The notes under the pieces are model-generated. The model was not told the DNA's origin. It ran no database searches and worked only from the letters and a program-made list of their open reading frames with translations. Shown piece by piece: positions 1 to 64,000 of a stretch of DNA of 64,000 nt. Positions within the stretch are counted from its first letter, which is position 1, and every line of letters begins with the position of its first letter. The stretch spans positions 11,006 to 75,005 of the forward strand of contig MFUG01000013.1 of the NCBI GenBank assembly GCA_001785615.1, in the 5' to 3' direction. The stretch comes from Candidatus Nomurabacteria bacterium RIFCSPHIGHO2_02_FULL_42_19. Lineage in GTDB: Bacteria > Patescibacteriota > Minisyncoccia > Phycocordibacterales > UBA9973. Made by a program: the position numbers and the translations under genes.

Positions 1-430
1 GAATTCATTGGCAAGCTCTATTTGCTCTACGAATGCTTGCTTTTGTTTAGAAATTGACTCGCTATCTAGCCGATAATAATCAAGTCCACACTCGCCTATG
101 GCTACTACCTTAGGATCTTTTAAAAGTTCTCTGTATTTATTTTTATCAAATATTTCCCCGCGTGAAGTAAATTCTTTGCCGCCTTCCCCTAATTCTTTAA
201 TATCATGAAACGAGGCGCCGGTATGTATCGGATGAAGTCCTACGATTGCGTACACACCTTTTTTATATTGATTCGCCATTTCAACCGCTTTAATAGAAGT
301 ATGCACTTGCGTGCCGACATTTATAACCCAAGTATCCCGCTCTAGCGCGCGTTTGATTACTTCCTCCCTATCCGCATCAAAAGCGGTAAAGTTGACATGG
401 GAGTGTATGTCTATATATTTTGGGGTCATA
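1..430 (-). CDS. TatD-family metal-dependent hydrolase (DNase). N-terminal part only; the C-terminus runs off the window edge
   Basis: Reverse translation from the ATG at 428-430 gives MTPKYIDIHSHVNF...VAIGECGLDYYR. The IDxHxH and GECGLD motifs are typical of TatD. It sits immediately downstream of metG, the conserved metG-tatD arrangement. Confidence 0.7.
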
Positions 431-1900
431 TTAGTCCTTGCGCAAAAATAACGGCTGGTCGGGTTTTTTGTTTTCTTTTATCAGTTTTTTAAGCAACTCA
501 TTAGTGCTAGGCATTATCGGATTTAGCATTCTAGCTATTTTATACAAGCGGATAACAGCGGAAGAAATTAATTCTTTCCCCTTTTTTTCGTCTACTTTTA
601 TAACCTTAAACGGTTCCGTTTCTTGAATAAATTTATCAAGTTCACTGATTTCTTTCCAAGTAAAATCCACTGCTTTATTAATTTCAAATTTATCCAAGTA
701 ATCTTTCCATTCTTGCGGGATAGAATGCTCTGGAATTTCTGGACACTTGTTTAAATACTTCTCGGATAAAGTTAAAATACGACTTACCAAATTCCCCAAC
801 CCATTTGCCAGATTCGCATTGTATGCCTCTTTAAACCTTTCCATAGTAAAAGGACTGTCTTCAAATGAAGAAATCTCACGCAAAAGAAAATAACGCAATG
901 CGTCTGTGCCATATTCTTTTACAACTTCTATAGGATCTATGCCATTCCCTAGGGATTTAGACATTTTTATTCCGCCCTCGCCGGTGATAAAACCGTGATA
1001 AACAATTGTGTCTGTAGTTGGCATTCCAACCGACATCAACATTCCCTGCCACATTACGGATTGGAATTTAACCATGTCTTTCCCAGCTATCTGAATTTTT
1101 TCTCCATTGACCCAGAACTTTTCAAAAAGACCCTCCCCTCCTGCCAGAGGAGGGGAGAGGGGATGGTGGGAGTCGGGCCAGCCCAAGGTGGAAAGATAAT
1201 TTACAAAAGCGCCAAACCATACATACATTACTTGGGCATCGTCCCCTGGTATCGGCACCCCCCAGGAAAAGCGTTTCTTGTCGCGGGAAATAGAAAAGTC
1301 CTCCATGCCTTCGGATACGAAATCAATTGCTTCACGCCGACGCCACTCTGGAAAAATTGCTTTTTCTTTTGCGAGATAATCTAAAAGCTGCTTTCTGTAA
1401 TTTGCTAATCTAAAAAAATAATTTTCTTCCTCCACCATCTCGGGCTTTTTATCCGGATGAAGTGAGCATTTTCCTTCCATTAGATCTTTTTCAGTAATAA
1501 ATTTTTCACATCCTACGCAATAAAGCCCTCTGTATTTTTTTTTATAAATATCACCCTTAGCGTCACAAAGACGCCAAAATTCCTGCGCTGCTTTCACGTG
1601 TTCTCCGCTTGTGGTTCTGATAAAATTATCGTAGGAGAGATTTAACACATCTTTCAGGCCCAGAAACTTCTCTGCATAAAAATCCACATAACTTTGCACA
1701 TCCTTGTCTTCCTTTAAACTTCCCTCCCAGATTTTTTGACCATATTCGTCTGTGCCAGTACTGAAAAATACATCGCGTCCTACTAGCCGCTGATATCGTG
1801 CCATCGCATCCGCTTGCACAAGCTCAAGCGCAAAGCCAATATGAGGATCCGCATTCACATATGGAATCGTGGTCGTAATGTAAAAACTATTTTTTTTCAT
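431..1900 (-). CDS. metG: Methionyl-tRNA synthetase
   Basis: Class I aaRS with the P-Y-V-N-A-D-P-H-I-G-F HIGH-type motif, KMSKS (KMSKSLGN) and a Zn knuckle (CVGCEKF). Confidence 0.9.
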   Translation of the reverse strand: MKKNSFYITTTIPYVNADPHIGFALELVQADAMARYQRLVGRDVFFSTGTDEYGQKIWEGSLKEDKDVQSYVDFYAEKFLGLKDVLNLSYDNFIRTTSGEHVKAAQEFWRLCDAKGDIYKKKYRGLYCVGCEKFITEKDLMEGKCSLHPDKKPEMVEEENYFFRLANYRKQLLDYLAKEKAIFPEWRRREAIDFVSEGMEDFSISRDKKRFSWGVPIPGDDAQVMYVWFGAFVNYLSTLGWPDSHHPLSPPLAGGEGLFEKFWVNGEKIQIAGKDMVKFQSVMWQGMLMSVGMPTTDTIVYHGFITGEGGIKMSKSLGNGIDPIEVVKEYGTDALRYFLLREISSFEDSPFTMERFKEAYNANLANGLGNLVSRILTLSEKYLNKCPEIPEHSIPQEWKDYLDKFEINKAVDFTWKEISELDKFIQETEPFKVIKVDEKKGKELISSAVIRLYKIARMLNPIMPSTNELLKKLIKENKKPDQPLFLRKD

Positions 1901-1903
1901 TCG

Positions 1904-2995
1904 TTATTTATCGTTGGTTTTGGTTAAAATTTTACGTTTCTCAATATCATTCGAGAGCTCCACTACCAGAATAGACAAGGGAATCGCCAATACTACTCCC
2001 CAGAAAGAGGCAAGTTCAAAACCAATTAAAGCGGCAAGAATTATGACGATAGGTGAAAGCCCTACCACTTTTTTGATAATTAAAGGAGCAAAAAGGAAGA
2101 CCTCAAATTGATGCACAATCAGGTAGGCCCCAGTTACCATTAGCGCGCTGCCAAGACCGCCGGAAAGATAAGAAAAGGAAATAGCGGGTATCAAAGCGAC
2201 GAGAATTCCATAGGGGATGAGTTCCATTATGCCGGCAATAATAGCCAGGAGCAGGGCATACTGTACCCCTAACAGAGAGAGCGTCAGATAAATCAGAACA
2301 CCGACGACCAAGCCAAGCAGAAGCTGACCCTTAACCCATAAAGCAATTTTGCGACTGGAGCGATTCCATAAATCCACCACATAATCCTCGTGTTTTATGG
2401 GTAAAATAACTCTTAAAAAATTTTCTATCCCTCTTTCTTGAATTGAAAGATAAAAAGAAATAAGAATAATCATGCCTACGTTGAAAATACTGCCGAAGGC
2501 CACGGAAAGTGTTTGGAAAAATCCACCGGAGAGATTTTCGATGAAGGCCTTGGACACCGCAGTCAGCGATGAAAACGATAAATTGTGTGATAAATTTGCG
2601 ACAATATCTTTGGCTCCAGAGAAGGCCTCGTTTTGAAAATAATTTAAAAAGTACACACCGGGAACGTAGGAAGAAAGGGCCGAGGAAAAATTATAAACTT
2701 CGGTGATTAAAAGTGGGGCGAAAAGATAAAATATTCCAGCCAGGGCAAGGATGGATACAGCGTATAAAAGAACTATGCCGAAAATTCTGCCGATTTTTAT
2801 TTTGCGGAAGTGAGGAACCGCTGATTCCACGAAAGAGGCAATGATAATAGAGGTTAGAATAATAAGGATTAGGTCTCGTAAGAACCAAAGCAAAAAGATG
2901 CCAAGAAGAACCAGGGCAGCTCGAACCATTGTCCCGGTAGTTATGGAAAAATGGGCTACATCATTTCTTTCTTGCATAGGAACATAATACCACAA
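1904..2995 (-). CDS. AI-2E (PerM/UPF0118) family membrane transporter
   Basis: 363 aa, about 8 TM helices. The hydrophobic pattern and length match AI-2E family permeases. No catalytic motif. Confidence 0.55.
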   Translation of the reverse strand: MWYYVPMQERNDVAHFSITTGTMVRAALVLLGIFLLWFLRDLILIILTSIIIASFVESAVPHFRKIKIGRIFGIVLLYAVSILALAGIFYLFAPLLITEVYNFSSALSSYVPGVYFLNYFQNEAFSGAKDIVANLSHNLSFSSLTAVSKAFIENLSGGFFQTLSVAFGSIFNVGMIILISFYLSIQERGIENFLRVILPIKHEDYVVDLWNRSSRKIALWVKGQLLLGLVVGVLIYLTLSLLGVQYALLLAIIAGIMELIPYGILVALIPAISFSYLSGGLGSALMVTGAYLIVHQFEVFLFAPLIIKKVVGLSPIVIILAALIGFELASFWGVVLAIPLSILVVELSNDIEKRKILTKTNDK

Positions 2996-3020
2996 ATATT
3001 ACAGATGAAAAGCAAACAAA

Positions 3021-4289
3021 CTAAAACTTTAGTTTTCTCAAAAACTTGGATTTTTTCTTAAAAGGTCCAATGAGCGCCAGATTAAGTTTGTTATTCTTGA
3101 AAATGTGCTGGGCTAGAGTTTTTATTTGGCTAGCGGTAACACGGCGTATTTTATCTATTTTGTCTTCTGCATTTTTTGTTTCGCGTTTTAATAGTTCCTG
3201 CCCTCCATAAAAATTGGCGATGTCATCAGTGGACTCAAGCGAGAGCTTCAGGTTGCCTATCAGGCATTCTTTTACCTTATTTAATTCTTCCTCTTCTACT
3301 TTGTAAATTTTTAGCTTCCGACATTCCTCTAGTACTGCCTTTATCACTTCGGCTATCCTTTTATTATCCACTCCGGCAGAAATTTGAAAAAATCCGTGGT
3401 CAGTATAAGCGTCGTTATACGCGCGAACATAATATCCTACTCCCATCTCCTCGCGTAATTTTTGAAAAAGTCGGGAGCTCATTCCGCCACCCAAAATTCC
3501 GCCTAATACTGAAAGTATTGCGCTTTTTTTGCTAAACAAATCATGGGTGCGTACGCCCAACACGAAATGTGTTTGGTCTGTTTTCTTGAATTTAACTAGG
3601 GCGCATGGCTTTTTCTGTATTTCTTTCACTTTAACTTTTTTTGCTTTTTTCCCACGGGAAACATTATCAAAAATCTTTTTTATTTCTTTCAGCACTTCCT
3701 TTTCATTCACCTGCCCGACCACTACGATCACCGTGGCCTCCGGTAGATAGTGCTCTTCTTTATAGCGCACAAAATCATCCCGTTTCATTCTGAAAATATT
3801 TTTTTTAGAACCGGCAATATTCCAGCCCGCTGGCTGATCGCCATAAAGTAGTTTCATGACCAGGTCCTGCACATGTCGGTTCGGCATATCTTCATACATA
3901 TTTATCTCTTCAATGATTACTCCTTTCTCCTTTTCTATTTCTTGTTCTGGGAAAGTGGAATTAAGATAGACATCTGAAACAACATCCAGAATTTGCTTAA
4001 AATGCTTCGCATCGGACTTGGCATAGTAACCTGTATATTCTTGGGCGGTAAAAGCATTATATTCACTCCCTAGGGCGTCTAATTCTTTGGAAATGTCTAT
4101 CGCTTTGGGCCTGCGGAGTGTTCCCTTAAAACACATATGTTCTAAAAAGTGGGAGATGCCGTTTAATTTTTTCGTTTCGTACTTGCTGCCCGCTTCCACC
4201 AAAACCAAGACCGTCACCGTCGGATTATCCTGCATCGGAATAGTTACCACCCGCAGTCCGTTTTTAAGAGTTGTTTTTGAGAATCCCAT
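3021..4289 (-). CDS. M16 (pitrilysin/insulinase) family zinc peptidase
   Basis: Inverted zinc-binding motif HFLEH (HxxEH) near the N-terminus. 422 aa with the M16 two-lobe layout. Confidence 0.8.
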   Translation of the reverse strand: MGFSKTTLKNGLRVVTIPMQDNPTVTVLVLVEAGSKYETKKLNGISHFLEHMCFKGTLRRPKAIDISKELDALGSEYNAFTAQEYTGYYAKSDAKHFKQILDVVSDVYLNSTFPEQEIEKEKGVIIEEINMYEDMPNRHVQDLVMKLLYGDQPAGWNIAGSKKNIFRMKRDDFVRYKEEHYLPEATVIVVVGQVNEKEVLKEIKKIFDNVSRGKKAKKVKVKEIQKKPCALVKFKKTDQTHFVLGVRTHDLFSKKSAILSVLGGILGGGMSSRLFQKLREEMGVGYYVRAYNDAYTDHGFFQISAGVDNKRIAEVIKAVLEECRKLKIYKVEEEELNKVKECLIGNLKLSLESTDDIANFYGGQELLKRETKNAEDKIDKIRRVTASQIKTLAQHIFKNNKLNLALIGPFKKKSKFLRKLKF

Positions 4290-4326
4290 CGTTAAAATAT
4301 ATCACGCCATATAAATCTTCACAATA

Positions 4327-4363
4327 ATTGCCTATTTTTACGCTATAGCGTAATTATAAGCAA
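4327..4363. repeat. Family-1 palindromic repeat, copy a (attgcctatttttacgctatagcgtaattataagcaa). Contains a perfect 16-bp palindrome, ttacgctatagcgtaa
   Basis: 34/37 identical to the copy at 4972-5008. Abuts the stop of ORF 4368..4970. Confidence 0.85.
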
Positions 4364-4367
4364 TAAT

Positions 4368-4970
4368 CTAACAAGGTAGGTTAAAAACTTCTCGAATGCG
4401 CCTATCATTTTCAATACTGTCAGCAATAACATAGAGGAGATCCTTGCCAATTTTAAAGTCTGCCTTGAGAAGCATTACCAGATCTTCGCAGTCGTAGGGG
4501 AAAATCCACACACTATCTTGTAAATAATGAAACCCGATTTGCTTAAGTGTGCTACGTATTTTTTCACGCGTATTTTTTCTTTTCTCTTTTACGTCAAATA
4601 TAAGCATTCTCCACTTCCCATCCCAGCGCCTTGGCCTCTCGAATTGATAATCCTTTAATTCAAATTGGCGAAGCTTCGCCTCTCCTTTTGGGGTCAAACG
4701 AGCGAAGGTTCCATTTTCCGTTTGCTCAAAAATTATCAATCCTTCATTTTTTAGCCTATTCCAGGATCGATTAACAGAATATTTACCGAATTTATTCTTC
4801 ATAAATTGCGGCTCGATTTGAGCTAGAACTTTCGTCATCTTTGGGGCTACTAAAGCAACACTCAACCCACCCAAGGCAAATACTGTGCTTAAAATTGCCT
4901 TTTGAATATTTGCCTTTTTTGAGCGTTTTCTTGAAGCTTTTTCTAACTGCCCCATGTAATCATAATACAC
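4368..4970 (-). CDS. PaaX-like small protein: N-terminal winged-HTH-like region plus C-terminal Cas2/VapD-like motif. Paralog 1 of 4
   Basis: C-terminal motif WRMLIFDVKEKRKNTREKIRSTLKQIGFHYLQDSVWIFPY follows the Cas2 pattern hhYD-x-R-R-x-L-x-G-x-Q-SVF. Paralogous to 17789..18352, 9235..9708 and 27139..27636. Alternative start GTG at 4970 or ATG at 4955. Confidence 0.5.
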   Translation of the reverse strand: MYYDYMGQLEKASRKRSKKANIQKAILSTVFALGGLSVALVAPKMTKVLAQIEPQFMKNKFGKYSVNRSWNRLKNEGLIIFEQTENGTFARLTPKGEAKLRQFELKDYQFERPRRWDGKWRMLIFDVKEKRKNTREKIRSTLKQIGFHYLQDSVWIFPYDCEDLVMLLKADFKIGKDLLYVIADSIENDRRIREVFNLPC

Positions 4971-4971
4971 T

Positions 4972-5008
4972 ATTGCCTATTTTTACGCTATAGCATAATT
5001 ATAGACAA
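4972..5008. repeat. Family-1 palindromic repeat, copy b
   Basis: Direct repeat of 4327-4363 (34/37 identical). Abuts the start codon of ORF 4368..4970. Confidence 0.85.
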
Positions 5009-5037
5009 CAAGTTTTATAACTTGCCTTTATATAATT

Positions 5038-5295
5038 TCAAGAAATTCGGTAACCCAAAAATTCATAATCTAAAATATCGGTAGAATATTCTTCTTTTAT
5101 TTCTTTCTTAAGAGTGTTCTCAATAGTATCCCCAAACTCGACTCCCCCGCCGCCGGGATCCCAGGTCCCTTTTTCGTCTCTGGAATTTTGTCCTCTTTTA
5201 CTTAAAAGAACATTTTTTTTCCCGTCATGGCAAAAGTAAACTACTGCAATTCCGGTATAATCTTCACCTCTTTTCATATTAGATTTTTTCTTCAA
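5038..5295 (-). pseudogene. NUDIX hydrolase, C-terminally truncated (85 aa)
   Basis: The Nudix box GGGVEFGDTIENTLKKEIKEE is present, but the ORF stops only 18 aa after it. The missing ~50 aa would lie where the family-1 repeat-flanked module now sits. Confidence 0.5.
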
Positions 5296-6532
5296 TATAT
5301 TTTACTAGGTCAGAAACCTTTATTCGCTCTTGTAGGGCAGTATCGCGGTCGCGGATGGTGACAGTATCGTCTTTCAGCGTGTCAAAATCAATGACGATGC
5401 AGTAAGGGGTGCCGATTTCGTCCTGCCGACGATAACGCTTGCCGATATTGCCGTTATCGTCCCAGGCCACGCGACCGAATTCGGCCTTGAGGGGCGCATA
5501 GACCTTGGTATTGGCATATTCTACTAACTCGGGTTTATTCTTTAGAAGTGGCGAGACGGCGCAAATAACTGGCGCCATGTTGGGTTTAAACTTGAGATAC
5601 ACTCTGGGGCCGTCCTTTTCGCCTGCCCCGTTGGAAACTTGCTTTCCTTCGGGGTCTTCTTTATAAGCAGAAAGAAGAAGCGCGAGAACTGCGCGATCCA
5701 CCCCGAAAGTTGGCTCAATTACATGTGGTACTATTTTTTCATTTTTCTCTTCATCAATGTAATCAAGCTTATGATTACTTAAATCAAAATTCGTTCGGTA
5801 AGCCAGGCCGAAAAGTTCTTTACGTCCGAAAGGATAATCGAATTCAAAGTCAGTCGTTCTTTTGGAATAATGTGCTCTCTCCCCATTCGGAACCTCAAGT
5901 TCGTGCACTTTTGTCATATCAATGCCTATTTCTTTCATCCATTCAAGCATTTCATCCTTCCAGTATTCAAAATATTTTTCCCATTCGGATGCTCTTACAA
6001 AATATTCTATTTCCATCTGTTCAAACTCACGCTGACGAAAAAGAAAATCGCGAGGAGCGATTTCATTTCGGAAGGCCTTACCTATTTGGGCAATACCGAA
6101 AGGTAGCTTGGGATGATGGGCGTCAATTAGGTTCTTGAAATTTACAAAAATCCCCTGTGCGGTTTCCGGGCGTAAATAGGAGGTAATAGCTTCTTCGCCT
6201 GCCCCCACTTGGGTTTGAAACATTTCGTTAAATTTTTTACCCTCGGGGGTTGTGCTTAAAAACCCGGCTACGTGACCCGAAGCAACCCAAACTTTTGGAT
6301 TAAAAATGATGGAAGAATTCAGGCCATACATATCACGCCTGGAATCAACAAACTTTTTCCACCAAGAATTTTTTATATTGTTTTGCAACGCAAGACCGTA
6401 ATGTCCATAATCGTAAAAACCGGCCAGTCCTCCATAAATTTCCGAACTCTGGAAAACAAAACCGCGCCTTTTGCAAAGCGAAACAATTTTCTCCATTAGA
6501 TTGTCATCAGTTTTTGACATATTTTTATTCAA
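5279..6532 (-). CDS. glyQS: Glycyl-tRNA synthetase, dimeric class II type
   Basis: The N-terminus FQSSEIYGGLAGFYDYGHYG and the class II core motifs match GlyRS (alpha2 type). Confidence 0.85.
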   Translation of the reverse strand: MNKNMSKTDDNLMEKIVSLCKRRGFVFQSSEIYGGLAGFYDYGHYGLALQNNIKNSWWKKFVDSRRDMYGLNSSIIFNPKVWVASGHVAGFLSTTPEGKKFNEMFQTQVGAGEEAITSYLRPETAQGIFVNFKNLIDAHHPKLPFGIAQIGKAFRNEIAPRDFLFRQREFEQMEIEYFVRASEWEKYFEYWKDEMLEWMKEIGIDMTKVHELEVPNGERAHYSKRTTDFEFDYPFGRKELFGLAYRTNFDLSNHKLDYIDEEKNEKIVPHVIEPTFGVDRAVLALLLSAYKEDPEGKQVSNGAGEKDGPRVYLKFKPNMAPVICAVSPLLKNKPELVEYANTKVYAPLKAEFGRVAWDDNGNIGKRYRRQDEIGTPYCIVIDFDTLKDDTVTIRDRDTALQERIKVSDLVKYIEEKI

Positions 6533-8456
6533 CTACCCGGTCTCCGTTCGACGGGAAAGCGGAATCATTTACCAGCCGAGTATTAAGCGATGCTTTATTA
6601 ACTCTGATATCCAGATTAGCAAAATCGTCGTGCCCAGTCAAAGTTGCGTCGTTTATAATAACAGGAATGGTATTAACTTGAGACAACGAAGGGATAAAGG
6701 TGACAACAAAAGAGACCTCCTTGCCGGTAGTTGTGATCCCTGTTCCCCTCGGAATATTGCCTATATTCCAGATTATTTCTTTGGTTGAAGAATTATAAAT
6801 TAAATCCTCCGACGAAGGAGAAAATTTTCCTGCAAAATTTATCCACGGGGGAAGGGTAGAGCGTACGGACGCTTTAGAAATATTGTTGGCGGTATTAGAA
6901 AGAGACCACGCCACAGTATAAGTCGTTTCTTCTTCGGCCTTGGGGGGAATAGCTCCGGTATTCTTAAAAGGTCCGGAAAAATAAAGCGCTTTCGCGGCCA
7001 GTCCCGTATCAGAAATAATTTTAATTACCGAGGATTCTTTGTTGCCCAGGTCTTTGGATTCATACCCGGCGAGCGTTTGCTGCCCTGAAATATCTACGTC
7101 AATATTTATAGAAGGGTTAGCCAGCATGCCACTTGAGGCAGAAAATAGGGAGAGGGAGGAAATAGAAAAACTCACTGATCCAGAATCCCCCGGGTCTATT
7201 TCCTTAAATCTACTAATGGAATTTTTGTCCCAAATAATTACATCTTCGGATGAATTATAAAAGCCCTGCTTGGCAAAGATGGTTTTGCGATTGACCGCAT
7301 TCCCAGAAATTTTCGCGCGAATTTCCAGATCACTTATCTTGGTATCCAAGTTGTTGGTAAAACGAACTTCGGCATTAATGGGGGTACCAGAATAGCTAGA
7401 ATATTCTCTTTGACTTGCACCATCGATAAAAAACTTCGCCTCAATAAGAGGTTTTTTAATAACGACTGTCTGCTTTAAGGAGTTGAAAACGGTGCCAATA
7501 GTGGACTTGTCGGCAGCGGATTGTGACCCGCTCCAAACGTGAAAGGTTTTTTCTTCACCGTCAAAAACATCCAATATCTTGCCTTCGACGTAAATATTTT
7601 TGTCTGCCCCAGGAGCCAGATCCCCTAAGTCCCAAATATTATTGCCAAATGAGGGGGCCGGCGTTGCCTTGGTAAATTGAAAACCGACAGGATAATCAAG
7701 CCGCAGAAGCATCTTGGCCGCCGGCCGCGTAGCGTTCAGTGTGGCTTTTACTTTCAGGGTCATATTTTGATTTGGGCTTACGGAAGTCGGAAGATCCAGT
7801 GAAAGATTTATCGGGGTAGAGTTTATAGTTACTTCATATGATTTTTCCTTTACGAAAATAGCGTTGGATCCTTCTACCCGATACTCAATAGAAATTTTAA
7901 TGGGGCGAATACTGCCTTGTTCGCCAAAAAGAACTACTCTTACATTTTCATTTCTAATTACTCCCGGCGGAATAGTGCCTAGGGACTCGCGGATGCGTTC
8001 TGTTTCCGACCCCAGATTGACTTCTGAATTTTTGGGGTATTCCACAACCAGGTCGACAAGTTCCAGCGCCGAGGTATTTCTATTGGTTATACCAATCTGT
8101 AACGGTAGTTCTTCTCCGCCAGCAGTAAAAGCATTTCCCAGAATAGAGATATCTATGTTGTTGTTGGAAACGGTATTGCTTTCAACAAAAAACATGTAGG
8201 AGGCATATCCGACAGCCAAAATAAAAAAACCTACAGAAAAAATGAAAAACTTCTTAAAGAGAGACGTTTTTATAAAAAATTTTTCCCCTAAATCTTGCGC
8301 CACCCGTCCGCTAGTCCTCCAAACGTCCGGAACGTCCTTCGTTTCTAAGGGAGTAAAATTATCTCGATGCTCTACCTTTGTTTTATAACTTTTACTGAAA
8401 AGTTTGCTTTTTAGTTCTTCTATTCTGTTTAATTTATCTCCATCGCCTGATACCAT
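6525..8456 (-). CDS. Large membrane-anchored surface protein with a beta-rich repetitive ectodomain
   Basis: 643 aa. Cytoplasmic N-terminus of ~70 aa, then a single TM helix (FFIFSVGFFILAVGYASYMFF), then a long Ser/Thr/Asn-rich extracellular region. No recognised catalytic motif. Confidence 0.5.
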   Translation of the reverse strand: MVSGDGDKLNRIEELKSKLFSKSYKTKVEHRDNFTPLETKDVPDVWRTSGRVAQDLGEKFFIKTSLFKKFFIFSVGFFILAVGYASYMFFVESNTVSNNNIDISILGNAFTAGGEELPLQIGITNRNTSALELVDLVVEYPKNSEVNLGSETERIRESLGTIPPGVIRNENVRVVLFGEQGSIRPIKISIEYRVEGSNAIFVKEKSYEVTINSTPINLSLDLPTSVSPNQNMTLKVKATLNATRPAAKMLLRLDYPVGFQFTKATPAPSFGNNIWDLGDLAPGADKNIYVEGKILDVFDGEEKTFHVWSGSQSAADKSTIGTVFNSLKQTVVIKKPLIEAKFFIDGASQREYSSYSGTPINAEVRFTNNLDTKISDLEIRAKISGNAVNRKTIFAKQGFYNSSEDVIIWDKNSISRFKEIDPGDSGSVSFSISSLSLFSASSGMLANPSINIDVDISGQQTLAGYESKDLGNKESSVIKIISDTGLAAKALYFSGPFKNTGAIPPKAEEETTYTVAWSLSNTANNISKASVRSTLPPWINFAGKFSPSSEDLIYNSSTKEIIWNIGNIPRGTGITTTGKEVSFVVTFIPSLSQVNTIPVIINDATLTGHDDFANLDIRVNKASLNTRLVNDSAFPSNGDRVVE

Positions 8457-8512
8457 CCCTTTATTATACCATCCCGAACGAGATTGAGAAAATCTCTGAC
8501 GGGACAGGCATT

Positions 8513-9043
8513 TTATAAATGTGTTTCTTTCAGAACTCGATTTATTAAAGAGACCGCTTGGGCTTTGTTCCTGGCCTCGTATCCTCCCTCAACATAACCA
8601 AGTTTCTCTAAAATACCTAGGACAAGGGTTATTTCATAATCTTCAAATTCTTCCTGGGAGTGCGCATTCTCAACACTCGACAACCCCATAATTATTTCCT
8701 TAAACAATGGCTCATTCGCCTCCGTCCCGGGCAGTAAGCGTTTAAGTAGACGAGAGACATTGCTAAAAATTTTTAAACTTTCCCGTTTTTTGGTAATATT
8801 TTCCAGATAGCTTGTTTTTTCCGCAGTGGTAATACGCCAGAAGTCCTTACCTTGCACTAGGTCAATTTTTAAGTAAGCGAAATCCTGCAGCACAAAACGA
8901 AGTTTCGAGGACATTTTGCGCACGCCCGAGGCCGAAGCATAGATCATCCCGAGATCGCGAGTGAAAACGTAATAATACCTCCCCGCCTCTCCAAAATTTT
9001 TACTCCCCAATATTATCCCCTCGGTGTGGTAAATGTGATGCAT
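8513..9043 (-). CDS. recO: RecO-like recombination mediator, short form
   Basis: N-terminal OB-fold pattern TEGIILGSKNFGEAGRYYYVFTRDLGMIYASASGVRK and the later ITLVLGILEKLGY resemble RecO. The C-terminal Zn-finger region is absent. Confidence 0.5.
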   Translation of the reverse strand: MHHIYHTEGIILGSKNFGEAGRYYYVFTRDLGMIYASASGVRKMSSKLRFVLQDFAYLKIDLVQGKDFWRITTAEKTSYLENITKKRESLKIFSNVSRLLKRLLPGTEANEPLFKEIIMGLSSVENAHSQEEFEDYEITLVLGILEKLGYVEGGYEARNKAQAVSLINRVLKETHL

Positions 9044-9201
9044 GATTAGGGTAGCTTAACTAAATGCCAAGACCAATTTTCTAGAAAAAGGGTCTTTCGC
9101 TCTGCTCGCCCATGACTCTGTATATTTATTATAATAACTTAAATTTCTTTTGACTTCCTTCCTCATATATTTATTTTATCATATTCCTTCTCAGTTTATC
9201 T

Positions 9202-9241
9202 AACATAACACTACATCGCGACCGCGATAGATTGTTATGTT
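9202..9241. repeat. Family-3 palindromic repeat, copy a (aacataacactacatcgcgaccgcgatagattgttatgtt)
   Basis: Imperfect palindrome with outer arms aacataaca/tgttatgtt and core tcgcgaccgcga. Overlaps the stop of ORF 9235..9708. Shares the core and outer arms with 9718-9753. Confidence 0.75.
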
Positions 9242-9708
9242 GCTTTTCTAACCCTAAACACACGGATGTTTTCATAAATACCAAGAACTCTCAACCTCTC
9301 ACCAAATTCTTTTGGTAGAGGACCATGACCAAGCCATAAGCTTTTATGAATCATCTCAAAATCCCAATATTTTATCTGATTGCGGAGCCAGTCCCTAGTT
9401 TTTTTCTTGGTTTCAGGTATATCAAAAGATAGCAACACTCTTTCGGTCTTGCCTGGATAAATATTTTTCATCACCGAGTTATTCTTTACGGCAAGTTTAG
9501 CTAAATCCTCTCGACAAATATGAATGGTCTCGCCGTCTGTCTCAACAACCCCCTGCTTTCCTAACCGATAAATGCGTTGCCGAAAAGCTTCCGGAGTTAG
9601 GTTTTTTTGCCTTGCTCGCATTCTTTTCCACAACATCTTCCTGTATATTTTTGTTGAACGAGAAGACAGTAAAAATGCTATTAAGTGATCTACTATCGTC
9701 GGTTGCAT
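9235..9708 (-). CDS. PaaX-like/Cas2-like-motif small protein, paralog (subfamily B)
   Basis: C-terminal motif VLLSFDIPETKKKTRDWLRNQIKYWDFEMIHKSLWLG. Closest to 27139..27636 (shared FDIPE-K-R-WLR-I-KS-W-G-PLP-EF). Confidence 0.5.
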   Translation of the reverse strand: MQPTIVDHLIAFLLSSRSTKIYRKMLWKRMRARQKNLTPEAFRQRIYRLGKQGVVETDGETIHICREDLAKLAVKNNSVMKNIYPGKTERVLLSFDIPETKKKTRDWLRNQIKYWDFEMIHKSLWLGHGPLPKEFGERLRVLGIYENIRVFRVRKAT

Positions 9709-9717
9709 GGGTATATT

Positions 9718-9753
9718 ATAACATATTTTCGCGACCGCGAAGGAACGTTATGT
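9718..9753. repeat. Family-3 palindromic repeat, copy b (ataacatattttcgcgaccgcgaaggaacgttatgt)
   Basis: Shares aacata...tcgcgaccgcga...gttatgt with 9202-9241. Sits ~10 nt upstream of the start of ORF 9235..9708. Confidence 0.7.
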
Positions 9754-9758
9754 GTGAA

Positions 9759-10397
9759 TTACAAATTTTCTTCTTTGCCAATTTCCAAAACTTTAAATTC
9801 AATACTGTGTTTTATTAGAACAACGCTGGGAGTTCTATGCACAATACCTGGTATTTTTATATTCCAATCGTGAACTGGAAAACATACACGAGGGGCAAGT
9901 GAAATGGCATAATCTATGGAATCTTTAATTTTTAGCCACGGCGCCAAGACCGGAAGCGCAAGTATTTCTACTTTTTTCCCAGGGTTAGTAAATGAATCAC
10001 CAGGATAGAATAAATTTTTTCCAATAAAATAACCAGTATTTTGAACTTGACCAAACTCTTCATAAATTTCTGCGTGCTTGTCTCCATGGGCCTCTAGAGA
10101 AACCCCCATGAATTCTTCCGACTGCCCATCCTCAAGCTTTTTATATTTAATCCCAGCTTCGTCCAGTATCTTGCCTACCCCGCTGTTAGTAATGACTACG
10201 GCGTTTTGGTTACTTACTAAAATGTTTTTCAACGAATCAGTATGTAAGTGGTCTCGGTGTTCGTGAGAAATAATTATAATATCAATATTTTTCTCCATTT
10301 CCTGTTCTGAAATAGTATAAGATCCCGGATCAGTCATTACCCTTTTACCGTTTATCTCTATCACCAGGCAACAATGTCCTAGTTTTTTGATCTTCAT
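9759..10397 (-). CDS. MBL-fold metallo-hydrolase
   Basis: HxHxDH motif (SHEHRDHLH) in a 212-aa protein. Confidence 0.7.
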   Translation of the reverse strand: MKIKKLGHCCLVIEINGKRVMTDPGSYTISEQEMEKNIDIIIISHEHRDHLHTDSLKNILVSNQNAVVITNSGVGKILDEAGIKYKKLEDGQSEEFMGVSLEAHGDKHAEIYEEFGQVQNTGYFIGKNLFYPGDSFTNPGKKVEILALPVLAPWLKIKDSIDYAISLAPRVCFPVHDWNIKIPGIVHRTPSVVLIKHSIEFKVLEIGKEENL

Positions 10398-10409
10398 TTC
10401 TACATTTTA

Positions 10410-11009
10410 TCACAGAATTTCTTCCAGGGCCTTTAGTAAGTCCTCAGGGGTGCTGACAACCTTTGCAGGGTTAGCTTTTTGTAAATTTTCTTCTTCATGA
10501 AATCCCCAGGTAACGGCGATGGACTTGATCCCGCATTCCCGTGCTTCGGCAATATCGCCTGTTGTGTCTGTAATAAAAACAGCATTTTCTGATGTAATTT
10601 TATATTTTTCCAAAAGCATTTTGTTTTTCACAACTTTGCTGGTGTGAATATCTCCTCCTAATATATCGGAAAAACATTCGAGGACATTCGCTTGTTTTAA
10701 AATTTTTGTTATGAGTGCTGACGGCGTCGCCGAAACAATGGCAAGTTTGTAATCTTTGTTTAGTTCAAAAATGATGTCTTGTAATGGTTGTGGTACCTTA
10801 AACTCCCGTGACTGTTCTTCGTATCGTTCGAAAAATTTAGGATGTTGTTTTACTTTAGGATTATTTTTTAATGAATTATAAATATTCCCATTAAAAAGAG
10901 AGCGGAACATGTGAAGAGACAAGTTTTCATTGGTCTCTTTGCTAATTTCATAACTCACTATGAATGTATCCACCAAGACCCCATCAAAATCAAAAAGAAT
11001 CAATTTCAT
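10410..11009 (-). CDS. HAD-superfamily hydrolase/phosphatase
   Basis: N-terminal motif I LILFDFDGVLVDT (DxDG). Confidence 0.75.
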   Translation of the reverse strand: MKLILFDFDGVLVDTFIVSYEISKETNENLSLHMFRSLFNGNIYNSLKNNPKVKQHPKFFERYEEQSREFKVPQPLQDIIFELNKDYKLAIVSATPSALITKILKQANVLECFSDILGGDIHTSKVVKNKMLLEKYKITSENAVFITDTTGDIAEARECGIKSIAVTWGFHEEENLQKANPAKVVSTPEDLLKALEEIL

Positions 11010-14000
11010 ACTTTATCAATCTTTACTTTGAAAACCAACTCCCCTATTTTCACCTCTTCGCTATTAGTGTCTTTAAATTCTATTTTGGATGCCAGTGCAA
11101 TTTTTTTAATATCTTGCTCAAATTTTTGGATTAAACTCTTTCCCGCGTCGTCGGTTTCAACAGAAAGGGTGATCATGTCGCTCGGCGTCAGCCCCATTTT
11201 CTTCCGCATATCTTGAACAGCGCGCAAAAGCTCGCGATAACTTCCCTCTTGCTTTAATTCATGAGTTAACTCAGTAATTAATTTAAATTCCTTTCCGGCT
11301 GAAACTTCTTTGACGTTCAATTCATCTTTTATTAGCTCAATATACTCTGTGGTTAAACTTAAATTCGCCAACTCTAACTTAGCAAGCGGCTGACGAACTT
11401 GGATTTTCGCTTTCTGCCTGGCTTCTAACCCTAAAGAAACTATTTTTCTAACCTCTGCCATGTTTTCTAAAACTTTTGGCCGAAGGTCCCGAGCAGAAAC
11501 GAGGGGCCACTCGGCCAAATGCACACTGCCTACATCCTTATCTGTTTTTAGTCGGCGCCAAATATCTTCTGCCGCAAACGGAGTAAACGGGGCCATAATT
11601 TTCGCTAGAGTTTTCAAAATAAAATACAAAGTTGCTTTCGCGTCCCCGTCTCCCTCTTTAATCCGCTCGCGGGAGCGGCGAAGGTACCAAGTAGAAAGGT
11701 CCCCTATAAAATCCTTTATCGCGCGGGTCGGTTCAAGCAATTTATAATTGTCTAAGCTGTCAGTAGTGAGTTTTACCAGCTCATTTAGTCGAGCTATGAT
11801 CCATTGATCAAGGACATTGGTAGGCTTTAGGCGGTAGGCACTAGGCTCTAGCGAAACATTCCGATATAGTTCATAGAAAGCCAACACATTGTAGAGCAGG
11901 CCGAAAACCTGCTGATGAAGAAGAGCCACCGTTTTTTCATCAAAATTTTTGGACTCACCCGGCTGATTGACCGAATACATCCATAAGCGCAGTGTATCCA
12001 CACCGTATTTATCTATCATTTCCCACGGGTTCACAATATTTCCCAGGGATTTGGACATTTTTTTACCATTGGCATCGAGTAAATGCCCGAGGCAAATCAC
12101 ATTTTTATACGCTTTTCCCCGGCCCATCAGCACCCCCACTGCGTGCAGGGTATAAAACCATCCACGGGTCTGGTCAATAGCTTCCGAAATAAAATCCGCC
12201 GGGTAGCCCTTGCCGTCTACCCATTTTTTGTTTTCAAAGGGATAATGATCTTGAGCGAAAGGCATGCAGCCGGAATCCAGCCACACATCCATTACCTCTT
12301 TAGTTCTTACCGCACTGCCGCCACAGTCGCACACCAGATGAACCCCATCAATATACGGACGATGCAAGTCAAGTTCATAATTTTCATTGTGCGGCAATGG
12401 GATAAAATCTAATTTTTTCATTTCTCCCGTATGAAGCATTTCTTTTTCTTTAAAATTATTATCTGAAGATCCAGCGGATATTTTTTGTAAAACCCATAAA
12501 GGGTTGCCGTGAGAAACTATAAGAATATTTTTCCCTTGATATTTATTATCAATCTCATATATAAATTCCGCCATTCTTCTCCTAACAATATCCTCACTGC
12601 CTTCGTTTGATTCATGAAGCCGATCATCAACTAAAACAGCGTCGGGAGCAAGGCCTAGTTCATTTTTTACTACCTCTGCGGTCTCTTTGGTTCTTAAAAA
12701 TGGCGAGGAAAATATCGGGTTTATATCTTTTAATTTCTTAGATGTAGATATTGCTTCCTTTTTACCTTTTTCAGTCAAGTGATTGTCCGGATCACCCTTT
12801 GGGTCCAACAAGTGTTTGGCGTTATTAATTGCTTCTCCATGCCGCATAATAAAATATTTATTGCCGGATTTTTTAGTTTTACTTTGGAGATCTTCCAAGC
12901 CCCCGACGACATGCCTCTTCTCACATTTTTCGCAAGTCCAGACGGGCAGAGGCGTGCCCCAGTATCGCTCGCGGGATATTGCCCAGTCCTTGATCTCCCG
13001 TAGCCATTCGCCGAAACGTCCCTCGCGGGTATGCGCCGGCTCCCAGTTTATATTTTTATTTTCATTAATTAGTTGTTTCTTAATTTTTGGATCCGACATT
13101 TTGATATACCAAGAGTCCCGCGCATAGTATATGAGCGCTGTCTTACAGCGCCAGCAGTGCGGATATGAGTGTTGATAGTTTTCTTTATCGAAAAATAAAT
13201 TTTTATCTGTTAAATATTTAATAATGTCCACATCCAAAGTTGGCTTTCCACTGTCGTCTTTTTCTCTCACAAATCTTCCTCCCAAGAACCCTGTGCCTTC
13301 TATAAACTTACCTTCGGGGTCTACCAGATGGTGTTTCGGTAGTCCTACTTTCGTACCAAGCTCAAAATCGTCTTGCCCATACATCACCGCGGTGTGCACG
13401 ATACCCGTACCGTCTTCAGTATTTACAAAGTCCGCCGCGTAAACCCGAAAGGCCTTATCTGTTGACTCCCCTTTTTTCTCTAGTTGTTCTTTTAAGTATG
13501 GGAAAAGTGGTTCGTACTCTAGCCCAACCAAATCTTTGCCTTTCATTTCGGTTATAACTTCAGGATTTTCACCAAAAACAGGAAGTCGCGCCTTTGCTAG
13601 AATATATATTTCGTCCCCGCTTTTGACTTTCACATAATCAACCTTCTCCCCCACCGCAAGCGCGACATTCCCTGGCAAAGTCCAAGAGGTGGTCGTCCAG
13701 GCCAAGAAATACATATTGGCCGAGTCTGTATGCTTTTGTGAAGGAGTGGCTGAGCGTAGTGAGGAACCGAGCGACTGAGGAAAAGCATCAGGCGAGGCCA
13801 GCTTGAACTTTACATAAACCGAAAGATCTTTCACTTCTTCATACCCCTGTGCGAGCTCGTGTGAAGAAAGCGCGGTGCCGCATCTCGGGCACCAAGGTAC
13901 CACCTTGTAATCCTTGTAAAGAAGTTTCTGATCATCTACTTTTTTTACAACATTCCAAACCGATTCAATATAATCATTGTGATATGTGGCATACGCATTT

Positions 14001-14437
14001 TCTTGATCTACCCAATATCCGACACGTTCGGTAAATTTATTCCAGGCCTCAAGATATTCCCAGACGCTCTCCCTGCATTCCTGATTAAATTTAGCTACAC
14101 CGTATTCCTCAATCGCTTTTTTTGAATTAAGACCTAATTTCTTTTCTACCTGGATTTCTACTGGAAGTCCATGCGTGTCCCAACCGCCCTTGCGGCGTAC
14201 ATGGTACCCCTGCATCGTTTTGTAGCGAGGAATCGCATCTTTGAAGACACGCGCTTCCAAGTGGTGAAGCGCTGGTTTAGCATTGGCCGTCGGCGGACCT
14301 TCGTAAAAGATAAATTCTTTTTTACCTTCGGATTCTTTTAATGTCTTTTCAAAAATTTTATTCTCGCGCCAAAATTCCAAGATGCGCTCTTCCCGAAGAG
14401 CCGCATCTGATTTTTTATTCTTTTCGGTTTCAGCCAT
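11006..14437 (-). CDS. ileS: Isoleucyl-tRNA synthetase (type 2, archaeal/eukaryote-like) with an inserted histidine-phosphatase (PGAM-like) domain
   Basis: Editing-domain motif WTTTSWTLPGN, KMSKS (KKMSKSLGN), LHRPYID...DVWLDSG. A ~125-aa insert at aa ~527-650 reads KYFIMRHGEAINN...LTEKGKKEA...SSPFLRTKETA...ILIVSHGNPL, i.e. the RHGE...SHG pattern of the histidine phosphatase superfamily. HIGH motif is non-canonical (PALHHLEA). Confidence 0.85.
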   Translation of the reverse strand: MAETEKNKKSDAALREERILEFWRENKIFEKTLKESEGKKEFIFYEGPPTANAKPALHHLEARVFKDAIPRYKTMQGYHVRRKGGWDTHGLPVEIQVEKKLGLNSKKAIEEYGVAKFNQECRESVWEYLEAWNKFTERVGYWVDQENAYATYHNDYIESVWNVVKKVDDQKLLYKDYKVVPWCPRCGTALSSHELAQGYEEVKDLSVYVKFKLASPDAFPQSLGSSLRSATPSQKHTDSANMYFLAWTTTSWTLPGNVALAVGEKVDYVKVKSGDEIYILAKARLPVFGENPEVITEMKGKDLVGLEYEPLFPYLKEQLEKKGESTDKAFRVYAADFVNTEDGTGIVHTAVMYGQDDFELGTKVGLPKHHLVDPEGKFIEGTGFLGGRFVREKDDSGKPTLDVDIIKYLTDKNLFFDKENYQHSYPHCWRCKTALIYYARDSWYIKMSDPKIKKQLINENKNINWEPAHTREGRFGEWLREIKDWAISRERYWGTPLPVWTCEKCEKRHVVGGLEDLQSKTKKSGNKYFIMRHGEAINNAKHLLDPKGDPDNHLTEKGKKEAISTSKKLKDINPIFSSPFLRTKETAEVVKNELGLAPDAVLVDDRLHESNEGSEDIVRRRMAEFIYEIDNKYQGKNILIVSHGNPLWVLQKISAGSSDNNFKEKEMLHTGEMKKLDFIPLPHNENYELDLHRPYIDGVHLVCDCGGSAVRTKEVMDVWLDSGCMPFAQDHYPFENKKWVDGKGYPADFISEAIDQTRGWFYTLHAVGVLMGRGKAYKNVICLGHLLDANGKKMSKSLGNIVNPWEMIDKYGVDTLRLWMYSVNQPGESKNFDEKTVALLHQQVFGLLYNVLAFYELYRNVSLEPSAYRLKPTNVLDQWIIARLNELVKLTTDSLDNYKLLEPTRAIKDFIGDLSTWYLRRSRERIKEGDGDAKATLYFILKTLAKIMAPFTPFAAEDIWRRLKTDKDVGSVHLAEWPLVSARDLRPKVLENMAEVRKIVSLGLEARQKAKIQVRQPLAKLELANLSLTTEYIELIKDELNVKEVSAGKEFKLITELTHELKQEGSYRELLRAVQDMRKKMGLTPSDMITLSVETDDAGKSLIQKFEQDIKKIALASKIEFKDTNSEEVKIGELVFKVKIDKV

Positions 14438-14491
14438 TATTGGCTGATTTTAGCACAAAATTTATGGTTTTACACCTTGCTAGATAAAATT

Positions 14492-14524
14492 AAAAACACA
14501 CCGTACTTACAGAGTAAGACGGTG
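14492..14524 (-). terminator. Rho-independent terminator for the GC-rich ORF
   Basis: On the minus strand: caccgtcttactctgtaagtacggtg followed by tgttttt, ~60 nt downstream of the stop of ORF 14585..15001. Confidence 0.6.
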
Positions 14525-14584
14525 CATTGATTCGTGAGCCCCCGCGCCGCTAGATATTGCACGGGGACTCCTGCGACCTGCCAA

Positions 14585-15001
14585 CTACGAGGCCACGGTT
14601 TCTTTCCGTGCCGGCAGGTATTGACCGATCACGAAGTCAACGCGGCTCATCAGCCGTGCCCTGTTCTCCTCGTAGGCCTTGAGGGAAGCCGCGATTTCCT
14701 CTCCGACCATCTGGGTCTCAAGTTCAGCCCAGATTCGGCCATACTCCTCGAGCGCGCCGACGAAACTCGCCACCACCAGCTCAATGCCGTCCTCTTTCAG
14801 TTCCGACAAACCCCATATTAAGAAGTATCGGCTGTTTGGGGAAAGACGACTGGAGATGAGCTTCTCGACAAGGTGTTCGTGGATAGCTCTGCGGGCATGA
14901 CTTTTATACAAAGAGCCGCCACCCCGGTACGCAAGCTCGATGATGTGGGCGTCTTCGTAATAGTGACGCACATTGATGTACGCCCCTGAAGAGGTAGGCA
15001 C
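14585..15001 (-). CDS. Hypothetical protein in a compositionally anomalous (GC-rich) island. Possibly a gene remnant
   Basis: Only a GTG start is available and there is no in-frame ATG. Local GC is clearly higher than flanks, with long ORFs in several frames. No recognisable motif. Confidence 0.3.
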   Translation of the reverse strand: MPTSSGAYINVRHYYEDAHIIELAYRGGGSLYKSHARRAIHEHLVEKLISSRLSPNSRYFLIWGLSELKEDGIELVVASFVGALEEYGRIWAELETQMVGEEIAASLKAYEENRARLMSRVDFVIGQYLPARKETVAS

Positions 15002-15079
15002 GGTCTGGCCTGTGTACCTGCCATCCTTGATGACCCACGTAAACGGGAGACCGCGGTCTTCAAAACATCTTTGTCAAAA

Positions 15080-16795
15080 CTACATTTTAGTTGGCGCTTC
15101 GATGCCGAGGAGGTGCAGGCCTTTTTTCATTACGAAAGTAAAAGCGTAAGTGAGCGCCACTTTATAGGAAGAGGTCTTATCTTTTTTATCCACGATAACC
15201 GTATTGCCATAAAAGCTGTTGAAGGCGCGAGCGACTTCTATTAAATAGTTTGCAATGTAATGCGGCTCGTATTCGGAAGCAGAGCGAGACACAACTTCCG
15301 GAAATTTATATAATAATTTTTCTACCTCCGTTATTTCAGCAGGCAGAACTTCAAAATCCGGCAAAATATTTTCACTTTTCGCTTTCTCTAGCACTGAATT
15401 TGCTCGAGCATAAGAATATTGTAAGTACGGTCCGGAATCACCTTCAAAAGAAATTGATTTATCAAAATCATAAATGATGTTTCCGCCAGTGGATTGCTTG
15501 AGTATTGAATATTTGATAGCGGCTACGGCAACGCTAGAAATAATTTTCTCTTCCGCATCTTGGTCGAAGCTTCTGTCCTTCATTTTTTCTGCTACAAGCA
15601 TTTTTGTGTCTTGAATAAGGGTCTCTCCCGTTATCACATTCCCTTTGCGCGAGCTCATCTTTTCTCCCGCGAAGCGCATCATCCCGTGCGTAATGTGGAG
15701 CATTTTATTTTGAAATTCGGGATGAATGATGGAAAGCGCGCTCTCCACCACCCGCATATAGTCCGCTTGCTCCTGCGCGGTGATAACTATAGAGAGATCC
15801 ATGCCCGGCGCTGTTTTAAATTTCTCCATCGTGAGCCCAAGTTCCTTGGCCTCATAGGTAGGGAGCCCTTGCGAGGTTATGAAAACGCGGGTGTGAAGCT
15901 TTGGATCGCGCTTTTCGGCTTTGAATACGATAGCGCCATTCGACTTTTCGAAAACTTTTCCTACATTTTCCTTCACAATGCTTCTCCCCGATGGCGCCAC
16001 TACGCTCTCTAGAAAATAAAAATCAAACTGAGTGCCCAGCATGTCATATATATCTTCGAAGGTCTTCATAGTTACTTCGAAACCCCAGTCATATATCTCA
16101 TTTATTTTTTTATCGCTTCGCTCGTAAATTTTCTTATTTATTTCATCTATTTTTGTTTTTGCATTCTTTTCATACGCTTCCGCGCCTAGAGCGTAGGCCA
16201 CTCCGATATTGGCGGACTGCTCCGCGGTAGAACCGGACTTGCCTTGTAATTTTTCATCTTGTAAAAGGCCCCAGATCGCTTTAGCCACATGTAGCCCGAC
16301 GTCACCCTGGTAGTTGGCCCTAGAAACAGTGGCATCGGAGTGCTCAAGAATGCGCGCGATAGATTCTCCGATGGCATTCGTCATCAAATGCCCGATGTGG
16401 AAGGGCTTGAAAGGGTTCGGATCCGTGTATTCAACCATTACGCGCTTACCTGCAAACATATTATTTCCGCCCAAGGCGGATCCGCCTCCGGTGGATAAAA
16501 TTTTCTCGATACTTTCGCTAAAAAATTTATGTGGCAAATAGAAATTTATGAAACCATTTCCAGCAGCTTCTACTTTTGAAATTTCTTCCGGTAAATTCTT
16601 ATTTATTTCATCTCTGATTTGTACAGCTAGATTTTTCGGGTTCGTTTTTAATTTTTTAGCCAAAACCATCGCCACGTTAGTGGAATAGTCGCCATTCTTC
16701 AAGTCCTCCGGATGCTCCAGGATAAAATCGGACTTCTTTATTTTAAGTCGATCCAGTGCTTCGTTAATTAAATTTTTTATTTTTTCTTGAATCAT
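15080..16795 (-). CDS. argS: Arginyl-tRNA synthetase
   Basis: Class I HIGH motif (PFHIGHLMT). ArgRS N-terminal add-on domain and C-terminal anticodon-binding (DALR-type) region. 571 aa. Confidence 0.9.
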   Translation of the reverse strand: MIQEKIKNLINEALDRLKIKKSDFILEHPEDLKNGDYSTNVAMVLAKKLKTNPKNLAVQIRDEINKNLPEEISKVEAAGNGFINFYLPHKFFSESIEKILSTGGGSALGGNNMFAGKRVMVEYTDPNPFKPFHIGHLMTNAIGESIARILEHSDATVSRANYQGDVGLHVAKAIWGLLQDEKLQGKSGSTAEQSANIGVAYALGAEAYEKNAKTKIDEINKKIYERSDKKINEIYDWGFEVTMKTFEDIYDMLGTQFDFYFLESVVAPSGRSIVKENVGKVFEKSNGAIVFKAEKRDPKLHTRVFITSQGLPTYEAKELGLTMEKFKTAPGMDLSIVITAQEQADYMRVVESALSIIHPEFQNKMLHITHGMMRFAGEKMSSRKGNVITGETLIQDTKMLVAEKMKDRSFDQDAEEKIISSVAVAAIKYSILKQSTGGNIIYDFDKSISFEGDSGPYLQYSYARANSVLEKAKSENILPDFEVLPAEITEVEKLLYKFPEVVSRSASEYEPHYIANYLIEVARAFNSFYGNTVIVDKKDKTSSYKVALTYAFTFVMKKGLHLLGIEAPTKM

Positions 16796-17221
16796 CTATT
16801 TATGCCCAGTGCTTCCCTCACGCCCGACTCCGCGTACCGTCTCCGAGAGTTCCTGTATCTCTACAATATCACAATGTTCAAACTTTTGAACCAACATTTG
16901 GGCTACTTTATGCCCCTTCTCAAGCAGAATATCTTTACCGGAAGTGTTCAAAAAATTCATAATGATTTCGCCCCTATAGCTGGAATCTACAACGCCACCC
17001 ATAACTTTTAAACCAAGATTAAAGGAAATGCTTGATTTATCCCAGATCAGGCCCACGTGACCTTCCGGAATTTCTACGGCAATCCCTGTATGCACCTCAT
17101 TTTGTTTGCCGGCCGGGAAAATAACATCTTCTACCGTATAAAAATCCATTCCTGCGTCCCCGGGATGCCCATGCGTCGGCACCTTTGCATTCTTATGTAA
17201 TTTTTTAACTTTGATTTTCAT
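16796..17221 (-). CDS. dut: dUTP diphosphatase
   Basis: 141 aa with trimeric dUTPase motifs (GDAGMDF, VDSSYRGEI, RGVGREGSTG). Confidence 0.9.
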   Translation of the reverse strand: MKIKVKKLHKNAKVPTHGHPGDAGMDFYTVEDVIFPAGKQNEVHTGIAVEIPEGHVGLIWDKSSISFNLGLKVMGGVVDSSYRGEIIMNFLNTSGKDILLEKGHKVAQMLVQKFEHCDIVEIQELSETVRGVGREGSTGHK

Positions 17222-17347
17222 TATTACTCTTTTATGCGCTCGTGAATTCCCTTTAAAAAATCATCGGGTTTTTCTTTCAATTCTTTTTTTAATTCTTCTT
17301 CTGAAAACCATTTAACTTCGGCTACTTCTTCTTTTCTAACTTTAAAT

Positions 17348-17704
17348 TCAGATATTTTTTTTATCTAAAACAATACTAAACTGCTGTACGAAATAATTAT
17401 AATTTGTTCTTTTTCTTAATCTAGCCCCTGAAACTAGTTGTATGTTTGTAAGTCCCAGTTCTTCCTCCGCCTCTTTTATTATGTTCGATTCGTAAGTTTC
17501 ACCCTCTTCTACAGTTCCCGCTACTGCTGGCCCCCATTTCCCCGGATCATGACTTTTACTAAAAGCCCGCCGTGCAAGTAAAATTTCACCTTTACTATTT
17601 CTAATCCATAAAGATGAAACACGATAAATGGCATTGGCGTCTTGGTCGTTTCTCTCTCTATATTCTATAACATCGTCGTTCTTATCCACTATCGGAATTT
17701 TCAT
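17348..17704 (-). CDS. NUDIX hydrolase
   Basis: Nudix box GTVEEGETYESNIIKEAEEELGL. Confidence 0.8.
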   Translation of the reverse strand: MKIPIVDKNDDVIEYRERNDQDANAIYRVSSLWIRNSKGEILLARRAFSKSHDPGKWGPAVAGTVEEGETYESNIIKEAEEELGLTNIQLVSGARLRKRTNYNYFVQQFSIVLDKKNI

Positions 17705-17746
17705 ATTATTATCTAATTATATATCTTTCCCCCACAAAAACCAACC

Positions 17747-17780
17747 TAGCATTTGCTTACGACCGTTAGTAAATGCTAAA
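17747..17780. repeat. Family-2 palindromic repeat, copy a (tagcatttgcttacgaccgttagtaaatgctaaa)
   Basis: Stem tagcattt/aaatgcta around a cgaccg core. 8 nt upstream of the start of ORF 17789..18352. Near-identical to 18355-18388 and related to 60557-60590. Confidence 0.85.
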
Positions 17781-17788
17781 ATGGTTCA

Positions 17789-18352
17789 ATGAGTCAAAAT
17801 ATTAAACGGCTAGGGACTACGCAACGAAAGATTCTTCTGCTTCTTCTGGCAGGGCTCGCGTTGGGTTTAACCAGATCGCCGAAAAAGCATTGGTGGATTT
17901 TAAAACAGATACCGAAAGAATGGAAAAAGATAAACCGACAAGCCCTGGAGAGGGCGATTAATTCTCTTTATGTTTCTCATCTAGTGCAGAAGGAACAACA
18001 CAGAGATGGCACAACCACTTTTGTCTTGAGTGAAAATGGTAAACGAAGGGCCTTGCGATTTAATATCGATAAGATGGAAATCAAAAGGCCGGGTAAGTGG
18101 GATAATAAATGGCGAGTGGTGATGTTTGATATTCCAGAAAAATTAAGGAGGTTGCGAGATTCTTTACGTTTACATTTCCGTGAAATAGGTTTAATTGAAC
18201 TCCAAAAATCAGTTTTTGTATATCCTTATCCATGCAGTAAGGAAATCGAGTTTATCTTGGAATTCTACAATACAAGAAGGCATGTGCGTTTTCTCTTGGT
18301 CGAAAAGATAGATAATCAGCTTCATTTAATGAAAAAATTTAATCTGTGTTAG
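17789..18352 (+). CDS. PaaX-like small protein (wHTH + Cas2/VapD-like motif), paralog (subfamily A)
   Basis: C-terminal motif WRVVMFDIPEKLRRLRDSLRLHFREIGLIELQKSVFVYPY. Aligns with 4368..4970 (RP-KWD-KWR...FD...Q-SV...PY-C). Confidence 0.5.
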   Translation: MSQNIKRLGTTQRKILLLLLAGLALGLTRSPKKHWWILKQIPKEWKKINRQALERAINSLYVSHLVQKEQHRDGTTTFVLSENGKRRALRFNIDKMEIKRPGKWDNKWRVVMFDIPEKLRRLRDSLRLHFREIGLIELQKSVFVYPYPCSKEIEFILEFYNTRRHVRFLLVEKIDNQLHLMKKFNLC

Positions 18353-18354
18353 TT

Positions 18355-18388
18355 TAGCATTTGCTTACGACCGTTTGTTAATGCTAAA
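18355..18388. repeat. Family-2 palindromic repeat, copy b (tagcatttgcttacgaccgtttgttaatgctaaa)
   Basis: 32/34 identical to 17747-17780. Begins 2 nt after the stop of ORF 17789..18352. Confidence 0.85.
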
Positions 18389-18396
18389 TAAGTTAT

Positions 18397-18993
18397 TTAT
18401 TTAGGTTTAATTTTAAAGTGTTTGATGATTATGGTGGCGACCTTTTTGGGGGAAAAATGGGTATTGTCTATTATGAGATTATTTTTCACTGGAGCAGCTA
18501 ATTTCCATTCGCTATCACTTAAATATTCTTTTAGGATTTTTTTATTCCTTAATTTTCCAAAATTTTTCCTTGATTCGTCTGATACTCTTTTAAAAATTTC
18601 TTTGGGGTCGGCCATTAAATGCACAAAACAAGCTCTTCCTCCACTTTTTTCAATAATTGATTCAATTTTTTTCATATACATTGGGTCAGTTAAACTTGTT
18701 TTAGATACATAACTGGATGAATAAGTGTGGGTCGTTACAACATTTATTTTCGCTTCCGCTATTTCTTTAAATACAAAAAATCTAATGTTCTCGGTCACTC
18801 TGTGCAAATGTATATTACCCCTCTCAAAAAGTTGCCGGGCTAAATCATGGGTGTGGTGGTTATGAAAAAATTTGTAATTAATTAGTTTACGAAGTTTTTT
18901 GGCAACGGTATACTTACCCACCGCTACTGGACCGTAGATAACTACCATAGTAAATAAAGGGTTTTTATTTGAGAATTTTTTTAATTTTCTCAT
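18397..18993 (-). CDS. P-loop NTPase / small-molecule kinase-like (AAA_33 / zeta-toxin-like fold)
   Basis: Walker A YGPVAVGKYT near the N-terminus. ~200 aa. No further specific motif. Confidence 0.4.
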   Translation of the reverse strand: MRKLKKFSNKNPLFTMVVIYGPVAVGKYTVAKKLRKLINYKFFHNHHTHDLARQLFERGNIHLHRVTENIRFFVFKEIAEAKINVVTTHTYSSSYVSKTSLTDPMYMKKIESIIEKSGGRACFVHLMADPKEIFKRVSDESRKNFGKLRNKKILKEYLSDSEWKLAAPVKNNLIIDNTHFSPKKVATIIIKHFKIKPK

Positions 18994-19654
18994 AGATTTT
19001 TTGGTGAATATTCTCTCTTGAGTCCATTTTATTCCCCACGATACACTCTATTTTTATCCAGCCCTTTTGTGTCTTGGTAAGCCAGAGCGCGCTTTTGCGT
19101 GAATTTTCTAAAAATTTTACATCTTTTTCATGGACATCTTTCTTTTTACCTAAATAATTTCTACTTCTACTTTTATTCCGCTCACGAATGAGTTTCAAGA
19201 CAATAGGGATAGGCACGTTCAGATAAAATACAGCATCCGGCTTTGGAATTTTGAAAACACTGTATTCCATCTCCGCCAGCCATTTTATAAATGCTTCACG
19301 CTTCTTGGTATTTGTAATTTTTCCTCCCTGGTGAATCTGGTTTGCGCTCGCGTACCTGTTGGCGACTATAATATTTCCTTCTTTGAGCCACTTTTCAATT
19401 TTATTCTTTGATTCAAAACGATCCGCCGCATATAAAACCGAGGCAATCTTCGGGTGAATCTTCACGAAATTATAATATTGCTCGGAAAGGCAGTGCCCGA
19501 TGAATTTTCCGAAAAAGTTTGAATAGTATTCCGGGAAGTCCACTACTTTCACCTTCCGGCCATCTTTCTTCAAATGCCTAATCAAAAGATTGGTCTGCGT
19601 CGCCTTGCCGCTCCCGTCCGTACCGTCTATTACTATGAGTTTACCTCTTTTCAT
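18965..19654 (-). CDS. tmk: Thymidylate kinase
   Basis: LIVIDGTDGSGKATQ P-loop, DRY-like region, and a lid typical of dTMP kinase. Confidence 0.85.
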   Translation of the reverse strand: MKRGKLIVIDGTDGSGKATQTNLLIRHLKKDGRKVKVVDFPEYYSNFFGKFIGHCLSEQYYNFVKIHPKIASVLYAADRFESKNKIEKWLKEGNIIVANRYASANQIHQGGKITNTKKREAFIKWLAEMEYSVFKIPKPDAVFYLNVPIPIVLKLIRERNKSRSRNYLGKKKDVHEKDVKFLENSRKSALWLTKTQKGWIKIECIVGNKMDSRENIHQKIYEKIKKILK

Positions 19655-20049
19655 ACTAATTTTCTATCCAATAACTCTTGAATATATTTGTCCATCGGCT
19701 CAAGTTTAGACAATTCACCTCGAGTAAGCCAGCGATGTTTTGAATGCTCTTCAGATAATTTTACTTCACCTATAGCTTCTCCTGCATAAGTAAGACAAAC
19801 AACATGTTTATCGGCCTTCAAAATATCCTGCGCCAGAAGAAGTTTAGGTTCGCCTGTAATAGAAAGTCCGGCTTCCTCCATCACTTCTCTTTTTAAGTTA
19901 TCGAGCAGAAAAACTCCAGGGGTAATTCTCCCGCCAACTATGTCCCATTTTGCTCCCACTTCCGGATACTTCTCTGGATTCCTCTGCAATAGTAAAAACT
20001 TTCCTTCTTTATTATTTAACAAAATTTTTACCCCGACTTGCAGTTCCAT
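19651..20049 (-). CDS. NUDIX hydrolase (MutT-like)
   Basis: Degenerate Nudix box GGRITPGVFLLDNLKREVMEEAGL. Confidence 0.65.
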   Translation of the reverse strand: MELQVGVKILLNNKEGKFLLLQRNPEKYPEVGAKWDIVGGRITPGVFLLDNLKREVMEEAGLSITGEPKLLLAQDILKADKHVVCLTYAGEAIGEVKLSEEHSKHRWLTRGELSKLEPMDKYIQELLDRKLV

Positions 20050-20052
20050 AAA

Positions 20053-20349
20053 TTATTTTTGGTATGAATGCCTAAGTTCAACTTTATCTTCATTTAAGCT
20101 ATATTCATATATATAGCGCACAGCGGGAGGTTGTTGTTCAACTCTAAAAAGAATACTTAGTTGTGGTCTCCCGTTACCAGAATGATTAAAAATAACATGG
20201 TCACAATCGCTTGCTTCAGGAAATCTTTCTTTTACTTTTTCGACAGGAATCTTCATCAGGCGAGAGAGCATCTCTAACCCCCTTTCTAAATCTAAAGATC
20301 TACTAAATTCTAGATTGATCCCCCACAATGGTGCTCCTTTTTCTATCAT
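20053..20349 (-). CDS. Hypothetical protein
   Basis: 98-aa ORF filling the gap between glyA and the NUDIX gene. No motif recognised. Confidence 0.3.
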   Translation of the reverse strand: MIEKGAPLWGINLEFSRSLDLERGLEMLSRLMKIPVEKVKERFPEASDCDHVIFNHSGNGRPQLSILFRVEQQPPAVRYIYEYSLNEDKVELRHSYQK

Positions 20350-20355
20350 AAATTT

Positions 20356-21600
20356 TTAGACAAACTTTTTCGGTATCGGAAACTTTTTTGCTAAGGTCTT
20401 AATTTCTTTGTGAATGGATTCTTTCATCTTTTTATTGTCTTTATTCTTGAGCGTTTCAATTAAAAGTTCTGCCACTAGTTTACATTCTTTTCCCTTGAAC
20501 CCGCGCGTAGTTATCGCCGGAGTGCCGAAACGGATCCCAGATGGGTCCAGCGGTTTCCTGGTGTCCCCTGCAATAGAATTCATGTTGAGAGTGATACCTA
20601 CCTCATCTAGTACCGTCTGCGCCTCTTTGCCTGTCACCCCAAGCGAGCCGAAAACATCGGCCAAAATCAGGTGATTATCCGTTCCGCCACCAATCATACG
20701 AATTTTATTTTTGCGTAAAACCCCTTCCATCGCTTTAGCATTTTTTAGGACCTGTCTTGCGTATTTTTTATACTTCGGTGTCATCGCCTCACCGAAGGCC
20801 ACCGCTTTCGCCGCGATAGTGTGCATGTGCGGGCCACCTTGAATACCGGGGAAAATTGATTTATCAATTTTCTTGGCAATTTCTTCACTTTCGCGGGTTA
20901 AAATTATGCCTCCACGTGGACCACGAAGTGTCTTGTGAGTGGTAGAAGTGATAACATCAAAGCCGTCATCAAATGGATTACGAAGTTCTCCCGCAGCAAT
21001 GAGCCCGGCAATGTGCGCCATGTCTGCCATAGTGATAGCTCCGACTTCGTGAGCAATTTCCACAAATTTTTTATAGTCCAGTGTGCGCGAATAGGCAGAA
21101 AACCCGGCAATAATTAATTTCGGCTTGGTCTCAAGCGCCACTTTTCGCATGTCTTCATAATCAATCTCTCCCGTATCCGGATTTTTCATTTTGTAAGTGA
21201 CGAATTTGTAAATTTTAGCAGGCAAAGTCATCGGGTGGCCATGAGTTAGGTGCCCACCGTGCGACAAATCCAGGCCGAGCACTGTGTCCCCCGGCACAAG
21301 AAGCGCCGCATACACTGCCAAGTTTGCCGGAGCGCCGGAATGCGGCTGAACATTGGCAAATTTACACTTAAAAAGTTTACAGATGCGTTCAATTGCCAGG
21401 CGTTCCACTTGATCTGTAAAATCCTGTCCTCCATAATAACGGCGGCCGGGATACCCTTCGGAATATTTATTGGTAAAGACCGAACCGTTCGCTCTCAAAA
21501 CGTCTTCCGATACATAGTTCTCCGATGGAATGAGTTCCAGCCCCTCTGCCTGTCTCTTTTCTTCCCCTTTGATCAACTTCTCTACTAGTTTATCTCGCAT
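20356..21600 (-). CDS. glyA: Serine hydroxymethyltransferase
   Basis: PLP-lysine region TTHKTLRGPRGG. SHMT-typical length. Confidence 0.9.
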   Translation of the reverse strand: MRDKLVEKLIKGEEKRQAEGLELIPSENYVSEDVLRANGSVFTNKYSEGYPGRRYYGGQDFTDQVERLAIERICKLFKCKFANVQPHSGAPANLAVYAALLVPGDTVLGLDLSHGGHLTHGHPMTLPAKIYKFVTYKMKNPDTGEIDYEDMRKVALETKPKLIIAGFSAYSRTLDYKKFVEIAHEVGAITMADMAHIAGLIAAGELRNPFDDGFDVITSTTHKTLRGPRGGIILTRESEEIAKKIDKSIFPGIQGGPHMHTIAAKAVAFGEAMTPKYKKYARQVLKNAKAMEGVLRKNKIRMIGGGTDNHLILADVFGSLGVTGKEAQTVLDEVGITLNMNSIAGDTRKPLDPSGIRFGTPAITTRGFKGKECKLVAELLIETLKNKDNKKMKESIHKEIKTLAKKFPIPKKFV

Positions 21601-22448
21601 GCGCCCAGTATATCACAAGAAAAAATTATTGTCCCAAGCAAATCTGTACGTAAAATTTTTGCCCCAAACTGAATAAGTGTGTCCAAAGTTTCTGGATGCG
21701 GATGTCCGTATTTATTATCTTTGCCGTCGGAGACAAGCGCATATGCTGGCGAGACGGCCTCCACGAAGGATGCGGATGAAGAAGTGCGCGAGCCGTGATG
21801 TCCGACTTTTAAAATATCGCTTGCAAGCGCCTCCTTGGAAAAACCGCCGAGCACTATTTTTTCTGTTTTAGCTGTGGCGTCTCCCATGAGCATGACAGAG
21901 GTGTCGCCATAAGTTAATTTGGCCACGATTGAGCCATCGTTTGGAGACCAATCAAAGATATCTCTGTCTGGAAATAAAATATCAATGACTGCGCCGCCGC
22001 CGATGTTAAGCCGCATTCCTTTCTTGGCTAAAACATTCGGAATATTTTTCCTTTTTATTTCGGCTTCAAGGTTTTGATATGTTTTTGAATCATTTATCGT
22101 TCCGGACTCAAGCACTGCTCCTACTTCGTAGACATTGAGGACATCCGGGAATCCGCCGATGTGGTCTTGGTCCGGGTTGGTGATGATTATAGCGTCCAGC
22201 TTCCGGTCAAAAGGAGACATTATCCGTGAAAGCTGGCTTAATATCTTCCGAGGCGGCCCCGCGTCCACCAATATCTGGGTTCCGGTTGGCGACTCTATAA
22301 AAAGCGCATCGCCTTGCCCGATGTCCAGTATGGCAAAAGTAAGCTCCTGCCCGAAGCTTTTGAAATCAAGATAAACTAGAAAAATATTTGAAACTAGCAG
22401 CAGAAAAACAAATATTAACAGGCCATACTTCTGACGTTTTGGAGTCAT
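21585..22448 (-). CDS. ComEC/Rec2-type metallo-beta-lactamase domain protein. Stand-alone C-terminal nuclease domain of ComEC with its own N-terminal TM helix
   Basis: ILDIGQGDALFIE...ITNPDQDHIGG...VGHHGS matches the ComEC C-terminal MBL domain. Confidence 0.7.
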   Translation of the reverse strand: MTPKRQKYGLLIFVFLLLVSNIFLVYLDFKSFGQELTFAILDIGQGDALFIESPTGTQILVDAGPPRKILSQLSRIMSPFDRKLDAIIITNPDQDHIGGFPDVLNVYEVGAVLESGTINDSKTYQNLEAEIKRKNIPNVLAKKGMRLNIGGGAVIDILFPDRDIFDWSPNDGSIVAKLTYGDTSVMLMGDATAKTEKIVLGGFSKEALASDILKVGHHGSRTSSSASFVEAVSPAYALVSDGKDNKYGHPHPETLDTLIQFGAKILRTDLLGTIIFSCDILGACEIN

Positions 22449-22462
22449 GGTATAATACTAAC

Positions 22463-23059
22463 ATGAAAAAATTTGAAGAAATGAAATTTAATATCCCAGA
22501 GCTTAAGGGCATTTCCAAGAAAAATATTGATGAGCACCTGAAGCTTTACGCCGGCTATGTAAAAAATGCAAACTTGATTACAGATAAAATTGGAGAATAC
22601 ATGGCAGACCCGGAGAAAAATATGTTTGTACTAGGAGAGTTGCAAAGAAGGTTTAGTTTTGAATTTAACGGCATTAGGAATCATGAATATTATTTTGCTT
22701 CGCTTGAAGGTGGGGCGAAGCCGCTTTCCGCAAATTCTAAACTTAAAACTGCTATAGAGAATCAGACACCTTCTTTTGACGCCTGGCTGGTTTCATTCAA
22801 GTTGCTGGCTATGACTCGCGGTGTGGGCTGGGCAGTACTCGCCTGGGATCATGACACCGAGCAATTCCTCCACATTTGGGTAGATGAGCAACACCTGGGT
22901 CAATTAAACGGGGCGTGCTGGATACTGGCTATTGATATGTGGGAGCACGCTTTTGTTTACGACTACCCTACCTCGGAAAAGAAAAAATATATTGAGGCAT
23001 TTTTTGAAAACCTAAACTGGGAAGTAGCAGAAGAATATTTTACAGAACTTCAGCATTAA
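22463..23059 (+). CDS. sodA: Fe/Mn superoxide dismutase
   Basis: GWAVLAWD and DMWEHAFVYDY (Asp/His metal ligands) plus the NHEYYF region. Start moved to the internal ATG at 22463 to avoid the 60-nt overlap. Confidence 0.8.
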   Translation: MKKFEEMKFNIPELKGISKKNIDEHLKLYAGYVKNANLITDKIGEYMADPEKNMFVLGELQRRFSFEFNGIRNHEYYFASLEGGAKPLSANSKLKTAIENQTPSFDAWLVSFKLLAMTRGVGWAVLAWDHDTEQFLHIWVDEQHLGQLNGACWILAIDMWEHAFVYDYPTSEKKKYIEAFFENLNWEVAEEYFTELQH

Positions 23060-24515
23060 AAAATTTCTTTATAGCGCGCCCAAAAAGCATATAAATAAAA
23101 TATGCATAGGTTAGAAGTACTAGGAACAGGGGAAAATTTGGGACAGAAAAGGAGGCAAAAGGAATGTTGGCGAAAAATTCTATGACTCCGAGCACATAGT
23201 GAAGCAGGAGATATGATATGAAACCGGCCGGTACCGCTAAACCATACCAAATAATGCCGAAAAAGCTGGTGAGAAATCCGAGCAGCATAGTAAAAGGAAT
23301 AAAAGGTAAAACCAGGATGTTCGCCGGCAAGGCAACTAGGGAAAAATTACCCATTTTATATAAAATAAAAGGAAAAACGAAAATATACGCGGCGCTAGTA
23401 ACGGAAACTATGTCCCGCAACTTGAAATAGTCCGGCACCCACCTAAAATATTTTTCAATTCGAGGTGTAAAGAAGATTACTGCCACGGTAGCGATAAAAG
23501 AAAGCTGGAAAGAAACATCATAAACGAGCACAAATGGGTTTAATAGAATCATAAAAACACCGGCGAGTACCAGCGCTCTCCCCACATCGTATGTTCGGCC
23601 ACTAGCTCGGGCTACCAGTGCAAGCGTCGCCATTATCCCCGCTCGCAAGGCCGTAGAACTTCCGCCAGTCATCAAGACGAAAAGTAAAATCGCCAAAATC
23701 CCCATACCGATACCGAGGTGTTGCGGTAAAAAACTAAATAGTTTCATAAACCACTCGGCCACTATAGTGATGTTGTATCCGGAGAGAGCCACGATGTGTA
23801 TCGTTCCGGTATCGACAAAGCTCTGCCGCAGTTCCTGGCTAAAAGAGGACTTTTCCCCTAAAATCAGCCCGCCCATTAGGAGATTCTCGGGGCTCCTAAT
23901 AGCAAAATTCATTTTCTCTAAAAATTTTTCTTTGACAGAAAATAATATACTTTTTATCCAGTTCCCATGGCCACGTGAGACAACTTCTACTTCTCCATAG
24001 TTCACTATATAAAAGATTCCATCTTTACGTAAGTAATTTATATAGTCAAATTCTTTCCCCTGATCAGTAATAAAATTCTCTGGTTTTTCTAATTTTCCAG
24101 AAAAATTTACTTCGTCACCGTATTTGAAATATTGGTTGAAGTTTACTGTGGCTAAAATTTTTGTTTTTTCCTCCCCTACTTTAGTTTCAATAGTTAGATT
24201 CTGACTATTTTCTCTGATATCGGGCTCATCGACAATCATTCCAGATAAGGAAACCTTCTCTCCTAGTTGCGACTCAAAAACATAAGGCGCCGGCTTGTCA
24301 GCCATGTGAAACCTTAAAATCCCAAGTGAAAACATTAAAACAAAAATTCCAGTAATTATTCCCCACTTGTACTTTGCTAAACTAAAGTAGAAAACTCCTG
24401 CCAGCGGAATTATCACTAACAGCAAAATAAAATGAAAATTTACAGAAACAAAAGACCGCAAAAGTACTCCTATGGTAAAACCGAAACAAACTGAATAAAA
24501 AATCCTATCTTGCAT
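23040..24515 (-). CDS. comEC: ComEC/Rec2 DNA internalisation channel (DUF4131 + competence domain). Lacks the MBL domain
   Basis: Polytopic membrane protein with the competence-domain motif VDTGTIHIVALSGYNITIV. Confidence 0.75.
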   Translation of the reverse strand: MQDRIFYSVCFGFTIGVLLRSFVSVNFHFILLLVIIPLAGVFYFSLAKYKWGIITGIFVLMFSLGILRFHMADKPAPYVFESQLGEKVSLSGMIVDEPDIRENSQNLTIETKVGEEKTKILATVNFNQYFKYGDEVNFSGKLEKPENFITDQGKEFDYINYLRKDGIFYIVNYGEVEVVSRGHGNWIKSILFSVKEKFLEKMNFAIRSPENLLMGGLILGEKSSFSQELRQSFVDTGTIHIVALSGYNITIVAEWFMKLFSFLPQHLGIGMGILAILLFVLMTGGSSTALRAGIMATLALVARASGRTYDVGRALVLAGVFMILLNPFVLVYDVSFQLSFIATVAVIFFTPRIEKYFRWVPDYFKLRDIVSVTSAAYIFVFPFILYKMGNFSLVALPANILVLPFIPFTMLLGFLTSFFGIIWYGLAVPAGFISYLLLHYVLGVIEFFANIPFASFSVPNFPLFLVLLTYAYFIYMLFGRAIKKFFNAEVL

Positions 24516-24978
24516 TTTTTAATTTCACTGGCTCGCCTAGGGCATTGCTGGTGGCAATGAGGTCTGCGCGGTCGTTATGTTTATCCTCATTGTGTCCTTT
24601 CACGTAAGTCCACTTGGGCTTTAGCTCTTCCGTAAGTCCGTAAAGCTCTTCCCAAAGTGCGCGATTGAGGACTGGTTTTTTATTCGCATTGCGCCAATTA
24701 TTTTTTATCCAGTTCCCTATCCACTCGGTAATTCCTAAAATTACATATTTGGAGTCCGAGATAATTTCCACATTTAAGCCATGGCTGAAATGTGTTTTTA
24801 CATATTTCAAAGCTTCAATGGGAGCGGTAAGCTCCATTATGTTATTCGTCGCATGCTCGACGCTCCCACCAATTTCAAAAACTTTTTTATCCACAACAAA
24901 AACCGCACCCCAACCAGCCGCCCCAGGATTGCCCTTCGCCGCCCCATCGGTATAAATTGTGATTTTGTTATTTTTCAC
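24505..24978 (-). CDS. rnhA: Ribonuclease HI
   Basis: IYTDGAAKGNPGAAGWGAV...ELTA...SDS motif set. Confidence 0.85.
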   Translation of the reverse strand: MKNNKITIYTDGAAKGNPGAAGWGAVFVVDKKVFEIGGSVEHATNNIMELTAPIEALKYVKTHFSHGLNVEIISDSKYVILGITEWIGNWIKNNWRNANKKPVLNRALWEELYGLTEELKPKWTYVKGHNEDKHNDRADLIATSNALGEPVKLKNAR

Positions 24979-24980
24979 AA

Positions 24981-26654
24981 CTAAATTATATCAGTTACTC
25001 TTAATCTTAACTCTTCTCGGCCTCTCCATCTAGACAAGTCAAAAGTCGCCAGAAGATTGACATTTCCTCCTTCAGCTATAGGTATCTTAAAAGAATTGTG
25101 GTTAGAGAAAAAGGAAACGGCCTTGGACTTATGGCCCTCTTTGTTGGAAAAAGCAATTTCTAAGTGCTCTTCCGAACCATTTTTGCCAAATTTTTTTATT
25201 TTTTCCACTTTCACTCCCTCAAAAAGAAAAATGGGCTTCTCATTTCCTATGCCGAAAGGGGCAAGTTTGGCAAGTTCTTTCCAATTTTTCATATTAACTG
25301 CATCAAGATCCGTATTTATATCATGCAAAAGACCATTACTGAAGTCCCCACTTAAATCATTACTTTTTTCCTCTTTTTTTATTTTATTAAATGACAGAGA
25401 CAGAGCCTCCTCTAAGAAATGAATTTTGTCGTTCTTCACTGTAAATCCGCCAGCCAGCTCATGCCCACCAAAATCCGTAAAAAATTCACCCGTTGCAGCC
25501 ATCAACTCAACGACAGAAACCGAGCCATCACTTCGACATGATCCCTTAATGCAACTATTCTCGTCCTTGCCCCAGACAAATACGGGCTTATTGTGTTCAT
25601 CCGATATCTTGCCAGCCACCAGCCCCAAAACACCTACCCGCCAGGAAGGATTACCTATTACTATTACTTCCCGCAATTCGCCGGCGCTTCTTTTTTCAAA
25701 ATTTTTATTGACTTCACGCATAATGCTCACCACAATACTCTTCCTGTCGTCATTAATTTTTGACAATTGATCCGCCAGTATCCCCGCTTCTACTTCGTCT
25801 TCGGTGGAAAGAAGTTCGTAGGCCAAAAGTGGGCTCGCCATTCGGGAGGCGGCATTGAGCCGTGGAGCGAGCATAAAGCCGACATCGTCTTCGGTTAAAT
25901 ATTTCTGATCAATGTTCATTTTTGCTAAAAGTTTCTGCAGGCCGGGACGGGGCGACTTGCGTAAGACCGTCATCCCGAAGTGAGCGATAGCCCTGTTCTC
26001 GCCCAAAAGCGGCACCATGTCGGAGAGAGTGGCAAGGCCTGCCATGTCTAGCATCCATTTTTCCGCGCCATCTTTTATTTTAAAATATTCGCCGTATTTT
26101 TTTATAAATCCTTGCACTAATTTGAAAACTACTCCGGCCCCACAGAGCATTTTTCCCGGATAGTCATCCGTTTTAGGATTTAAAATAGCGTAAGCGCGAG
26201 GCAGAACCTCAGGTGGCAAGTGGTGGTCCGTAATTATTACGTCAATATCATCTACTTCTGTTTGAGCTACTTCAGCCACCGCCGTAATACCGAGGTCAAC
26301 AGTTATTAAAAGCTTTACTCCTGCCTCGGCAAATTGTTTTATCGCTTCTAGATTTAGCCCATAGCCCTCGGAATTTCTTTGGGGAATGTAGACCTCGTAA
26401 TTTGAATAATTTATTTTCTTAAACAAGTCGCACAGAATCACTGCGCCAGGAATTCCGTCACAATCATAGTCCGCATAGATAACTATCTTTTCTTTATTCT
26501 CTATCGCTTCATATAGCCGTACACAGGCGCGCTCCATGTCTTTCATCAAGAATGGGTCATGCAAGTCACGCTTGTAATCTGGATTTAAAAAAATTTCTCT
26601 TTCCTCTTCACCCATAATTCCACGTTTTTCCAAAATAGTTTCCAATAATTCCAT
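24981..26654 (-). CDS. recJ: Single-stranded-DNA-specific exonuclease RecJ
   Basis: DHH motifs (YADYDCDG, ITDHH) and DHHA1 (GGHELAGG). Confidence 0.85.
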   Translation of the reverse strand: MELLETILEKRGIMGEEEREIFLNPDYKRDLHDPFLMKDMERACVRLYEAIENKEKIVIYADYDCDGIPGAVILCDLFKKINYSNYEVYIPQRNSEGYGLNLEAIKQFAEAGVKLLITVDLGITAVAEVAQTEVDDIDVIITDHHLPPEVLPRAYAILNPKTDDYPGKMLCGAGVVFKLVQGFIKKYGEYFKIKDGAEKWMLDMAGLATLSDMVPLLGENRAIAHFGMTVLRKSPRPGLQKLLAKMNIDQKYLTEDDVGFMLAPRLNAASRMASPLLAYELLSTEDEVEAGILADQLSKINDDRKSIVVSIMREVNKNFEKRSAGELREVIVIGNPSWRVGVLGLVAGKISDEHNKPVFVWGKDENSCIKGSCRSDGSVSVVELMAATGEFFTDFGGHELAGGFTVKNDKIHFLEEALSLSFNKIKKEEKSNDLSGDFSNGLLHDINTDLDAVNMKNWKELAKLAPFGIGNEKPIFLFEGVKVEKIKKFGKNGSEEHLEIAFSNKEGHKSKAVSFFSNHNSFKIPIAEGGNVNLLATFDLSRWRGREELRLRVTDII

Positions 26655-26668
26655 GATATAATACTAGC

Positions 26669-27061
26669 ATGGAAAGCTGTGTTTTCTGCAAAATTGTAAA
26701 AGGCGAAATCCCTTGTGACAAAACCTATGAGGATAAGGACTTTTTGTCATTTTTGACCATCGAACCGGTCTCCGACGGACATCTTTTAATAATACCCAAG
26801 GAGCATGTGGCCTGGATGCAGGATGCAAGCGATGAAACACTCGCGGGGCTTTTTAAGGTGGCAAAAAAGTTAATGAGGGCGATAAAAAAAGGATTTAAGG
26901 CGGACTACGTACAGCTCTCTGTCGCCGGCGAAGAAGTGCCACATTTTCATGTACATTTATTTTCGAGATATTTAAATGATGGTCTATTTAACTTTCCTCA
27001 CAAGAAATACAAAGAGGGCGAAGCAAGCAAAATTGTAAAAAAAATTACTCAAGCGTTTTGA
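26669..27061 (+). CDS. HIT-family (histidine triad) nucleotide hydrolase
   Basis: HFHVHLF histidine triad. C-x-x-C near the N-terminus. Confidence 0.8.
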   Translation: MESCVFCKIVKGEIPCDKTYEDKDFLSFLTIEPVSDGHLLIIPKEHVAWMQDASDETLAGLFKVAKKLMRAIKKGFKADYVQLSVAGEEVPHFHVHLFSRYLNDGLFNFPHKKYKEGEASKIVKKITQAF

Positions 27062-27138
27062 TAAGAAATTTAACAAAACGATTCCCATAAAATCAATATT
27101 TATAATTCTGCTATAGCAGATAAAAAAGTATCGATAAC

Positions 27139-27636
27139 TTAACTTAAAGCAAAAGAGTCGGTTTTGTACGGTTTTGCTAATTTTAATACCTTTATACATT
27201 TCTCAAGATGAATGTGCTCTAGATAAGAGATAAATTCTCGAGGCAAAGGAGAAGGACCAACCCATATACTTTTTTGAATCATTTTATACCCGAACTTTCT
27301 TAAATGCCACCTGAACCATTCCCGCTCAGCTCTCTTACTTTGCGGGATATCATACATCACAATAAGATTTTTTGGGGCGTCTTTGGGAAAACAAGATGGA
27401 AATTCCTTTATGAAGTTCAACTTTCTTTCTAAATACTTCCTACCAGCACTAGTTATAATTGCCTTGTCCTCTCCTGTCAGAATATACTTTTTCTGTTTCA
27501 ACTCGTATAAAGAGTTTCGGATAGATTGTCTTTTATAAGAGCCGAAGGCGGGCAAGCCAAAGAAGCTCACCGGCATACCCTTGTACCTAAAGTGCGGTTC
27601 TAGAAGAAGCCCTAGAATTTTTTCTCCTAAATTCAT
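27139..27636 (-). CDS. PaaX-like/Cas2-like-motif small protein, paralog (subfamily B)
   Basis: LIVMYDIPQSKRAEREWFRWHLRKFGYKMIQKSIWVGPSPLPREF. Closest to 9235..9708. Confidence 0.5.
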   Translation of the reverse strand: MNLGEKILGLLLEPHFRYKGMPVSFFGLPAFGSYKRQSIRNSLYELKQKKYILTGEDKAIITSAGRKYLERKLNFIKEFPSCFPKDAPKNLIVMYDIPQSKRAEREWFRWHLRKFGYKMIQKSIWVGPSPLPREFISYLEHIHLEKCIKVLKLAKPYKTDSFALS

Positions 27637-27731
27637 AGCTTAATTAAGCATAACACACTATATACTCAAAATCTAGCCATGGCATAAATTAAAGTATGGT
27701 AACACAAAATTATATAGTATTAATTTAGAAA

Positions 27732-28847
27732 TCACCCAAGCGCTTTGATGCCGGGCAGGGTGCCGTTCGCCAGAAAGTCCAAAGTAGCGCCACCGCCGGT
27801 GGAAACGAAAGAAAAATCTTTTTCTATTTGCATTTGAGAAATAAGAGCCACCGTATCTCCGCCGCCGATAATGCTTTTAGCCCCTGAATCAGCGACCATT
27901 TTTAATATTTTTTTAGTCCCCTTCTCTCCGCCCACTTCATACTTCCCCAGCGGACCATTCCAAAGAATTAATTTTGCATTTTTAATGTAGGGCTCCAGTT
28001 TTTTTATCGTTTTATCTCCCACATCCAGAATAACTTCATCTTTTTGCACTTCTTCTGCCCTTTTATTTACAAGCTTATCGCCCACTTGGATCGTTACATC
28101 CTCCGGCACTATTAACTTTTTATTTTCAAGAAACTTTGTTAGATCGTAGCCCGAATCATCCACCAGCGATTGTCCTACTTCGTATCCTCTGGCTTTCAAA
28201 ACATCGTTCGCCAGCGCACCGCCAATGAATACATTATCAGCGAGTTCTAGATACTTATCGATCAGCGGTAATTTAGTAGAAAACTTGGCTCCCCCCAGAA
28301 TGAACAAAAAAGGATGTTCTGGATTTTCAAAAGCACTAGATAAATGTTTGACTTCTTCTTGGAGCTGTAATCCTGCGTAGGCAGGCAGAATCTTGGGCAA
28401 CAAAACAAGCGAAGCGTCTTCTCGGTGGTCAACTGGGAAGGCCTCATTCACGTAAATTTCCGCGAGCTTTGAAAGCTCGAGGGCAAAAATCTGGCTGTTT
28501 TCTTTCTCCCTCGGATCATTTCTTAAATTTTCAAGTAGAATTATCTCGCCTTCCTTCATCTCGGCCACTGCATTTTGTACTTTTTCTCCTAAAACATCTG
28601 GTACAAATTTAACTTTAATAAATTTCTCCAGGGCTTCTACCACTGGAGCCATGCCCCCTTCGCCTTTACTTAAATGGCTAGCCAAAATAATTTTGGCGCC
28701 TTTCTTTTGCAAAAATTCTATAGTAGGTAGAGCTTTCTTGATGCGAAAATTATCTTGAGCTTTTCCACCTACAATAGGCAGATTTAAGTCCGCTCGCAAA
28801 AATACCACTTTTCCTTTTATGTCTTTTAACTCTTTAACGCTTCGCAT
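27732..28847 (-). CDS. pgk: Phosphoglycerate kinase
   Basis: VFLRADLNLP N-terminus. Conserved Gly-rich C-terminal ATP-binding motifs. Confidence 0.9.
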   Translation of the reverse strand: MRSVKELKDIKGKVVFLRADLNLPIVGGKAQDNFRIKKALPTIEFLQKKGAKIILASHLSKGEGGMAPVVEALEKFIKVKFVPDVLGEKVQNAVAEMKEGEIILLENLRNDPREKENSQIFALELSKLAEIYVNEAFPVDHREDASLVLLPKILPAYAGLQLQEEVKHLSSAFENPEHPFLFILGGAKFSTKLPLIDKYLELADNVFIGGALANDVLKARGYEVGQSLVDDSGYDLTKFLENKKLIVPEDVTIQVGDKLVNKRAEEVQKDEVILDVGDKTIKKLEPYIKNAKLILWNGPLGKYEVGGEKGTKKILKMVADSGAKSIIGGGDTVALISQMQIEKDFSFVSTGGGATLDFLANGTLPGIKALG

Positions 28848-29608
28848 ATTTTTACAATCTCTAAAAATTTTAACGGATCTATGCTTGCTCGGCCAACCAA
28901 AAGTCCGTCTACTCCGCCGTTTGTCAGAAACTCTCCGGCATCGCGGTCAGTCACGGAACCACCATAAAGAATACGGGTGTTTGAGGCCATTTGGGGCGAA
29001 CTAATGTCAGATAAAACTTTCCGGATAAACACTGCCATTTCCAGCGAGTCAGCCGCGGTGGCGTCCCGGCGACTGGGAGTACTGGAGATAGACCATACCG
29101 GCTCGTAAGCAATTATGACTTTTGAAATTGATTCTTTGGAAACTCCTTTTAAGCACTCTTTCACCTGCGTTTTTACAATATTAAAATATTCATGCTTTTC
29201 ATCTCTTTCTTTTTCCCCGATACAAATCACTGGCACTAGACCGGATAGAAGTGCGGACTTTATTTTTTTATTTACAATTTCATTCGTCTCTCCTCCGCCG
29301 GCTGGCGGACTCCTCCTTTCCGAATGACCTAAAATTACGTATTTAACACCCAAATTATAGAGCATCTCAGCCGAGACCTCTCCGGTGAAAGGCCCTACTT
29401 CCCCGGGATACGCGTTTTGTGCCCCCAGCATTATTTTTCTAGAAACTTTTTTTAACTTCTCTAAGTATAAAAAAGGCGGGCAAATGACGACCTCTGTTCT
29501 TTTGATTCGCTTGATGGACTTGGCAATGTTTAGAAGCCATTTTCCTGCTTCGGTCGCCGTGCTCGGGTTCATTTTCCAGTTAGCGATGACTATATTTCTT
29601 TTTGCCAT
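28826..29608 (-). CDS. tpiA: Triosephosphate isomerase
   Basis: IVIANWKMN N-terminus, AYEPVWSIS catalytic Glu region, GGSV. Start moved to the internal Met (MAKRN). Confidence 0.85.
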   Translation of the reverse strand: MAKRNIVIANWKMNPSTATEAGKWLLNIAKSIKRIKRTEVVICPPFLYLEKLKKVSRKIMLGAQNAYPGEVGPFTGEVSAEMLYNLGVKYVILGHSERRSPPAGGGETNEIVNKKIKSALLSGLVPVICIGEKERDEKHEYFNIVKTQVKECLKGVSKESISKVIIAYEPVWSISSTPSRRDATAADSLEMAVFIRKVLSDISSPQMASNTRILYGGSVTDRDAGEFLTNGGVDGLLVGRASIDPLKFLEIVKICEALKS

Positions 29609-29645
29609 ATGGCGAATTATATCATAATGCGTTAAAATATAGGTA

Positions 29646-30974
29646 ATGAACTTCAATGCTGAGCGAAGAGGATTTACTTTAATTGAGACATTGGTCGGTA
29701 GTGCTGTTTTTATCCTAGTGGCTCTTTCTGCTTATAAGGCCTTCGGGGTATTGATGGACGCCGTGTCTTCATCGCAAGCAAAAGTTGCCGCTACCTCGCT
29801 CGCTAATGAGAGATTTGAAATCGTGCGCAATTTACCTTACGGTGATGTGGGAATAGTAGCTGGGTTGCCGGTAGGGAAAATTCAAAGAACCCAAACGCTT
29901 ATACGTGACGGCTATTCTTTTACCGTACAGACAACTATCCGAAGCGTAGATGATACTTTTGACGGCACGATTGGCGGAAATCCCGGGGACACTTCGCCCG
30001 CTGACTACAAATTGGCGGACCTGGATATAACTTGCTCAAATTGTAAAATCTTTTCTCCGCTCAAATTCACTACTCTGGTCGCCCCGCGCGCGCTGGAAAC
30101 TGCTTCCACTAATGGCGCTCTTTTTATCCAGGTATTTGATACGGGTGGTTTGCCTATTTCTGGGGCCTCGATTCATATTGTAAATACTCAAACCAACCCG
30201 GACACCGTCATAGATGAAATAACTGATAACGGTGGGTGGATAAAAGTAGTGGACGCCCCGCCGGGAACCAACGCCTATAATCTTACCGCTACTAAATCAG
30301 GCTATTCACAAGATCAGACGTACCCGCTGGGCGGAGCCGCCGGGCCAAATCCTCTTAAGCCGGATGCAACCGTCGTATTGCAACAAGTAACCCAAACCAG
30401 TTTGTCCATAGATAGAACAAGCTCACTCAATGTCTCCTCGGTAGATGCTGCCTGCCTCGCTCTCCCTGACATCGGTTTTTCTTTAACTGGCACAAAAATT
30501 ATCGGCGCGCCGGCTGTTTTGAAATACCCAACTCAGAACTTTACTACAGATAGCGCCGGTTCCCGCGTATTTTTAAGTTTAGAAGCGGATACTTATGGGG
30601 TTTTGTTAACCTCCGCTCTCTATGACTTGGCTGGCACAACTCTTTTACCATCTTTTGCCTTAAATCCAAACGAGAATAAATCCTTGCAGTTGGTTGCCGT
30701 ACCGCATATAAATAGAGCATTTTTGGTTTCGGTAAAGGACTCGGCTAACGTGACGATAGACGGAGCTACGGTGCGTTTGGAAAAAAGTGGGTTTGACGAA
30801 ACAAAAACCACAAATTCAGGAACATGCGCTACCCCGGGCCAGGTCTTTTGGAATGGGCTTGCTAGTGGAACATATACTCTGACTATTTCTAAAGCGGGAT
30901 TTCAGACATATACGGATACTGCTTTAGATATGTCCTCTACTTGGCAAGAACAAACGATAACCCTAATTCCATAA
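29646..30974 (+). CDS. Type IV pilin-like (prepilin) protein, large
   Basis: Class III signal peptide RRGFTLIETLV (G/F cleavage plus hydrophobic helix). 442 aa. Confidence 0.75.
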   Translation: MNFNAERRGFTLIETLVGSAVFILVALSAYKAFGVLMDAVSSSQAKVAATSLANERFEIVRNLPYGDVGIVAGLPVGKIQRTQTLIRDGYSFTVQTTIRSVDDTFDGTIGGNPGDTSPADYKLADLDITCSNCKIFSPLKFTTLVAPRALETASTNGALFIQVFDTGGLPISGASIHIVNTQTNPDTVIDEITDNGGWIKVVDAPPGTNAYNLTATKSGYSQDQTYPLGGAAGPNPLKPDATVVLQQVTQTSLSIDRTSSLNVSSVDAACLALPDIGFSLTGTKIIGAPAVLKYPTQNFTTDSAGSRVFLSLEADTYGVLLTSALYDLAGTTLLPSFALNPNENKSLQLVAVPHINRAFLVSVKDSANVTIDGATVRLEKSGFDETKTTNSGTCATPGQVFWNGLASGTYTLTISKAGFQTYTDTALDMSSTWQEQTITLIP

Positions 30975-30975
30975 A

Positions 30976-31611
30976 ATGCAAAAAAAGATAAAAACAAAAA
31001 ATAAAAAAGCTGATTTCGGAAACAATAGGGGTTTTACTCTGGTTGAAATACTATTCGGAGTGGGAATTTTTGTTATAATAGTTGGGGCCCTGACTTTTTT
31101 CTCCAGAAATATCTGGATTTATGGGTCTTATGTCTCTGTTGGATTGTCTGACGCCAACAGTGGAAGGATCGCGCTTAAAACAATGGTGGCGGAAATACGC
31201 ACGGCTTCTACCGCAGAGACCGGATCATATGTCATAGCGTTGGCCACCGCTACGGCTTTTACTTTTTATTCCGACATAGACAATGATGGATTAAAAGAAA
31301 AAGTAAGATATTTTTTAAATGGTTCAGAGCTTCAAAAAGGAGTCATCAAGCCGACCGGCAGTCCGCTTTTTTACAATGTGGTAAATGAAAAAATTTCAAC
31401 GCTTACTTCTTATGTAACCAACGCTACAATTTTTCAATATTATGATAAAAATTATGATGGCACGACGGCAGCGCTCACTTCTCCGATAAATATATCCTCT
31501 GTTCGTTTAGTTAAAATAACTATGGACCTGGATAAAGACCCGAATCGCGCTCCGGCCACAACAACATTTTCCTCCCAGGTCTCTTTAAGAAATTTGAAAG
31601 ATAATTTATGA
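30976..31611 (+). CDS. Type IV pilin-like (minor pilin/pseudopilin) protein
   Basis: N-terminal NNRGFTLVEILFGVGIFVII prepilin motif. Confidence 0.75.
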   Translation: MQKKIKTKNKKADFGNNRGFTLVEILFGVGIFVIIVGALTFFSRNIWIYGSYVSVGLSDANSGRIALKTMVAEIRTASTAETGSYVIALATATAFTFYSDIDNDGLKEKVRYFLNGSELQKGVIKPTGSPLFYNVVNEKISTLTSYVTNATIFQYYDKNYDGTTAALTSPINISSVRLVKITMDLDKDPNRAPATTTFSSQVSLRNLKDNL

Positions 31612-33062
31612 CCCATTCGAAGATAATCAAAAAAAAAGACGGGGATAAAGGTATAATTATAGTGCAAACAATGGTCTTCGCCGCTATTGTCGTAATCATC
31701 ATCGGAGCACTTTCAAGTTTTGCCGCTACAACCATAAAAGCAGGAAGGATAAATTTTAATCGGGAGCAGGCCCTGCAAGCGGCGGAGGCCGGCATTGATT
31801 ATTATCGTTGGCATTTGGCGCACGCGCCAAGCGACTACCAGGACGGCACTGGCGCTCCGGGGCCTTATGTGCATTCATTGAAAGACAAAAGCGGAAATAC
31901 GGTTGGAGAATTTTCTCTGGACCTTACCGCGCCACCCGTCGGATCAACGATAGTTAAAATAAAGTCAACCGGGTCTTCGGTGCTTGATGCGTCTTACCTA
32001 AGAAAAATATTGAGTTTCGTCGCAAAGCCCTCCATCGCTAAATACGCCGTCGCGGGGAACAACGCTATGCGCTTCGGCGTCGGCACGGAAATTTTCGGAC
32101 CAGTGCACGTAAATGGGGGAATACGTTTTGACGGTCTGGCGCACAACCTGGTAACCAGCGGAGCGACAACTTATACCGATGGGGACTATGACGCTTGCAC
32201 TGGCGCCAATTCTTACGGAGTCCATACCTGTGTCAACCCAGACGACCCGACATCGCCGACGCCACTTCCTTCTCGACCGGATGTTTTTGAGGCCGGACGT
32301 TTAATTAGTCAGCCGATAATTGACTTTACTAGTTTTACCGCCGACTTAGCAATATTACAGGCAAATGCAATAGCAAGTGGATTTTATAGAGACGTAGCCG
32401 GTAGCGGATATGTGGGTTATCATTTGGTCTTAAAAACAAATGATACTTTCGATTTATATAAAATAAATTCGTGGGCGAGTTTGGGTAGCTGTTCGTCATC
32501 GCCCTCGGGAACGCCCAGCTGGAGTGTTGGTACTCAAACCCTAGAAGGTAATTACCCGTTCCCGGCCAATGGAATAATATTTATAGAAGATCACTTGGTA
32601 ATAGACGGACAGATAAACGGGGCACGACTCACCATCACGGCCGCTGACTTGCCGGTACCTTCTTCCTCTTCCGGCTATAAAAATGTTTTAACAAATAACG
32701 ACTTGTCTTATACGAATTATGACGGTACGGACTCTATTGGAATAATTGGACAGAAAGGGGTAATGGTAGGGCTCTTCAGTGAAGATAACTTAAAAATAGA
32801 TGCGGCGCTTATCGCGCAAAACGACCGAGTGGGAAGATTTTATTATTCGGGCGGAAGTTGCACCTATAAAAATCGAAGTGTTATTTCTCTCTACGGCATG
32901 ATTGCCTCTTATGCCAGATACGGATTCGCCTATACAAACGGTACTGGTTATACCACGCGAAATATAACTTATGATGCGAATTTGCTGTACGCTCCGCCTC
33001 CGGACTTTCCTCTTACTTCGGATGAATACCAGATTCTTTCATGGCAGGAAGTGTATAACTAA
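31608..33062 (+). CDS. Type IV pilin-like protein (PilX-like N-terminus), large
   Basis: N-terminal hydrophobic helix IIIVQTMVFAAIVVIIIGAL after a short basic leader. 484 aa. Confidence 0.6.
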   Translation: MTHSKIIKKKDGDKGIIIVQTMVFAAIVVIIIGALSSFAATTIKAGRINFNREQALQAAEAGIDYYRWHLAHAPSDYQDGTGAPGPYVHSLKDKSGNTVGEFSLDLTAPPVGSTIVKIKSTGSSVLDASYLRKILSFVAKPSIAKYAVAGNNAMRFGVGTEIFGPVHVNGGIRFDGLAHNLVTSGATTYTDGDYDACTGANSYGVHTCVNPDDPTSPTPLPSRPDVFEAGRLISQPIIDFTSFTADLAILQANAIASGFYRDVAGSGYVGYHLVLKTNDTFDLYKINSWASLGSCSSSPSGTPSWSVGTQTLEGNYPFPANGIIFIEDHLVIDGQINGARLTITAADLPVPSSSSGYKNVLTNNDLSYTNYDGTDSIGIIGQKGVMVGLFSEDNLKIDAALIAQNDRVGRFYYSGGSCTYKNRSVISLYGMIASYARYGFAYTNGTGYTTRNITYDANLLYAPPPDFPLTSDEYQILSWQEVYN

Positions 33063-33064
33063 GA

Positions 33065-34282
33065 TTATTTAATTTCATCTAGAATAGAATAAAGCGGTGA
33101 AATCATAGAAATGGCGAAAAATCCTACCCCAGAGCCGATAAGAATCATGAGCACCGGTTCGATAATGGTGGAAAGGTTCTTGGTTTTGTTTTCAATTTCT
33201 TCTTCATAAAATGTTGCGACTTGGAGCAACATATCCGAGAGTTTACCGGTCTCCTCTCCCACTTCAACCATTTCCGACATCATTATTGGGTAAAGTTTTG
33301 GATTGGCTTTGAAGACCGCCGAAAAAGGAGTGCCTTTTTCTATGGCTAGTTTTGCGTCATTTAGGACCTGTTTGTAATAAACATTTTGCACTACATCTCC
33401 GGTTATCTCCACTGCCCTGGTGATAGAAACCCCGGCAAGCAAGAGAGACGACATTGTACGGGTGGTACGAGCCGTGTTTAGTTCTTTGGCTAAAGTACCG
33501 ATAAGTGGGAGCCGCACAACCACAAAGTCAACATACTTAGCCATAAATTTCGCCCGGAAAAGAGCCACTAAACAAAAAACAGCGCTAATTATTATGGCAA
33601 ACGTTAGTAGAAGATGATTTGAGAAAAAGTTGCCAATCCAGATAATGGCGCGCGTGGAAAGAGGCAGGGCAACCCCGAGTTCCTTAAAGGTGCTGGCGAG
33701 TGTCGGCACTACGAAAGCAAACATTAAAACGCCAATGACGACCATCGCCGAGAGAATTACCCCCGGATAAATAAGGGCTCCTTGGATTTTTTTCGTTAAA
33801 GAGTGGGCTTTCTCCAGATTGATACCGATATCCGAAAGCGCGCCAGCCAGGTTGCCGGACTCTTCTCCCGCTTTAGTCATGGATACAAAAAGTTTTGAAA
33901 AAATATTTGGGAATTTTGAAAATGCGGAGGATAACGTTTCGCCAGAATTTATATCATTACCGAGTGATACCAAAACCTTATTGAGAGTGGCATTTTTTGT
34001 CTGTTTTTCCAGAACGGACAATGCTCTAAAGAGCGAGAGCCCGGCCCGAATCATTCCGCTTAGGTTTTTTGTTAAGATTATCAATTCTGCCGTTTTGACT
34101 CTTCCTAAAAATTCCTTAAATAGGCGCGCGACATCAAAAGAGCCGCTACTTTTTGAAGTTATGGATATGGGAATACTGCCCTTGGATCGCAATTCGCGCC
34201 CAAGAGAAAAACGGTCCTGGGACTCCAGCATTCCTTCAATGATTTCTCCATCTTTTGATTTTGCTTTGTAAGAAAAAAGCAT
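33065..34282 (-). CDS. pilC: Type IV pilus assembly platform protein PilC (GspF family)
   Basis: Two GspF repeats, 3 TM segments, ~400 aa. Confidence 0.85.
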   Translation of the reverse strand: MLFSYKAKSKDGEIIEGMLESQDRFSLGRELRSKGSIPISITSKSSGSFDVARLFKEFLGRVKTAELIILTKNLSGMIRAGLSLFRALSVLEKQTKNATLNKVLVSLGNDINSGETLSSAFSKFPNIFSKLFVSMTKAGEESGNLAGALSDIGINLEKAHSLTKKIQGALIYPGVILSAMVVIGVLMFAFVVPTLASTFKELGVALPLSTRAIIWIGNFFSNHLLLTFAIIISAVFCLVALFRAKFMAKYVDFVVVRLPLIGTLAKELNTARTTRTMSSLLLAGVSITRAVEITGDVVQNVYYKQVLNDAKLAIEKGTPFSAVFKANPKLYPIMMSEMVEVGEETGKLSDMLLQVATFYEEEIENKTKNLSTIIEPVLMILIGSGVGFFAISMISPLYSILDEIK

Positions 34283-34302
34283 TTTATGTCTTCGCGATAT
34301 TT

Positions 34303-36057
34303 TTATTCAGAAACCACACGAAACACCTCTTCTAAAGTAGTGACTCCGATTACCGCTTGAAAAACACCGTCTTCCAGCATGGTCATCATTCCCTCTTTCT
34401 TGGCCTGCACTTCTATATCGTCTTGCGAACTTCCTTTGAGAATCATTTCTCTGATGGTGGCGGTTACCTTCAACACTTCGTGGATACCAACACGATTTGA
34501 ATATCCATCAGGCGATTCAGCGTTTTTTACCGCTTTATAGAAAGGAACTTTTTCCCAAGTACTTTTGGCATCTATCATTTTTTCTTTTTTAAGAAGGGCT
34601 AGCATTCGGTCCAGGTCAACCAGTTTTGCCAAATTTTTTATCTCGGCTTCGGATAAAAAGTACTTTTCTTTATTAGATACGAGTTTACGCACCAATCTTT
34701 GCGCAATAATGGTTTTAATCGTAGAAGTTAAAAGAAAGGGTTCAACCCCCATATCTACTAATCTCGGAATTGCCCCGGAAGCGGAATTGGTATGGATGGT
34801 GGAGAGAACTAAATGACCAGTAAGCGCGGCATTGATTGCGAGTCCGGCTGTTTCTCCGTCGCGAATTTCTCCCACCATAATGATATCTGGGTCTTGACGC
34901 AGGAGGGAGCGCAGCCCGTTGGCAAAAGTGAGTCCGATTTCCGGTTTTACTTGGGTTTGATTGATTCTGGGCATCTGATATTCAATCGGATCCTCTACGG
35001 TGGAAATATTAACTTCTGGTTTATTCAAAATTTCAATCATGGTGTAGAGAGTAGTCGTTTTTCCGGAGCCAGTCGGGCCCGTAGCCAGCACCATTCCGGT
35101 CTTGAGCTTGAGTGAGGCATAGATTTCTTCCAGTCCTTCGCCGTGAAAGCCGAGGGTCTCTAGTGAAAACCCCGAAGAATTTTCTTTCAATAACCTTATT
35201 ACTGTTTTCTCTCCAAAAAAGGTAGGTAGAGTAGAAACACGAAAAGAAATTTTTTCTCCGTTCTGTTCTATCTTAAACCTACCATCTTGGGGTAATCTTT
35301 TTTCATCCAGTTTCAGGTTGGCAAGGACTTTTATGCGAGCGGTTATACCGGATCCAGCATTTTTATCCAGTACCATGGCATCGTGCAATATTCCGTCTAT
35401 TCGGTAACGGATAGAAAGTTCTTTTTCGCCAGGTTCAATATGAATATCAGAAGCATTTTGCAAGGTCGCGTGAAAAATTAAAGAGTCAACAATTTTAACT
35501 ACCGGTAGCTCTTCGGCCATTTCCTTCAATTCTTTCTCTGACTTTTCACCTTCTCCGGAGGAGGGCTTGATGGAAGTAGATTCTTTTTGAATGATATTGT
35601 CAAACTCAACTTGCAAACTTTTCCGGTATTGCACCAGTACTGCCTTGATTGAGGCAGAGTCGGTAAGTCGAGGTAAAATTTTAAGTCCAGAACGCTTCTT
35701 AATAAAATCAATGACGGTTAGGTCGTCAACGTCCAGCATTGCCACTTCGAGTCCGGTCTCACTCTTTTTATAAGCAATGATATTGTAGTTTCTGGCAATC
35801 GGTTCGGGTATTAGGGAAAGGATAGAAAAATCAATTTTTTGAGTGCTTAAATCCACATAAGGAATACCCAGAACAAAGGCCTGCATTCTTTTTAAGTCGG
35901 CTTCGGATATCTTGCCGCTTGAAAGCAGGGCATCTTCAATTTTTTGATTTTTTGTCTTGGCTTTTTTTATGATTGTGTCTAGATCGGGACGAGAGACAAG
36001 TCCGGAGTCCAGGACAAATTTTTCCAACTGTTCCTCATTGATTTGCATGCTTAACAT
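34303..36057 (-). CDS. pilB: Type IV pilus assembly ATPase PilB (GspE family)
   Basis: Walker A GPTGSGKTTTL, Asp/His boxes, N-terminal GspII-like region. Confidence 0.9.
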   Translation of the reverse strand: MLSMQINEEQLEKFVLDSGLVSRPDLDTIIKKAKTKNQKIEDALLSSGKISEADLKRMQAFVLGIPYVDLSTQKIDFSILSLIPEPIARNYNIIAYKKSETGLEVAMLDVDDLTVIDFIKKRSGLKILPRLTDSASIKAVLVQYRKSLQVEFDNIIQKESTSIKPSSGEGEKSEKELKEMAEELPVVKIVDSLIFHATLQNASDIHIEPGEKELSIRYRIDGILHDAMVLDKNAGSGITARIKVLANLKLDEKRLPQDGRFKIEQNGEKISFRVSTLPTFFGEKTVIRLLKENSSGFSLETLGFHGEGLEEIYASLKLKTGMVLATGPTGSGKTTTLYTMIEILNKPEVNISTVEDPIEYQMPRINQTQVKPEIGLTFANGLRSLLRQDPDIIMVGEIRDGETAGLAINAALTGHLVLSTIHTNSASGAIPRLVDMGVEPFLLTSTIKTIIAQRLVRKLVSNKEKYFLSEAEIKNLAKLVDLDRMLALLKKEKMIDAKSTWEKVPFYKAVKNAESPDGYSNRVGIHEVLKVTATIREMILKGSSQDDIEVQAKKEGMMTMLEDGVFQAVIGVTTLEEVFRVVSE

Positions 36058-36115
36058 TATATCAAGAAATCTTGCATTCCAACAGACCTTGTGCTAGCAT
36101 GCAAGGTGTATGAGT

Positions 36116-36139
36116 CCTGTCAGAACAGGGCTTTTTTTA
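36116..36139 (+). terminator. Intrinsic-terminator-like hairpin + U-run in the nusA leader. Candidate attenuator
   Basis: cctgtcagaacagg followed by gcttttttt, ~25 nt upstream of the nusA start. No upstream plus-strand gene to terminate. Confidence 0.45.
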
Positions 36140-36161
36140 TTAAAAATTAAATAAAACAACT

Positions 36162-37295
36162 ATGTTAGACCTAAAAACATTCAAATCAGCATTGGAACAA
36201 CTGGAAGAAGAGAGGAAAATCCCGAAAGAAAAAATCCTAGACGCAATAGAGCAAGCAATGGCGGCGGCCTATAAGAAGGACTATGGTAAAAAGGGGCAGA
36301 TAATCCGATCCAAATTTGATCTGGAGACCGGCAAGGCAACTTTTTTCCAGGTGAAAATTGTAGTGGACGAGACCATTGCTCGGGTAGGAGAAGGCAAGGC
36401 AGATGGAGAAGAGTATTCGGTAAAAAACGAAAATGATGAACGCGTGCGTTTCAATGAAGAGCATCACATCATGTTAGAAGACGCTAAAAAAATAAAAAGG
36501 GGGGTGGAATTAAATGATGAGATTACCTTCCCGTTGGAACCAAAAGAGGACTATGGGCGTATCGCCGCCCAAACCGCCAAACAAGTCATCATCCAAAAAA
36601 TCCGCGAGGCCGAACGTACATCCATCATAGACGAATATGGTACTAAGGAAGGAGAAATAGTTTCAGGAGTAGTGCAAAAAATCGAAAGAGGGAATGTTTA
36701 TATTGATTTTAATCGTGCTACAGGAATACTGCCGGCGGAGGAACAGATCCCCGGAGAATACCTGGAGAGAGGTCAACGCATCCGAACTTATCTGTATCAA
36801 GTAGAAGACACGCCGAGAGGTATAAATCTTCGTCTCTCTCGCACTCATCCGAAATTTGTGGAAAAGCTTTTTGCCGTTGAGGCGCCGGAAATCGCCAGCG
36901 GCATTGTGGAAATAAAGGCCATCGCCCGGGAAGCAGGCGCTCGTTCTAAGATTGCGGTCTATTCAAATGATGAGCATATTGACCCGGTCGGCTCATGTGT
37001 CGGACAGAAAGGCACCCGAGTAAACACCATTACGGGAGAGCTGGGGGGAGAAAAAATTGATATAATTCCTTGGTCGGAGAATCCGAAGCAGTTTGTTTCT
37101 AACTCTCTTTCCCCGGCAAAAGTTATCTCTATTGAAATAGACGAGCGAGAGCATAAAGCCACGGTGGAAGTGGCTGATGGTCAATTGTCACTGGCCATAG
37201 GCAAAAGCGGACAAAACGTACGCCTGGCGGCCAAGCTTACCGGCTGGAGAATAGACATTAAGGGTGATGGGGTTTCAGAAGAAAATAAGAAATAA
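36162..37295 (+). CDS. nusA: Transcription termination/antitermination factor NusA
   Basis: N-terminal NusA domain, S1 and two KH regions (GIVEIKAIAREAGARSKIAV; GKSGQNVRLAAKLTGW). Confidence 0.9.
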   Translation: MLDLKTFKSALEQLEEERKIPKEKILDAIEQAMAAAYKKDYGKKGQIIRSKFDLETGKATFFQVKIVVDETIARVGEGKADGEEYSVKNENDERVRFNEEHHIMLEDAKKIKRGVELNDEITFPLEPKEDYGRIAAQTAKQVIIQKIREAERTSIIDEYGTKEGEIVSGVVQKIERGNVYIDFNRATGILPAEEQIPGEYLERGQRIRTYLYQVEDTPRGINLRLSRTHPKFVEKLFAVEAPEIASGIVEIKAIAREAGARSKIAVYSNDEHIDPVGSCVGQKGTRVNTITGELGGEKIDIIPWSENPKQFVSNSLSPAKVISIEIDEREHKATVEVADGQLSLAIGKSGQNVRLAAKLTGWRIDIKGDGVSEENKK

Positions 37296-37318
37296 ATTAT
37301 TATTAACAAAACAAAAAA

Positions 37319-39337
37319 ATGGATAAATTTTTATTGTTTATACTTGTCAGTTCAGTCGTATCAATACTTTACGGGTTGGTCGTGGCTAAAAAGATATTAA
37401 AAAAGAGCGCTGGTAACGAAAAAATGCAAGGAATTGCCAAAGCCATAGAAGAAGGAGCTACGGCTTATTTGAATAGGCAATACAAAACTATCGGCGTCAT
37501 TGCCGTTATATTATTTTTTATCATGGGTCTCGTTCCACAGTTGGGCTGGACGACGGCATTCGGGTTTATCTTCGGCGCGATTCTTTCGGCTTTAGCTGGG
37601 TACATTGGGATGAATGTTTCGGTACGAGCAAATGTGCGCACCGCGGAAGCCGCTAAATTAGGTCTGAAAGAATCCTTAGCCATCGCTTTTGACGGTGGCA
37701 CAGTTACCGGACTTCTAGTCGTCGGGCTTTCTTTGCTTGGAGTTACTTTGTCTTTTATGGTAACTGGCGACGTAAAAGCGCTTATCGGTTTTGGTTTTGG
37801 TGGCTCCTTAATATCAATCTTTGCCCGTTTGGGCGGAGGCATTTTTACTAAAGCCGCGGACGTAGGGGCGGATCTGGTGGGAAAATTAGAAGCCGGCATA
37901 CCGGAAGACGATCCGAGAAATGCCGCCTTTATCGCGGACAATGTGGGCGACAATGTGGGCGACTGCGCTGGTATGGCGGCGGATCTTTTTGAGACCTACG
38001 CGGTTACTTCTATCGCCACAATGCTTTTGGGCTCGCTTATTTTCCCCGACTCACCGAATGCGCTTCTCTTCCCTTTGGCCCTCGGTGGGATGGCGGCTCT
38101 CGCCTCAATTGTGGGCACTTTTTTCGTACGCTTAGGAAAATCTGCCCGCGCAGGCGGATCACCAAATATAATGAATGCTTTATACAAGGGTTTGATTGCG
38201 ACAGGAGTGATTTCGGCAGTCGCTTTTTACCCAATTACAAAAATGCTAATGGGAGACAATGGACTTTATGATGCGCTAAATCTTTTCTACGCAACCTTGG
38301 TCGGACTGGTGGTCACTGGGTTCTTGGTGGTCATTACCGAATATTTTACCGCTTCCAAATATGCCCCTGTTCGATCCATTGCCAATGCGTCGATTTCCGG
38401 ACATGGTACCAATATAATTCAGGGACTTGCGATTTCAATGAAATCAACTGCTTTACCGGTAATAGTTATCACACTCGGAATTCTTTTCTCCTACAATTTT
38501 GCCGGCCTTTATGGTATTGCGGTCGCGGCTATGTCCATGCTTTCCATGGCGGGCATTATCATAGCCATTGATGCTTATGGACCAATTACTGATAACGCCG
38601 GAGGTATTGCGGAAACAGCTGGGCTATCCCCGGAAGTAAGGACTATTACCGACGCTCTTGATGCGGTCGGCAACACCACCAAAGCAGTCACCAAGGGCTA
38701 TGCCATCGGCTCAGCCGGCCTTGCTGCTCTTGTTTTATTTGCTTCTTATACCCAAGAATTTGCAAACGCTGGTCTAAATCTTAATTTCACTTTAGAAGAT
38801 CCAAAGCTTATTGCGGGACTTTTCTTGGGCGGACTTCTGCCTTATTATTTCGGAGCGCTTTGTATGGAAGCAGTGGGAAAAACCGCGGGTAAAGTAGTCG
38901 AAGAGGTACGCAGACAATTTAGAGAAATAAAAGGAATCATGGACGGTAGTGGAAAACCAGAGTACGGAAAATGTGTGGACATTGTGACTAGTAGCGCCAT
39001 CAAGCAGATGATCGTGCCAGCCCTTATCCCAATTGTCGCACCAATTTTAGTTGGTTTTATCTTAGGACCAGTTGCTCTCGGCGGAATGTTGGTGGGCTCA
39101 ATCATCACCGGACTTTTCGTGGCAATATCCATGACCTCTGGCGGCGGGGCCTGGGACAACGCGAAGAAATACATTGAAGAAGGAAACCACGGCGGTAAAG
39201 GAGGAAATGCTCATAAGGCAGCTATCACCGGAGACACCGTAGGCGACCCTTATAAAGATACGGCCGGACCCGCTATCAACCCGATGATTAAAGTACTCAA
39301 TATTGTGGCCTTGCTTCTGGTGGCTTTCTTGGTATAA
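37319..39337 (+). CDS. hppA: Membrane-bound proton/sodium-translocating pyrophosphatase
   Basis: Signature [21 protein letters not shown]. ~16 TM helices, 672 aa. Confidence 0.9.
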
Positions 39338-39383
39338 TCAAGTGAATCTGGGTTTATTAGCTTTAATAGAAAATCGTAATTTT

Positions 39384-40040
39384 ATGAAAAAACACTTAAA
39401 ACCATTTGTATTTTTAGTAGTATTGGGCTTGATGCTTTCAAGCCCCACAGCCAGAGCGGAAGACAACGGTGACGCGGAAGATAATGACGGCAATAATAAT
39501 AGTAGACCAATTTTTAATCAGTTAATAAAAACTGACCGAGAAGCATTTAGGGAAAAAGTTAAAACTGAAAGAAGGGACTTTGTTGAAAAATTAAAGACCG
39601 ATCGCGAAAAATTTAGGTCCGAAGTTAGAATAAAAAAAGAGGAATTCAGGTCAGCCAGTAAAGAAAGAAAGGCAGAATTTCGAAGCAGGGCCAGAGAGAT
39701 GCTGAGCCAAAGATTTGAAGTGGTTGTTGCCAATCTTGAAAAGATTCAGGCCCGAGTTGGTGAAATAATTGAAAAATTAAAGGCAGATGGCAAAGACACT
39801 GAAGATGCGGAGAGTTACTTGGATTTATCTGAGCAAAAATTAGAGGCGGCGAAAGATAAAGTGGCTGAAATCAAGGCCCTAATTCCTGACACGGACGAGA
39901 AAGTCACCCCGGAAGTATTTGAACAAATTAAACTCCTAGCCAGAGAAGCCAAGGACTTGCTGAAGGAGTCCCACAGCGCTCTTCGAGATGCAATTAAAGA
40001 AATAAAGGATTTAAGGGGTGAAGATAATATTACAAACTAA
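39384..40040 (+). CDS. Secreted charged repeat / coiled-coil protein
   Basis: Signal peptide MKKHLKPFVFLVVLGLMLSSPTARA, then ~11-residue K/E/R-rich repeats (KTDREAFREKVKTERRDFVEKLKTDREKFRSEV...). Start moved to the internal ATG. Confidence 0.55.
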   Translation: MKKHLKPFVFLVVLGLMLSSPTARAEDNGDAEDNDGNNNSRPIFNQLIKTDREAFREKVKTERRDFVEKLKTDREKFRSEVRIKKEEFRSASKERKAEFRSRAREMLSQRFEVVVANLEKIQARVGEIIEKLKADGKDTEDAESYLDLSEQKLEAAKDKVAEIKALIPDTDEKVTPEVFEQIKLLAREAKDLLKESHSALRDAIKEIKDLRGEDNITN

Positions 40041-40051
40041 TTTTCAAAACC

Positions 40052-40261
40052 ATGGAACCAGAACAAAAAACAAACGGCGCGCTAATTGGTTCAGTTATCA
40101 TAATAATAATCTTGATCGTTGGCGGGATTTTCCTTTGGAAAACCAGCTTAAAAGAGAGACCAGTGCCAACTGATGAGGGTAGTACTTCGGAGGACGATAC
40201 GGCAAGCATGGAAGCAGAATTAAACGCTATGGATTTAGAGAATCTGGATGGGGGTATCTAA
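40052..40261 (+). CDS. Small single-pass membrane protein
   Basis: 69 aa with one TM helix (ALIGSVIIIIILIVGGIFLW) and an acidic tail. Abuts tig. Confidence 0.4.
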   Translation: MEPEQKTNGALIGSVIIIIILIVGGIFLWKTSLKERPVPTDEGSTSEDDTASMEAELNAMDLENLDGGI

Positions 40262-41299
40262 ATGAAAATCACAGTCAAGAAATTACCAAAAAGCGAAATA
40301 GAAATTGAGGGTGAGCTAGAAAGTGAATTATTGGAAAACTATTACTCTCCGGCGCTTAAAAAAATGGGTGCCACTTTAGAGCTCCCTGGTTTTAGAAAGG
40401 GTAAAATACCAAATAACGTCCTTGTTTCTAAAGTTGGAGACATGCGGATTTTGGAAGAGATGGCCGAGCTGGCGCTTTCGGAATACTATCCAAAGATAAT
40501 AGAGCAGGAAAAATTAGATGTAGTTGGCCGACCGGAAATTTCTATTACTAAGTTAGCCCGGAAAAATCCTCTTGGTTTTAAGATTAAAACCGCTGTGTTG
40601 CCGGAAATTAAATTACCTGATTATAAAAAAATCGCCAAAAAAGTGCTTGGAGGGATTACGGAAGCGGAAAAAAGGGTAACAGTATCGGATGAAGACGTAG
40701 AAAACACCATTATGGATATTAGAAAATCCCGCGCGCCGAAAAAGCATGTAACGGAAGAAGCAAAAGAAGCAGAAAAAGAAGAGTTGCCAGAATTAAATGA
40801 TGCTTTTGTGCAAACGCTCGGACCCTTCAAAGGTGTGGCGGATTTTAAGGTTAAACTGCGAGAAAATATAAAACTGGAAAAAGAAAATCAAGTGAAAGAA
40901 AAAACCCGACTGAAAATTATTGAGAAAATAATAGAAGATACGGAAGTGGAAACGCCAGAAATTTTAATTGAAGCAGAGCTGAGTAAAATCATGTATCGAA
41001 TGGAGTCCGACATTACCCAGATGGGGCTAAAATTTGAGGATTATTTGAAACATTTAAATAAAACCATAGCGGACTTAAGAAAAGAATTTAGAAACGACGC
41101 AGAAAAGAAAACCAAGCTCGGGCTTGTGTTAAACGAGATCGCTAAGACAGAAAAAATTGTCGCGGATGAAACCGAAGTGGCAAAAGAAGTGGCGCATATA
41201 CTAGAGCACTATAAGGATGCGGACCCCGAGCGAGCTCGCATGCACGCCGAAAATGTTCTCACGAACGAGAAAATCTTTCAGTTTTTGGAAACGCAGTAA
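40262..41299 (+). CDS. tig: Trigger factor (short form)
   Basis: N-terminal ribosome-binding domain with the GFRKGKIP signature. 345 aa. Confidence 0.8.
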   Translation: MKITVKKLPKSEIEIEGELESELLENYYSPALKKMGATLELPGFRKGKIPNNVLVSKVGDMRILEEMAELALSEYYPKIIEQEKLDVVGRPEISITKLARKNPLGFKIKTAVLPEIKLPDYKKIAKKVLGGITEAEKRVTVSDEDVENTIMDIRKSRAPKKHVTEEAKEAEKEELPELNDAFVQTLGPFKGVADFKVKLRENIKLEKENQVKEKTRLKIIEKIIEDTEVETPEILIEAELSKIMYRMESDITQMGLKFEDYLKHLNKTIADLRKEFRNDAEKKTKLGLVLNEIAKTEKIVADETEVAKEVAHILEHYKDADPERARMHAENVLTNEKIFQFLETQ

Positions 41300-41364
41300 T
41301 GCTGGCAGTAGGTCAATATTTTGTAAAGTTGGTAATTCTAGCATATGCGGAAATTACTCACTTT

Positions 41365-42339
41365 TTACTTATACCCAAGAATTTTCGCTCCGTTGGTAGA
41401 AGCAATTTCAACGAGCGCGTCAAGGTTGTAATATCGGCAGGCCTCCTGCATCAAACGCAATTCCGTCCACATATCCCCGTCCACAAATGGCTCATAGAAG
41501 TCCGCAATGTTGTCCACGCCCAGGCCTACCAGTACCCCTGCCTCCAGCATTTCTGGTACATTGGCAATGGAATTATGTACTGGCGCTGTGTGCTGATCTA
41601 GCTGACGCATAGAAAGAGCAGCCGAAGGACACACGGCAACCGCGATACCGAGTTCCGCCATTTCTTTATAAATTTTCATGCGATATTCTTTCGGCTGGGC
41701 CGAAGTGGAGATAGCATGCACGGCTACCGTTCGGCCTTGGTAGCCGTAACGTTTTACCGCCTCAATTAATTTCTCCGTATCGCGTTCATCCGGGTTATTT
41801 TCCTGGTCAATGTGCACGTGGATTGGTTTATTTAATTTTTTAGCAATTTCAAAAAGATAGTCCAAATGTTTCGTATCATCCGGCCGATCCTTGGACGGTA
41901 GTCCGCCGGCAATGTCCGCTTTGGCTGTAATTTCTTCGTAAAGAGCGCGAGCTTTATCGTCCACCAACCCGCCTAAAGGTTGAGTAATAGTAAGTAAAGT
42001 AATTTTATCTTTATATTCGAGTTTTACTTCGTTGGCCGCGTCTATCGCCTTGTGCCCAACGGCGTCATAAGCATCCACGAAAGTGCAAGTTAGTTTGCAT
42101 CCTTGTTTAATCAAGCCGTCGAGGGCTCTTTTTATTCTCTCTTTTATCTCGGGCACCGTGGCCGCCCGTTTTATACCATCACTCATACGCCACTTTTCTT
42201 CCATACTAACCATGGACTTATCTAAACCTTCACGGGTAATGTAATAGGCCTTGTCAAAATGTGCGTGGCAGTTCACAAATCCGCCATTTTTTTTGATGGC
42301 CTCAAGCATTTGTGTTTTTAAGTCCCAAGGTTTATGCAT
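41365..42339 (-). CDS. Amidohydrolase-superfamily deaminase, cytosine-deaminase-like
   Basis: Metal-ligand motifs HAHFD, IHVHIDQ, VAVHAIS and VGLGVDNIADFYEP parallel CodA-type deaminases. Confidence 0.6.
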   Translation of the reverse strand: MHKPWDLKTQMLEAIKKNGGFVNCHAHFDKAYYITREGLDKSMVSMEEKWRMSDGIKRAATVPEIKERIKRALDGLIKQGCKLTCTFVDAYDAVGHKAIDAANEVKLEYKDKITLLTITQPLGGLVDDKARALYEEITAKADIAGGLPSKDRPDDTKHLDYLFEIAKKLNKPIHVHIDQENNPDERDTEKLIEAVKRYGYQGRTVAVHAISTSAQPKEYRMKIYKEMAELGIAVAVCPSAALSMRQLDQHTAPVHNSIANVPEMLEAGVLVGLGVDNIADFYEPFVDGDMWTELRLMQEACRYYNLDALVEIASTNGAKILGYK

Positions 42340-43522
42340 ATTTTTCTTTTATTTCTTGGTAGGCCTCCCTCCAATTTTTACCCTTTTTAACTAACTTCAG
42401 GGCTAGGTCGGTGGCGTAAAGTTCTGGACTGCAGGCATTTTCCAAATTTTTTTTCTTGGCTTCTAAATTTTTGATGACCAGGGTCATGACTTCGATGGTT
42501 TCAAGCGCAAGTTTCATGCCTTTTATATACGGCTCTTTGGTGAGCTGAAAATCCCTGTTATATCCGGCCATTAAGGCCTTTATCACATTCTCTATTTGAT
42601 GTTGGTAGCCATTGAAGATGCCGATATTCCCCCTGATTAGTTCCAACACGTCATAATTCTTCTTCTGGGGCATAATGCTGGAGCCCGTCTTAAAAGAGTC
42701 CGGCAGGGTAAAAAAATTAAATTCTTTAGTAGTGAAGAGAAGTAGGTCATTCGCGATTTTACCAAGATCAAACATCACACCTCCGACGGATTGTAAAATA
42801 ATGTTCTCAAATTTCCCGCGAGACATGGCGCAATACATTGGATTGTCCTGAATTTTCTTAAAACCCAATTCTTTAGTGGTAAATTTTCTATCCAAGCCAA
42901 GAATTTTTTCGCCGTAGCCAGCCGCGGAGCCGAGAGGGTTCTGGTCTGTCACTTTCCTCACCGCTTCAAGTAAAATTAGGTCGTCTTTTAAGCTGTCATG
43001 GTAGGAACCGAGCCACATCCCCACCGAGCTAGGCATGGCTCTCTGCATATGAGTATAGCCAGGCATTTTTATTTTACCTTGTTTTTTTATTTGCTGGGCT
43101 AGTGTTTTAATTAAATTTTCTACTTTCTTTTCAACTTCTAACAATTTTTCTTTACTGAAAAGACGCGTCATGGTTAAGGACTGATCATTGCGGGAGCGTC
43201 CAGTGTGAACTTTCTTGCCTACTTCACCGTAATTTTCTGTCAGGTAGGCCTCAATGGCGGTATGGCCGTCTTCTTGGGACTTATCAATTTTGAATGATCC
43301 CCTCTTCCAGAGCGACAAGATTTTATTTAGTCCATTTATCAATAATTTGAGTTCTTTGTCATTTAATATTTTTATTTTGCGTAACATTTTAGCATGAGCC
43401 ATTGTGCCCTTTATGTCGTAAGACAAGAGTTCTAAGTCGAGCAGATAGTCAACCCCGACAGTGTAGTTTTCCACCACGCTGTTGGTCTTGGTCCCTCCTT
43501 TTTTATCCCATAGTTTTTTCAT
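42332..43522 (-). CDS. argH: Argininosuccinate lyase (fumarate-lyase superfamily)
   Basis: TGRSRNDQ and the signature GSSIMPQKKNYD. Confidence 0.75.
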   Translation of the reverse strand: MKKLWDKKGGTKTNSVVENYTVGVDYLLDLELLSYDIKGTMAHAKMLRKIKILNDKELKLLINGLNKILSLWKRGSFKIDKSQEDGHTAIEAYLTENYGEVGKKVHTGRSRNDQSLTMTRLFSKEKLLEVEKKVENLIKTLAQQIKKQGKIKMPGYTHMQRAMPSSVGMWLGSYHDSLKDDLILLEAVRKVTDQNPLGSAAGYGEKILGLDRKFTTKELGFKKIQDNPMYCAMSRGKFENIILQSVGGVMFDLGKIANDLLLFTTKEFNFFTLPDSFKTGSSIMPQKKNYDVLELIRGNIGIFNGYQHQIENVIKALMAGYNRDFQLTKEPYIKGMKLALETIEVMTLVIKNLEAKKKNLENACSPELYATDLALKLVKKGKNWREAYQEIKEKYA

Positions 43523-43739
43523 AGTTTTTTAGTTAATTATTCGTAGACAAAAAAATAACCCCGCGACTGGGGTTTTTAGTGGAAACAGAAAAAAGCGTTC
43601 GGGTGTAGCACTTATGAAACTTTTTACCTAGACAGCACATTAGGTAAGATGGTAGCACCCTGCCACTGATGGAGCAAGTGGAAAACTTTGAGATAAATTT
43701 ATTACTTGAAAAATTTCTAAAAAGGTATAATATATAAAT

Positions 43740-44339
43740 ATGTTAATACCTACGGTTATAGAAAAATCGCAGTTCGGGGAGAGAGCTTATGATATTTACT
43801 CTCGCCTTTTGCGCGAGCGCATTATATTCTTGGGCGGTCCGATTGACGACAATACGGCCAATATCATCATTGCCCAGCTTCTTTTCCTGGAGTCCGAAGA
43901 CCCGAAGAAAGACGTCTTCCTTTACATAAATTCTCCGGGCGGTTCGGTCACCTCTACCATGGCCATAGTGGACACCATGAACCATGTGCGTCCGGATATT
44001 TCTACTTTTTGTGTGGGCTTAGCGGCCTCCGGCGGAGCAATTATTCTCTCCGCTGGTAAAAAGGGCAAACGCTATATCCTGCCGAATGCCGAAGTGATGA
44101 TTCATCAGCCGCTCGGCGGGGTGGAAGGTCAGGCCTCCGACATTGCCATTACGGCTAAACATATTTTGAAGACCAGAGATAATTTAAATAAATTGTTAGC
44201 GAAAAATACCGGCAAGTCCCTAGTGCAAGTAGAAAAAGACGTGGAGCGGGACTTCTTCATGGATGCCGAGGAGGCCAAAAATTATGGAATTATAGATGAA
44301 ATAGTAACGAAGTCCAAAGCCCCCGTAGCGAAATCCTAA
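43740..44339 (+). CDS. clpP: ATP-dependent Clp protease proteolytic subunit
   Basis: Catalytic triad context GLAASGG (Ser), MIHQPLGG (His). N-terminus MLIPTVIE typical of ClpP. Confidence 0.9.
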
Positions 44340-44342
44340 CAA

Positions 44343-46232
44343 CTATTTTATTTCTATCGTGCCTCCCGTGTTGCCAGCCACGATGTACTCGGCGACTTTG
44401 TTTTCCACAATTTTTTCTATAGCGCGCTTAATCGGACGAGCGCCAAATTCTGGGTCAAAACCGGCTGTAGAAACTTTATCAATTAGGGCATCCGTTACTA
44501 AAAGTTTAATATTATTGTCGGCGAGTAAGCGCGCGGCTAGTTCTCGAAGGAGCAGTGAAGATATTTTTCTCGCCTGCGATTGGTCAAGCGGCCTAAAAAG
44601 AATAATGGAGCTCCATCTATTCAAAAATTCCGGGGCAAATATATTATCTTTGATTAAAGTATTAATTAACTCTTTTTTCTCAATGGAACGATTTTGAATA
44701 ATATTAATACTGCCGGCGTTCGAGGTGGCAATAATAATGGCGTTCTTAAAACTTGCTTCCCACCCACTGCCACGAGTTAGGCGACCTTCATCCAATATTT
44801 GCAAAAGCAAGTTCAGAATTAGCCGATTGGACTTCTCCAGCTCGTCAAAAAATACCAGAGACAACGGCGCCTCTTCTACGACCGAAACCAATCGATTGAC
44901 AAAGAGAGGAAGGGAATCCGGCAGAGAAAATTCACTCATGTCAAAACGAATCATGGCATCCTTGCGACCGAAATAACATTCGGCTAAAATCTTGGCCGTA
45001 TAGGTTTTACCAACTCCAGTAGGACCTAAAAAAAGAAAACTCCCAGCCGGCTTGTTGGGGTCGGCGACCCCAGAGCGTAAGCGACGAAGGGCCAGAGAGA
45101 CGTCTTCGACTGCTTCGTCTTGCCCAACAATTTTGCTTTTCATTAAACTCTCGAGCTCCACCAACACTTTCTTTTCGTCTGCGCCAATAGCGCCTATGGG
45201 GATGTTGGTCTTGTCAGATACGATTTGCCTAACATCGTCTATCGTGATTGACTTTTCTAGCGTGCGCAACTCTTCAAGAATGGCGACCGACTTGGCGGGC
45301 TCGGGTTGGTTGCCAATCAGCCGATCAGCAAGCCGTACGATCTCTTGAAGCGCTTCATCGCTAATTCTAATTTCATTCTGACGGGCATAATTAATAAGCA
45401 CCGCCATCGTGTCGGCCGGAGCTGTTTCTTCTATGCTTACTTTTTCAAATTGGGAAACAAATTCGGGGTGTTTTTTTAATACTTCATTGTAATTAAAAAA
45501 ATCCGTGATGGCCACAATGCCAAGATTGGGTAATTGCAAGTACGGCATCAGCCGTTCGTACAGGGACTCATAAGCATGGATATTTTTGAGAACCAAAATA
45601 ACATTCCCGGCCGCGGCCGCTTCTTTCAGACATTTGTCAAAATCCGGCAAGCTTAAATTTTCCAGATATAGCTCTACCACTCGATGCAGACGAATGCCCT
45701 TGAAAGAAACCCCTGACTGTCCCAGACGGCCCAGGTGGCCAACAATGGTGGATTTGCCCGTACCGGCACCGCCCAGCAGCAGCACATTGTGATTTACATT
45801 ATTAGAAAGCCCGCGTTCAATCATCCGCAGAGCTTTTTCTTTGCCGAAAAGTTTTACCCGAGGCGACCCGGCAAGCTCGCGGCTGTGCACGTTGAGCGTA
45901 TAAGTATTACCATAAGAAAGAAAAGCGCCGAAGCTTCCGAGGCCCTCTAAATATTCACGGCTAATTTTAATCGGTAGTAATAAAAAAATCGGAAAGGTTA
46001 AAAACACAACGGTGGTAAATAAAAGACCGATAATTATAAAAACAACGCGAGCGACAAACCCCAAAGTCCGCGATAATATGGCAAAAACCATTTTTTCAAA
46101 AAAAGAATAATTGCCCTTGATATCCGTATCTCTCTCCCAGGGAGCAAAAAGAGTTCCGACAAGCAGCGGAACAGAAAAAGCGTTAAAAGCGTAGGATAGA
46201 AGGTTTTTCCAGGACGTTAAGCCAGAGGGCAT
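44343..46232 (-). CDS. Clp/Hsp100-type double AAA+ ATPase with an N-terminal transmembrane region replacing the Clp_N domain
   Basis: D1 Walker A LLLGGAGTGKST. D2 FLFLGPTGVGKTYTAKILAE plus the ClpA/B/C-like D2 element IRFDMSEF. N-terminal ~100 aa contain 2-3 hydrophobic helices. Convergent with clpP. Confidence 0.65.
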   Translation of the reverse strand: MPSGLTSWKNLLSYAFNAFSVPLLVGTLFAPWERDTDIKGNYSFFEKMVFAILSRTLGFVARVVFIIIGLLFTTVVFLTFPIFLLLPIKISREYLEGLGSFGAFLSYGNTYTLNVHSRELAGSPRVKLFGKEKALRMIERGLSNNVNHNVLLLGGAGTGKSTIVGHLGRLGQSGVSFKGIRLHRVVELYLENLSLPDFDKCLKEAAAAGNVILVLKNIHAYESLYERLMPYLQLPNLGIVAITDFFNYNEVLKKHPEFVSQFEKVSIEETAPADTMAVLINYARQNEIRISDEALQEIVRLADRLIGNQPEPAKSVAILEELRTLEKSITIDDVRQIVSDKTNIPIGAIGADEKKVLVELESLMKSKIVGQDEAVEDVSLALRRLRSGVADPNKPAGSFLFLGPTGVGKTYTAKILAECYFGRKDAMIRFDMSEFSLPDSLPLFVNRLVSVVEEAPLSLVFFDELEKSNRLILNLLLQILDEGRLTRGSGWEASFKNAIIIATSNAGSINIIQNRSIEKKELINTLIKDNIFAPEFLNRWSSIILFRPLDQSQARKISSLLLRELAARLLADNNIKLLVTDALIDKVSTAGFDPEFGARPIKRAIEKIVENKVAEYIVAGNTGGTIEIK

Positions 46233-46458
46233 TTTTATATTCTAACACATATGGACAAGTCATTAGTAATCTGCTATACTTCATTCGTTGAAATTTACAA
46301 ATTATTTTCGCTTAACTTACGTCGGTTTATAGGAATATCCATATATTATGAAGTGTTCAAGAAAAAATCTAAGAGGAAATTTTCAAATCTTTAGAAAAAT
46401 CGCTCAAAAAGAACCGCAAATATAGTGGCTTGTTCTTATAAGTCGGGGTCACGGACTT

Positions 46459-47988
46459 ATGGGATTAACAATAATAACTCTAATCGGGGCTCTAGTGCTC
46501 CTTTTGGGCATAGGCATTGGGTATTATTTGCGCTTAATTATCGCGCTCGGGAAAAGGCGTTCTATTGAAATTGACATTAAGCAGATGATGGTTGCGGCCA
46601 AGGAAGAAGCGCAGAGAATCACGGACGAAGCAAAGAAAAAGTCGGAGAGAGACCTGGCTACCTTAAAAGAGGAAGAGAAAAAGAAGGAACAAGAGTTCAA
46701 AGAAACGGAAAAACGTCTTATTAAAAAAGACGAGTTTTTGGACGCCAGGCAAGTTGAAATAGATAAAGAAGTTGAGAATATAAAATTGAAAGTTGAAGAA
46801 ATAAAAAGAATTCAAGAAAAGGTTTCTAAAATAGAAGAGGAAAAAGCAAGCCAGCTGGAGAGAGTGGCGCGGCTTTCCCAGGAAGAAGCTAAGGAAGAGC
46901 TTCTAAAAGAAGTGGAAAAAAAGTATGAAGAGGATATTTTAAGCAGAATGCAAAAGTTGGAAAACACCAACGAGGAAAAGCTGGACCGAAGGGCGAAAGA
47001 TATTCTGGCCACCAGCATTCAGCGCCTGGCTTCTAGTACCGCCTCGGAATTAATGACTACGGTGGTATCAATTCCAAATAACGAAATCAAGGGCAAAATT
47101 ATCGGCAAAGAAGGCAGAAATATAAGGGCTTTTGAACGGGCCGCCGGAGTAGAACTCATCGTGGATGACACTCCCGGCTCTATTGTTATCTCTTCTTTTG
47201 ACCCGATCAGGCGGCAAGTAGCGCGCCTGGCGTTGGAGAATTTAATCTTAGATGGGCGCATTCAGCCGGCTAAAATTGAAGAACTGGTAGAAAAAGCGAA
47301 AGAAGAGATAAATAAAATAATCAAAGAGAAAGGTGAGCAGGCGGTGTATGAATGCGGAATCTTTAACTTTGATCCGCGCATTGTGGCTATCATCGGGCGG
47401 CTATACTTCCGCACTAGCTATGGACAAAACGTGCTTCAGCATTCCATTGAGATGGCGCACATTGCCGGCATGCTGGCGGAGGAACTTGGCGCGGATGTTG
47501 CCATTGCAAAAGCGGGGGCTTTGGTGCACGACATCGGCAAGGCGCTGGACCATGAAGTGCAAGGCACGCATATAGAGATAGGTATGCGCATACTGCAGAA
47601 GTTCGGCGCGGACGAAAAGATTATTACCGCCATGAAGAGCCATCATGAGGACTATCCATATGAAACAATAGAGTCCGTTATTGTGCAAACTGCGGACTCC
47701 ATTTCCGGTGGCCGCCCTGGAGCCCGCCGCGACTCCGTAGAAAACTACTTGAAACGTTTGAAGGAGCTGGAAGCATTGGTAAATGCCTTCCCGTCAGTGG
47801 AAAAATCCTACGCCCTGCAGGCCGGCCGTGAAATACGCATCTTCGTCACCCCGGAGAAAATTTCGGACGCCGAAGCCAAGCTCATGGCTCGCGATATTGC
47901 CATGAAAATAGAGCAAGAATTGAAATATCCCGGTGAAATCAAGGTCACTTTGATAAGGGAGACCCGGGTAATCGAGTATGCTAGATAA
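46459..47988 (+). CDS. rny: Ribonuclease Y
   Basis: N-terminal TM anchor, long coiled-coil, KH domain (GKIIGKEGRNIRAFE), HD domain (HSIEMAHIAG...LVHDIGK). Confidence 0.9.
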   Translation: MGLTIITLIGALVLLLGIGIGYYLRLIIALGKRRSIEIDIKQMMVAAKEEAQRITDEAKKKSERDLATLKEEEKKKEQEFKETEKRLIKKDEFLDARQVEIDKEVENIKLKVEEIKRIQEKVSKIEEEKASQLERVARLSQEEAKEELLKEVEKKYEEDILSRMQKLENTNEEKLDRRAKDILATSIQRLASSTASELMTTVVSIPNNEIKGKIIGKEGRNIRAFERAAGVELIVDDTPGSIVISSFDPIRRQVARLALENLILDGRIQPAKIEELVEKAKEEINKIIKEKGEQAVYECGIFNFDPRIVAIIGRLYFRTSYGQNVLQHSIEMAHIAGMLAEELGADVAIAKAGALVHDIGKALDHEVQGTHIEIGMRILQKFGADEKIITAMKSHHEDYPYETIESVIVQTADSISGGRPGARRDSVENYLKRLKELEALVNAFPSVEKSYALQAGREIRIFVTPEKISDAEAKLMARDIAMKIEQELKYPGEIKVTLIRETRVIEYAR

Positions 47989-48162
47989 ATAGAGGATTTT
48001 AGGGCCCTGCCCCGCACCAAGTTGTAAACTTTGGTATGGGGTTGCTCTTGAAATCCCCTTGATATATAATGCAGGAGAACTACAAAGGTAGTAATTTTAT
48101 AAGCAATTGGCCTCCGCCACGGCGGGGCAAGGTCGAGATATTACAAAAATCACTAAAAATAT

Positions 48163-48435
48163 ATGAATAAACAAGCATTAGCGGAGTGGGTACACGGAAA
48201 GCTTGGCGGTACAAAGGTCCAAGCAGAGGAAATCGTCGACGGATTGTTTGGCGCTATCATTGATACCTTGAAAAAGGGCGGTGAGGTCTCAATCGCCGGC
48301 TTCGGAATCTTTTCCGTAAAACAGAGAGCGGCTCGCATGGCTCGCAATCCAAAGACCGGAGAGCAGGTCAAAGTAGCAGCCAAGAAAGTTCCAAAATTCC
48401 GAGCAGCCAAAGGTTTGAAGGACACGATTGCCTAA
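48163..48435 (+). CDS. hup: DNA-binding protein HU
   Basis: 90 aa with the beta-arm motif GFGIFSVKQRAARMARNPKTGE. Confidence 0.9.
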   Translation: MNKQALAEWVHGKLGGTKVQAEEIVDGLFGAIIDTLKKGGEVSIAGFGIFSVKQRAARMARNPKTGEQVKVAAKKVPKFRAAKGLKDTIA

Positions 48436-48470
48436 ATTTCTGTTCGCCTCTGGCGGATTCTCTCGATATA

Positions 48471-48500
48471 AAAACAAAACCCCGAAAGGGGTTTTGTTTT
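48471..48500. terminator. Bidirectional rho-independent terminator between hup and lexA
   Basis: aaaacaaaaCCCCgaaaGGGGttttgtttt. Perfect GC stem flanked by A- and T-runs on both strands. Confidence 0.85.
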
Positions 48501-48515
48501 GGAATTTATAAAAAT

Positions 48516-49082
48516 TTAGTATTTCCTAATAACCGCTTTCAAAACCGCGATCACATTTAAGCTATGCTCCGGGTATATCGGCTTGTAGTTCTCATTGGCT
48601 GGTTCTAGCCAGGCCTTACTCCCTTGTTTACGAAAATATTTCATAGTGTACTCGCCGTCCACTTCCGCTATTACAATTTGCCTATCACGAGCCGTGTTGC
48701 ACCGCTCCACTAGCACCATATCTCCCTTTTCTATGTGCGCGTCAATCATGGAGTCCCCATCCACCTCCAACATGTATGTAAATTCTTTCTTGCCTACCAG
48801 CATTTCATCCAAGGAGACAGTGTCCGCCAATTCTTCATCTACCGTAGCTGGCAGTCCCGCTGTTACGAGCCCGAGCATCGGCACTTCCCCGAAAGAGTCC
48901 GTGGGCACTAGCCGGCCCAAGTGATCCTTCTCCACCAGCCCTGCCTCCACCATCTTCCCCACAATCTTAAAAACGGCATTCTTGGATTTGAAACCGAAAA
49001 TCCTCAGCATCTCCGAATATGTCGGCATACGATTTTCTTCTTTATAAAATGACTCTATCTTGGTCTGGTAAGGACTACGCAT
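48516..49082 (-). CDS. lexA: LexA-family SOS repressor (S24 peptidase)
   Basis: N-terminal wHTH and C-terminal self-cleavage domain. Catalytic Ser in GDSM and Lys in MKYFRK. Ala-Gly cleavage site VTAG. Confidence 0.85.
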   Translation of the reverse strand: MRSPYQTKIESFYKEENRMPTYSEMLRIFGFKSKNAVFKIVGKMVEAGLVEKDHLGRLVPTDSFGEVPMLGLVTAGLPATVDEELADTVSLDEMLVGKKEFTYMLEVDGDSMIDAHIEKGDMVLVERCNTARDRQIVIAEVDGEYTMKYFRKQGSKAWLEPANENYKPIYPEHSLNVIAVLKAVIRKY

Positions 49083-49290
49083 AGATGTTTCGAATATCCT
49101 TACGGAAGAATAAGTGAATCATTCTTTGCGCGAAACTCTTGCGATTCAGATAGCGCATGCGGCGAAGCATGAGGCGGTGGTCTCGAGCTTCCCTGCTATA
49201 ATTCTCTCCGCGTATTATTTTATGATCAATAATTTTATTGATCTTCTGTATCTCCTTCTCTAACATTTTTAAGTATTGTGATTGTGACAT
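49075..49290 (-). CDS. Small basic protein co-transcribed upstream of lexA
   Basis: 71-aa ORF overlapping the lexA start by 8 nt. Lies directly downstream of the SOS promoter. No motif recognised. Confidence 0.4.
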   Translation of the reverse strand: MSQSQYLKMLEKEIQKINKIIDHKIIRGENYSREARDHRLMLRRMRYLNRKSFAQRMIHLFFRKDIRNIYA

Positions 49291-49347
49291 ATATTTTAAA
49301 AAGCTGATAGCTATTAGCTAACTAGCTGATTAGCTTGTAATCTATTT

Positions 49348-49377
49348 AGTATAAGTGAACGAGCGTTCACCTGTCAA
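49348..49377 (-). promoter_or_regulatory. Sigma-70-type promoter (TTGACA-N18-TATACT) with a LexA/Cheo-type SOS box (GAAC-N4-GTTC) at 49355-49370 embedded in the spacer
   Basis: Minus-strand reading is cagTTGACAggtgaacgctcgttcacTTATACTaaat. The 16-bp near-palindrome gtgaacgagcgttcac fits the Gram-positive-type LexA box consensus CGAACnnnnGTTCG. Confidence 0.75.
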
Positions 49378-49489
49378 CTGCTAAGCTGTGGATAACTCCG
49401 ACGCCCATTTATAGGGTCGGAGTCCGACTTTTTACGTCGGACTAATTATTCACCCTTCGACTATGCTCAGGATCTAAGCGACCTTCGGC

Positions 49490-49828
49490 CTATACTGTAT
49501 GGCTTCTAGAATATGACTGGCTCTGTGCAACCAAAGCAAAAAGCATGAAATATTTTTCCAAATCCTTAAAGTCGCTTTTATATTCTGTGCCACCGAGCAC
49601 TGCATCAGCAAAAACTTCTCTGGCGCGGTCAAGTTCTAGGCGGCGGTTGCTCCAGCGCCTATCAGCTTGAGTAAGGTCGAATAAATCCATGGCCCGAGTT
49701 ACCGCTCCCCAAAAAGAGTCCTCATCTTTACCTCGCCATTTAGCAGCGCGACCTACTTCGCTTCCGATATTGCCAAGCTGTTCGGCTAGTGTAAACGATT
49801 GCCATTTTTCTTTTGAAACAGTTGCCAT
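49490..49828 (-). CDS. Hypothetical protein P2 in the comM-3'-end insert
   Basis: 112-aa ORF, relatively GC/Ala/Arg-rich. Its last ~12 codons read through a duplicated comM 3'-end remnant in another frame. Confidence 0.4.
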   Translation of the reverse strand: MATVSKEKWQSFTLAEQLGNIGSEVGRAAKWRGKDEDSFWGAVTRAMDLFDLTQADRRWSNRRLELDRAREVFADAVLGGTEYKSDFKDLEKYFMLFALVAQSQSYSRSHTV

Positions 49829-49831
49829 AAT

Positions 49832-50179
49832 TTATTGAACCAATCTACTGATAATTTGGAGAATTTTTTCCTTGATTTCTTCACTTTCTACATCACGGGT
49901 TCGATTCCCCAAATTCGGTTTCAGGTTTATCATTGAGTCAAACTCAATAAAATCATCCCCGGTCTTCTCTAAATATAAGTTTATCCCCCAAGTATCTTCT
50001 CCCTTTGAACTTTCCTTTTCAATTAATAGAGATTGAATATCTACATGTAACTCTCCGCCGACTCCCATAATTCTCTGTTTTATATCAACAACTGCTTTTA
50101 TGATATCGCCATACTGTTCGTGAGCCAGAGTTTTGAGCTCAGTTCGACTTATTTTATCTTTTATAATTTTAGTTTCCAT
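49832..50179 (-). CDS. Hypothetical protein P1 in the comM-3'-end insert
   Basis: 115-aa ORF directly downstream of comM and co-oriented with it. No motif recognised. Confidence 0.4.
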   Translation of the reverse strand: METKIIKDKISRTELKTLAHEQYGDIIKAVVDIKQRIMGVGGELHVDIQSLLIEKESSKGEDTWGINLYLEKTGDDFIEFDSMINLKPNLGNRTRDVESEEIKEKILQIISRLVQ

Positions 50180-50194
50180 AATCTTATTTTAGCA

Positions 50195-51766
50195 TTAATT
50201 GTTCACTTTCGGCCTATACTGGATCGCTTCGAGGATGTGGTTGGCTTTAATCTCTGGAGAGCTTTCTAAGTCGGCGATGGTGCGGGCAATTTTGATGACT
50301 CGGTGGTAGGCGCGGGCGGAGAGTGCTAAGCGCTCGGCGCTATTGTTTAAAAGCTCTTTAACGTCCGGCGAAAGTGGCGCAAAAATGCCCAAATCTTTTG
50401 CATTCATATCGCTATTTGTTTTTAGTTTTCTTTTGCTATTTAAAAATCTTTTTTCTTGAATGAGTCGCGCGGCCTTGACTCGATCTTTTATCGTGTGTGT
50501 TCTCTCACTTCGGACAACTTCATCGCTTAACTTTTTATAGTCCACATTCCCGACAGTCACCCATAAATCTATACGATCTATAATCGGCCCCGAGATTCTA
50601 CGATTGTATCTTTCTAGATCGTTTGGGCGACAAATACAAACTTTATCTTTGTTACCTCTATTCCCGCACGGGCAGGGATTCATTGCGGCGACTAAAATAA
50701 AATTAGACGGAAATATCGCCGAGCCTCGCGCTCGAGAAATAGAAACAATATTATCTTCCAGTGGCTGACGAAGCGCCTCTAGTACCCTTTTTTCAAATTC
50801 TGGGAATTCATCTAGAAAGAGCACGCCTTTGTGCGCCAACGTCACTTCCCCGGGTTTTGGATTTGATCCACCGCCGATCATCGACACATAACTCGCAGTA
50901 TGATGTGGCGCGCGAAATGGTGGCTCGGTGATAAGCGCATCTTCTAGTAATCCTACAATAGAATGAATGCCGGTAATTTCTAAAATGTCATCATTGCCAA
51001 GCTCTGGTAATATGTGTGAAAATACTCTGGCGAGCATTGTCTTGCCAGTGCCCGGCGGTCCCGAAAGCGCAATGTTGTGCCCACCCGCCGCCGCTATCTC
51101 AAGCCCACGCTTCGCAGACTCTTGTCCCTTAATATCAGAAAAGTCCACATCGTGAGTCTTGTCTTTACGAATTATTTCTGTTGGTTTTTGTGCTAAAATT
51201 TTTGGACGTTCTTTTTCCATCGGATTTCCTTTTCTATCTAAATGTATTTTAGAGACATGATCAATAACTTCCTTTAATGTTTTCGCGCCATAGATCGTAA
51301 TACCAGGCACCAATGCCGCCTCCTGCGCATTCATCACCGGCACAAAGATTTCTTGGAAACCCAGTCGCATCGCTTGTTCGGTGAGTGGTAGCACTCCTTT
51401 GATGGGCTGAAGTTCGCCATTGAGAGCAAGTTCTCCTAAAAATATTTTTCCCTTGGGGTCAAAATCTATTTCCTCGCCCGAAAGTAAATATGCGAGCGCA
51501 ATTGCCAGATCAAAATATGGACCTTCTTTCTTTAAGTCTGCCGGCGAGAGTGATATGACTATTTTTTGATTTTGATTTTTGGGAGATTTGAAACCAGAGT
51601 TCTTTAGCGCGGAACTCATGCGATCTTTTGACTCATCCACCGCTTTATCAGGAAGTCCGACCAGAGTAAAAGCATGCAATGTTTTCTTCGTAATATCGAC
51701 TTCTATCGTAACAATTTTACCCTTCAATAGATGCGTCTGCGCGGAATATACTCTTGAAAATGACAT
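50195..51766 (-). CDS. comM: YifB/ComM-family Mg-chelatase-like AAA+ ATPase
   Basis: N-terminal Lon-protease-like domain. AAA+ Walker A GPPGTGKT, Walker B LFLDEFPEF, C-terminal Mg-chelatase domain. 523 aa. Confidence 0.85.
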   Translation of the reverse strand: MSFSRVYSAQTHLLKGKIVTIEVDITKKTLHAFTLVGLPDKAVDESKDRMSSALKNSGFKSPKNQNQKIVISLSPADLKKEGPYFDLAIALAYLLSGEEIDFDPKGKIFLGELALNGELQPIKGVLPLTEQAMRLGFQEIFVPVMNAQEAALVPGITIYGAKTLKEVIDHVSKIHLDRKGNPMEKERPKILAQKPTEIIRKDKTHDVDFSDIKGQESAKRGLEIAAAGGHNIALSGPPGTGKTMLARVFSHILPELGNDDILEITGIHSIVGLLEDALITEPPFRAPHHTASYVSMIGGGSNPKPGEVTLAHKGVLFLDEFPEFEKRVLEALRQPLEDNIVSISRARGSAIFPSNFILVAAMNPCPCGNRGNKDKVCICRPNDLERYNRRISGPIIDRIDLWVTVGNVDYKKLSDEVVRSERTHTIKDRVKAARLIQEKRFLNSKRKLKTNSDMNAKDLGIFAPLSPDVKELLNNSAERLALSARAYHRVIKIARTIADLESSPEIKANHILEAIQYRPKVNN

Positions 51767-51777
51767 ATTGTCTCATA

Positions 51778-52134
51778 TTAACCTTCTAGATGTTCTTTGC
51801 AAGTTCGCGCAGCTGGATTCGCCTCTAAACGATCATCTTCAATATCTTTTTTACAAACTTCGCATTTACCAAATGACTCGCGATTTACACTTTTGAGCGC
51901 CCGCAAAATATCATTCAGTCGGGGCGCCAAGGTCTTAATCATAGAACTCTTTGCTTCAAAATCCTCGAACCTGTCCGCCATTTCATTCGGGTCCGCCTCC
52001 GGTGTATCTTGTTCTTCTGGCGTTGCTTCCCATTCCCCTGTTTCTGGATTGAGCTTGCCCATGTCCCTCAATTGTTCAAGTAAAATATCTCTTTCTTTTT
52101 CCAGTTTCTCTTTGATTTTCTTCTTATCCAACAT
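51778..52134 (-). CDS. DksA/TraR-family C4 zinc-finger protein
   Basis: C-terminal CEVCKKDIEDDRLEANPAARTCKEH (C-x2-C...C-x2-H/C) after an acidic helical region. Confidence 0.7.
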   Translation of the reverse strand: MLDKKKIKEKLEKERDILLEQLRDMGKLNPETGEWEATPEEQDTPEADPNEMADRFEDFEAKSSMIKTLAPRLNDILRALKSVNRESFGKCEVCKKDIEDDRLEANPAARTCKEHLEG

Positions 52135-52384
52135 GCCCGTATGATAGCATGCTTTATTTTAATAGCAATGAACCAGTATTGCTATTATTCCCAATTACAT
52201 TGGCCCAAGTCCGGTCTGCAACTCTTATGATGGGGATTTCAATTGCATAGATCAAGAACCGAACCTGTGCCCGTATATTTCATTAGAACCCCAAGACGGA
52301 GAAGCGACTGAGAGCGGCTTTAGTAAAAATCCGAATGGTTTTCTTGCTCGTGGCCTCCTAAATAGACCAGATGATGAGGCAGAT

Positions 52385-54778
52385 GTGTGGACTCTTTCGG
52401 TTCAATCTCCCTGCTTTGAAGGGGAGTGCCCGGCGGACTATGACGAAAACATAAACGGGACGCCACTTCCGCAGGCCGACAAGGGTAAAACATTTAAATG
52501 TAATTTGTTCGTGGAGTCAGATGAAATCCCGGAGATCGTCCGTTATTTTGCTCCCGAAAAAGCCCTGGCCGACGACGCACAGAATTCCATAGAAATTTCC
52601 GCAGTATTTACGGGGGGAACTGACACTTGCACTACTGACTGTTTTTCCAACGTACTTTTTTTACCGGGGATAAAGGGAAGCGTTTTAAAAAAGAGTGCGG
52701 ATACTCTCTGGCCGCCCACTGTGTTTAGTTTCAACGACATAGAGCAACTGGCCCTGACAGACGAAGGCGAGAGCGAGTACAATATTTATACCGACGGCAT
52801 TTTAAACAAATTCATTACCACTCCAATTTATGAACCCTTTTCAGATTTTATGGACGGTTTAATTTTGCAAGAACTGATCAATGAATGGCTGCCTCTCGCC
52901 TACGACTGGAGATTTTCTCCAAAAAAAATTCTGCAGGACGGCATTAAAACACAAAGCGAAGTCCTGAATGTGATCGATGAAATAGAAACTTTGGCGATCA
53001 ACTCCAAAACCGGCAAGGTAATCATTGTTGCGCATTCAATGGGCGGGTTTTTTGGGAAGGCAATAATAAAAGAACTGGAAAATCGCGGAGAGAGTGGTCT
53101 AATAGATTCTTTCGTAATGGTGGGCGTGCCTCAACTAGGAACTCCTCAGGCAACAGCTGCCATGTTGCACGGGGATGACGAGGGAATTGTAGCCGGGCTA
53201 GTTGTCAACGCTTCTGAAATGCGGGCCATCGCGCAAAATATGCCTAGCGCCTACAACCTCCTTCCTTCCCCGCAGTACTTTGATCAAGTATCAGACCCAG
53301 TTATTAAATTCGATCCAACTAAACCATTCACAGAAGCATGGCGAAACCTTTGGGGAGAAACTATCAATACTTATAATAATTTCTTTTCATTTTTGATTGG
53401 AGCAGACGGACGTAGCAGACCTGCCGAAAATATATTGCAGATCCCGGAAGTCCTCCGAGGGGATCTAATGCTTTCTGTAAAAAATTTCCATGATGAATAT
53501 GATGATTACCAATTCCCAACCGGCATTCGTGTTGTTCAGGTTGCTGGATGGGGTCTTCCAACAACAAAAGCCGTTAATTACACAACTAAACATCCATTGC
53601 AAAATTTTGGCTATGAAACAATTCCTACTCGCGAGGGTGACAGAACTGTAGTTTACCCCAGTGCAATCTCTTCTGATGCGGATGAAACATATTTTTTTAA
53701 TGTTTTCGAATTTAATAAACAATTGAATTCTAACGCGCAACACCGTGACCTTTTAAGCACGAATGCAATCCAAGATTTAATAGAATCTGTAATAAAGAAT
53801 GAAGATATCTCTAGCACAAATTTTATTTTTAATACAAAACCAGTACCAATAGATCTCGATGATCAATTGGTGGTAAGTACCAATTCCCCGGTCATTCTTG
53901 GCGTATACGATCAGTCCAGGAATTTTACCGGTGTTGATCCGAACCAGGATCTCTCAGCTGATATTTTAACTGTTGAGGAAGGAATTCCAGGAAGTACTTT
54001 TCTTTACACCAGCGAAGGCCAACAAATATTTCTTCCGAAAGAAGGGATTTATTATTTTACTTACCAAGGTGTCGGTAGCGGTCCAACCACTGTTGAAATT
54101 GAAAATTTCACAGCCGATACCGTGCTCCCGATAGTTTCATATACAGATATTCCAACCACCCCGGATACTGTTGCAAATTTTACGGTGGAAAGCGATGTCC
54201 CAGAGAATACAGTTATAGAACTTGATACTGATGGCAACGGAGCGACAGACGAAACAATTGATTCAGACAATTACGAACCCTCGCCAAATGAACTCCTTAC
54301 TCTTATCAAAGAAAAAATATCTGCCCTTAATATTAAAAACAATCTCAAGAAGAATCTTCTGAAGAAAATCGCCGGGCTTGAAAAGAAAATTGAGAACAAA
54401 AAGCAGAGGAACCTTAAAATACTTGCGGGTCTTGAGAAAAAAATATCCAATCAAGAAATAAAGGGAAAGATAAATTCTCTTGATGCCAACGAGATTATCA
54501 GCTTGCTAAATGCCCTTGAAGCGGAAGCGGAAAATATCGCGCTTGACTCCTCTATAATTACCGACTTAAAAAACAAAATTCAAACTTTAGCTATTACTGA
54601 TGGCCTAAAAAATAGCTTGCTGAAACAAATTGAACGTCTTGAAAAGAAAGAAGTACTCATCAAAACCCTGGCTAATTTATCTAAAAATATAATGAAGAAA
54701 GCCGAAAAAGGCAAAGTGACCGATGCGGATGCGCAAATGCTTATTGAATTGCTTGGTCAGATTGAAAGTGTGATATAA
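52385..54778 (+). CDS. Alpha/beta-hydrolase lipase/esterase (class-2 lipase / LCAT-PGAP1-like nucleophile elbow) with a long C-terminal coiled-coil repeat region
   Basis: Nucleophile elbow VIIVAHSMGGFFGK (A-H-S-M-G-G as in Bacillus LipA-type lipases). C-terminal ~170 aa are K/L/E heptad-like repeats (LKKNLLKKIAGLEKKIENKK...). GTG start, no N-terminal signal peptide. Confidence 0.6.
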   Translation: MWTLSVQSPCFEGECPADYDENINGTPLPQADKGKTFKCNLFVESDEIPEIVRYFAPEKALADDAQNSIEISAVFTGGTDTCTTDCFSNVLFLPGIKGSVLKKSADTLWPPTVFSFNDIEQLALTDEGESEYNIYTDGILNKFITTPIYEPFSDFMDGLILQELINEWLPLAYDWRFSPKKILQDGIKTQSEVLNVIDEIETLAINSKTGKVIIVAHSMGGFFGKAIIKELENRGESGLIDSFVMVGVPQLGTPQATAAMLHGDDEGIVAGLVVNASEMRAIAQNMPSAYNLLPSPQYFDQVSDPVIKFDPTKPFTEAWRNLWGETINTYNNFFSFLIGADGRSRPAENILQIPEVLRGDLMLSVKNFHDEYDDYQFPTGIRVVQVAGWGLPTTKAVNYTTKHPLQNFGYETIPTREGDRTVVYPSAISSDADETYFFNVFEFNKQLNSNAQHRDLLSTNAIQDLIESVIKNEDISSTNFIFNTKPVPIDLDDQLVVSTNSPVILGVYDQSRNFTGVDPNQDLSADILTVEEGIPGSTFLYTSEGQQIFLPKEGIYYFTYQGVGSGPTTVEIENFTADTVLPIVSYTDIPTTPDTVANFTVESDVPENTVIELDTDGNGATDETIDSDNYEPSPNELLTLIKEKISALNIKNNLKKNLLKKIAGLEKKIENKKQRNLKILAGLEKKISNQEIKGKINSLDANEIISLLNALEAEAENIALDSSIITDLKNKIQTLAITDGLKNSLLKQIERLEKKEVLIKTLANLSKNIMKKAEKGKVTDADAQMLIELLGQIESVI

Positions 54779-54787
54779 TTAAAAAAC

Positions 54788-55192
54788 ATGAGCATAAAAA
54801 AAATAACACTGCTATTTCTTTGTTTATCATTAGTTGGCCTAGGTGTCTCTTATTATATTTTTCAATTAGATTTACAAACAAGCGCCACGGGAGACCTATT
54901 GTTGAAATTAAGGGATGGTCTGTTTTACGGCATGTCTGCTCTCGCTCTCATATTTCTCATTCTCCTCTTTCTCCCTCGCGCGTTTCCCGCGTGGAAAAAG
55001 TTTGCTATTTGGTTTATACCACTTGCGACTTTACTTTTTATTTTCTACCCCGACCCGGGCTCCGGCGATTATTTTTCTCCTTACCCTGAACAAGTTTATA
55101 AATGGGTCAGTATTCTTTATGTGGTTATAAGTATTGGAATTATCGCTTTCTCAACTCGTAAATCAAGCGTCACACCCACTTTACCCAACTAA
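54788..55192 (+). CDS. Small integral membrane protein (4 TM)
   Basis: 134 aa with four hydrophobic helices. No motif. Confidence 0.45.
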   Translation: MSIKKITLLFLCLSLVGLGVSYYIFQLDLQTSATGDLLLKLRDGLFYGMSALALIFLILLFLPRAFPAWKKFAIWFIPLATLLFIFYPDPGSGDYFSPYPEQVYKWVSILYVVISIGIIAFSTRKSSVTPTLPN

Positions 55193-55220
55193 AGTAGCTA
55201 GGCGGTAAAATAATTTGAAA

Positions 55221-55333
55221 GGATTAAAGGTGTCAGAGATTAAAGGTGGATTAAAGGTGTCAGGAACCTTTCTTTTTACACTATTACATGGGATTAAAGG
55301 TGTCAGGAACCTTTCTTTTTACACTATTACATG
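55221..55333. repeat. Upstream REP-like array: four copies of ttaaaggtg(tcag), including a 43-bp unit duplicated in tandem (55248-55290 and 55291-55333)
   Basis: Two adjacent copies of ggattaaaggtgtcaggaacctttctttttacactattacatg, preceded by ggattaaaggtgtcag and agattaaaggtgg. Confidence 0.85.
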
Positions 55334-55346
55334 TTAATATAGATCT

Positions 55347-56021
55347 ATGGGAAGACCCCAAAGAACTGACGTTGGTGGATATGTGTACCATGTATTAAAT
55401 CGAGCTAATGCTCGGATGACTATATTTAGTAATGATAAAGAATATCAAGGCTTTGAAGCAATACTTTTCGAAGCAATGGAAAAATTTAAGATGAGACTCA
55501 TCGCATACACTCTGATGCCAAATCATTTTCATTTAGTTCTGTATCCAAAATATGAGGGCGAGATAAAAAAGTTCATGCACTGGCTAACCCTTACCCACAC
55601 TCAGAGATGGCATGTATATACAAAAACAATAGGCCATGGTCATTTATACCAAGGAAGGTATAAATCATTTCTAGTAGAAGAGGATTCATATCTATGGGTA
55701 CTGCTTGCGTATGTTGAAAGAAATGCATTACGCGCAAAATTAGTAAAATCTCTCAAAGACTGGAAATGGTCAAGCTATTACAAAAGATTATATGGCACAG
55801 CTCTGCAGAAAAAATTACTGGCCACTGATAGCATTGCTTGGCCTGATAATTACGACAAATTACTTTCTCTAACTGAAGAAAAAGAAAAGTTAGAAACTAT
55901 TAGAAACTCTGTCAACAGAGGAAAACCTTATGGTGGTAATAGTTGGACCGGTAAAGTTTTGAAAAAGTTTGGTTTAGAAATAACAGAAAGAAAGAGAGGA
56001 AGACCAAAAAAAGGTTCCTGA
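55347..56021 (+). CDS. REP-associated tyrosine transposase (RAYT) / IS200-like Y1 HUH transposase
   Basis: HUH motif LMPNHFHLVL and the catalytic Tyr region GRYKSF...YLWVLLAYVERNALRAKLV parallel E. coli RayT/YafM (LPEHMH ... YxxxxDYIxxNPV). Confidence 0.75.
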   Translation: MGRPQRTDVGGYVYHVLNRANARMTIFSNDKEYQGFEAILFEAMEKFKMRLIAYTLMPNHFHLVLYPKYEGEIKKFMHWLTLTHTQRWHVYTKTIGHGHLYQGRYKSFLVEEDSYLWVLLAYVERNALRAKLVKSLKDWKWSSYYKRLYGTALQKKLLATDSIAWPDNYDKLLSLTEEKEKLETIRNSVNRGKPYGGNSWTGKVLKKFGLEITERKRGRPKKGS

Positions 56022-56095
56022 CACCTTTTACCCTTTTACCACTGACACCTTTTACCACCTTTTACCCACCTTTTACCTTCTGACACCTTTTACCT
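56013..56095. repeat. Downstream REP-like array: three copies of ctgacaccttttacc plus degenerate ccaccttttacc variants
   Basis: Inverted relative to the upstream array. The first copy overlaps the transposase stop codon. Confidence 0.85.
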
Positions 56096-56208
56096 TATGG
56101 TATTTATTGATTTACTAGGGTTTTACTTTACCCAACTAAGTTTTAACGCAAAAATCAAACGTGGCTTTGACGGGCAAATTCATGCCCTTTCCTGTATAAT
56201 ATTTAAAT

Positions 56209-57123
56209 ATGCAATGGTTTTTTATTGCGCTCGGGGCGCCGTTTCTGTGGGCAGTGGTAAATATTTTTGATCAGTATCTGGTCATCCGATATTCTATGGG
56301 TACGCGGGGCTCCGGTGGCCTGGTGCTCTTTTCCAGCTTGATAGGCATCTTCGTAGCCATACCGATCGGGCTATTTACGACCGGAGTATTCAATATTCCC
56401 CTCTTGGATAAACTACTTCTAATAATAGTAGGAGGGTTAACTATCGCCTGGGTAATTTTATATTTATTTACTTTGGAAATTGAAGAGGTTTCCGCGGTGG
56501 TGCCGTGGTTTCTGACCATTCCGATTTTCGGCTACGCGCTCGGATACGTTTTCTTGGGCGAGACGCTTTCTTTACAACAGCAAATCGGGTCACTAATTAT
56601 TTTAGCTGGCGTATTTTTAATCTCTATTGATTTCTCGGGCAAAAAAAGAACATTCAGGTGGCGACCAGCGCTATACATGGTGGTAGCCTGCTTGTTGGTG
56701 GCGGTGGCCGGAGTTATTTTCAAATATGTAACCGTGGGCAACAACTTCTGGGCGTCTTCTTTCTGGGAATACGTGGGGCTGGGGGTTTTCGGTATTCTGA
56801 TGTATCTTTTTATCCCGAAATATCGCCAAGAATTCACGCTAATGAACAGAGAGGGCGGGAAAAAGATTTTCACCCTTAACACAATAAGCGAAATTATGAC
56901 TATCGTCGGCAACCTGCTGACAAATTTCGCTCTTCTCTTGGCTCCAGTGACTATGATATACCTGGTGGGCAGTTTCCAGCCGGCCATTGTGTTATTTTTA
57001 ACGCTTTTAGCCACAAAATTTTACCCCAATATTGCGAAGGAAAATACGAAAGAGCGCGTTTTACTGCCTAAAGTCATCGCTATCGTTATTATGATCGCCG
57101 GCAGCGCCGTTCTATTTATTTAG
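56209..57123 (+). CDS. DMT/EamA-family transporter
   Basis: 304 aa, 10 TM helices in two 5-TM repeats. Confidence 0.65.
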   Translation: MQWFFIALGAPFLWAVVNIFDQYLVIRYSMGTRGSGGLVLFSSLIGIFVAIPIGLFTTGVFNIPLLDKLLLIIVGGLTIAWVILYLFTLEIEEVSAVVPWFLTIPIFGYALGYVFLGETLSLQQQIGSLIILAGVFLISIDFSGKKRTFRWRPALYMVVACLLVAVAGVIFKYVTVGNNFWASSFWEYVGLGVFGILMYLFIPKYRQEFTLMNREGGKKIFTLNTISEIMTIVGNLLTNFALLLAPVTMIYLVGSFQPAIVLFLTLLATKFYPNIAKENTKERVLLPKVIAIVIMIAGSAVLFI

Positions 57124-57684
57124 AAATAATTCCGGATAGGATCTTTTGATTTGAATATTTTCAGCGTCTTTAATTCCTAAATTTTCCAGAAAAGCGATAC
57201 AAGCGCCTTTTGCTTCTTTGTCATTTTTAAAATTTCCCTTCGCTTCTGCTTCAACGAAAAATCCTAACCCTTTCACCTCATCTAGGGCCACTTCAATACC
57301 GCTACACATCCAATACTCCCTATTCTTCTCTATCGTCATGGCTTTTTTAAAATCCAAAAACCCTAAAATTTTCCTAAATTCTTCCGGGTCAGAAATTTCT
57401 GTTTCATATTCTTCCACATGATCATGCTCGCCGTCCGCTCTTTTATTTATTGATTTATCGTATTCCAAAACAACTTTATCTGGATTTGTTCTGATTCTTA
57501 AATATTCATCGGGGTGCGGTTTCTTGGCAAAGAAATCTCTATGGAAAGGCACGTAGTATTCATCAATTTGCTTGATCGCTTTCACGAGTTGCCCTATTTT
57601 TGAGATTTTCTCCTTGATTTCTTCAAGATTCTCTACTTTCACCTTAATTTCAACTTCAATATTCATGTTTTTATGATACTCCAA
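57112..57684 (-). CDS. CYTH-domain protein (class IV adenylate cyclase CyaB / triphosphatase-like)
   Basis: N-terminal EVEIKVKV (ExExK) and C-terminal TIEKNREYW...LDEVKGLGFFVEAEAK...SYPELFL parallel CyaB. Confidence 0.65.
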   Translation of the reverse strand: MEYHKNMNIEVEIKVKVENLEEIKEKISKIGQLVKAIKQIDEYYVPFHRDFFAKKPHPDEYLRIRTNPDKVVLEYDKSINKRADGEHDHVEEYETEISDPEEFRKILGFLDFKKAMTIEKNREYWMCSGIEVALDEVKGLGFFVEAEAKGNFKNDKEAKGACIAFLENLGIKDAENIQIKRSYPELFLNK

Positions 57685-57734
57685 AATTGCAAAAATAACT
57701 ATTTTATATCCTATTTCTATGCTAAAATAACCCC

Positions 57735-58121
57735 ATGCCTGAAGGAGACCAAAAGGGTCATAATTTTTTCTTAGATATTTTAGTTTTAGGGTGTTTTGTT
57801 GCCATAATCACTTCTTTTTACTTTTTCTACTTTCAAAAGGATTACGATTTTATCGTGGAAGTTGCGTGTGATCCCACCGAAGAAACATGTTTACAGCGTG
57901 ACTGCTCCAACCCCGACGACTGCCCGCCGAACGGCCTATCTGATTTCAAAAGATACGGCTTAAACGCGGGCGACTTTGCAAAGTGTGAAAATGAGGACTG
58001 CGAAAACGCCTGTGAGACCGGAGCCATAAAATGCGAACTGCTAGAATGTGAGGAGGATGAAATAATGGGAGAAGCATGCAGTTCTTTCGAATCGCCTGCT
58101 AGTGATAAGGAACAAATATGA
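57735..58121 (+). CDS. Small membrane-anchored Cys-rich protein
   Basis: N-terminal TM helix, then 12 Cys in ~80 aa (CDPTEETCLQRDCSNPDDCPPNG...CENEDCENACETGAIKCELLECEED). Confidence 0.45.
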   Translation: MPEGDQKGHNFFLDILVLGCFVAIITSFYFFYFQKDYDFIVEVACDPTEETCLQRDCSNPDDCPPNGLSDFKRYGLNAGDFAKCENEDCENACETGAIKCELLECEEDEIMGEACSSFESPASDKEQI

Positions 58122-58939
58122 TAAAAATCGGGGACTATAATACAATAATGTCGGACAGAAATATATTCAACCAAATTGTATATACTCCCCTTTCTGAGGC
58201 GCTTCGACTTTTGGATGAACGCAAAAAGAATAAGGAATTGACAGCAAAAGTGGAAAAATTACTAAAAGGGGATATTCCGGAATTTTTAAAAAAGAAGAAC
58301 TGTGCAATTCTTTTTAGACAAGTTGCTACCCCAAACTATGAAACTAGACGATTTATATCTTTAGCAAAAGAAAATGACTTGCATCCGGTAATTTTTGAGT
58401 ATCATGATGATAAATTCACTTCTAATAATGAATTCAAGCACTCACTGGGGCAGTTACATATACAAAAAAAGAATAGAAAAAATAGTAATTTTAGTGTTGA
58501 AAAGATTACAATTATTGATTTTAACTTACATAACGGCAAAAAATTTAAAGATATTAAAACTTTATGGCTAGAACCGCTTGTTGATTTTCATAAAAAATTA
58601 TTTTCTGTTCACGACTATGGTGTTAATGATTTTTATTTATACAACGCCTCAGATTGGTTTAAAAAAAATGGAGGAAAGGCAATTGATTACTATGTCAATC
58701 TACTTTTATTATTTACTTGTTTTGGAATTTTATTTGAAAATTTTTTGACGTCAAAAAACTCCGAAGGCGAATTTACAAAGGGCATAGTATTGCCAGCGAT
58801 AGAAAAAGTGATTAACTTAGTCGGTGTTAAGCCGCTAATAATACCGATTGAACCCCTAGATTTAGAAACAGATATCTTTTGGGTTCATCATTTATTAAAA
58901 GTCAAGGAATTAATTCCAAATTATAAAAATGATAGATGA
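58118..58939 (+). CDS. Hypothetical protein co-transcribed with the histidine kinase
   Basis: 273-aa ORF overlapping its upstream and downstream neighbours by 4 and 11 nt. No motif. Confidence 0.4.
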   Translation: MIKIGDYNTIMSDRNIFNQIVYTPLSEALRLLDERKKNKELTAKVEKLLKGDIPEFLKKKNCAILFRQVATPNYETRRFISLAKENDLHPVIFEYHDDKFTSNNEFKHSLGQLHIQKKNRKNSNFSVEKITIIDFNLHNGKKFKDIKTLWLEPLVDFHKKLFSVHDYGVNDFYLYNASDWFKKNGGKAIDYYVNLLLLFTCFGILFENFLTSKNSEGEFTKGIVLPAIEKVINLVGVKPLIIPIEPLDLETDIFWVHHLLKVKELIPNYKNDR

Positions 58940-60554
58940 AATTTTAAACATTATAAATACTTGTTTTTTAACGACTAGCGCGTCAAGGCCAATAGCTTTT
59001 TACTCCCACTTAATTCCGGTAGTTTTATCAACTTTATTGGCTTTTTTAGTATTTATTAAATCTAAACGCACTCTTTTTTCTACTATTTTTTTGACTTTTA
59101 TTTTTGTCTTTTCTCTTTGGCTCATTGGCGATCTTGTAATATGGACATCGGATAATTATTATCTAATTTATGCCTTTTGGGCTCCTCTCGATTATATAGA
59201 AATAGTATTTTACGTCCTTGGTCTATATTTCGCTATAGTTTTCGTCAAAAAGTCCGACATATCAACATGGTGGAAAATTGTACTTTTTGCTTTAACCCTA
59301 CCAGCATTTTGGCTCACAATCAGTAGACAGTCAGTAATTGGTTTCAATCAGCCAGTCTGCGAAGCATTTAACAATGATTTTCTGGGTCAATATAAACTTG
59401 CCCTAGAGGGCATAATTTTAATATTTATCCTCATTTATGCAATTACTCCATTTTTCAAAAAGCTTCCCTGGAAGAAAAAGTGGCCGGACTTAGTGGTGCT
59501 TGGTTCTATGTTTTTATTCCTATCATCCTTCGGCATTACCGAATATCTGGCTTCCATCACTGGATATTATGAAATGAACTTATACAGCTTATTTCTCTTG
59601 CCGATATTCCTGGTAGCTATTATCTACTCCGTATTTGAACTTGATATTTTTAACGTTCACATTTTGGGCACGCATTACTTGGTCGTCGGGCTTATGGTTC
59701 TAATGGGCGGACAACTCTTCTTTATCACTGACACAACTAACCGATTTCTAACCATTTTAACAATCATCTTGATTACCATATTGAGCGTTATCCTTTTTAG
59801 GAACCTGAAACGCGAGTCCGACCAGAGAGTACAAATCGCGAAACTTAATATTGACCTCCAGAACCTTATCAAGCAGAGGGAGTCCCTCGTGCACCTCGTT
59901 ACCCATAAAGTGAAGGGTTCATTTACCCGTTCTAAATATATTTTTGCCGGGATGTTGGACGGAACTTTTGGCGAAGTGTCCCCAGCCCTTAAAAAAATAG
60001 CCAAACAGGGGCTGGAGTCCGACAATGCGGGCATCCAAACGGTTGATTTGGTCTTGAACGTTTCCAATATGCAGACCGGGACGGTTAAATACGAAATGAA
60101 ATCAATTGACTTAAAAGAACTAGCGCTAAAGGTAATCGCCGACAAGAAAGTCCACGCAGAGGAAAAAAATCTTAAAATAGAAAAAGATGTTAAAGACGAT
60201 AATTACTCCATCGCCGGGGACGTCTTCTGGCTTAAAGAAGTAATGAGCAATTTGATTGACAACTCTATCAAATACACCAAGGAAGGAAAAATAACGGTAG
60301 GTCTGGAAAAGAAGCCCGGCAAGATAATATTCTCGGTCAAAGACACCGGCCTAGGCATAACCGACGAAGATAAAAAGAATCTCTTTACCGAAGGCGGGCG
60401 AGGCAAGGACTCGGTTAAAATAAACGTGGACAGCACGGGCTACGGGCTCTTCTCGGTAAAACTAATCGTGGATGCTCACAAAGGCCGGGTCTGGGGAGAG
60501 TCCGAAGGACCCGGCAAGGGCTCGCAGTTCTTCGTGGAATTGCCGGCAGTATAA
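58929..60554 (+). CDS. Membrane sensor histidine kinase (orphan; no response regulator adjacent)
   Basis: ~8 N-terminal TM helices, an H-box-like VTHKVKGS, and HATPase_c G-boxes (DTGLGI, GTGYGL, GPGKGSQFFVELP). Confidence 0.7.
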   Translation: MIDEILNIINTCFLTTSASRPIAFYSHLIPVVLSTLLAFLVFIKSKRTLFSTIFLTFIFVFSLWLIGDLVIWTSDNYYLIYAFWAPLDYIEIVFYVLGLYFAIVFVKKSDISTWWKIVLFALTLPAFWLTISRQSVIGFNQPVCEAFNNDFLGQYKLALEGIILIFILIYAITPFFKKLPWKKKWPDLVVLGSMFLFLSSFGITEYLASITGYYEMNLYSLFLLPIFLVAIIYSVFELDIFNVHILGTHYLVVGLMVLMGGQLFFITDTTNRFLTILTIILITILSVILFRNLKRESDQRVQIAKLNIDLQNLIKQRESLVHLVTHKVKGSFTRSKYIFAGMLDGTFGEVSPALKKIAKQGLESDNAGIQTVDLVLNVSNMQTGTVKYEMKSIDLKELALKVIADKKVHAEEKNLKIEKDVKDDNYSIAGDVFWLKEVMSNLIDNSIKYTKEGKITVGLEKKPGKIIFSVKDTGLGITDEDKKNLFTEGGRGKDSVKINVDSTGYGLFSVKLIVDAHKGRVWGESEGPGKGSQFFVELPAV

Positions 60555-60556
60555 TT

Positions 60557-60590
60557 TAGCATTAGTGCGCGACCGCTTACTAATGCTAAA
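60557..60590. repeat. Family-2 palindromic repeat, orphan copy (tagcattagtgcgcgaccgcttactaatgctaaa)
   Basis: 10-bp perfect stem tagcattagt/actaatgcta around gcgcgaccgc. Same outer arms and cgaccg core as 17747-17780 and 18355-18388. Lies between the convergent kinase and methyltransferase genes. Confidence 0.8.
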
Positions 60591-60660
60591 AAGACGCGTT
60601 TGACGTCTAAATATCTGATTACTTCTCAACCTGACCCGCTTATTTTCGTTTATTTTAATT

Positions 60661-61605
60661 TTAAACCACCTTAAAAACCAAGAAATATGAGGGGAGACGA
60701 GAAAATCCGAAGTGACTATAAACATATCGGCTCCCGACCACTAATCGTTCCAATTTGGCAGTACGAGAAACCTTGTGGGCAAGATTATCAAATGCTTGAG
60801 AGATTAAACGTGCATCTTCGAAAGCAAATCTTCCACGAGTGACCGTATTGCTCGCCTGCTGATCTGATTGTCCCACCAAAAATCGGGCTGGTAATCTTCC
60901 TTCCAGGATAATTTTTGCTCCCCTATTCGCGTGCTCTATCGCCGAAGCGAAGGTTGCCAACTGATTATTGTCATAATCAATAAAATAACTTAGGAAAATA
61001 ATATCGAACCTTAGAGTGGCGGGCAGGATACCGATAGTTCCCTCATAAACATTGATTCCTAGTCGCTTCTGGCGCTCAATACTTGCTCGAGATACATCAA
61101 CGCTGTGCAAATGCGTTCCTGTGACGCCTAAAGATAAAAGATGTTCTTCCAGTTCACCGCTTCCGCTACCTACATCGCATATTTCTTTTTTTTTCAATTC
61201 ATTGCGGGTATAACCACTGATGAGTGTTAAGCCATTCCATACAAGAAGCGCATTGAGAAAGCCGTAGTGGCATTTCCCTTTAAATTTTGAAAATTCCGAT
61301 AATATTCCGCCACCTCTTTGTTCATTTATAAGTTGCCCCAGATCAAGAATATCGACATATTCAATATCATACACCCGCGCAATATATTCATTGCCCTGCA
61401 AGTTTTGTTTTGCCAGATTGCGGATGTATTTATTTATGAGTTGCCGAAGTGGGTATTTTGCGTGGCAAGATTTCTTAAATTCATCTAAGGCGAAGCGCAT
61501 CGCACTTGAAAAATCAAGGTCTTGTTTTAGCAAGATATACTCCGCACCAAGCTTCCTGGCCAATTTCTTCATTGGCCAGAGGAAGAGATCGGATATGTTA
61601 ATCAT
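60661..61605 (-). CDS. Class I SAM-dependent methyltransferase
   Basis: Motif I ICDVGSGSGELE and post-I acidic residue (HSVDVS). Confidence 0.65.
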   Translation of the reverse strand: MINISDLFLWPMKKLARKLGAEYILLKQDLDFSSAMRFALDEFKKSCHAKYPLRQLINKYIRNLAKQNLQGNEYIARVYDIEYVDILDLGQLINEQRGGGILSEFSKFKGKCHYGFLNALLVWNGLTLISGYTRNELKKKEICDVGSGSGELEEHLLSLGVTGTHLHSVDVSRASIERQKRLGINVYEGTIGILPATLRFDIIFLSYFIDYDNNQLATFASAIEHANRGAKIILEGRLPARFLVGQSDQQASNTVTRGRFAFEDARLISQAFDNLAHKVSRTAKLERLVVGSRYVYSHFGFSRLPSYFLVFKVV

Positions 61606-61737
61606 ATATCTGAATTATAATCTAAAAAATAAAGAGAGGGAGGGGGATGGATATCCTTCTTTATAGAACTGCCGGCGGTCTAGGAACAATCTAAAAAATA
61701 ACTTGAAATAACTCTTACGAGATGCTATATTAAAAGG

Positions 61738-61968
61738 GTGAATATCGTAACTTTGCCTAAAAATCAATACATGCGGATTCTAAACACCCAAGAAAAACTT
61801 CGAGACGATTTAGCTCGTCTGCAAAAAATAGTTTCTTATATTGCCCAAGACGAAGTAAGTCCTAAGTACATGAAAAAGCTGTCTAAAATAGAAAGGGGGC
61901 TTTCCTTGGGTAGAGGTATTAAATTCAAAACCAAAAGTGAAATTAGAAAACTCTTCCGTTCGCTTTAG
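61738..61968 (+). CDS. Small hypothetical protein
   Basis: 76-aa basic ORF with a plausible intergenic location. No motif. Confidence 0.3.
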   Translation: MNIVTLPKNQYMRILNTQEKLRDDLARLQKIVSYIAQDEVSPKYMKKLSKIERGLSLGRGIKFKTKSEIRKLFRSL

Positions 61969-62011
61969 TCATGGAAAATAAAAAGAAGATGACTTTTTAG
62001 AAAGGCAATTT

Positions 62012-62896
62012 TTATTGCTTGATTCTGCTCCCGGCTAGACGAACTGTTATTTCGTGGACAGCGATAAGGTCGTTCGCTATTATTAAGTGCGAATCATCTA
62101 CAAAAACATACATTAGAATTATCTCGCCACTCACTCCATACAGAATTCGCGCGTTTTTATTTTCTACTACGCCGTCCTCAAAACTTTTAGTTAGAAGGTA
62201 ATTGGTATCTGCATTTATATCCAGACCGAAGAGCCCATGCAAATCGTAGAACATTTTGTCTTCCCAGGCCCGCATACTTGGAAAGATATCAGGCAGGGTG
62301 CGTATCTCAATTAAAACAAATGGGCTCTTGGCCTCCCAGACATACACGCCCAGTAGAAAATTATCGTCTACCAACTCCGGACTGTCTAAGACAAGGGTGC
62401 TTTTCAAAAGGGTAATAAACTCGCGCAAGCCGATAATTCTTTTATTGGCATTTAAGTAAATCCCCTCTATGCCCTCATACTTTACATCACTATTGCTGGC
62501 TTCGTCCCAAATCATTTTAGCTATTTGGTCTTTGGTTAGATTGGCTACTTCAATAAAACTTGTCTTGTCATTAAAAATTATTGAGGTTGACTCACTTTGT
62601 ACAGAAAATTCATTTGTCTCCTCCCGGTCGGGAAAGAAAAAAAATATAAGCAGATAGGAAGAAATTAAGAGCAAAAACCCAGCAAGCATGAAGAACTTAT
62701 TCCTCCTTGACTCCGGAAATAGATTTCTCTTCTCGGCTTCACGCGCCTCCTCATCATGAATTATTTTTTTTAACGCTTCCCCTTGGCTACCGCCAATGGC
62801 CTTTGCCACATCCTCCGCATAGGTTTCTGTGATTTTGTCCGGCACTTTGCCGGGAGTCGGGGCGGGTATTTTATTTTGCTCCTGTTCCTCGTCCAT
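62012..62896 (-). CDS. Single-pass membrane protein of unknown function
   Basis: One TM helix (FMLAGFLLLISSYLLIFFFF) after a charged N-terminal region. Start moved to the internal Met (MDEEQ) to remove the overlap with pnp. Confidence 0.45.
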   Translation of the reverse strand: MDEEQEQNKIPAPTPGKVPDKITETYAEDVAKAIGGSQGEALKKIIHDEEAREAEKRNLFPESRRNKFFMLAGFLLLISSYLLIFFFFPDREETNEFSVQSESTSIIFNDKTSFIEVANLTKDQIAKMIWDEASNSDVKYEGIEGIYLNANKRIIGLREFITLLKSTLVLDSPELVDDNFLLGVYVWEAKSPFVLIEIRTLPDIFPSMRAWEDKMFYDLHGLFGLDINADTNYLLTKSFEDGVVENKNARILYGVSGEIILMYVFVDDSHLIIANDLIAVHEITVRLAGSRIKQ

Positions 62897-64000
62897 GATT
62901 ATTTGTGAAAAAATCCTTGTTCGCTTCCCGGATAGATAAGCTAATCTTGCCCCTCTCTTTATCAATTTTGATAACCTTCACCGGGACCTCCATGCCTTCT
63001 TTTATTATATCGCTAACTCGCTCTACACGGAATGGCGCGAGCTCCGAGATATGCACCATGCCGTCAACGAAAGGATTGAGTTGGACAAAGGCCCCAAAAT
63101 CGGCAACTTTCACCACTTTGCCGTTGAGTGTTTCGCCCATGGTAAATTCGTGCGTCATTTCTTCCACTAATGCTTTGGCGACCTCCACGGTTCCACTTTT
63201 CCCTGTTAAATACACCGTGCCGTCGTCCTCAATGGTAATCTCCGCACCGGATTTTTCTTTGATTTCTTTGATGGTCTTGCCCCCACTCCCGATAACCATC
63301 CCGATTTGATCCGGATTGATTTTAATCATGATTATTTTCGGCGCGTTGGGAGAAATTTCCTTGCGCGGGGCCGAAATTTCTTTTTCAATTTTATCGATGA
63401 TGCCAGTGCGAGCCCCTTTGGCTTGGCGCATCGCTTCGCCCAGTATTTTTATCGGTACGCCTGCTACCTTTACATCAAGCTGGATAGCGGTGATGCCTTC
63501 CCTGGTCCCGGCCACCTTGAAATCCATGTCCCCGTAATGGTCTTCGGGGCCCTGAATGTCGGTCAGGATTTTGTATTGTGGTTCTTTTTTAATTTGTAAT
63601 TTTTTATTCGTAATTTGTTCTATCATCAGCCCTATGGCAATCCCCGCCACCGGCGCTTTGATCGGCACTCCACCGTCCATCAAGGCGAGAGTGGCAGCGC
63701 AGATGGAGGCCTGGGAAGTGGAGCCGTTCGAAGCCATTGATTCAGAAACTACGCGTATGGTGTAAGGAAATTCTAGGGCAGGCGGCAAGACCATGGCAAG
63801 CGCTTTCTCGGCGAGCGCGCCGTGGCCGACTTCGCGGCTGTTGGTGAAACCGGCCCGACCCGTCTCCCCTGAAGAGTATGGGGGAAAGTTGTAATGATGC
63901 ATAAATCTTTTTTCACTTTTTGTCTGCATGCCATCAATCATGTGTCTGTCTTCGGGCCCGCCTAAGGTAAGCACGGAGAGCACATGGGTTCCTCCACGAT
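62871..64000 (-). CDS. pnp: Polynucleotide phosphorylase, C-terminal part (second RNase PH domain + KH + S1). The N-terminus runs off the window
   Basis: GLMIEQITNKK...KH motif IGSGGKTIKEI, S1 (GKVVKVADFGAFVQL), and the RNase PH-like region with NGSTSQAS. Confidence 0.85.
   Translation of the reverse strand, partial: RGGTHVLSVLTLGGPEDRHMIDGMQTKSEKRFMHHYNFPPYSSGETGRAGFTNSREVGHGALAEKALAMVLPPALEFPYTIRVVSESMASNGSTSQASICAATLALMDGGVPIKAPVAGIAIGLMIEQITNKKLQIKKEPQYKILTDIQGPEDHYGDMDFKVAGTREGITAIQLDVKVAGVPIKILGEAMRQAKGARTGIIDKIEKEISAPRKEISPNAPKIIMIKINPDQIGMVIGSGGKTIKEIKEKSGAEITIEDDGTVYLTGKSGTVEVAKALVEEMTHEFTMGETLNGKVVKVADFGAFVQLNPFVDGMVHISELAPFRVERVSDIIKEGMEVPVKVIKIDKERGKISLSIREANKDFFTNNHGRGTGAK

Follow-up and report, generated by a model that had tools for sequence, protein, structure and literature searches.

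Mini-PaaX genes of Patescibacteria bracketed by paired palindromes: putative self-contained, autoregulated units

PaaX is the phenylacetyl-CoA-responsive repressor of E. coli and Pseudomonas. The E. coli protein binds TGATTC-N27-GAATCA, an operator of 39 bp, and represses its own promoter through steric hindrance (PMC9493321).

Gene regulation in the CPR/Patescibacteria is almost unexplored. Here, we have analysed four paralogous genes, together with the palindromes that surround them (modules 1 to 4), in a stretch of Patescibacteria DNA of 64 kb, which we refer to as the window. As judged from sequence, the modules are a variant of the PaaX-type repressor, with a bracketing layout that we have found in no publication: full-text literature searches aimed at the family have returned no description of the family or of the two-operator bracket, an architecture around one leaderless gene that raises the question of the role of the second site. 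Our preferred reading, to which we assign a probability of roughly 0.6, is that each module would be a self-contained, autoregulated unit of a mini-PaaX repressor. The family comprises 3,616 clusters at 50% identity and may supply many of the sequence-specific DNA-binding proteins of Paceibacteria.

Genes and palindromes of the four modules

The features of module 1 and of the adjacent promoter are the following:

4296..4324, minus strand: promoter-like site of the M16 peptidase gene, TTGTGA-17-TATATT, with a TG extension
4327..4364: downstream copy of the 38-bp palindrome, beginning 3 nt past the stop codon and abutting the -35 box of the next promoter
4368..4955, minus strand: module 1 gene, mini-PaaX, 195 aa (PF20803, E 1e-20; AF2 model and Foldseek match to 8a39)
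4962..4967, minus strand: predicted -10 box TATTAT, 6 nt before the ATG
4972..5009: upstream 38-bp imperfect palindrome, predicted operator, covering the gene's own -35 region

The repeat-gene-repeat arrangement of the original prediction is borne out at this locus: two 38-bp imperfect palindromes, both centred on GCTATAGC and self-complementary at 14-16 of 19 positions, bracket the gene at 4368-4955. Compared as 40-mers (4327-4366 vs 4972-5011), the two copies are identical at 36 of 40 bases; the 38-mer occurs as a single pair within the 64 kb, with zero further matches and none in shuffles, and a whole-window repeat scan ranks the module 1 pair and the module 3 pair as the two largest direct-repeat families. 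The start codon is the ATG at 4955, the alternative GTG at 4970 given by the ORF tool being less likely. The upstream palindrome is centred 35 nt before this ATG and ends 16 nt before it, so that the predicted spacing of 0-10 nt does not hold at the start codon here. The position of the -10 box, 6 nt before the ATG, implies a leaderless mRNA; the same arrangement is found at 22 of the 58 genes of the window, with Shine-Dalgarno motifs at 5 of the 58, and leaderless promoters are the norm in this genome. At the M16 peptidase gene (3021-4289), the -10 box of the promoter-like site likewise ends 6 nt before the ATG.

The corresponding features of modules 2, 3 and 4, and a third site that carries the arms of module 3, are listed below:

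9203..9240: downstream palindrome of module 2, overlapping the stop codon
9235..9708, minus strand: module 2 gene, 157 aa, PaaX_M E 2.5e-10
9716..9753: upstream palindrome of module 2, core TCGCGACCGCGA, arms ATAACA/TGTTAT
17744..17781: upstream palindrome of module 3, in the divergent promoter region common to the NUDIX gene
17789..18352, plus strand: module 3 gene, 187 aa, PaaX_M
18352..18389: downstream palindrome of module 3, occupying most of the 45-nt gap before the convergent gene
27095..27132: downstream palindrome of module 4, core GCTATAGC, between convergent genes
27139..27636, minus strand: module 4 gene, 165 aa, PaaX_M, also above the cut-offs of the Cas2 models
27661..27698: upstream palindrome of module 4, weak, core GCCATGGC, arm ATACTTT
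60554..60591: orphan third site, module 3 arms TAGCATT...AATGCTA, core CGACCG

The same analysis has confirmed that modules 2 and 3 are bracketed like module 1. The promoter of module 2 has a TATAAT at the arm edge on the gene strand, 6 nt before the ATG; in module 3, whose gene is antisense to both of its neighbours (NUDIX and deoxynucleoside kinase), the right arm of the upstream palindrome, AATGCTAAAAT, includes the -10 box TAAAAT, also 6 nt before the ATG. Three of the four genes had been predicted to be flanked, which stands for modules 1 to 3, but the fourth gene also has a pair, though a weak one, centred at 27113 and 27679, with the common arm ATACTTT and 25 of 40 identical bases. Every module of the window has a private palindrome, as had been claimed; each palindrome family is present in two to three copies, and no module is present in a second copy. 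The orphan site lies 42 kb away from module 3, between convergent genes, directly behind the stop of a histidine-kinase-like ORF. The operon that runs up to the orphan site has a candidate module 3 half-site in its promoter (57700-57735), which was rejected, as it consists of an extended -10 only, with the left arm absent.

All four proteins score above the gathering score (24 bits) of Pfam PF20803, PaaX_M, which models the Cas2-like middle domain of PaaX, with 74, 40.7, 72 and 47.6 bits for modules 1 to 4, and belong to one family, as proposed. The AF2 model consists of a helix-turn-helix with a β-hairpin wing, a linker helix and a β-α-β-β-α-β unit; its confidence is moderate (pLDDT 66, with residues 29-61 poor), and we withhold structural conclusions at the level of residues. 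The best solved structures in Foldseek are E. coli PaaX (8a39, E 2.4e-5, 138 columns) and Rv0674 (3kfw), followed by Cas2 and VapD; together with the PaaX_M matches, they support the predicted Cas2/VapD-like core preceded by a PaaX-like HTH. In the module 1 protein, the winged helix and the Cas2-like domain are followed by a short C-terminal helix instead of a PaaX_C domain; PaaX_C has no match in any of the four proteins, which end ~25 aa past the Cas2-like domain, and against the PaaX equivalog TIGR02277 the best score is 45.5 bits vs a cut-off of 264.55, over profile positions 33-149 of 279. The Cas2 models are exceeded by the module 4 protein only (Pfam 25.0 vs 23.8 bits; TIGR01573 29.2 vs 24.5 bits), the other three proteins falling below the cut-offs, and the matches of all proteins span only about positions 2-40, i.e. 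β1-α1; PADLOC also gives weak Cas2 matches that are limited to β1-α1. Beyond PaaX_M and Cas2, the Pfam scans of the four proteins have returned weak, chance-level families and no transposase family. Public records label many proteins of the family Cas2 (“CRISPR-associated endonuclease Cas2”), which can inflate CRISPR counts in a group largely without CRISPR.

The Pfam scan of 18 flanking genes, which include GlyRS, M16 peptidase, RecO, NUDIX, deoxynucleoside kinase, HIT and PGK, found no cas1, no site-specific recombinase and no paa gene, and the 64-kb window contains no array-like repeat family; the earlier statement that no cas1, CRISPR array or recombinase lies nearby thus agrees with both scans. 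The tRNA and Rfam scans of the window gave no match. NUDIX motifs are found in 3 of 155 module-adjacent genes and 1 of 405 others, numbers that are too small for a conclusion.

The bracket across the family and the predicted operator

The comparison of 81 family genes, 77 from Paceibacteria genomes and the four of the window, has revealed paired palindromes at 70 of them, with a distance of 513-753 bp between the two cognate sites; in an independent metagenome sample, 18 of 22 family genes have such a pair, and among control genes from outside the family, 1 of 280. The palindromes share a common anatomy: the arms are located at 11-18 from the centre, the core has a C at -3 and a G at +3, and the core types are GC-TATA-GC and CG-GRYC-CG. 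The two copies of a pair agree best in the arms (identity 0.83-0.97) and the core (0.83-1.0), less in the spacer (0.53-0.80) and little outside the palindrome (~0.3). The description of the copies as direct repeats applies to 20 clearly direct pairs across the family and fails for six that are clearly inverted.

The palindromes are almost confined to family genes: in the window, the family-type palindromes are all eight module sites plus the orphan, and in 865 kb, 31 adjoin family genes and 17 are located elsewhere, the latter at or below the chance rate and mostly coding-like. Third cognate sites occur at 60554-60591 in the window and at a few other loci (L007, L055, L067, L068 and L071). In L094 and L095, a family-type palindrome is located ~20 nt before the ATG of a nudix gene, in a slot without a family gene.

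The arms differ among orthologs at one and the same syntenic position (ATTGNC, TCTCC, TTCCCC, GCGC, TTTAC), and yet the two copies agree within each genome, i.e. they change in concert. The top seven pairs of protein column and arm base by mutual information involve residues 56, 57, 59, 63 and 75, which belong to the turn and the recognition helix except for one, in the predicted wing. Residue 147 follows the type of core, being D with TATA cores and N with GRYC cores. The Cas2-like domain is much more conserved than the winged helix across the family, in parallel with the conserved core and the variable arms of the palindrome. The sequences therefore amount to a catalogue of predicted protein-operator pairs with private arms, a common core and a fixed geometry, which would be suited to studies of how DNA-binding specificity diversifies and might yield orthogonal repressor-operator parts.

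The geometry of the upstream copy is that of a PaaX-type operator: the arms are spaced by more than 20 bp, the total length is 38 bp and the regulated promoter is overlapped, the binding sites themselves being predicted. In 27 of 70 loci, the upstream centre is located 17 nt before the ATG, the commonest design, in which TATAAT occupies +6..+11 from the centre and the right arm contains the ATG; other modes are found at -26, at -35 to -38 and at -45/-46. The -10 score in the right spacer is 4.1 for the upstream copies vs 3.07 for the downstream ones. The overlap of the upstream copy with the -10 and -35 boxes, and often with a leaderless ATG, implies autorepression. The proposal of autoregulatory operators on both sides of the gene is thus favoured by the PaaX geometry, by the overlap with promoter and start codon, and by the conservation of arms and core.

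By analogy with PaaX and Cas2, the protein would bind the ~38-bp PaaX-type operator as a dimer; the recognition helix of the variable winged helix would read the gene-specific arms, 11-18 bp from the dyad, as the covariation suggests, and the Cas2-like domain would probably be placed over the conserved core at the dyad. The promoter/ATG overlap implies that the protein, when bound to the upstream operator, would exclude RNA polymerase and so limit its own synthesis, as PaaX does at the Px promoter. The second operator, 10-60 nt past the stop codon, has the same arms and core, a conservation pattern that points to a site for the same protein. Simple autorepression needs no second operator behind the gene; most likely, the second site might act as a second anchor, with two dimers closing a loop of ~640 bp around the gene, which could keep repression tight and its noise low even when very few protein molecules are present, as with LacI, GalR, DeoR and lambda CI. 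Alternatively, it might block transcription into or out of the unit. The occasional extra cognate sites elsewhere suggest that the proteins could also act in trans. The helical phasing of the two copies is weak, with an uncorrected Rayleigh p of ~0.02 at 10.5 bp; the phasing tests (copy to copy, and upstream centre to ATG) do not tell periods of 9-11 bp apart and are dominated by related loci, and we draw no conclusion from them.

The conservation of the spacer follows a different pattern: compensatory double changes that keep its self-complementarity number 27 vs 6.1 expected, with 0 of 500 shuffles reaching 27, so that protein contacts alone are a less likely cause than hairpin or cruciform formation or quasipalindrome-templated mutation. 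These changes are in line with a reading of the palindromes as protein-independent hairpins (3' terminators, mRNA stabilisers or insulators), whose likeness to operators would be a by-product, as are the predicted RNA hairpin energies of -10 to -18 kcal/mol, the terminator-like position of the downstream copies, often between convergent genes, and the number of canonical terminator-like sites in the genome, which is not above chance (27 found, 20.6 +/- 4 expected). The composition table, however, shows no U-tract after the palindromes, and the hairpin z-scores are modest (-0.8 to -3.9), two results on which we rejected the intrinsic-terminator reading; in addition, the upstream copy of the -17 design is located outside the transcript of the gene's own promoter, and a hairpin function leaves unexplained both the gene-specific arms and core that are common to the 3' and the promoter sites and the rarity of pairs at other genes (1 of 280). 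We therefore consider this reading very unlikely.

The downstream copy, the neighbours and the question of mobility

In some contexts, such as module 1 and its M16 peptidase or nudix neighbour, the downstream copy is located just 5' of the next promoter. The module would be a classical local regulator if the downstream copy were the operator of the next gene's promoter. The orthologous group of module 1 speaks for this possibility: the downstream neighbour runs in the same direction in 12 of 13 loci and, wherever identified, is an M16 peptidase or a nudix gene, the module 1 copy abuts the -35 box of the leaderless M16 promoter, and the distance to the next ATG steps by ~9 nt among orthologs (55, 56, 64, 64, 73, 82, 101, 104, 110 and 110). 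Outside this group, 30 of 53 loci have a convergent downstream neighbour, compared with a baseline fraction of 0.376 (p = 0.006), and window modules 3 and 4 are among them; the downstream copies have no -10 signal, and their position follows the gene's own stop codon (median 37 nt) and not the stereotyped promoter distances of the upstream copies. Because one neighbour in two is convergent, we rejected, on orientation, the view that the downstream copy generally serves as the operator of the neighbour, and we consider the local-regulator reading rather unlikely.

The original prediction had also raised the possibility of a miniature mobile cassette, for which we have found no support at the present day, given the constant contexts, the synteny and the lack of solo palindromes at empty sites. 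In its wider form, this reading takes the module for a miniature mobile or selfish element like IS200 or RAYT-REP, or for the descendant of one, in which an active Cas2-like nuclease would act on hairpin palindromes and the promoter at the left end would give a transposase-like autoregulation. Terminal palindromes around one small gene, ~650-700 bp in all, do recall IS200 and REP-flanked RAYT (PMC3116915), and the presence/absence polymorphism that had been proposed as a check can be seen at longer evolutionary distances: within a conserved backbone, 25 of 57 loci have GlyRS right next to M16, and six have a module between them. The side of a neighbour gene on which a module sits varies between genomes, modules are enriched in convergent and lone-antisense placements, the 64-kb window contains four paralogs and a single assembly contributes up to four of the 80 loci retrieved, the family has an invariant Asp at the Cas2 catalytic position, and the compensatory changes preserve the hairpin potential.

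Several observations stand against such an element. Two orthologs, looked up by exact protein sequence, recur on 22 and 18 contigs of different samples, each in one context, and viral contigs that were scanned, as well as PHROGs, contain no relative, so that recent mobility is not supported; orthologs remain syntenic down to ~58% identity. The window holds a single copy of each module, with its own palindrome, and no transposase family was matched by its four proteins. The differences between copies are concentrated in the spacer, as expected from long-term selection and not from recent duplication. A model of target-site duplication or excision scars was rejected, as the empty GlyRS-M16 and MBL-RecO junctions, of 2-32 nt, contain no palindrome and six pairs are inverted, not direct. 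We regard a mobile or selfish origin as very doubtful; over longer times, modules have been gained, lost and shifted within the conserved backbone.

Two properties of the proteins fit the preferred reading, an autoregulated repressor, less comfortably. The invariance of Asp D121 (at the Cas2 catalytic position), R130 and S148 across the family exceeds the need of a mere dimerisation module, and a protein that has no ligand-binding domain and mostly no visible target but itself would be an odd regulator. The invariant Asp, Arg and Ser, the upkeep of the palindromes through compensatory changes, and the uneven occurrence and changing placement of the modules are compatible with an active Cas2-fold nuclease: the Cas2-like domain might be active on its own palindromes, extruded as hairpins or cruciforms, and the modules might be unseen domesticated or selfish elements. 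We give this possibility a slim chance only; if true, the modules would represent a winged-helix-guided Cas2-fold nuclease that is bracketed by its own target sites, and a living analogue of a Cas2-like protein tied to palindromic repeats before CRISPR. It is even harder to credit, and in our view extremely improbable, that the module works as a toxin or defence gene under its own repression, the loss of which, e.g. under phage attack, would release a burst of VapD/Cas2-like nuclease: the fold is related to the VapD toxin and the Cas2 nucleases, the invariant residues include acidic and basic ones, orthologs diverge quickly in operator specificity and the distribution is patchy, but the PADLOC matches to Cas2 are weak and restricted as described above, the scanned neighbours are housekeeping genes and not defence islands, and a partner antitoxin is absent.

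Comparison with known systems

The closest relative is PaaX of E. coli and Pseudomonas (8a39, 3l09), with which the module proteins share the order of a winged helix followed by a Cas2-like central domain. Both operators are long and have inverted arms set far apart (6-N27-6 over 39 bp in E. coli, 38 bp here), and repression of the own promoter through occlusion of RNA polymerase, shown for PaaX (PMC9493321), is predicted for the modules. Unlike PaaX, the modules are devoid of the C-terminal ligand-binding domain and have no paa genes among the genes examined around them; their operator has a conserved core at the dyad, embeds the start codon of a leaderless mRNA and recurs in a second copy behind the gene, and a genome has several paralogs, each with private arms.

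The layout of RAYT/REP and IS200/IS605 (PMC3116915, PMC3337134) is also that of a single small gene between its own short imperfect palindromes, and further similarities are a mostly vertical inheritance and one palindrome family per gene lineage. In contrast, the module protein is unrelated to the HUH/Y1 transposases, with no transposase-family match, the module palindromes are not amplified (2-3 copies in the 64-kb window), and the upstream one carries the promoter and the start codon. The C proteins of restriction-modification systems (PMC2632904, a paper in which the term “leaderless” also occurs nine times) are small autoregulators of the HTH type whose own promoters carry palindromic boxes; unlike the module proteins, they have an Xre-type HTH, are not known to have a second box 3' of their gene, and control a nuclease gene next to it.

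The likeness to Cas2 (PF09827, TIGR01573) extends over the β-α-β-β-α-β fold, the FD/YD at the end of β1 and the strand with QxS(V/I)(W/F); unlike Cas2, the module proteins add a winged helix and match PaaX_M best, with no cas1 among the 18 flanking genes and no CRISPR array in the 64 kb.

Looping operator pairs, i.e. lac O1/O2/O3, gal OE/OI, deo and lambda OL/OR, are separated by ~0.1-2.4 kb, and lambda OL/OR bracket cI itself, sharpening the autoregulation of the repressor. The modules share with them the presence of at least two copies of one repressor's operator, and differ from them in that the second site is usually not accompanied by a promoter of its own and in that the bracket is tight, 513-753 bp around one gene, and stereotyped over the whole family.

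The modules of the window and the proteins that they encode

The repeat-gene-repeat unit that the original prediction had placed at 4327-5008 has been confirmed, with two palindromic copies, identical at 36 of 40 positions, bracketing an open reading frame (ORF), and its layout extends across the whole family of the encoded protein. This unit (module 1), its sister modules and one orphan palindrome are located as follows.

Modules and orphan palindrome of the window
ATG 4955, stop codon 4368-4370, minus strand: ORF of module 1, 195 aa
4972-5011 and 4327-4366: repeat copies of module 1, 40 nt each, bracketing the ORF
9235-9708, minus strand: gene of module 2, paralog of module 1
17789-18352, plus strand: gene of module 3, paralog of module 1
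27139-27636, minus strand: gene of module 4, paralog of module 1
60554-60591: orphan palindrome whose arms and core are those of module 3, at a distance of 42 kb from it

Both repeat copies of module 1 are imperfect palindromes centred on GCTATAGC; the 38-mer of this module has no further match in the 64 kb at up to 3 mismatches, and none in shuffled sequence. In a repeat scan of the whole window, the pairs of modules 1 and 3 are the largest direct-repeat families, while the palindrome pairs of modules 2 and 3 are as clear as that of module 1. Module 4 had been described as unflanked, which we correct here: a good palindrome centred at 27113 follows its stop codon, a degenerate one centred at 27679 precedes its start, and both have the arm ATACTTT. 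Elsewhere in the window, at 55248-55333, a short way 5' of a gene that starts at 55347, a 43-nt unit (GGATTAAAGGTGTCAGGAACCTTTCTTTTTACACTATTACATG) is perfectly duplicated in tandem; neither tRNA genes nor Rfam families at gathering score were found in the 64 kb (positions 1-64000).

The proteins of modules 2, 3 and 4 are 17-27% identical to that of module 1, and all four score above the gathering threshold of Pfam PF20803 (“PaaX protein central Cas2-like domain”); Cas2 models match them more weakly and cover β1-α1 only. In an AlphaFold model (input of 30 homologs; pLDDT 66), an N-terminal helical region precedes a two-strand wing, from which a linker helix leads to a β-α-β-β-α-β domain. Compared with solved structures, the model aligns best with E. 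coli PaaX (8a39, E 2.4e-5) and with Rv0674 of M. tuberculosis (3kfw), and numerous structures of Cas2 and VapD rank next; the earlier reading of a winged helix with a Cas2/VapD-like motif is upheld. Since the chain ends about 25 residues past the Cas2-like domain, the C-terminal ligand-binding domain of PaaX is missing; the PaaX equivalog model scores 45 bits (cut-off 264), and we refer to these proteins as “mini-PaaX”.

The homologs are hosted by Patescibacteria/CPR (Nomurabacteria, Paceibacterota, Taylorbacteria, Zambryskibacteria and others). An exhaustive HMMER search has returned 3,616 clusters at 50% identity, 1,789 of them at E <= 1e-10, with a length of 180-200 aa in most of the best 150 clusters; a single genome can have several paralogs, with four present in the 64-kb window and up to four of 80 retrieved loci derived from one assembly. 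Names in public records vary (“hypothetical”, “PaaX”, “CRISPR-associated endonuclease Cas2”), the last being carried by many PaaX_M homologs in NCBI and JGI records, probably because of borderline Cas2 scores such as that of module 4, which exceeds the curated cut-offs of Pfam (25.0 vs 23.8 bits) and TIGR01573 (29.2 vs 24.5). Full-text literature searches aimed at the family have found no description of it or of its bracket architecture.

Distribution of the bracket and turnover of the modules

In order to compare the bracket across 80 genome loci that encode relatives, the best pair of self-complementary and mutually similar sites was sought within 130 nt on either side of each gene. Such a pair is present in 70 of the 81 evaluable family genes (the four window genes included), while only 1 of 280 other genes of the same loci passes the same test. 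A second sample, retrieved through a neighbouring gene and therefore not selected for the family, has the pair in 18 of 22 distinct family genes; the sample contains genes of the shorter module 2 type and of a 186-aa type. The bracket is characteristic of the mini-PaaX family as a whole.

The original prediction had also offered a mobile cassette as an explanation of the bracket. At present, such mobility finds no support: identical proteins of two orthologs, on 22 and 18 contigs from different samples, are always located between GlyRS and M16 peptidase, a position kept by orthologs down to about 58% identity, and no relatives have been found in viral contigs. Presence/absence polymorphism does occur, with modules gained and lost over evolutionary time. 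The backbone order is IleRS-(HAD)-(MBL)-RecO-o6525-GlyRS-M16-AI-2E, where o6525 is a 643-aa ORF at 6525-8456 whose sole Pfam match is weak, to DUF11. Of 57 related metagenome loci, 25 have GlyRS directly next to M16 with 2-32 nt between them, many have other small genes in this slot, and only 6 contain module 1, which is frameshifted in one of them; depending on the locus, module 2 orthologs precede or follow the MBL gene, and the nudix gene precedes or follows module 1. Because the empty junctions carry no solo palindrome, and because six palindrome pairs are clearly inverted, a mechanism of target duplication or excision is disfavoured.

Several local features are recorded here as separate observations. 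A module 1 ortholog (loci L089/L090, 10895-11484) consists of two overlapping ORFs owing to a frameshift, and its downstream palindrome has been lost. The NUDIX ORF of the window (5038-5295, minus strand) is truncated (79-85 aa vs 143-146 aa in relatives) and terminates right at the upstream palindrome of module 1, while at locus L012 the module has a 171-aa nudix copy on its upstream side and a 61-aa remnant on its downstream side. At locus L020 (954-2201) the module gene is present twice, in inverted orientation and with identical E-values, which could reflect either an error of assembly or a genuine inverted duplication. The isoleucyl-tRNA-synthetase-like protein of the window (11006-14437, minus strand, 1143 aa) has a histidine-phosphatase domain (PF00300, residues 529-613) inserted inside its catalytic domain.

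Anatomy and specificity of the palindromes

The two copies of each palindrome were aligned on the dyad, i.e. the centre of the palindrome, and their identity was computed per position.

Identity between the two copies, by distance from the dyad
Core, positions 1-4: 0.83-1.0
Spacer, positions 5-10: 0.53-0.80
Arms, positions 11-18: 0.83-0.97
Outside the palindrome, beyond position 20: about 0.3

Essentially all sites share C at -3 and G at +3; the core is of the type GC-TATA-GC in 38 loci and CG-GRYC-CG in 24, while the arm sequence is gene-specific: module 1 orthologs at the same chromosomal position have the arms ATTGNC, TCTCC, TTCCCC, GCGC or TTTAC, and despite these differences the two copies agree within every genome. 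This pattern indicates two sites under selection for one predicted binding specificity and is unlike that expected from a recent duplication. We estimate a probability of roughly 0.85 that the palindromes are the cognate binding sites of the mini-PaaX proteins. The E. coli PaaX site, TGATTC-N27-GAATCA, matches them in total length and in its widely spaced arms (PMC9493321).

Across 69 proteins, the Cas2-like domain is far more conserved than the winged helix, with P108, D121, R130 and S148 invariant; a conserved domain next to a variable one mirrors the conserved core and the variable arms, and a dimer of the Cas2-like domain would be placed over the dyad. Mutual information between protein columns and arm bases, confounded by shared ancestry, has its maxima at residues 56, 57, 59 and 63, i.e. 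where the turn leads into the predicted recognition helix, a covariation that we take as supportive only. Residue 147, located between the invariant Q146 and S148 (LQ-D-SVW in module 1), varies with the core type: 37 of the 38 loci with a TATA core have D, and 15 of the 24 with a GRYC core have N, an association likewise confounded by shared ancestry. The residue may mark where the Cas2-like domain faces the dyad.

In spacers that differ between the two copies, changes on both sides often keep each copy self-complementary (27 cases, 6.1 expected; 0 of 500 shuffles reach 27), which indicates that palindromy itself is maintained. Selection for a hairpin or cruciform could be responsible, as could quasipalindrome-templated mutation, a known process; since the spacer palindromy is maintained, such structure-based explanations stay alive next to protein binding.

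With respect to sites elsewhere, a generic search of the window (palindromic arms with a C/G core) has recovered 8 of 8 module sites and one convincing extra, the orphan palindrome, which immediately follows the stop of a histidine-kinase-like ORF (58929-60554) in a gap between convergent genes. A third cognate site occurs within 4 kb in 5 of 70 loci. The existence of extra cognate sites means that there are trans targets, the genes' own flanks being the dominant targets seen within the loci sampled. As to palindromes at unrelated sites, a check suggested by the original prediction, 31 family-type palindromes adjoin family genes in 865 kb of backbone-centred sequence, and the other 17 are mostly coding-like, at or below chance (rate from window shuffles). 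At locus L071 (centre 1448), the third site ends in ...GTGTATGGGTAGTAAGTAA, an ATG GGT start as in family genes that meets a stop after four codons; a lost paralog may have left it behind, or the next gene may reuse it as a promoter. At one locus, L094 (centre 8771) / L095 (centre 10181), where the family gene is absent from the slot, a family-type palindrome (AAATGTTACAAACTCTGCTATCGCAGAAAATCTAACAAAA) located about 20 nt 5' of the nudix ATG is a candidate trans target.

The upstream and downstream copies, and comparison with known systems

Among 58 non-overlapping ORFs of the whole window, only 5 have Shine-Dalgarno motifs and 22 have a -10-like hexamer, often TG-extended, that ends 5-9 nt 5' of the ATG, so that leaderless mRNAs appear normal in this organism. 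In 27 of 70 family loci the dyad is located exactly 17 nt 5' of the ATG, a design in which the right half has TATAAT at +6 to +11 while the ATG falls within the right arm (...TGTATGGG); in the other modes, i.e. -26 (modules 2 and 3), -35 to -38 (module 1) and -45/-46, the palindrome always covers the -10 or the -35 region. As a -10 box, the right spacer scores 4.1 of 6 in upstream copies vs 3.07 in downstream copies, and this better box explains the divergence of the spacers. PaaX represses its own promoter by steric hindrance (PMC9493321), and by analogy the same action of mini-PaaX is the natural reading; the upstream copy probably mediates autorepression. The overlap with the promoter and the conservation of arms and core between copies favour the earlier suggestion of autoregulatory operators on both sides.

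Relative to the stop codon of its own gene, the downstream dyad lies at a median of 37 nt on the 3' side (range -13 to +105). Of 68 loci, 33 have a convergent downstream neighbour, as do 30 of 53 once the module 1 group is excluded (baseline 0.376, p = 0.006), and a “lone antisense gene” arrangement, seen in modules 3 and 4 of the window among others, has twice its expected frequency; such frequent convergence rules out, as a general rule, that the downstream copy serves as operator for the gene that follows. The module 1 group differs: 12 of its 13 loci have a co-directional neighbour, and the neighbour is M16 peptidase or nudix wherever identified; there the palindrome abuts the -35 box of the neighbour's leaderless promoter (window 4324-4296), which makes a dual role plausible in this group. 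At ten related module 1 loci (W1, L002-L018), the centre of the downstream palindrome is separated from the next leaderless ATG by 55, 56, 64, 64, 73, 82, 101, 104, 110 and 110 nt, in steps of about 9 nt (Rayleigh p ~0.001 at period 9.2, uncorrected, n = 10 related loci).

No U-tract has been found after the palindromes, and canonical terminators or terminator-like hairpins are not above chance in the window, relative to shuffles. The two copies are spaced by 513-753 bp (median 640). Our preferred reading is that the downstream copy would be a second anchor for cooperative binding and a small loop around the gene, or else a roadblock; by analogy with looping repressors, we hold such looping or roadblock action to be possible, if somewhat short of probable.

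Among known systems, the bracket resembles that of lambda, where OL and OR bracket cI. It is also similar to that of RAYT genes, which are flanked by REP palindromes (PMC3116915); neither system is matched by mini-PaaX in protein family, copy number or scale. The mini-PaaX proteins are not Cas2: they have an extra DNA-binding domain, no cas1 has been found among the 18 flanking genes scanned and no array in the 64 kb, and among the four module proteins only that of module 4 passes Cas2 cut-offs, barely. From PaaX proper they differ by the absence of the ligand domain and, among the flanking genes scanned, of paa genes, but their likeness to PaaX in fold and operator geometry identifies them as its relatives.

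Follow-up and report, generated by a model that had tools for sequence, protein, structure and literature searches.

The GlyRS–M16 interval of the window

The window (i.e., the complete 64,000-nt stretch of DNA analysed here), which derives from a Candidatus Nomurabacteria (CPR) genome, carries on its minus strand a glycyl-tRNA synthetase gene (GlyRS; 5279..6532, identified via the Pfam domains tRNA-synt_2b and HGTP_anticodon) and an M16 peptidase gene (3021..4289), which form the conserved upstream and downstream anchors of the locus under study. Comparable loci were gathered from representative genomes by anchoring on GlyRS, and the best 80 loci of this genome scan (GlyRS 67–82% identical; mostly named Candidatus Nomurabacteria, Paceibacterota or Patescibacteria) were examined. 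The order GlyRS then M16 is conserved in 78 of these best 80 loci, either directly or after variable cargo, with the M16 orthologs in the 78 loci being 59–86% identical. In the window, the interval between both genes (4290–5278) is occupied by a short NUDIX open reading frame (ORF), followed by a PaaX-like gene (4368..4955, minus strand) that is flanked by two copies of a repeat. No Rfam match was found over 3000–6600 at E≤1, and no tRNA was found in window positions 1–12000.

The NUDIX ORF extends over 5038..5295 on the minus strand (85 aa) when read from an upstream TTG at 5295, which is situated within the 3′ end of GlyRS. Since the orthologs start with MKKGEDY or MQKGxDY, the real start is likely the ATG at 5277, located 1 nt after the GlyRS stop, resulting in an ORF of 79 aa (5038..5277). 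The Pfam NUDIX profile matched the ORF with an E-value of 1.8e-7 and a score of 31.6 bits (passing the gathering cut-off of 21.1), with the match spanning just profile positions 4–67 of 134. Specifically, codons 1–77 (M...EFLGYR; 5047..5277, minus strand) include the family's Nudix box and show 75–79% amino acid identity to the closest full-length orthologs (i.e., those of L051, L027, and L043), which align with query residues 1–77 only, while no further stops or frameshifts occur within these 77 codons. The ORF then closes with the out-of-frame tail ATT TCT TGA (I-S-stop; 5038..5046, minus strand), a frameshift product at a position where the orthologs read D/E-V-H/F-R.

The Nudix box comprises residues 44–66 (G-GVEFG-D-TIENTLK-KEIKEEYST) and deviates from the canonical GX5EX7REUXEEXGU at three positions (D for E, K for R, and S for G). 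In the family alignment, however, K58, E59, E62, and E63 are invariant and D50 is nearly invariant, so that the box appears intact for its own family, in line with an earlier note made from the DNA sequence of this locus, and catalytic competence is putative. The distances given in that note need adjustment, with the ORF ending 13 aa after the box (16 aa after the EE pair) rather than 18 aa, and with its TGA (5040..5038) lying 26 nt, and not 30 nt, from the nearest repeat copy (copy b, 4972–5011).

Complete orthologs at the same position

Among the best 80 GlyRS-anchored loci, 14 carry an orthologous NUDIX gene in the GlyRS|M16 interval. Thirteen of these 14 copies are complete (141–146 aa), and the remaining one (L017, 136 aa) is cut by a contig end. 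Compared to the complete orthologs, the window ORF is genuinely truncated, as had been proposed, and falls short by 62–67 aa rather than by about 50 aa. Moreover, nine of the 14 loci (L008, L027, L043, L048, L051, L052, L070, L082, and L086) are devoid of the PaaX-like module, and at this same GlyRS|M16 position all nine hold full-length copies (141–146 aa) instead of equally short ones.

A protein search yielded homologs of 131–139 aa with a conserved C-terminal half (i.e., ...EFLGYRDVHRxxxGKKTHWIALDFKVLVDRKKVKNGEPHKFDxxxWFxLxNLPxPLHSQFPxFLxKY), and the distant homologs P0002 and P0007 sit in other gene contexts. None of the NCBIfam equivalogs reaches its cut-off on this NUDIX family. Solved Nudix structures align to residues 8–128 of a full-length family member, and the fragment falls short of this alpha/beta/alpha fold, which takes about 130 aa when complete. 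Since the C-terminal half of this fold is absent, the 79-aa ORF is most likely an inactive pseudogene remnant. Some residual expression or function may be conceivable, with all family-invariant residues and the 1-nt spacing to GlyRS being kept.

The short allele of the window is also carried by two independent ENA metagenome contigs (L001 and L002, from samples ERZ4903125 and ERZ27254842), which are 99.6% identical to it with zero gaps and display the identical junction with two to three substitutions. The two to three substitutions among these three alleles are too few, and the nearest intact ortholog (79% identical) too far, for a dN/dS estimate.

The same NUDIX family has been independently damaged elsewhere. 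In L003 (6037–6461), a simple frameshift is situated near codon 87, while in L093 (60–278 and 638–1327; also in L094) the gene is cut at aa 68 and adjoins a zinc-ribbon, possibly IS-like ORF of 229 aa. In L095 (3001–3309), the gene is cut at aa 70 and adjoins an HTH-SocA_Panacea gene.

A probable internal deletion and the native 3′ end of the NUDIX gene

The native 3′ end of the NUDIX gene could be located just past the premature stop. On the minus strand, window positions 5053..5018 encode LPNFLKLYKGKL, in a frame that differs from that of the 5′ fragment, followed by a TAA stop at 5017..5015 (relic 5015..5053). This relic was picked up by tblastn with 14-residue ortholog C-termini, being identical in 11 of 12 residues to LPNFLKLYKDKL of L058 (E=2e-4), and its site was the best six-frame match for the C-terminal queries in the 64-kb window. 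The corresponding ortholog C-termini read ...LPNFLKLYKDKLK* in L058, ...PNFLNLYKDKI in L051, and ...PNFIKLYKDK in L027. At the DNA level, blastn against L051 showed about 29 nt past the premature stop to be 86% identical to the 3′ end of the L051 gene. In a search for the missing 3′ coding sequence elsewhere, as suggested in the earlier note, no match to the middle part (aa 78–130) was found in the 64-kb window (tblastn, six frames; all E>0.29).

Global DNA alignments to L027 and L058 placed a single 166-nt gap in the window gene, and the 5′ homology to the NUDIX orthologs stops at 5047. A loss of 166 nt equals 55 codons plus 1 nt, so that the reading frame changes and translation stops after I-S. 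Reading the sequence against these alignments places the deletion junction in an 8-nt stretch (GTTACCGA; 5047..5054, minus strand) that fits both frames, i.e., G-Y-R of the 5′ part and L-P-N of the 3′ relic. This stretch represents a possible microhomology, with the two sites of L058 that match the junction sharing just 4 of 8 nt. With both termini collinear, the interior gone, the frame broken, and the 13 complete orthologs intact, it is very probable that an internal 166-nt deletion with frameshift broke the NUDIX gene, and that the neighbouring module did not.

The ancestral gene would have encoded an accessory NUDIX hydrolase of about 143 aa that, when present, is situated between the GlyRS and M16 genes in Nomurabacteria. 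In the window lineage, 166 nt (about codons 78–132) would have been lost from its interior, so that the final 12 codons now follow codon 77 (R) out of frame and translation stops after I-S, while the native C-terminus and TAA remain, untranslated, directly downstream. Since GTTACCGA is compatible with both flanks, a slipped-strand or microhomology-mediated deletion via this stretch is suggested.

The PaaX-like gene and its flanking palindromes

The PaaX-like gene (195 aa from MGQLEK) encodes a winged-helix N-terminus and a Cas2-like PaaX_M domain (PF20803, E=1e-20), and has at least 1395 homologs. Its match to the NCBIfam PaaX equivalog (TIGR02277; 6e-12) covers profile positions 33–136 of 279 only and, with 45.6 bits, stays below the cut-off of 264.55. 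An assignment as the PaaX equivalog (i.e., the phenylacetate-operon repressor) was rejected because the score is far below this cut-off and the protein does not display the three-domain architecture. No relevant literature was found on PaaX/Cas2-like proteins in Parcubacteria or Patescibacteria.

The repeat flanking this gene, as reported earlier, is real, with two 40-nt copies of 90% mutual identity, each of which is an imperfect palindrome. Copy b (4972..5011), upstream of the gene, is centred around ATGCTATAGCGT (hairpin of –16.5 kcal/mol, z –5.2), while copy a (4327..4366), downstream of the gene, is centred around ACGCTATAGCGT (–16.1 kcal/mol, z –4.3). The palindrome extends to about 38 bp as ATTGT-n8-ACGCTATAGCGT-n8-ACAAT, with outer arms that vary between species but stay symmetric. 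In the 78 GlyRS-anchored loci, the core palindrome [AT][CT]GCTATAGC[GA][AT] occurs only in the seven loci with an orthologous PaaX-like gene, where, as in the window, it is present exactly twice per locus and flanks that gene. The core drifts in metagenome loci, with one of the two copies falling outside the strict pattern in L087 and L090, and with L088 having TTAGCGGTCGC, unlike the window. In L088 (ENA ERZ27251177), GlyRS is just 44% identical to that of the window, yet the PaaX-like protein and M16 are 70% and 67% identical, respectively, a pattern that could stem from GlyRS replacement or from module transfer.

An extended –10-like element (TGTATTAT; within 4955–4975) directly follows copy b and ends 6 nt before the ATG of the PaaX-like gene, and in orthologous modules a similar element (TGTATAAT) ends about 6–8 nt before the ATG. 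Inspection of the sequence before the PaaX-like genes revealed no apparent Shine-Dalgarno motif. Since the –10-like element directly follows the upstream palindrome and lies near the ATG, these genes would seem to be leaderless or nearly so and autoregulated. Downstream of the gene, a promoter-like site facing M16 (4290..4326, minus strand; TTGTGA, 17 nt, TATATT with TG) was recognized by consensus match only, in a promoter scan in which the number of sites was not above that of shuffled sequence. A conserved TGnTATATTTTA stretch also occurs after the downstream palindrome in L056, L077, and L087.

Two more PaaX_M genes are present in the window (9205–9753 and 17747–18388), each with its own different palindrome pair, of the TCGCGACCGCGA type and the TAGCATTTGCTTACGACCG type. 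A third copy of the TAGCATTTGCTTACGACCG-type motif is located at 60557–60590. Module 2 (9205–9753) has the arm architecture of module 1 in a different sequence, the hairpin of both consisting of outer arms of 9–10 bp, a gap of 2–3 nt, inner arms of 6 bp, and a 4-nt centre. The three window modules thus differ in their palindromes, and their proteins are just about 30% identical in related genomes.

The module lies behind the NUDIX gene

The earlier note had the NUDIX gene truncated exactly where the module begins, but the last 12 native codons and the TAA lie before the repeat. The palindrome begins 3 nt after this TAA, and a DNA pattern joining the NUDIX 3′ end to the palindrome is exemplified by TATAAAGGNAARTTATAAAACTTGTTG. 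A total of 725 nt (5014 to 4290) separates the native NUDIX stop from the M16 start. In L027 and L051, which have no module, the stop of NUDIX and the start of M16 overlap in an ATGA, so that these 725 nt represent an insertion into the gene junction and outside the ORF. Judging from these alignments, the module appears to sit in the former NUDIX|M16 gene junction and not to have cut the ORF.

A similar arrangement was found in L097 (same contig as L036), where a NUDIX 3′ relic (ELELYKGKLPFNS*; 3371–3420) follows the GlyRS stop immediately and is itself directly followed by the module. This relic aligns to the NUDIX 3′ end of L048 (...IYKDKLPFNL*), although the match is short, with a stand-alone E-value of 0.22 and about 79% identity over about 42 nt. 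The GlyRS of L097 is just 76% identical to that of the window, and its deletion is different and larger. An old GlyRS-NUDIX-module-M16 order in which the NUDIX gene decayed independently in the window and in L097 would be the simplest explanation, for which the L097 relic is supportive rather than decisive. Since no close relative (>90% identity) with an intact NUDIX gene beside the module was found, the order of events (i.e., insertion first and deletion later) is drawn from L097.

The possibility that the NUDIX relic is a part of the module was considered as well and rejected, since translation upstream of the modules in nine other loci revealed no such relic. An LYKDKL-type relic is absent from those of these loci in which the NUDIX gene lies downstream of the module, and L097, with an arrangement like that of the window, is the only locus to have one.

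Alternative explanations for the short ORF

The earlier note had read the short ORF as an insertion-associated truncation that would support mobility of the repeat-flanked module, i.e., entry of the module into the NUDIX ORF would have cut the gene short at that very point. The truncated ORF does stop only 26 nt from repeat copy b, the orthologs are full-length in module-free genomes, and the presence of the module varies among relatives. However, homology to the orthologs ends at 5047 and not at the repeat (4972–5011), and the repeat is preceded by the gene's own final 12 codons with their stop (5053..5015). Truncation by insertion would also have left the 3′ half of the gene beyond the module, where just 37 nt separate copy a from the M16 start, and no match to that half was found in the window. 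Target-site duplications were not seen at the module ends, and in none of the 12 other distinct module-bearing arrangements examined is an intact ORF interrupted by the module, which has genes or gene relics on either side in each. This scenario is therefore very unlikely, and the lesion is better described as the internal 166-nt deletion with frameshift. A less remote, though still improbable, variant would link the deletion to acquisition of the module, in that the module recombined in from a donor that already carried it downstream of a NUDIX gene. Of the two crossovers, one would have been homologous (in M16) and the other an illegitimate microhomology join between recipient codon 77 and donor codon ~132, so that NUDIX deletion and module gain were a single event. 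Both the differing gene orders in the hotspot, which imply recombination or rearrangement, and the possible microhomology at the NUDIX junction would fit such an event. Nevertheless, L097 has the same junction between NUDIX end and module with a different deletion, which makes an old arrangement with independent decay the simpler account, and the 36-nt relic bears no mark of foreign origin.

An assembly or sequencing artefact, with the gene being intact in the organism and the deletion mis-assembled, is the least probable reading of all. Metagenome-assembled CPR genomes do contain errors, and a further NUDIX gene of the window is broken in an A8 homopolymer, but two independent assemblies (ERZ4903125 and ERZ27254842) share the exact junction, gap-free and with two to three substitutions, and the loss of 166 nt in unique sequence is atypical of assembly errors. 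Hardly more credible is a functional mini-protein, in which the 79-aa fragment would be kept for metal or nucleotide binding, or for translational coupling to GlyRS. Such a role might be read from the retention of all family-invariant residues, from 77 codons free of further stops or frameshifts, and from the presence of the allele in three samples, although this conservation may just mean that the deletion is recent. Moreover, solved Nudix folds align through residue ~128, a half that the fragment has lost, and the short homologs P0002, P0003, and P0018 turned out to be independent lesions, without a family of equally short orthologs being found. Taken together, decay of the NUDIX gene by an internal deletion with frameshift remains the preferred explanation.

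Module mobility and the association with NUDIX and CYTH genes

Mobility of the module finds no support in the NUDIX truncation. The 13 distinct orthologous modules with known context (57–77% identical, in 15 loci) all reside in the GlyRS|M16 interval, and these 13 modules and 15 loci showed no sign of transposition to other sites, nor was a transposase or a target-site duplication found. An identity as IS or MITE was rejected on similar grounds, as the module encodes only the wHTH/Cas2-like protein, occupies a single interval, and displays no target-site duplication. Together with its two palindromes, the PaaX-like gene behaves as a single unit, whose place is invariably between genes or their relics. 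This module precedes the NUDIX gene in L023, L040, L058, L077, and L090, while it follows the NUDIX gene in the window and in L097. Since this order varies, rearrangement or recombination within the hotspot must have happened.

A NUDIX or CYTH gene or relic was found alongside in 6 of 7 module-bearing representative genomes versus 11 of 71 module-free ones (Fisher p=3e-4, not corrected for phylogeny). One could tentatively envisage a previously undescribed two-part accessory unit of CPR genomes, composed of a small PaaX-like regulator gene, set between two copies of its own palindromic operator of about 38 bp and with an outward-facing promoter, and an adjacent nucleotide-phosphate hydrolase (NUDIX or CYTH) as the partner that is decaying here. 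The regulator would then control the hydrolase, or sense its product or substrate, a proposal that, jointly with the unit itself, we consider rather unlikely. This pairing question concerns the modules and not the NUDIX truncation.

A NUDIX gene is the direct neighbour of another window module as well. This second NUDIX gene (17236–17704, minus strand) adjoins module 17747–18388, with its palindrome-flanked PaaX-like gene at 17789..18352 (plus strand), and is split by a shift of 1 nt within a run of eight A (A8). Frame 0 ends with ...FSIVLDKKNI*, and the next frame continues with KKISEFKVRKEEVAEVKWFSEEELKKELKEKPDDFLKGIHERIKE*. This split might reflect an assembly error in the homopolymer, or else the decay of a second NUDIX gene.

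The GlyRS|M16 junction as a hotspot

In Nomurabacteria, the GlyRS|M16 junction is a hotspot of gene flux with small cargo and numerous remnants. Across loci L007–L086 (interval equivalent to 4290–5278 in the window), GlyRS and M16 abut in 47 of 78 loci, separated by –1 to 32 nt, and in the remaining ones the interval holds varied cargo. Apart from CYTH genes, which were identified by Pfam, the names of this cargo were read from translated sequences. They include two other types of ORF with Nudix-like motifs (148–150 aa and 165 aa), pairs of 71-aa and 85-aa ORFs resembling RelE/RHH toxin-antitoxin systems, a recurrent ORF of 116–141 aa that resembles DUF559 endonucleases, a 232-aa ORF in L059, and a PanD-like ORF in L082.

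Gene relics lie directly upstream of the orthologous modules in L097, L096, and L077. In L096 (3241–3447), this is an ORF of 68 aa resembling what remains of a CYTH C-terminus, while in L077 (~7310–7360) it is the relic FIVVEGKKFKEKS* of a 165-aa NUDIX-like gene.

The NUDIX pseudogene of the window is one instance of the turnover at this hotspot, i.e., an ordinary decaying accessory gene. As one more such gene in a reduced CPR genome, it is of little importance in itself. Its analysis does take away one apparent argument that the repeat-flanked modules are mobile, for which the truncation should not be cited, and the finding that the PaaX-like gene and its palindromes behave as a unit may be useful background on the nature of these modules.

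Elsewhere in the window, an isoleucyl-tRNA synthetase (1143 aa; 11006–14437, minus strand) contains an inserted histidine-phosphatase (His_Phos_1) domain, an architecture shared with the L090/L091 ortholog.

Comparison with known systems

Within the Nudix superfamily (PF00293), the closest solved structures are 4kyx ('ADP-ribose pyrophosphatase MutT'), plant NUDT1 (6fl4 and 5gp0), and NudI (6dt3). Like members of this superfamily, the fragment exceeds the gathering cut-off of Pfam and has the Nudix box of its family, but it keeps just the N-terminal ~57% of the domain. The D, K, and S that set its box apart from the canonical one are a feature of the whole subfamily.

The PaaX-like gene shares the PaaX_M domain with PaaX-type regulators (PF20803), and its flanking palindromes of about 38 bp, the upstream one of which is followed by the extended –10-like element, provide the layout expected for autoregulation, with binding being predicted. 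Unlike PaaX, its 195-aa product has no PaaX C-terminal domain, and a second operator-like palindrome is located downstream of the gene.

Chromosomal hotspots of accessory-gene turnover occur between conserved core genes. The GlyRS|M16 junction resembles them in the variable cargo between conserved genes and in its frequent gene remnants. It differs from them in that neither an integrase nor a tRNA gene nor a transposase accompanies the site in the window, and in that the insertions are small units of one to two genes.

Bacterial pseudogenes can arise when short repeats promote an internal deletion with frameshift, through slipped-strand or microhomology-mediated events. While ancestral direct repeats are not visible at the NUDIX junction, so that the mechanism would have to be read from the outcome, the window gene otherwise resembles such pseudogenes in that both of its ends are kept in order, the loss is not a multiple of three, the stop follows two codons after the junction, and the junction fits both flanks.

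Follow-up and report, generated by a model that had tools for sequence, protein, structure and literature searches.

A Minimal PaaX-Family Gene Bracketed by Matching Palindromes in a Candidatus Nomurabacteria Genome: a Putative Self-Repressing Regulator

Introduction

Why should one long palindrome be written twice, once on either side of a single short gene, and does the product of that gene read it? The question is raised by a locus within a 64,000-nt stretch of DNA from a Candidatus Nomurabacteria genome (the whole stretch that was analyzed, referred to here as the window). The host belongs to the Patescibacteria (CPR), organisms with tiny genomes, few recognizable regulators and almost no experimental genetics. 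The initial annotation of the window proposed that the palindrome flanks a gene with a Cas2-like motif, and that a single regulator could gate both itself and a neighboring DNA-repair gene, recO. Herein we describe the palindromes, the encoded protein, which we refer to as mini-PaaX, and its relatives, and we weigh a regulatory role for the locus (module 3 of the window) against the alternatives. Our search of the literature found nothing on mini-PaaX proteins or on the bracketed layout, and as the searchable literature is incomplete this is an absence of evidence only.

Results

The gene and the two palindromes that surround it are as follows.

9235..9708, minus strand: mini-PaaX gene, 157 aa, with a predicted winged helix and a Cas2-like domain (Pfam, homologues, AlphaFold and Foldseek)
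9715..9753, minus strand: predicted upstream operator copy, ATTATAACATATTTTCGCGACCGCGAAGGAACGTTATGT, with a 34-bp core at 9718-9751 and the dyad between 9734 and 9735
9202..9241, minus strand: predicted downstream operator copy, AACATAACACTACATCGCGACCGCGATAGATTGTTATGTT, with a 34-bp core at 9205-9238 and the dyad between 9221 and 9222

The near-palindrome has the form ATAACA-N5-TCGCG-ac-CGCGA-N5-TGTTAT, is 34-40 nt long and occurs twice, at 9202-9241 and 9715-9753, with the minus-strand ORF exactly enclosed by the two copies and a dyad-to-dyad distance of 513 bp. The downstream copy is an inverted repeat with arms of 19 + 19 nt that are 84% complementary, and it overlaps the TAA stop codon of the mini-PaaX gene (9237-9235). 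The upstream copy starts 5 nt past the stop codon of an MBL-fold gene and ends 9 nt ahead of the ATG at 9708. A search pattern in which the outer arms and the 12-nt core are fixed, AACATAAC-N6-TCGCGACCGCGA-N6-GTTATGT, fits 9202-9240 with no mismatches and 9715-9753 with two, and when up to three mismatches are allowed these two flanking sites are the only ones in the 64 kb. The exact core, TCGCGACCGCGA, is likewise found in the window only at 9216-9227 and 9729-9740. The number of matches to the arms and core expected from 100 dinucleotide shuffles is 0, and the repeat pair is far beyond chance. The palindrome first noted at 9202-9753 is thus present on both sides of the gene.

The protein matches the Pfam family PaaX_M (PF20803, the central Cas2-like domain) at 2.5e-10, with 40.7 bits against a cut-off of 24, and CRISPR_Cas2 (PF09827) at 0.0032, which at 18.1 bits is below the cut-off of 23.8. 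Hence, the Cas2-like motif ascribed to the gene is real, and it is the PaaX form of the domain that passes its threshold. No Pfam family matches the N-terminal domain. The 71 homologues are nearly all 155-170 aa long and every one of them contains PF20803 (71/71); their hosts are Patescibacteria (Nomurabacteria/Paceibacterota), and a few are labelled "transcriptional regulator PaaX" by JGI. Clustered at 50% identity, the family comprises 3,284 clusters at E<=1e-3 and 1,203 at E<=1e-10. The first 24 residues are conserved in an alignment of 35 homologues, which argues that the ATG at 9708 is the true start, rather than the internal Met of some gene calls. In an AlphaFold model built on the homologue alignment, residues 5-64 form three helices and a beta-hairpin wing with moderate confidence (pLDDT 55-71), and a linker helix precedes a C-terminal beta-alpha-beta-beta-alpha-beta part at residues 89-153 (pLDDT ~90). 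The chain ends at residue 157, directly after the Cas2-like domain, at the point where the effector domain of PaaX would start.

The best Foldseek matches of the model are Rv0674 (3kfw), E. coli PaaX (8a39) and many Cas2 chains, with alignments to Rv0674 and PaaX that extend over 122-129 columns; the E-values are modest (5e-3 and higher) and the probabilities are 0.85-1.0, those of the Cas2 structures being 0.85-0.99. At the sequence level, NCBIfam has no family for the 157-aa protein and TIGR02277 does not match it, while its paralogues in the window reach 14-46 bits against the TIGR02277 cut-off of 264. A search of PDB sequences with the family profile gave no match; the module 1 paralogue aligns to E. 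coli PaaX (8a39) with E=3.7e-5 and is the only paralogue to reach it. PADLOC returned marginal AbiEi and Cas2-type matches only. All 35 sequences compared have the aspartate (D96) of the Cas2 "Y/F-D-I" motif at the end of beta1, and from an alignment with the module 1 paralogue the same residue is lost in E. coli PaaX (LLSEG) and in Rv0674 (IVTSIG). A helix that bears R105, W107, R109 and Q111 is also conserved, and it may contact the GC core of the palindrome. The product is most readily understood as a minimal DNA-binding protein of the PaaX family, with a modelled winged helix and a Cas2-like PaaX_M domain and without the effector domain.

The upstream copy contains the likely promoter of the gene.

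9715..9720, minus strand: -10 hexamer TATAAT of the mini-PaaX gene, within the operator arm GTTATAAT

Read on the gene strand, the upstream copy runs ...CGCGAAAATATGTTATAATATACCCATG. The final bases of its arm are shared with TATAAT, the ATG at 9708 comes 6 nt later, and there is no Shine-Dalgarno motif. From this arrangement we predict that the mini-PaaX mRNA is probably leaderless. The corresponding position in orthologues is occupied by TATAAT or TATGAT, and in the family as a whole a -10 box is found 5-9 nt before the ATG in 55 of 84 genes and an SD-like motif in 1 of 84. The control genes, 29% of which have a -10-like hexamer and 4% an SD-like motif, suggest that leaderless expression is common in these organisms. 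The arm of the downstream copy, GTTATGTT, is without a good -10 box. The upstream dyad is 26 nt from the ATG (median 35 nt across the family), so that the site covers the -35/-10 region, which is the geometry of repression by promoter occlusion. Moreover, the stem mismatches in 120 sites are unbiased (82 G·T versus 70 A·C), and this, together with the conservation of the outer arms and the core, points to duplex DNA read by a symmetric dimer rather than to an RNA hairpin.

For E. coli PaaX, a review of the paa pathway (PMC9493321) reports the operator TGATTC-N27-GAATCA and describes how the protein hinders transcription from Px, its own promoter, sterically. The likeness of the 6-N22-6 arrangement of module 3 (ATAACA-N22-TGTTAT, with the upstream copy over the -10 box) to this 6-N27-6 arrangement is our main reason for calling the repeats duplex-DNA operators of the encoded protein, to which we infer that it binds.

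The same layout is seen throughout the family. For 80 loci with relatives from Patescibacteria assemblies, the 140 nt upstream of the ORF were compared with the 140 nt downstream (ungapped match, score >=14), and 186 non-adjacent genes from the same loci served as controls. The same palindrome, typically of 30-42 nt, is present on both sides of the gene at 58 of the 80 loci, compared with 1 of the 186 control genes. The arms and the core differ between subfamilies and match within a locus, with one geometry common to all, and protein and site co-vary across the 80 loci. Cores found across the family include CGACCG, CGATCG, GCCATGGC, GCTATAGC, GCGATAGC, CAGCTG, and CACCTGTG. When the four half-sites of each locus are compared, they agree best at positions -16..-12 (outer arm) and -4/-3 (core), and the spacers are variable. 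The dyad centers are sometimes asymmetric, and the copies then occur in all four relative orientations (direct, inverted). For some pairs the identity between copies is 100% over 33-52 nt and takes in non-palindromic flank as well (loci L018 and L005), which suggests occasional conversion between copies. Identity of this extent exceeds what binding alone requires.

A scan of metagenomes with the pattern ATAAC-N6-TCGCGNNCGCGA-N6-GTTAT returned 32 contigs, 13 of which have a module 3 orthologue beside the site. Both copies flank the gene in 11 of these 13, with a spacing of 513 bp in 8 of the 11, and the other two contigs end inside the gene, leaving one copy visible. The 513-bp spacing is kept in at least 10 orthologous loci and persists down to a protein identity of about 45%, and the consensus of the module 3 clade is cATAACA..cT.TCGCGgtCGCGAaaa.gTGTTAT, with arms ATAACA-N22-TGTTAT. 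The neighborhood of the orthologues is IleRS-(HAD)-(MBL)-module-(MBL/other)-recO-643-aa gene. This synteny from IleRS to recO extends down to about 32-45% protein identity with both copies diverging in parallel, which indicates that the module has not been recently mobile.

The window itself contains four PaaX_M genes, with matched palindrome pairs at three of them. In addition to module 3 there are three paralogous modules and one site that stands by itself.

4327..5011, minus strand: paralogous module 1, gene 4368..4955 (PaaX_M 1e-20), with copies of ATTGCCTATTTTTACGCTATAGCGTAATTATAAGCAAT at 4327-4366 and 4972-5011 (palindrome core GCTATAGC)
17747..18388, plus strand: paralogous module 2, gene 17789..18352 (PaaX_M 4e-20), with two copies of TAGCATTTGCTTACGACCGTTAGTAAATGCTAAA at 17747-17780 and 18355-18388 (core CGACCG)
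27092..27697, minus strand: paralogous module 4, gene 27139..27636 (PaaX_M 2e-12), with palindromes that are unlike each other and of the same class, at 27662-27697 (core GCCATGGC) and 27092-27135 (core CTGCTATAGCAG)
60555..60590, no strand assigned: solo palindrome with module-2-type arms and core, TTTAGCATT...CGACCG...AATGCTAAA

The genes of modules 1 and 2 are bracketed in the same way as that of module 3, as the initial annotation had it, and the sites differ among the four paralogues. In module 2 the -10 box, TAAAAT, also lies inside the upstream copy. The module 4 paralogue is the only one to pass the Cas2 cut-offs, with scores of 25.0 (Pfam) and 29.2 (TIGR01573). The window has few long palindromes, which cluster at the PaaX_M genes, and solo copies are rare as well, with one in 64 kb. 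The solo site at 60555-60590 sits between two convergent ORFs, where there is no promoter to regulate.

Discussion

The reading we favor for module 3 is that of a known self-repressing regulator in a variant form. Specifically, we propose that it consists of an autorepressing mini-PaaX with an operator at its own promoter and an auxiliary operator downstream, a reading to which we give a probability of roughly two in three on the basis of sequence comparison and modelled structure. A dimer of the protein would bind the long palindrome, in which the arms are set far apart (TGTTAT-N22-ATAACA) and the dyad lies in a GC-rich core. At the upstream operator, which lies over the -10/-35 region of the predicted leaderless promoter, bound protein would exclude RNA polymerase and shut off transcription of its own gene, as PaaX does at Px. 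The downstream operator, located after the stop codon, appears to be intrinsic to the module and would most likely be auxiliary, either looping with the upstream copy or serving as a roadblock, in which case the bound protein would insulate the unit from neighboring transcription. The product very probably recognizes the palindrome on either side of its gene and controls its own promoter, given the -10 box within the upstream copy, the PaaX-like operator geometry and the co-variation of protein and site over 80 loci, and to this extent the earlier suggestion of a regulator that gates itself is upheld.

The second part of that suggestion, in which the same regulator also gates recO, concerns the region downstream of the module.

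8513..9043, minus strand: recO-like gene (RecO_N 2.6e-12), the downstream neighbor, supported by synteny
9164..9180, minus strand: extended -10 promoter TGaTAAAAT, with the hexamer TAAAAT at 9178-9173, then 6 nt, then an ATG at 9166-9164
9047..9163, minus strand: lineage-specific insertion of ~120 nt between this promoter and the recO start, absent from orthologues in the alignment

The downstream copy had been placed in the promoter region of recO, and it is in fact 160 nt (from its edge) or 178 nt (from its dyad) upstream of the recO ATG and not in the core promoter. In orthologues, TGnTAAAAT lies 26-36 nt past the downstream copy and is followed after 6-8 nt by the ATG of the next gene. The ATG at 9166-9164 is the equivalent of this start, which in orthologues begins recO, an MBL gene or another gene and which here opens an ORF of only 36 codons. 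The insertion is found nowhere else in the window or the loci fetched, and an Rfam search of 8400-10500, insertion included, gave no match at E<=1. One could argue from the conserved promoter and leaderless ATG of the next gene, often recO, that the downstream copy is a dedicated operator that couples the level of the regulator to recO. The position of its dyad in the module 3 clade, about 54-58 nt before the next ATG, would be compatible with modulation from an upstream site. However, the dyad is upstream of the core promoter and does not overlap it, the gap to the -10 box varies over 26-36 nt so that no fixed, activator-like spacing was found between the downstream copy and the next promoter, and in this window the ~120-nt insertion parts the promoter from the recO ATG. 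Moreover, recO is the next gene in only about half of the orthologous loci, with MBL or another gene in the rest, and a matched downstream copy is as frequent when the next gene is convergent (27/36 loci) as when it is co-directional (33/42), at 75-79%. The copy is therefore kept whatever the orientation of the next gene, which indicates that it belongs to the module. We consider a dedicated recO operator unlikely. Gating of recO would at best be a lineage-specific side effect, and the part of the earlier proposal in which the downstream copy exists for recO is not supported in that form, even if bound protein may have some effect on a neighbor, such as a roadblock or modulation from an upstream site.

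What, then, is the downstream copy of the autorepressing module for? Both copies co-diverge with the protein, from which we conclude that the downstream one is intrinsic to the module and under long-term selection. It may be a looping operator, a roadblock formed by bound protein, or a partner in recombination or gene conversion. The distances between upstream and downstream copies have no helical phasing (Rayleigh p 0.26-0.49). At 500 bp, phasing matters little for looping. Sites of the clade type also occur away from PaaX_M genes, between convergent vanY and scpB genes in at least three organisms, and other solo sites of this type abut the start codons of genes encoding ~580-aa zf_Tbcl proteins. 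We also considered the idea that solo sites mark places where modules were deleted; for the vanY/scpB site we discard it, as the conservation of that site across 55-75% protein identity argues that it is functional. Sites that have no promoter to act on, such as those at vanY/scpB and at 60555, favor the view that at least part of the copies act structurally or as roadblocks.

The palindromes might instead be terminators or mRNA-end hairpins that surround a short gene by chance, with the protein irrelevant to them, and several of their properties would fit. RNA folding gives -16.7 kcal/mol for the downstream copy and -10.8 kcal/mol for the other (z -4.2 and -2.9), a stop codon directly precedes each copy, solo copies are located between convergent genes, and some family members have A-tract/T-tract extensions like those of bidirectional terminators. 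On the other hand, an intrinsic terminator requires a GC-rich stem-loop with an immediate U-tract, and past the downstream copy the sense strand has no T-run, reading AGATAAACTGAG; a terminator scan gives only a 5-bp inner stem with the weak tails AATATGTTAT and AGATTGTTAT. In module 3 the spacers are non-complementary, and the 120 sites have no bias of G·U over A·C. When changes at symmetric positions are classified, the 2:2 patterns are nearly equal in number (45 within a copy, 55 direct and 40 inverted, beside 196 single changes), which fits independent two-state drift and gives no support for a selected stem. The upstream copy carries a -10 box and as such would be absent from the mRNA. 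Furthermore, a generic terminator would not explain why the copies match within a locus and differ between paralogues, nor why long palindromes are rare in the window and concentrated at PaaX_M genes. The lack of a U-tract and of a G·U bias thus indicates that the repeats are not plain terminators, and the possibility that they are terminators unrelated to the protein, which the initial annotation had named as its own counterargument, is improbable given that the pairs are locus-specific.

A further alternative is that the gene and its two palindromes make up a mobile or rearranging cassette, with palindromes that are lox-, attC- or REP-like or a long target duplication, recombined by the Cas2-like domain or by an unlinked recombinase. 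The layout resembles that of RAYT genes between REPs and of repeat-insert-repeat units, and in addition the asymmetric dyad centers in direct or inverted relative orientation, the pairs that are 100% identical over 33-52 nt, the existence of solo sites and the invariance of the metal-binding Cas2 aspartate (D96), which is lost in E. coli PaaX and Rv0674, would all be in line with such a cassette. Site-specific recombination would predict a variable location, empty sites and an associated recombinase, yet the IleRS...recO neighborhood is kept to about 32-45% identity with the copies diverging in parallel, the neighbors examined (MBL, recO and housekeeping genes) include no recombinase or transposase, and the conserved vanY/scpB solo sites appear to be functional rather than footprints. 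The deep conservation of synteny together with the scarcity of solo copies (one in 64 kb) is the strongest evidence against mobility, and we regard a mobile cassette as very unlikely.

In a related and equally improbable scenario, the module would be a self-bracketing element in which the Cas2-like domain has catalytic activity toward the GC-rich core, a sequence resembling restriction sites, and drives gene conversion, inversion or duplication of the cassette. This would explain the invariant Cas2 aspartate, the dyad centers in both orientations and the occasional 100% identity of copies. If true, the bracketed Cas2-like layout would be a living relative of the stage at which CRISPR adaptation modules and PaaX regulators parted ways. 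Finally, RNase activity has been reported for Cas2-family proteins, and a Cas2/VapD-like factor that binds or cleaves RNA, and so processes or stabilizes its own and neighboring mRNAs via hairpins, would be in keeping with the conserved Cas2-like motif and aspartate, the hairpin-forming potential of the palindromes and their location at gene boundaries, but the absence of wobble-pair bias, the scant co-variation in the stems, the overlap of the upstream copy with the promoter of a putative leaderless transcript, and the winged helix and PaaX operator geometry, which point to duplex DNA, make this the least probable of the explanations.

If the mini-PaaX is indeed an autorepressor, the consequences extend beyond this locus. 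The minimal PaaX-type proteins are a large family, with more than 1,200 clusters (50% identity, E<=1e-10) and four genes in this 64-kb window. Since the site is written twice around the gene, each gene can be paired in silico with its predicted cognate DNA site, and the result would be a dictionary of protein-operator pairs with predicted orthogonal specificities. Such a dictionary could be used to define regulons in uncultured bacteria, to learn how a winged helix and a Cas2-like domain recognize long palindromes, and to supply orthogonal repressor/operator parts. With the domain order of PaaX and the aspartate motif of Cas2, the family also lies between the two, a position that bears on whether the fold used in CRISPR adaptation was recruited for the control of transcription or the reverse.

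Comparison With Known Systems

In its outward layout the module recalls the RAYT/REP system, in which a single-copy gene is bracketed by two subfamily-specific palindromes of ~35 nt. RAYTs, however, are transposases of the HUH/Y1 type working on single-stranded hairpins, and their REPs are scattered in tens to hundreds of copies, whereas the mini-PaaX has no transposase domain and its palindrome is present in two copies in 64 kb, plus one solo site of another type.

With Cas2 and its VapD-like relatives the protein shares the ferredoxin-like fold predicted by the model, the conserved aspartate where beta1 ends and a resemblance in sequence across beta1-alpha1. Some 23 bp of duplex DNA run over the surface of a Cas2 dimer, and a footprint of this size would fit the 22-bp segment between the arms of the palindrome. 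Unlike Cas2, the protein is fused to a putative winged helix, its score is below the family cut-off, and there are only two repeats, ~510 bp apart, which enclose the gene itself. The 64-kb window contains no CRISPR repeat array, and there is no cas1 among the immediate neighbors (MBL-fold, recO).

The C proteins of restriction-modification systems are small autoregulators whose protein-specific palindromic C-boxes lie over promoters of their own that are often leaderless, and many orthogonal specificities have evolved among them together with their sites (PMC2632904). In these respects they are like the module. They differ from it in having an Xre-type HTH, much shorter operators and no downstream copy, and in controlling an adjacent endonuclease gene.

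PaaX of E. coli and Pseudomonas (PDB 8a39, 3l09) is the phenylacetyl-CoA-responsive repressor of the paa catabolon. It is dimeric and, like the mini-PaaX, has a winged helix (in our protein assigned from the model) followed by the central Cas2-like domain (PF20803), and both sites have 6-bp inverted arms more than 20 bp apart (TGATTC-N27-GAATCA and TGTTAT-N22-ATAACA). In contrast to PaaX, which has ~310 aa, the protein described here has 157 aa, without the C-terminal effector domain and with no match to the full-length equivalog, and no paa genes are seen near the module. It also keeps the aspartate of the Cas2 'FDI' motif, there is a second copy of the operator after the gene, and several orthogonal paralogues are found per genome. 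Nothing in the published PaaX operator corresponds to the GC-rich core that is conserved here at the dyad, an observation that counts against the main reading, as does the conserved copy after the gene, for which autorepression by itself gives no need. In its proposed mode of action, the mini-PaaX of module 3 is closest to PaaX at Px and, more loosely, to the C proteins.

Module-type palindromes away from PaaX_M genes

Palindromes of the module type also occur as solo sites, with no PaaX_M gene adjoining them, both in the window and at other fetched loci (L numbers).

Window 60555-60590: solo palindrome TTTAGCATTAGTGCGCGACCGCTTACTAATGCTAAA, whose outer arms and CGACCG core match those of the module-2 sites
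L086:611-644: module-3-type palindrome
L105:4432-4465 and L105:6214-6247: module-3-type palindromes
L111:1133-1166 and L111:2827-2860: module-3-type palindromes
L087, L089, L090 and L103: further module-3-type palindromes

ORF 58929..60554(+) ends in a stop codon directly 3' of which the solo palindrome in the window begins, and ORF 60661..61605(-) converges on this palindrome from the other side, so that it is a site without a promoter to regulate. Among the module-3-type solo palindromes, one is kept between convergent vanY and scpB genes and some lie right beside the start codon of a zf_Tbcl gene (~580 aa), the same gene that comes after a module in L010. We regard the module-3-type palindromes lacking a PaaX_M gene as candidate regulon members or insulator sites. 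Several solo sites (L081, L085, L092, L099, L100 and L107) are perfect 34-nt palindromes, in which the free N6 spacers vary between contigs yet are fully complementary inside each site. The copies that flank modules are unlike these, and the perfect solo sites may form a separate, structure-selected class.

Likeness and orientation of paired copies

In two Patescibacteria loci encoding relatives, the upstream and downstream copies are close to or fully identical, over 52 nt including the non-palindromic flank in L018 (2890-2941 and 3449-3500) and at 32/33 nt in L005 (2957-2989 and 3470-3502). This identity goes beyond what binding would call for and is a hint of gene conversion, or of a recent duplication, between the copies. 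Asymmetric dyad centres, GCGATAGC/GCTATCGC and GCACCTGC/GCAGGTGC, are common to both copies within a locus, and the relative orientation of these centres is direct or inverted depending on the locus. The loci concerned are L012, L029, L035, L039, L040, L064, L067, L068, L075, L079 and L080 versus L031, L032, L050 and L070.

Promoter context

A TATAAT-like hexamer lies 5-9 nt upstream of the ATG in 29% of 316 control genes (neighbour genes in L001-L080, Patescibacteria) versus an SD-like motif in only 4%, which suggests that leaderless or SD-independent expression is widespread in these loci. Upstream of recO, a ~120-nt insertion (9047-9163) lies between the ATG and the conserved leaderless promoter and produces a 36-codon ORF (9056..9166). 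The orthologues in L093, L097 and L088 do not carry it, and neither a second copy nor an Rfam match was found.

Elsewhere in the window, a 43-nt unit (GGATTAAAGGTGTCAGGAACCTTTCTTTTTACACTATTACATG) is perfectly duplicated in tandem (55248-55333) directly upstream of ORF 55347..56021. The isoleucyl-tRNA synthetase (11006-14437, minus; 1143 aa) contains an internal stretch (…YFIMRHGEA…SSPFLRTKETA…VSHGNP…) that, from its translation, looks like a putative inserted histidine-phosphatase domain.

The fourth PaaX_M gene

27092-27135: downstream palindrome, core CTGCTATAGCAG
27139..27636, minus: fourth PaaX_M gene
27662-27697: upstream palindrome, core GCCATGGC

The two palindromes around this gene are unlike each other, which may reflect cross-wiring between paralogues. 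Its product scores above the cut-offs of curated Cas2 models.

Follow-up and report, generated by a model that had tools for sequence, protein, structure and literature searches.

A histidine phosphatase domain nested in the type-2 isoleucyl-tRNA synthetase of Parcubacteria

Aminoacyl-tRNA synthetases often acquire lineage-specific appendages, usually RNA-binding or editing modules. An isoleucyl-tRNA synthetase (IleRS) lineage with an additional enzyme domain is represented, by name only, in the NCBIfam family NF040702 ('isoleucine--tRNA ligase, N-acetyltransferase domain-containing'), but that domain is a GNAT and not a histidine phosphatase, and the protein described here scores 327 against the family cut-off of 1999. 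Its closest described relatives are the type-2 synthetases (IleRS2) of D. radiodurans and P. megaterium (8C8U-8C9D), which are the same type of enzyme with the same domain order and can be aligned to it over their full length (E ~1e-239). At one position, where known IleRS2 of the G/AXHH type have about 5 residues, the protein has a phosphatase domain of 165 aa.

The closest known counterparts of this domain, PhoE/YhfR of Geobacillus stearothermophilus (1EBB, 1H2E), PspA (4IJ5), HFP (9MMH) and CobC, are free-standing, capped proteins of ~200 aa. The insert differs from this group in being nested in another enzyme and, in the subclade studied here, in having 29 fewer cap residues; sequence identity is 22-26%. 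Histidine phosphatase domains are also found as parts of larger proteins. The TFIIIC subunit tau55 (2YN0, 6YJ6) is a eukaryotic transcription factor subunit with no close sequence relation to the insert. In proteins of the Rv2228c type (PRK07238) the domain is likewise fused to a nucleic-acid enzyme, but end to end and to a different partner; their model matches the insert at 44-92 bits, below its equivalog cut-off of 326.

In the literature searched, which included recent papers on IleRS evolution, we found no description of an IleRS/histidine phosphatase fusion. A 2026 survey of 96,219 IleRS sequences from GTDB and EukProt, which used IleRS-domain HMMs only, does not mention the insert. No description was known when the fusion was first noticed. 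The protein is not a singleton, however: the arrangement is clade-wide, and public databases have contained it since 2016. These sequences carry automatic Pfam annotation, and automated naming lists them as 'hypothetical protein' or else as 'class I tRNA ligase family protein'. What distinguishes this case is that an essential synthetase has, within its catalytic body, an unrelated enzyme whose active site is intact, and this across a very large uncultivated clade. It raises the question whether a phosphatase step operates in the translation of minimal cells, or whether IleRS is merely the carrier of a housekeeping enzyme.

The host synthetase and its signature motif

We analysed a 64-kb stretch of contig MFUG01000013.1 from Candidatus Nomurabacteria, referred to here as the window. 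The ileS gene is a single unbroken ORF of 1143 aa on the minus strand (Table 1). Its product scores 879.3 bits against the IleRS equivalog profile TIGR00392 (NCBIfam; cut-off 621.4). Pfam recognizes tRNA-synt_1 (PF00133) as two blocks, the anticodon-binding domain (PF08264) and, at the C-terminus, DUF5915 (PF19302), the last corresponding to a type-2 C-terminus without the terminal zinc-binding domain. The best relatives in the PDB (phmmer, all chains) are P. megaterium IleRS2 (8C8U/V/W and 8C9D; E=4e-239 for 8C8W) and T. thermophilus IleRS (1ILE). The editing region matches 1WK8, a structure of the IleRS editing domain in isolation; the translation contains the motif WTTTSWTLPGN, and the editing domain, KMSKS and both zinc sites are all present. 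Since no element of aminoacylation or editing is missing, the product is most likely the housekeeping enzyme. Within the window there is no second ileS. The acquired mupirocin-resistance synthetases MupA and MupB were considered and rejected, as the protein scores 765 and 762 bits against the NCBIfam exception models, whose cut-off is 1900.

GenBank entry OGI75962.1 (UniRef100_A0A1F6W2C6), which comes from a Nomurabacteria MAG, has the identical protein sequence and is publicly annotated as 'hypothetical protein' or 'Isoleucine--tRNA ligase'. The same sequence occurs on five contigs of up to 142 kb, which rules out an assembly chimera as the source of the fusion.

Table 1. Features of the ileS gene and its product, in window coordinates (aa, residue numbers of the product).
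Feature	Position	Strand	Basis
ileS, type-2 isoleucyl-tRNA synthetase	11006..14437	-	TIGR00392, PF00133, PF08264, PF19302
Class I signature motif, non-canonical G/AXHH type, A56-L-H-H59	14261..14272	-	translation
CP1 editing domain, ~aa 198-427	13157..13846	-	1WK8 match, E=3.5e-27; first zinc site (WCPRC / CWRC) on the flanks
Second zinc knuckle, first half, C502-E-K-C505	12923..12934	-	Cys retained in 109/120 close homologues
Inserted segment, aa 520-684: histidine phosphatase domain with junctions KKSGNKY and F-x-P-L-P-H-N	12386..12880	-	
R532-H533-G534, phosphate-binding Arg and nucleophilic His	12836..12844	-	R and H 162/162; G 160/162
R582, second phosphate-binding Arg (SPFLRTKET)	12692..12694	-	invariant, 162/162
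E609, general acid	12611..12613	-	E 158/162, D 3, gap 1
H643, second catalytic His (IVSHG)	12509..12511	-	invariant, 162/162
Second zinc knuckle, second half, C703-D-C705	12323..12331	-	conserved in 108-109/120 close homologues
KMSKS loop, aa 793-797	12047..12061	-	translation; invariant in 72-sequence alignment

Two signature motifs define class I synthetases, HIGH or its G/AXHH variant and KMSKS, and the ileS product has both. The first had been singled out as atypical; the sequence PALHH is indeed present at aa 55, but it belongs to the already published G/AXHH type of IleRS2, in which the first and third positions of the motif are swapped (bioRxiv 10.1101/2023.01.31.526100). The swap raises the Ki for mupirocin up to 1000-fold at little catalytic cost, resulting in hyper-resistance; ALHH occurs naturally in Deinococcus radiodurans IleRS2, and the variant has been validated experimentally in other IleRS2 (bioRxiv 10.1101/2023.01.31.526100). 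The D. radiodurans enzyme therefore shares its motif with the window protein. Among the homologues we counted 104 GxHH, 8 AxHH, 23 VxHT and 23 HxGH, and the forms found within the clade are GIHH, ALHH, VLHT, HYGH and HYGS/HAGS. The natural G/AXHH forms, together with the further-diverged VxHT and HxGS, widen the known range of class I signature motifs.

A histidine phosphatase domain in the second zinc knuckle

The loop of the second zinc knuckle harbours a complete branch-1 histidine phosphatase domain. The presence of such a PGAM-like domain within the synthetase had been proposed from the sequence, and the profile search bears it out: PF00300 (His_Phos_1) matches in two stretches from aa 529 with 70.1 bits (E=2.6e-19), well over its gathering cut-off of 21.7, and the match is flanked on both sides by the PF00133 blocks. 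Capped relatives score 95-133 bits. The limits of the insert were taken from the alignment with 8C8W, in which residues 240-519 and 685-1065 of the protein correspond to 215-476 and 482-869, so that residues 519 and 685 pair with 476 and 482. The insert thus stands in place of ~5 residues of the P. megaterium enzyme; these ~160 extra residues are not a normal connective peptide. It follows the editing domain and splits the second Cys4 zinc knuckle into its CxxC and CxC halves. The hairpin that hosts it is called CP2 or CP3, depending on the nomenclature. All motifs originally quoted are found, namely WTCEKCEK (aa 500), RHGE (532), SPFLRTKET (578), IVSHG (641), DLHRPYID (690) and DVWLDSG. The interval first given, 12488..12870, covers the catalytic part (aa 523-650) and falls short of the whole insertion, which extends over aa 520-684.

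The insert was modelled alone with AlphaFold2 (40-sequence alignment), giving a confident prediction (pLDDT 91, pTM 0.89) with the alpha/beta fold of the superfamily. In a Foldseek search of the PDB the model retrieved solely proteins of the histidine phosphatase superfamily (PspA 4IJ6, PhoE 1H2E, TIGAR, CobC, RosC), and the nearest solved protein by sequence is PhoE (E=7e-8). The full-length model (72-sequence alignment) has a mean pLDDT of 73 and a pTM of 0.51, with the Rossmann core below pLDDT 50. In NCBIfam the insert reaches no equivalog cut-off. The best model is dPGM_arch (NF038349), at 59.9 bits for the window protein and up to 112 for relatives against a cut-off of 225; SixA (TIGR00249) gives 36.8 against 74.5, the cut-off of 81.7 for dPGM (TIGR01258) is not reached, and scores stay far below the cut-offs for CobC, PspA, GpmB and the Rv2228c type. 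As no curated subfamily takes it in, the insert is, judged by these profiles, an unnamed histidine phosphatase subfamily.

The catalytic core is complete: RHG, the second Arg, the general-acid Glu and the second His are all in the insert. Their conservation (Table 1) was assessed in 162 full-length homologues, comprising 120 close ones (62-71% identity) plus 42 that represent clusters at 50% identity. The other near-invariant positions of the insert are family motifs (LT..G, S..R, T586, N539, GES, R621) and the two junction motifs KKSGNKY and FxPLPHN, which are conserved above the insert average; beyond these, the homologue alignments reveal no additional conserved surface positions. The insert evolves faster than the IleRS body, with a mean pairwise identity of 38% compared with 61%. 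The two sets of identities are correlated (Spearman 0.56), consistent with vertical inheritance of both together. Rapid change at the surface combined with a fixed active site would be expected of an active enzyme domain and not of a decayed spacer. The suggestion that the insert might be degenerate is therefore unlikely, given the conservation of the catalytic residues; the active site, which a structure prediction had been suggested to check, looks intact.

The cap differs in length among the homologues. In small-molecule histidine phosphatases it builds the substrate pocket. In most homologues a stretch of 42 residues separates the general-acid Glu from R621, with the phosphatase-type motif E-x3-G-x-F-E-G-K...Y...F...P-G-G-E-S, and a full PhoE-type cap is present in 148 of 163 family members. 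In the window protein and 11 close relatives, E609 to R621 spans 13 aa, owing to a 29-aa deletion directly after E609. A second, unrelated group of three has 18 residues between Glu and Arg. All capless members keep RHG, R, E and H, and their inserts are 37-69% identical to that of the window protein. Two capless groups with intact catalytic residues imply at least two losses of the cap under continued selection on the catalytic core. By analogy with SixA, cap loss would leave an open site, and such a site would suit a macromolecular substrate.

Distribution and genomic context

The nested arrangement is inherited across Parcubacteria/Paceibacteria and is the standard IleRS of the whole clade. 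A survey of related synthetases, suggested with the first observation of the insert, shows it throughout: PF00300 is carried by all of the best 120 listed homologues of the full protein, the named ones being mostly Candidatus Nomurabacteria, Pacebacteria/Paceibacterota and Minisyncoccia, with one labelled Burkholderiales. A HMMER search of 1.84 billion cluster representatives with the insert and short flanks yielded at least 393 clusters (50% identity) with E<1e-10. Nearly all of the top 150 are IleRS-sized proteins or their fragments, with a few free-standing phosphatases of 140-205 aa. At least 520 GTDB species genomes, with one genome scanned per species, encode a relative of the insert. 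Where record titles are informative they name Nomura-, Zambryski-, Adler- and Kaiserbacteria and Parcubacteria/Paceibacterota; many other records carry generic labels only (uncultured Candidatus Saccharibacteria, Patescibacteria group, bacterium), and a few short contigs labelled Nitrosotenuis or Spirochaetia are probably mis-binned. The insertion site is identical in two IleRS2 subtypes, PPTAN...G/AxHH and PPFATG...HYGH, which makes the insertion old compared with the shifts that the signature motif has undergone. The insert can thus serve as a clade marker for Parcubacteria IleRS.

At all 80 loci examined the match lies inside ileS, usually in the order argS-ileS-recO-DUF11; argS, recO and the DUF11 protein are the conserved neighbours. 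In the window, a gene for a HAD phosphatase overlaps the ileS stop codon. It was dropped as an operon clue because it is found at only 2 of the 80 loci. The top match among apparently stand-alone forms (P0002, 186 aa) was also rejected as evidence that the domain exists on its own: it resembled a split gene, but ileS on its contig is broken up into at least four ORFs, and we take it as a frameshifted assembly. The neighbourhoods of the nearest free-standing relatives (P0008, P0010) are uninformative. PADLOC found no defence system, PHROGs gave no match, and Rfam has no match within the window.

Some relatives carry further domains. The phosphatase is present in some of them in 2-4 tandem, active-looking copies, each with RHG and His. 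Others have additional domains at different surface sites: an HD domain that, by our interpretation, adjoins the C-terminal domain on the anticodon side and is thus distant from the acceptor end, and a P-loop kinase-like insert (AAA_18/AAA_33). Searched against the sequences of the PDB, the HD and P-loop inserts gave insignificant matches only.

Possible functions of the nested phosphatase

The insert is probably a working phosphomonoesterase. In the expected mechanism, R532, R582 and H643 would hold the phosphate, H533 would attack it to form a phospho-histidine intermediate, and E609 would protonate the leaving group. Our best guess, a tentative one, is a phosphatase that acts independently of aminoacylation, with broad, PhoE-like specificity and IleRS as its carrier only. 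Its substrates would be small phosphomonoesters such as sugar, acid or nucleotide phosphates. IleRS would provide an always-expressed carrier, and once the free-standing copy had been lost the insert could no longer be removed. Fused phosphatases have precedents in the bifunctional PFK2/FBPase2 enzymes and in M. tuberculosis Rv2228c, an RNase H/acid-phosphatase fusion of the PRK07238 family.

Several observations favour autonomy. The closest structures are metabolite phosphatases, and no insert surface is conserved beyond the family and junction motifs. The net charge of about -2 is not that of an RNA binder. Tandem copies that look active occur in some relatives, and other phosphate- or nucleotide-handling domains occupy other surface sites of IleRS, which suggests that the synthetase of this clade is a tolerant carrier of extra domains. 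Finally, the window also encodes MetRS and ArgRS, and neither has an insert. Against this reading we count that the insert reaches none of the NCBIfam equivalog cut-offs, the best model being dPGM_arch with 60-112 bits where 225 are needed.

Other features favour coupling to tRNA or protein substrates: a single site in the catalytic body is retained throughout, and repeated cap loss opens the active site as in SixA. That a single insertion site has been strictly kept across deep divergence could reflect functional coupling to IleRS. One form of coupling, possible if rather unlikely, is tRNA 3'-end healing, in which the domain would remove a 2'/3'-phosphate (or a pyrophosphate or cyclic-phosphate remnant) from A76 of tRNA-Ile, which would then be charged; it would amount to built-in protection against toxins and RNases that block the CCA end. 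To our knowledge no branch-1 histidine phosphatase acts on RNA ends, which counts against the proposal. The location in the connective-peptide region of the catalytic body agrees with healing, as do the open site of the capless subclade with its retained core and the sporadic relatives with HD and P-loop kinase-like domains, enzyme types that take part in the repair of RNA ends. The insert, however, is slightly acidic and has no additional conserved surface; the HD domain of the relatives is at the anticodon-side C-terminus, away from the acceptor end; and PADLOC detects no defence system. In favour of healing, toxSAS toxins are known to block aminoacylation by pyrophosphorylating the CCA ends of tRNAs (bioRxiv 10.1101/2021.04.30.441581), which makes a phosphorylated 3' end a real physiological lesion. 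The more specific proposal that the nested phosphatase acts in cis, stripping a 2'/3'-(pyro)phosphate block, the product of toxSAS-type toxins or RNA cleavage, from tRNA-Ile's CCA end right before charging, we consider unlikely. If true, it would be the first aminoacyl-tRNA synthetase with built-in tRNA-end repair and the first enzyme of the histidine phosphatase superfamily acting on RNA ends.

Nested domains can couple allosterically to their host, and the insert might be non-hydrolytic, a phospho-ligand sensor or structural buttress that tunes IleRS; the above-average conservation of both junctions would agree with such a role. A general-acid Glu that is near-invariant (158/162) alongside the nucleophilic His points to a need for catalysis and not for binding, and active-looking copies have been duplicated in tandem, which makes this explanation distinctly improbable. 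We give still less credence to a SixA- or PGAM5-like protein phosphatase that dephosphorylates IleRS or a partner, for example to reverse the inactivation of synthetases by HipA-type kinases. An open site would suit such a substrate, but the score for SixA is about half of what that family requires, the full PhoE-type cap is kept by those 148 members, the closest structures are metabolite phosphatases, and no kinase is conserved nearby at the 80 loci.

Most doubtful is the view that the insert is the cell's cofactor-dependent phosphoglycerate mutase or supplies some other single step that is missing, for instance as phosphoserine phosphatase, and would fill a gap reported for glycolysis in Parcubacteria: scores are half of the equivalog cut-off, the ERHYG-type signature of mutases is replaced in the consensus by the phosphatase-type E-x3-G-x-F-E-G-K, and in the window protein, which lacks the whole cap, retention of a bisphosphate intermediate is implausible. 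This is so even though archaeal-type dPGM (NF038349) is the best NCBIfam model, with up to 112 bits for capped relatives, and several shallow Parcubacteria clades are reported to lack PGM (PMC7304191). For metabolic reconstructions a caution follows, in that a 'PGAM-family' match in such genomes can belong to ileS. A role as pyrophosphatase is less likely as well, since the window encodes a membrane H+-PPase that makes it unnecessary.

Signature motif variants in the clade

The class I signature motif of these type-2 isoleucyl-tRNA synthetases (IleRS) is variable. V-L-H-T stands in its place in 23 of the 162 homologue sequences, and further loci carry an H-x-G-S form, H-[YASTH]-G-S. The fourth histidine, conserved in both the canonical and the published variant motifs, is missing from V-L-H-T and H-[YASTH]-G-S. 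The range in this clade exceeds the published G/AXHH swap (bioRxiv 10.1101/2023.01.31.526100).

Tandem phosphatase copies and other domains

Some IleRS relatives contain two to four tandem His_Phos copies. In the homologues P0261 and P0333 the RHG motif is present in every copy and the second histidine in most. An additional copy in P0333 begins close to the C-terminal end; both sequences may be cut off by contig ends. In some relatives the phosphatase is joined by an HD phosphohydrolase domain adjoining the C-terminal DUF5915 domain, and one relative carries a P-loop kinase-like insert within the latter half of its Rossmann fold. Sequence search of the PDB gave no significant relative for either the HD domain or the P-loop insert.

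Composition of the insert and an apparently free-standing copy

At third codon positions, the GC content of the insert (window 12386-12880) is 0.30, compared with 0.45 for the remainder of 11006-14437. Of 72 related loci, 56 likewise show the lower value in the insert, and the mean difference is 0.036 (Wilcoxon p=2e-6). These AT-rich third positions are consistent with weaker constraint on the insert.

One copy of the insert, P0002 at locus L081 (ENA contig_54002), appears free-standing. The ileS gene that holds it is broken into four or more ORFs, and a gene for Cas1 and an IS605-type ORF lie beside it. Because this ileS is split, P0002 is most likely the product of a frameshifted assembly or a pseudogene, and we rejected it as evidence that a free-standing form exists.

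Surroundings of ileS

The ileS stop codon shares 4 bp (ATGA) with the start of a HAD_2-family phosphatase gene, and therefore two unrelated phosphatase folds are encoded at the locus. This neighbour is retained at just 2 of 80 related loci. On the other side, the argS-ileS spacer has a GC content of 53%, with peaks of 61–64%, against a genome value of about 41%. Pfam, PHROGs and Rfam returned no match for it, and nucleotide similarity is absent among 86 related loci. The spacer could represent a small gene of foreign origin or, alternatively, an unrecognised RNA. Two small proteins, with no matches beyond PaaX_M, flank the argS-ileS region.

Features of the window and of related sequences
Feature	Location	Strand	Detail
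MetRS	window 431-1900	-	short, 489 aa, no extra domain
PaaX_M (Cas2-like) small protein	window 9235-9708	-	
HAD_2-family phosphatase	window 10410-11009	-	
argS-ileS spacer	window 14438-15079		642 bp
ORF inside spacer	window 14585..15001	-	138 aa
PaaX_M (Cas2-like) small protein	window 17789-18352	+	
Membrane H+-translocating pyrophosphatase	window 37319-39337	+	PF03030, 891 bits
VLHT variant	homologues P0112, P0114, P0115 and others; loci L001, L005		
H-x-G-S variant	loci L003, L008, L011, L026, L035, L043, L048, L057		
Tandem His_Phos copies	P0261, aa 427-1161		
HD domain	P0132, P0186, P0199, P0214, P0218, about aa 1108-1207		PF01966/PF13023
P-loop kinase-like insert	P0359, aa 746-869		AAA_18/AAA_33
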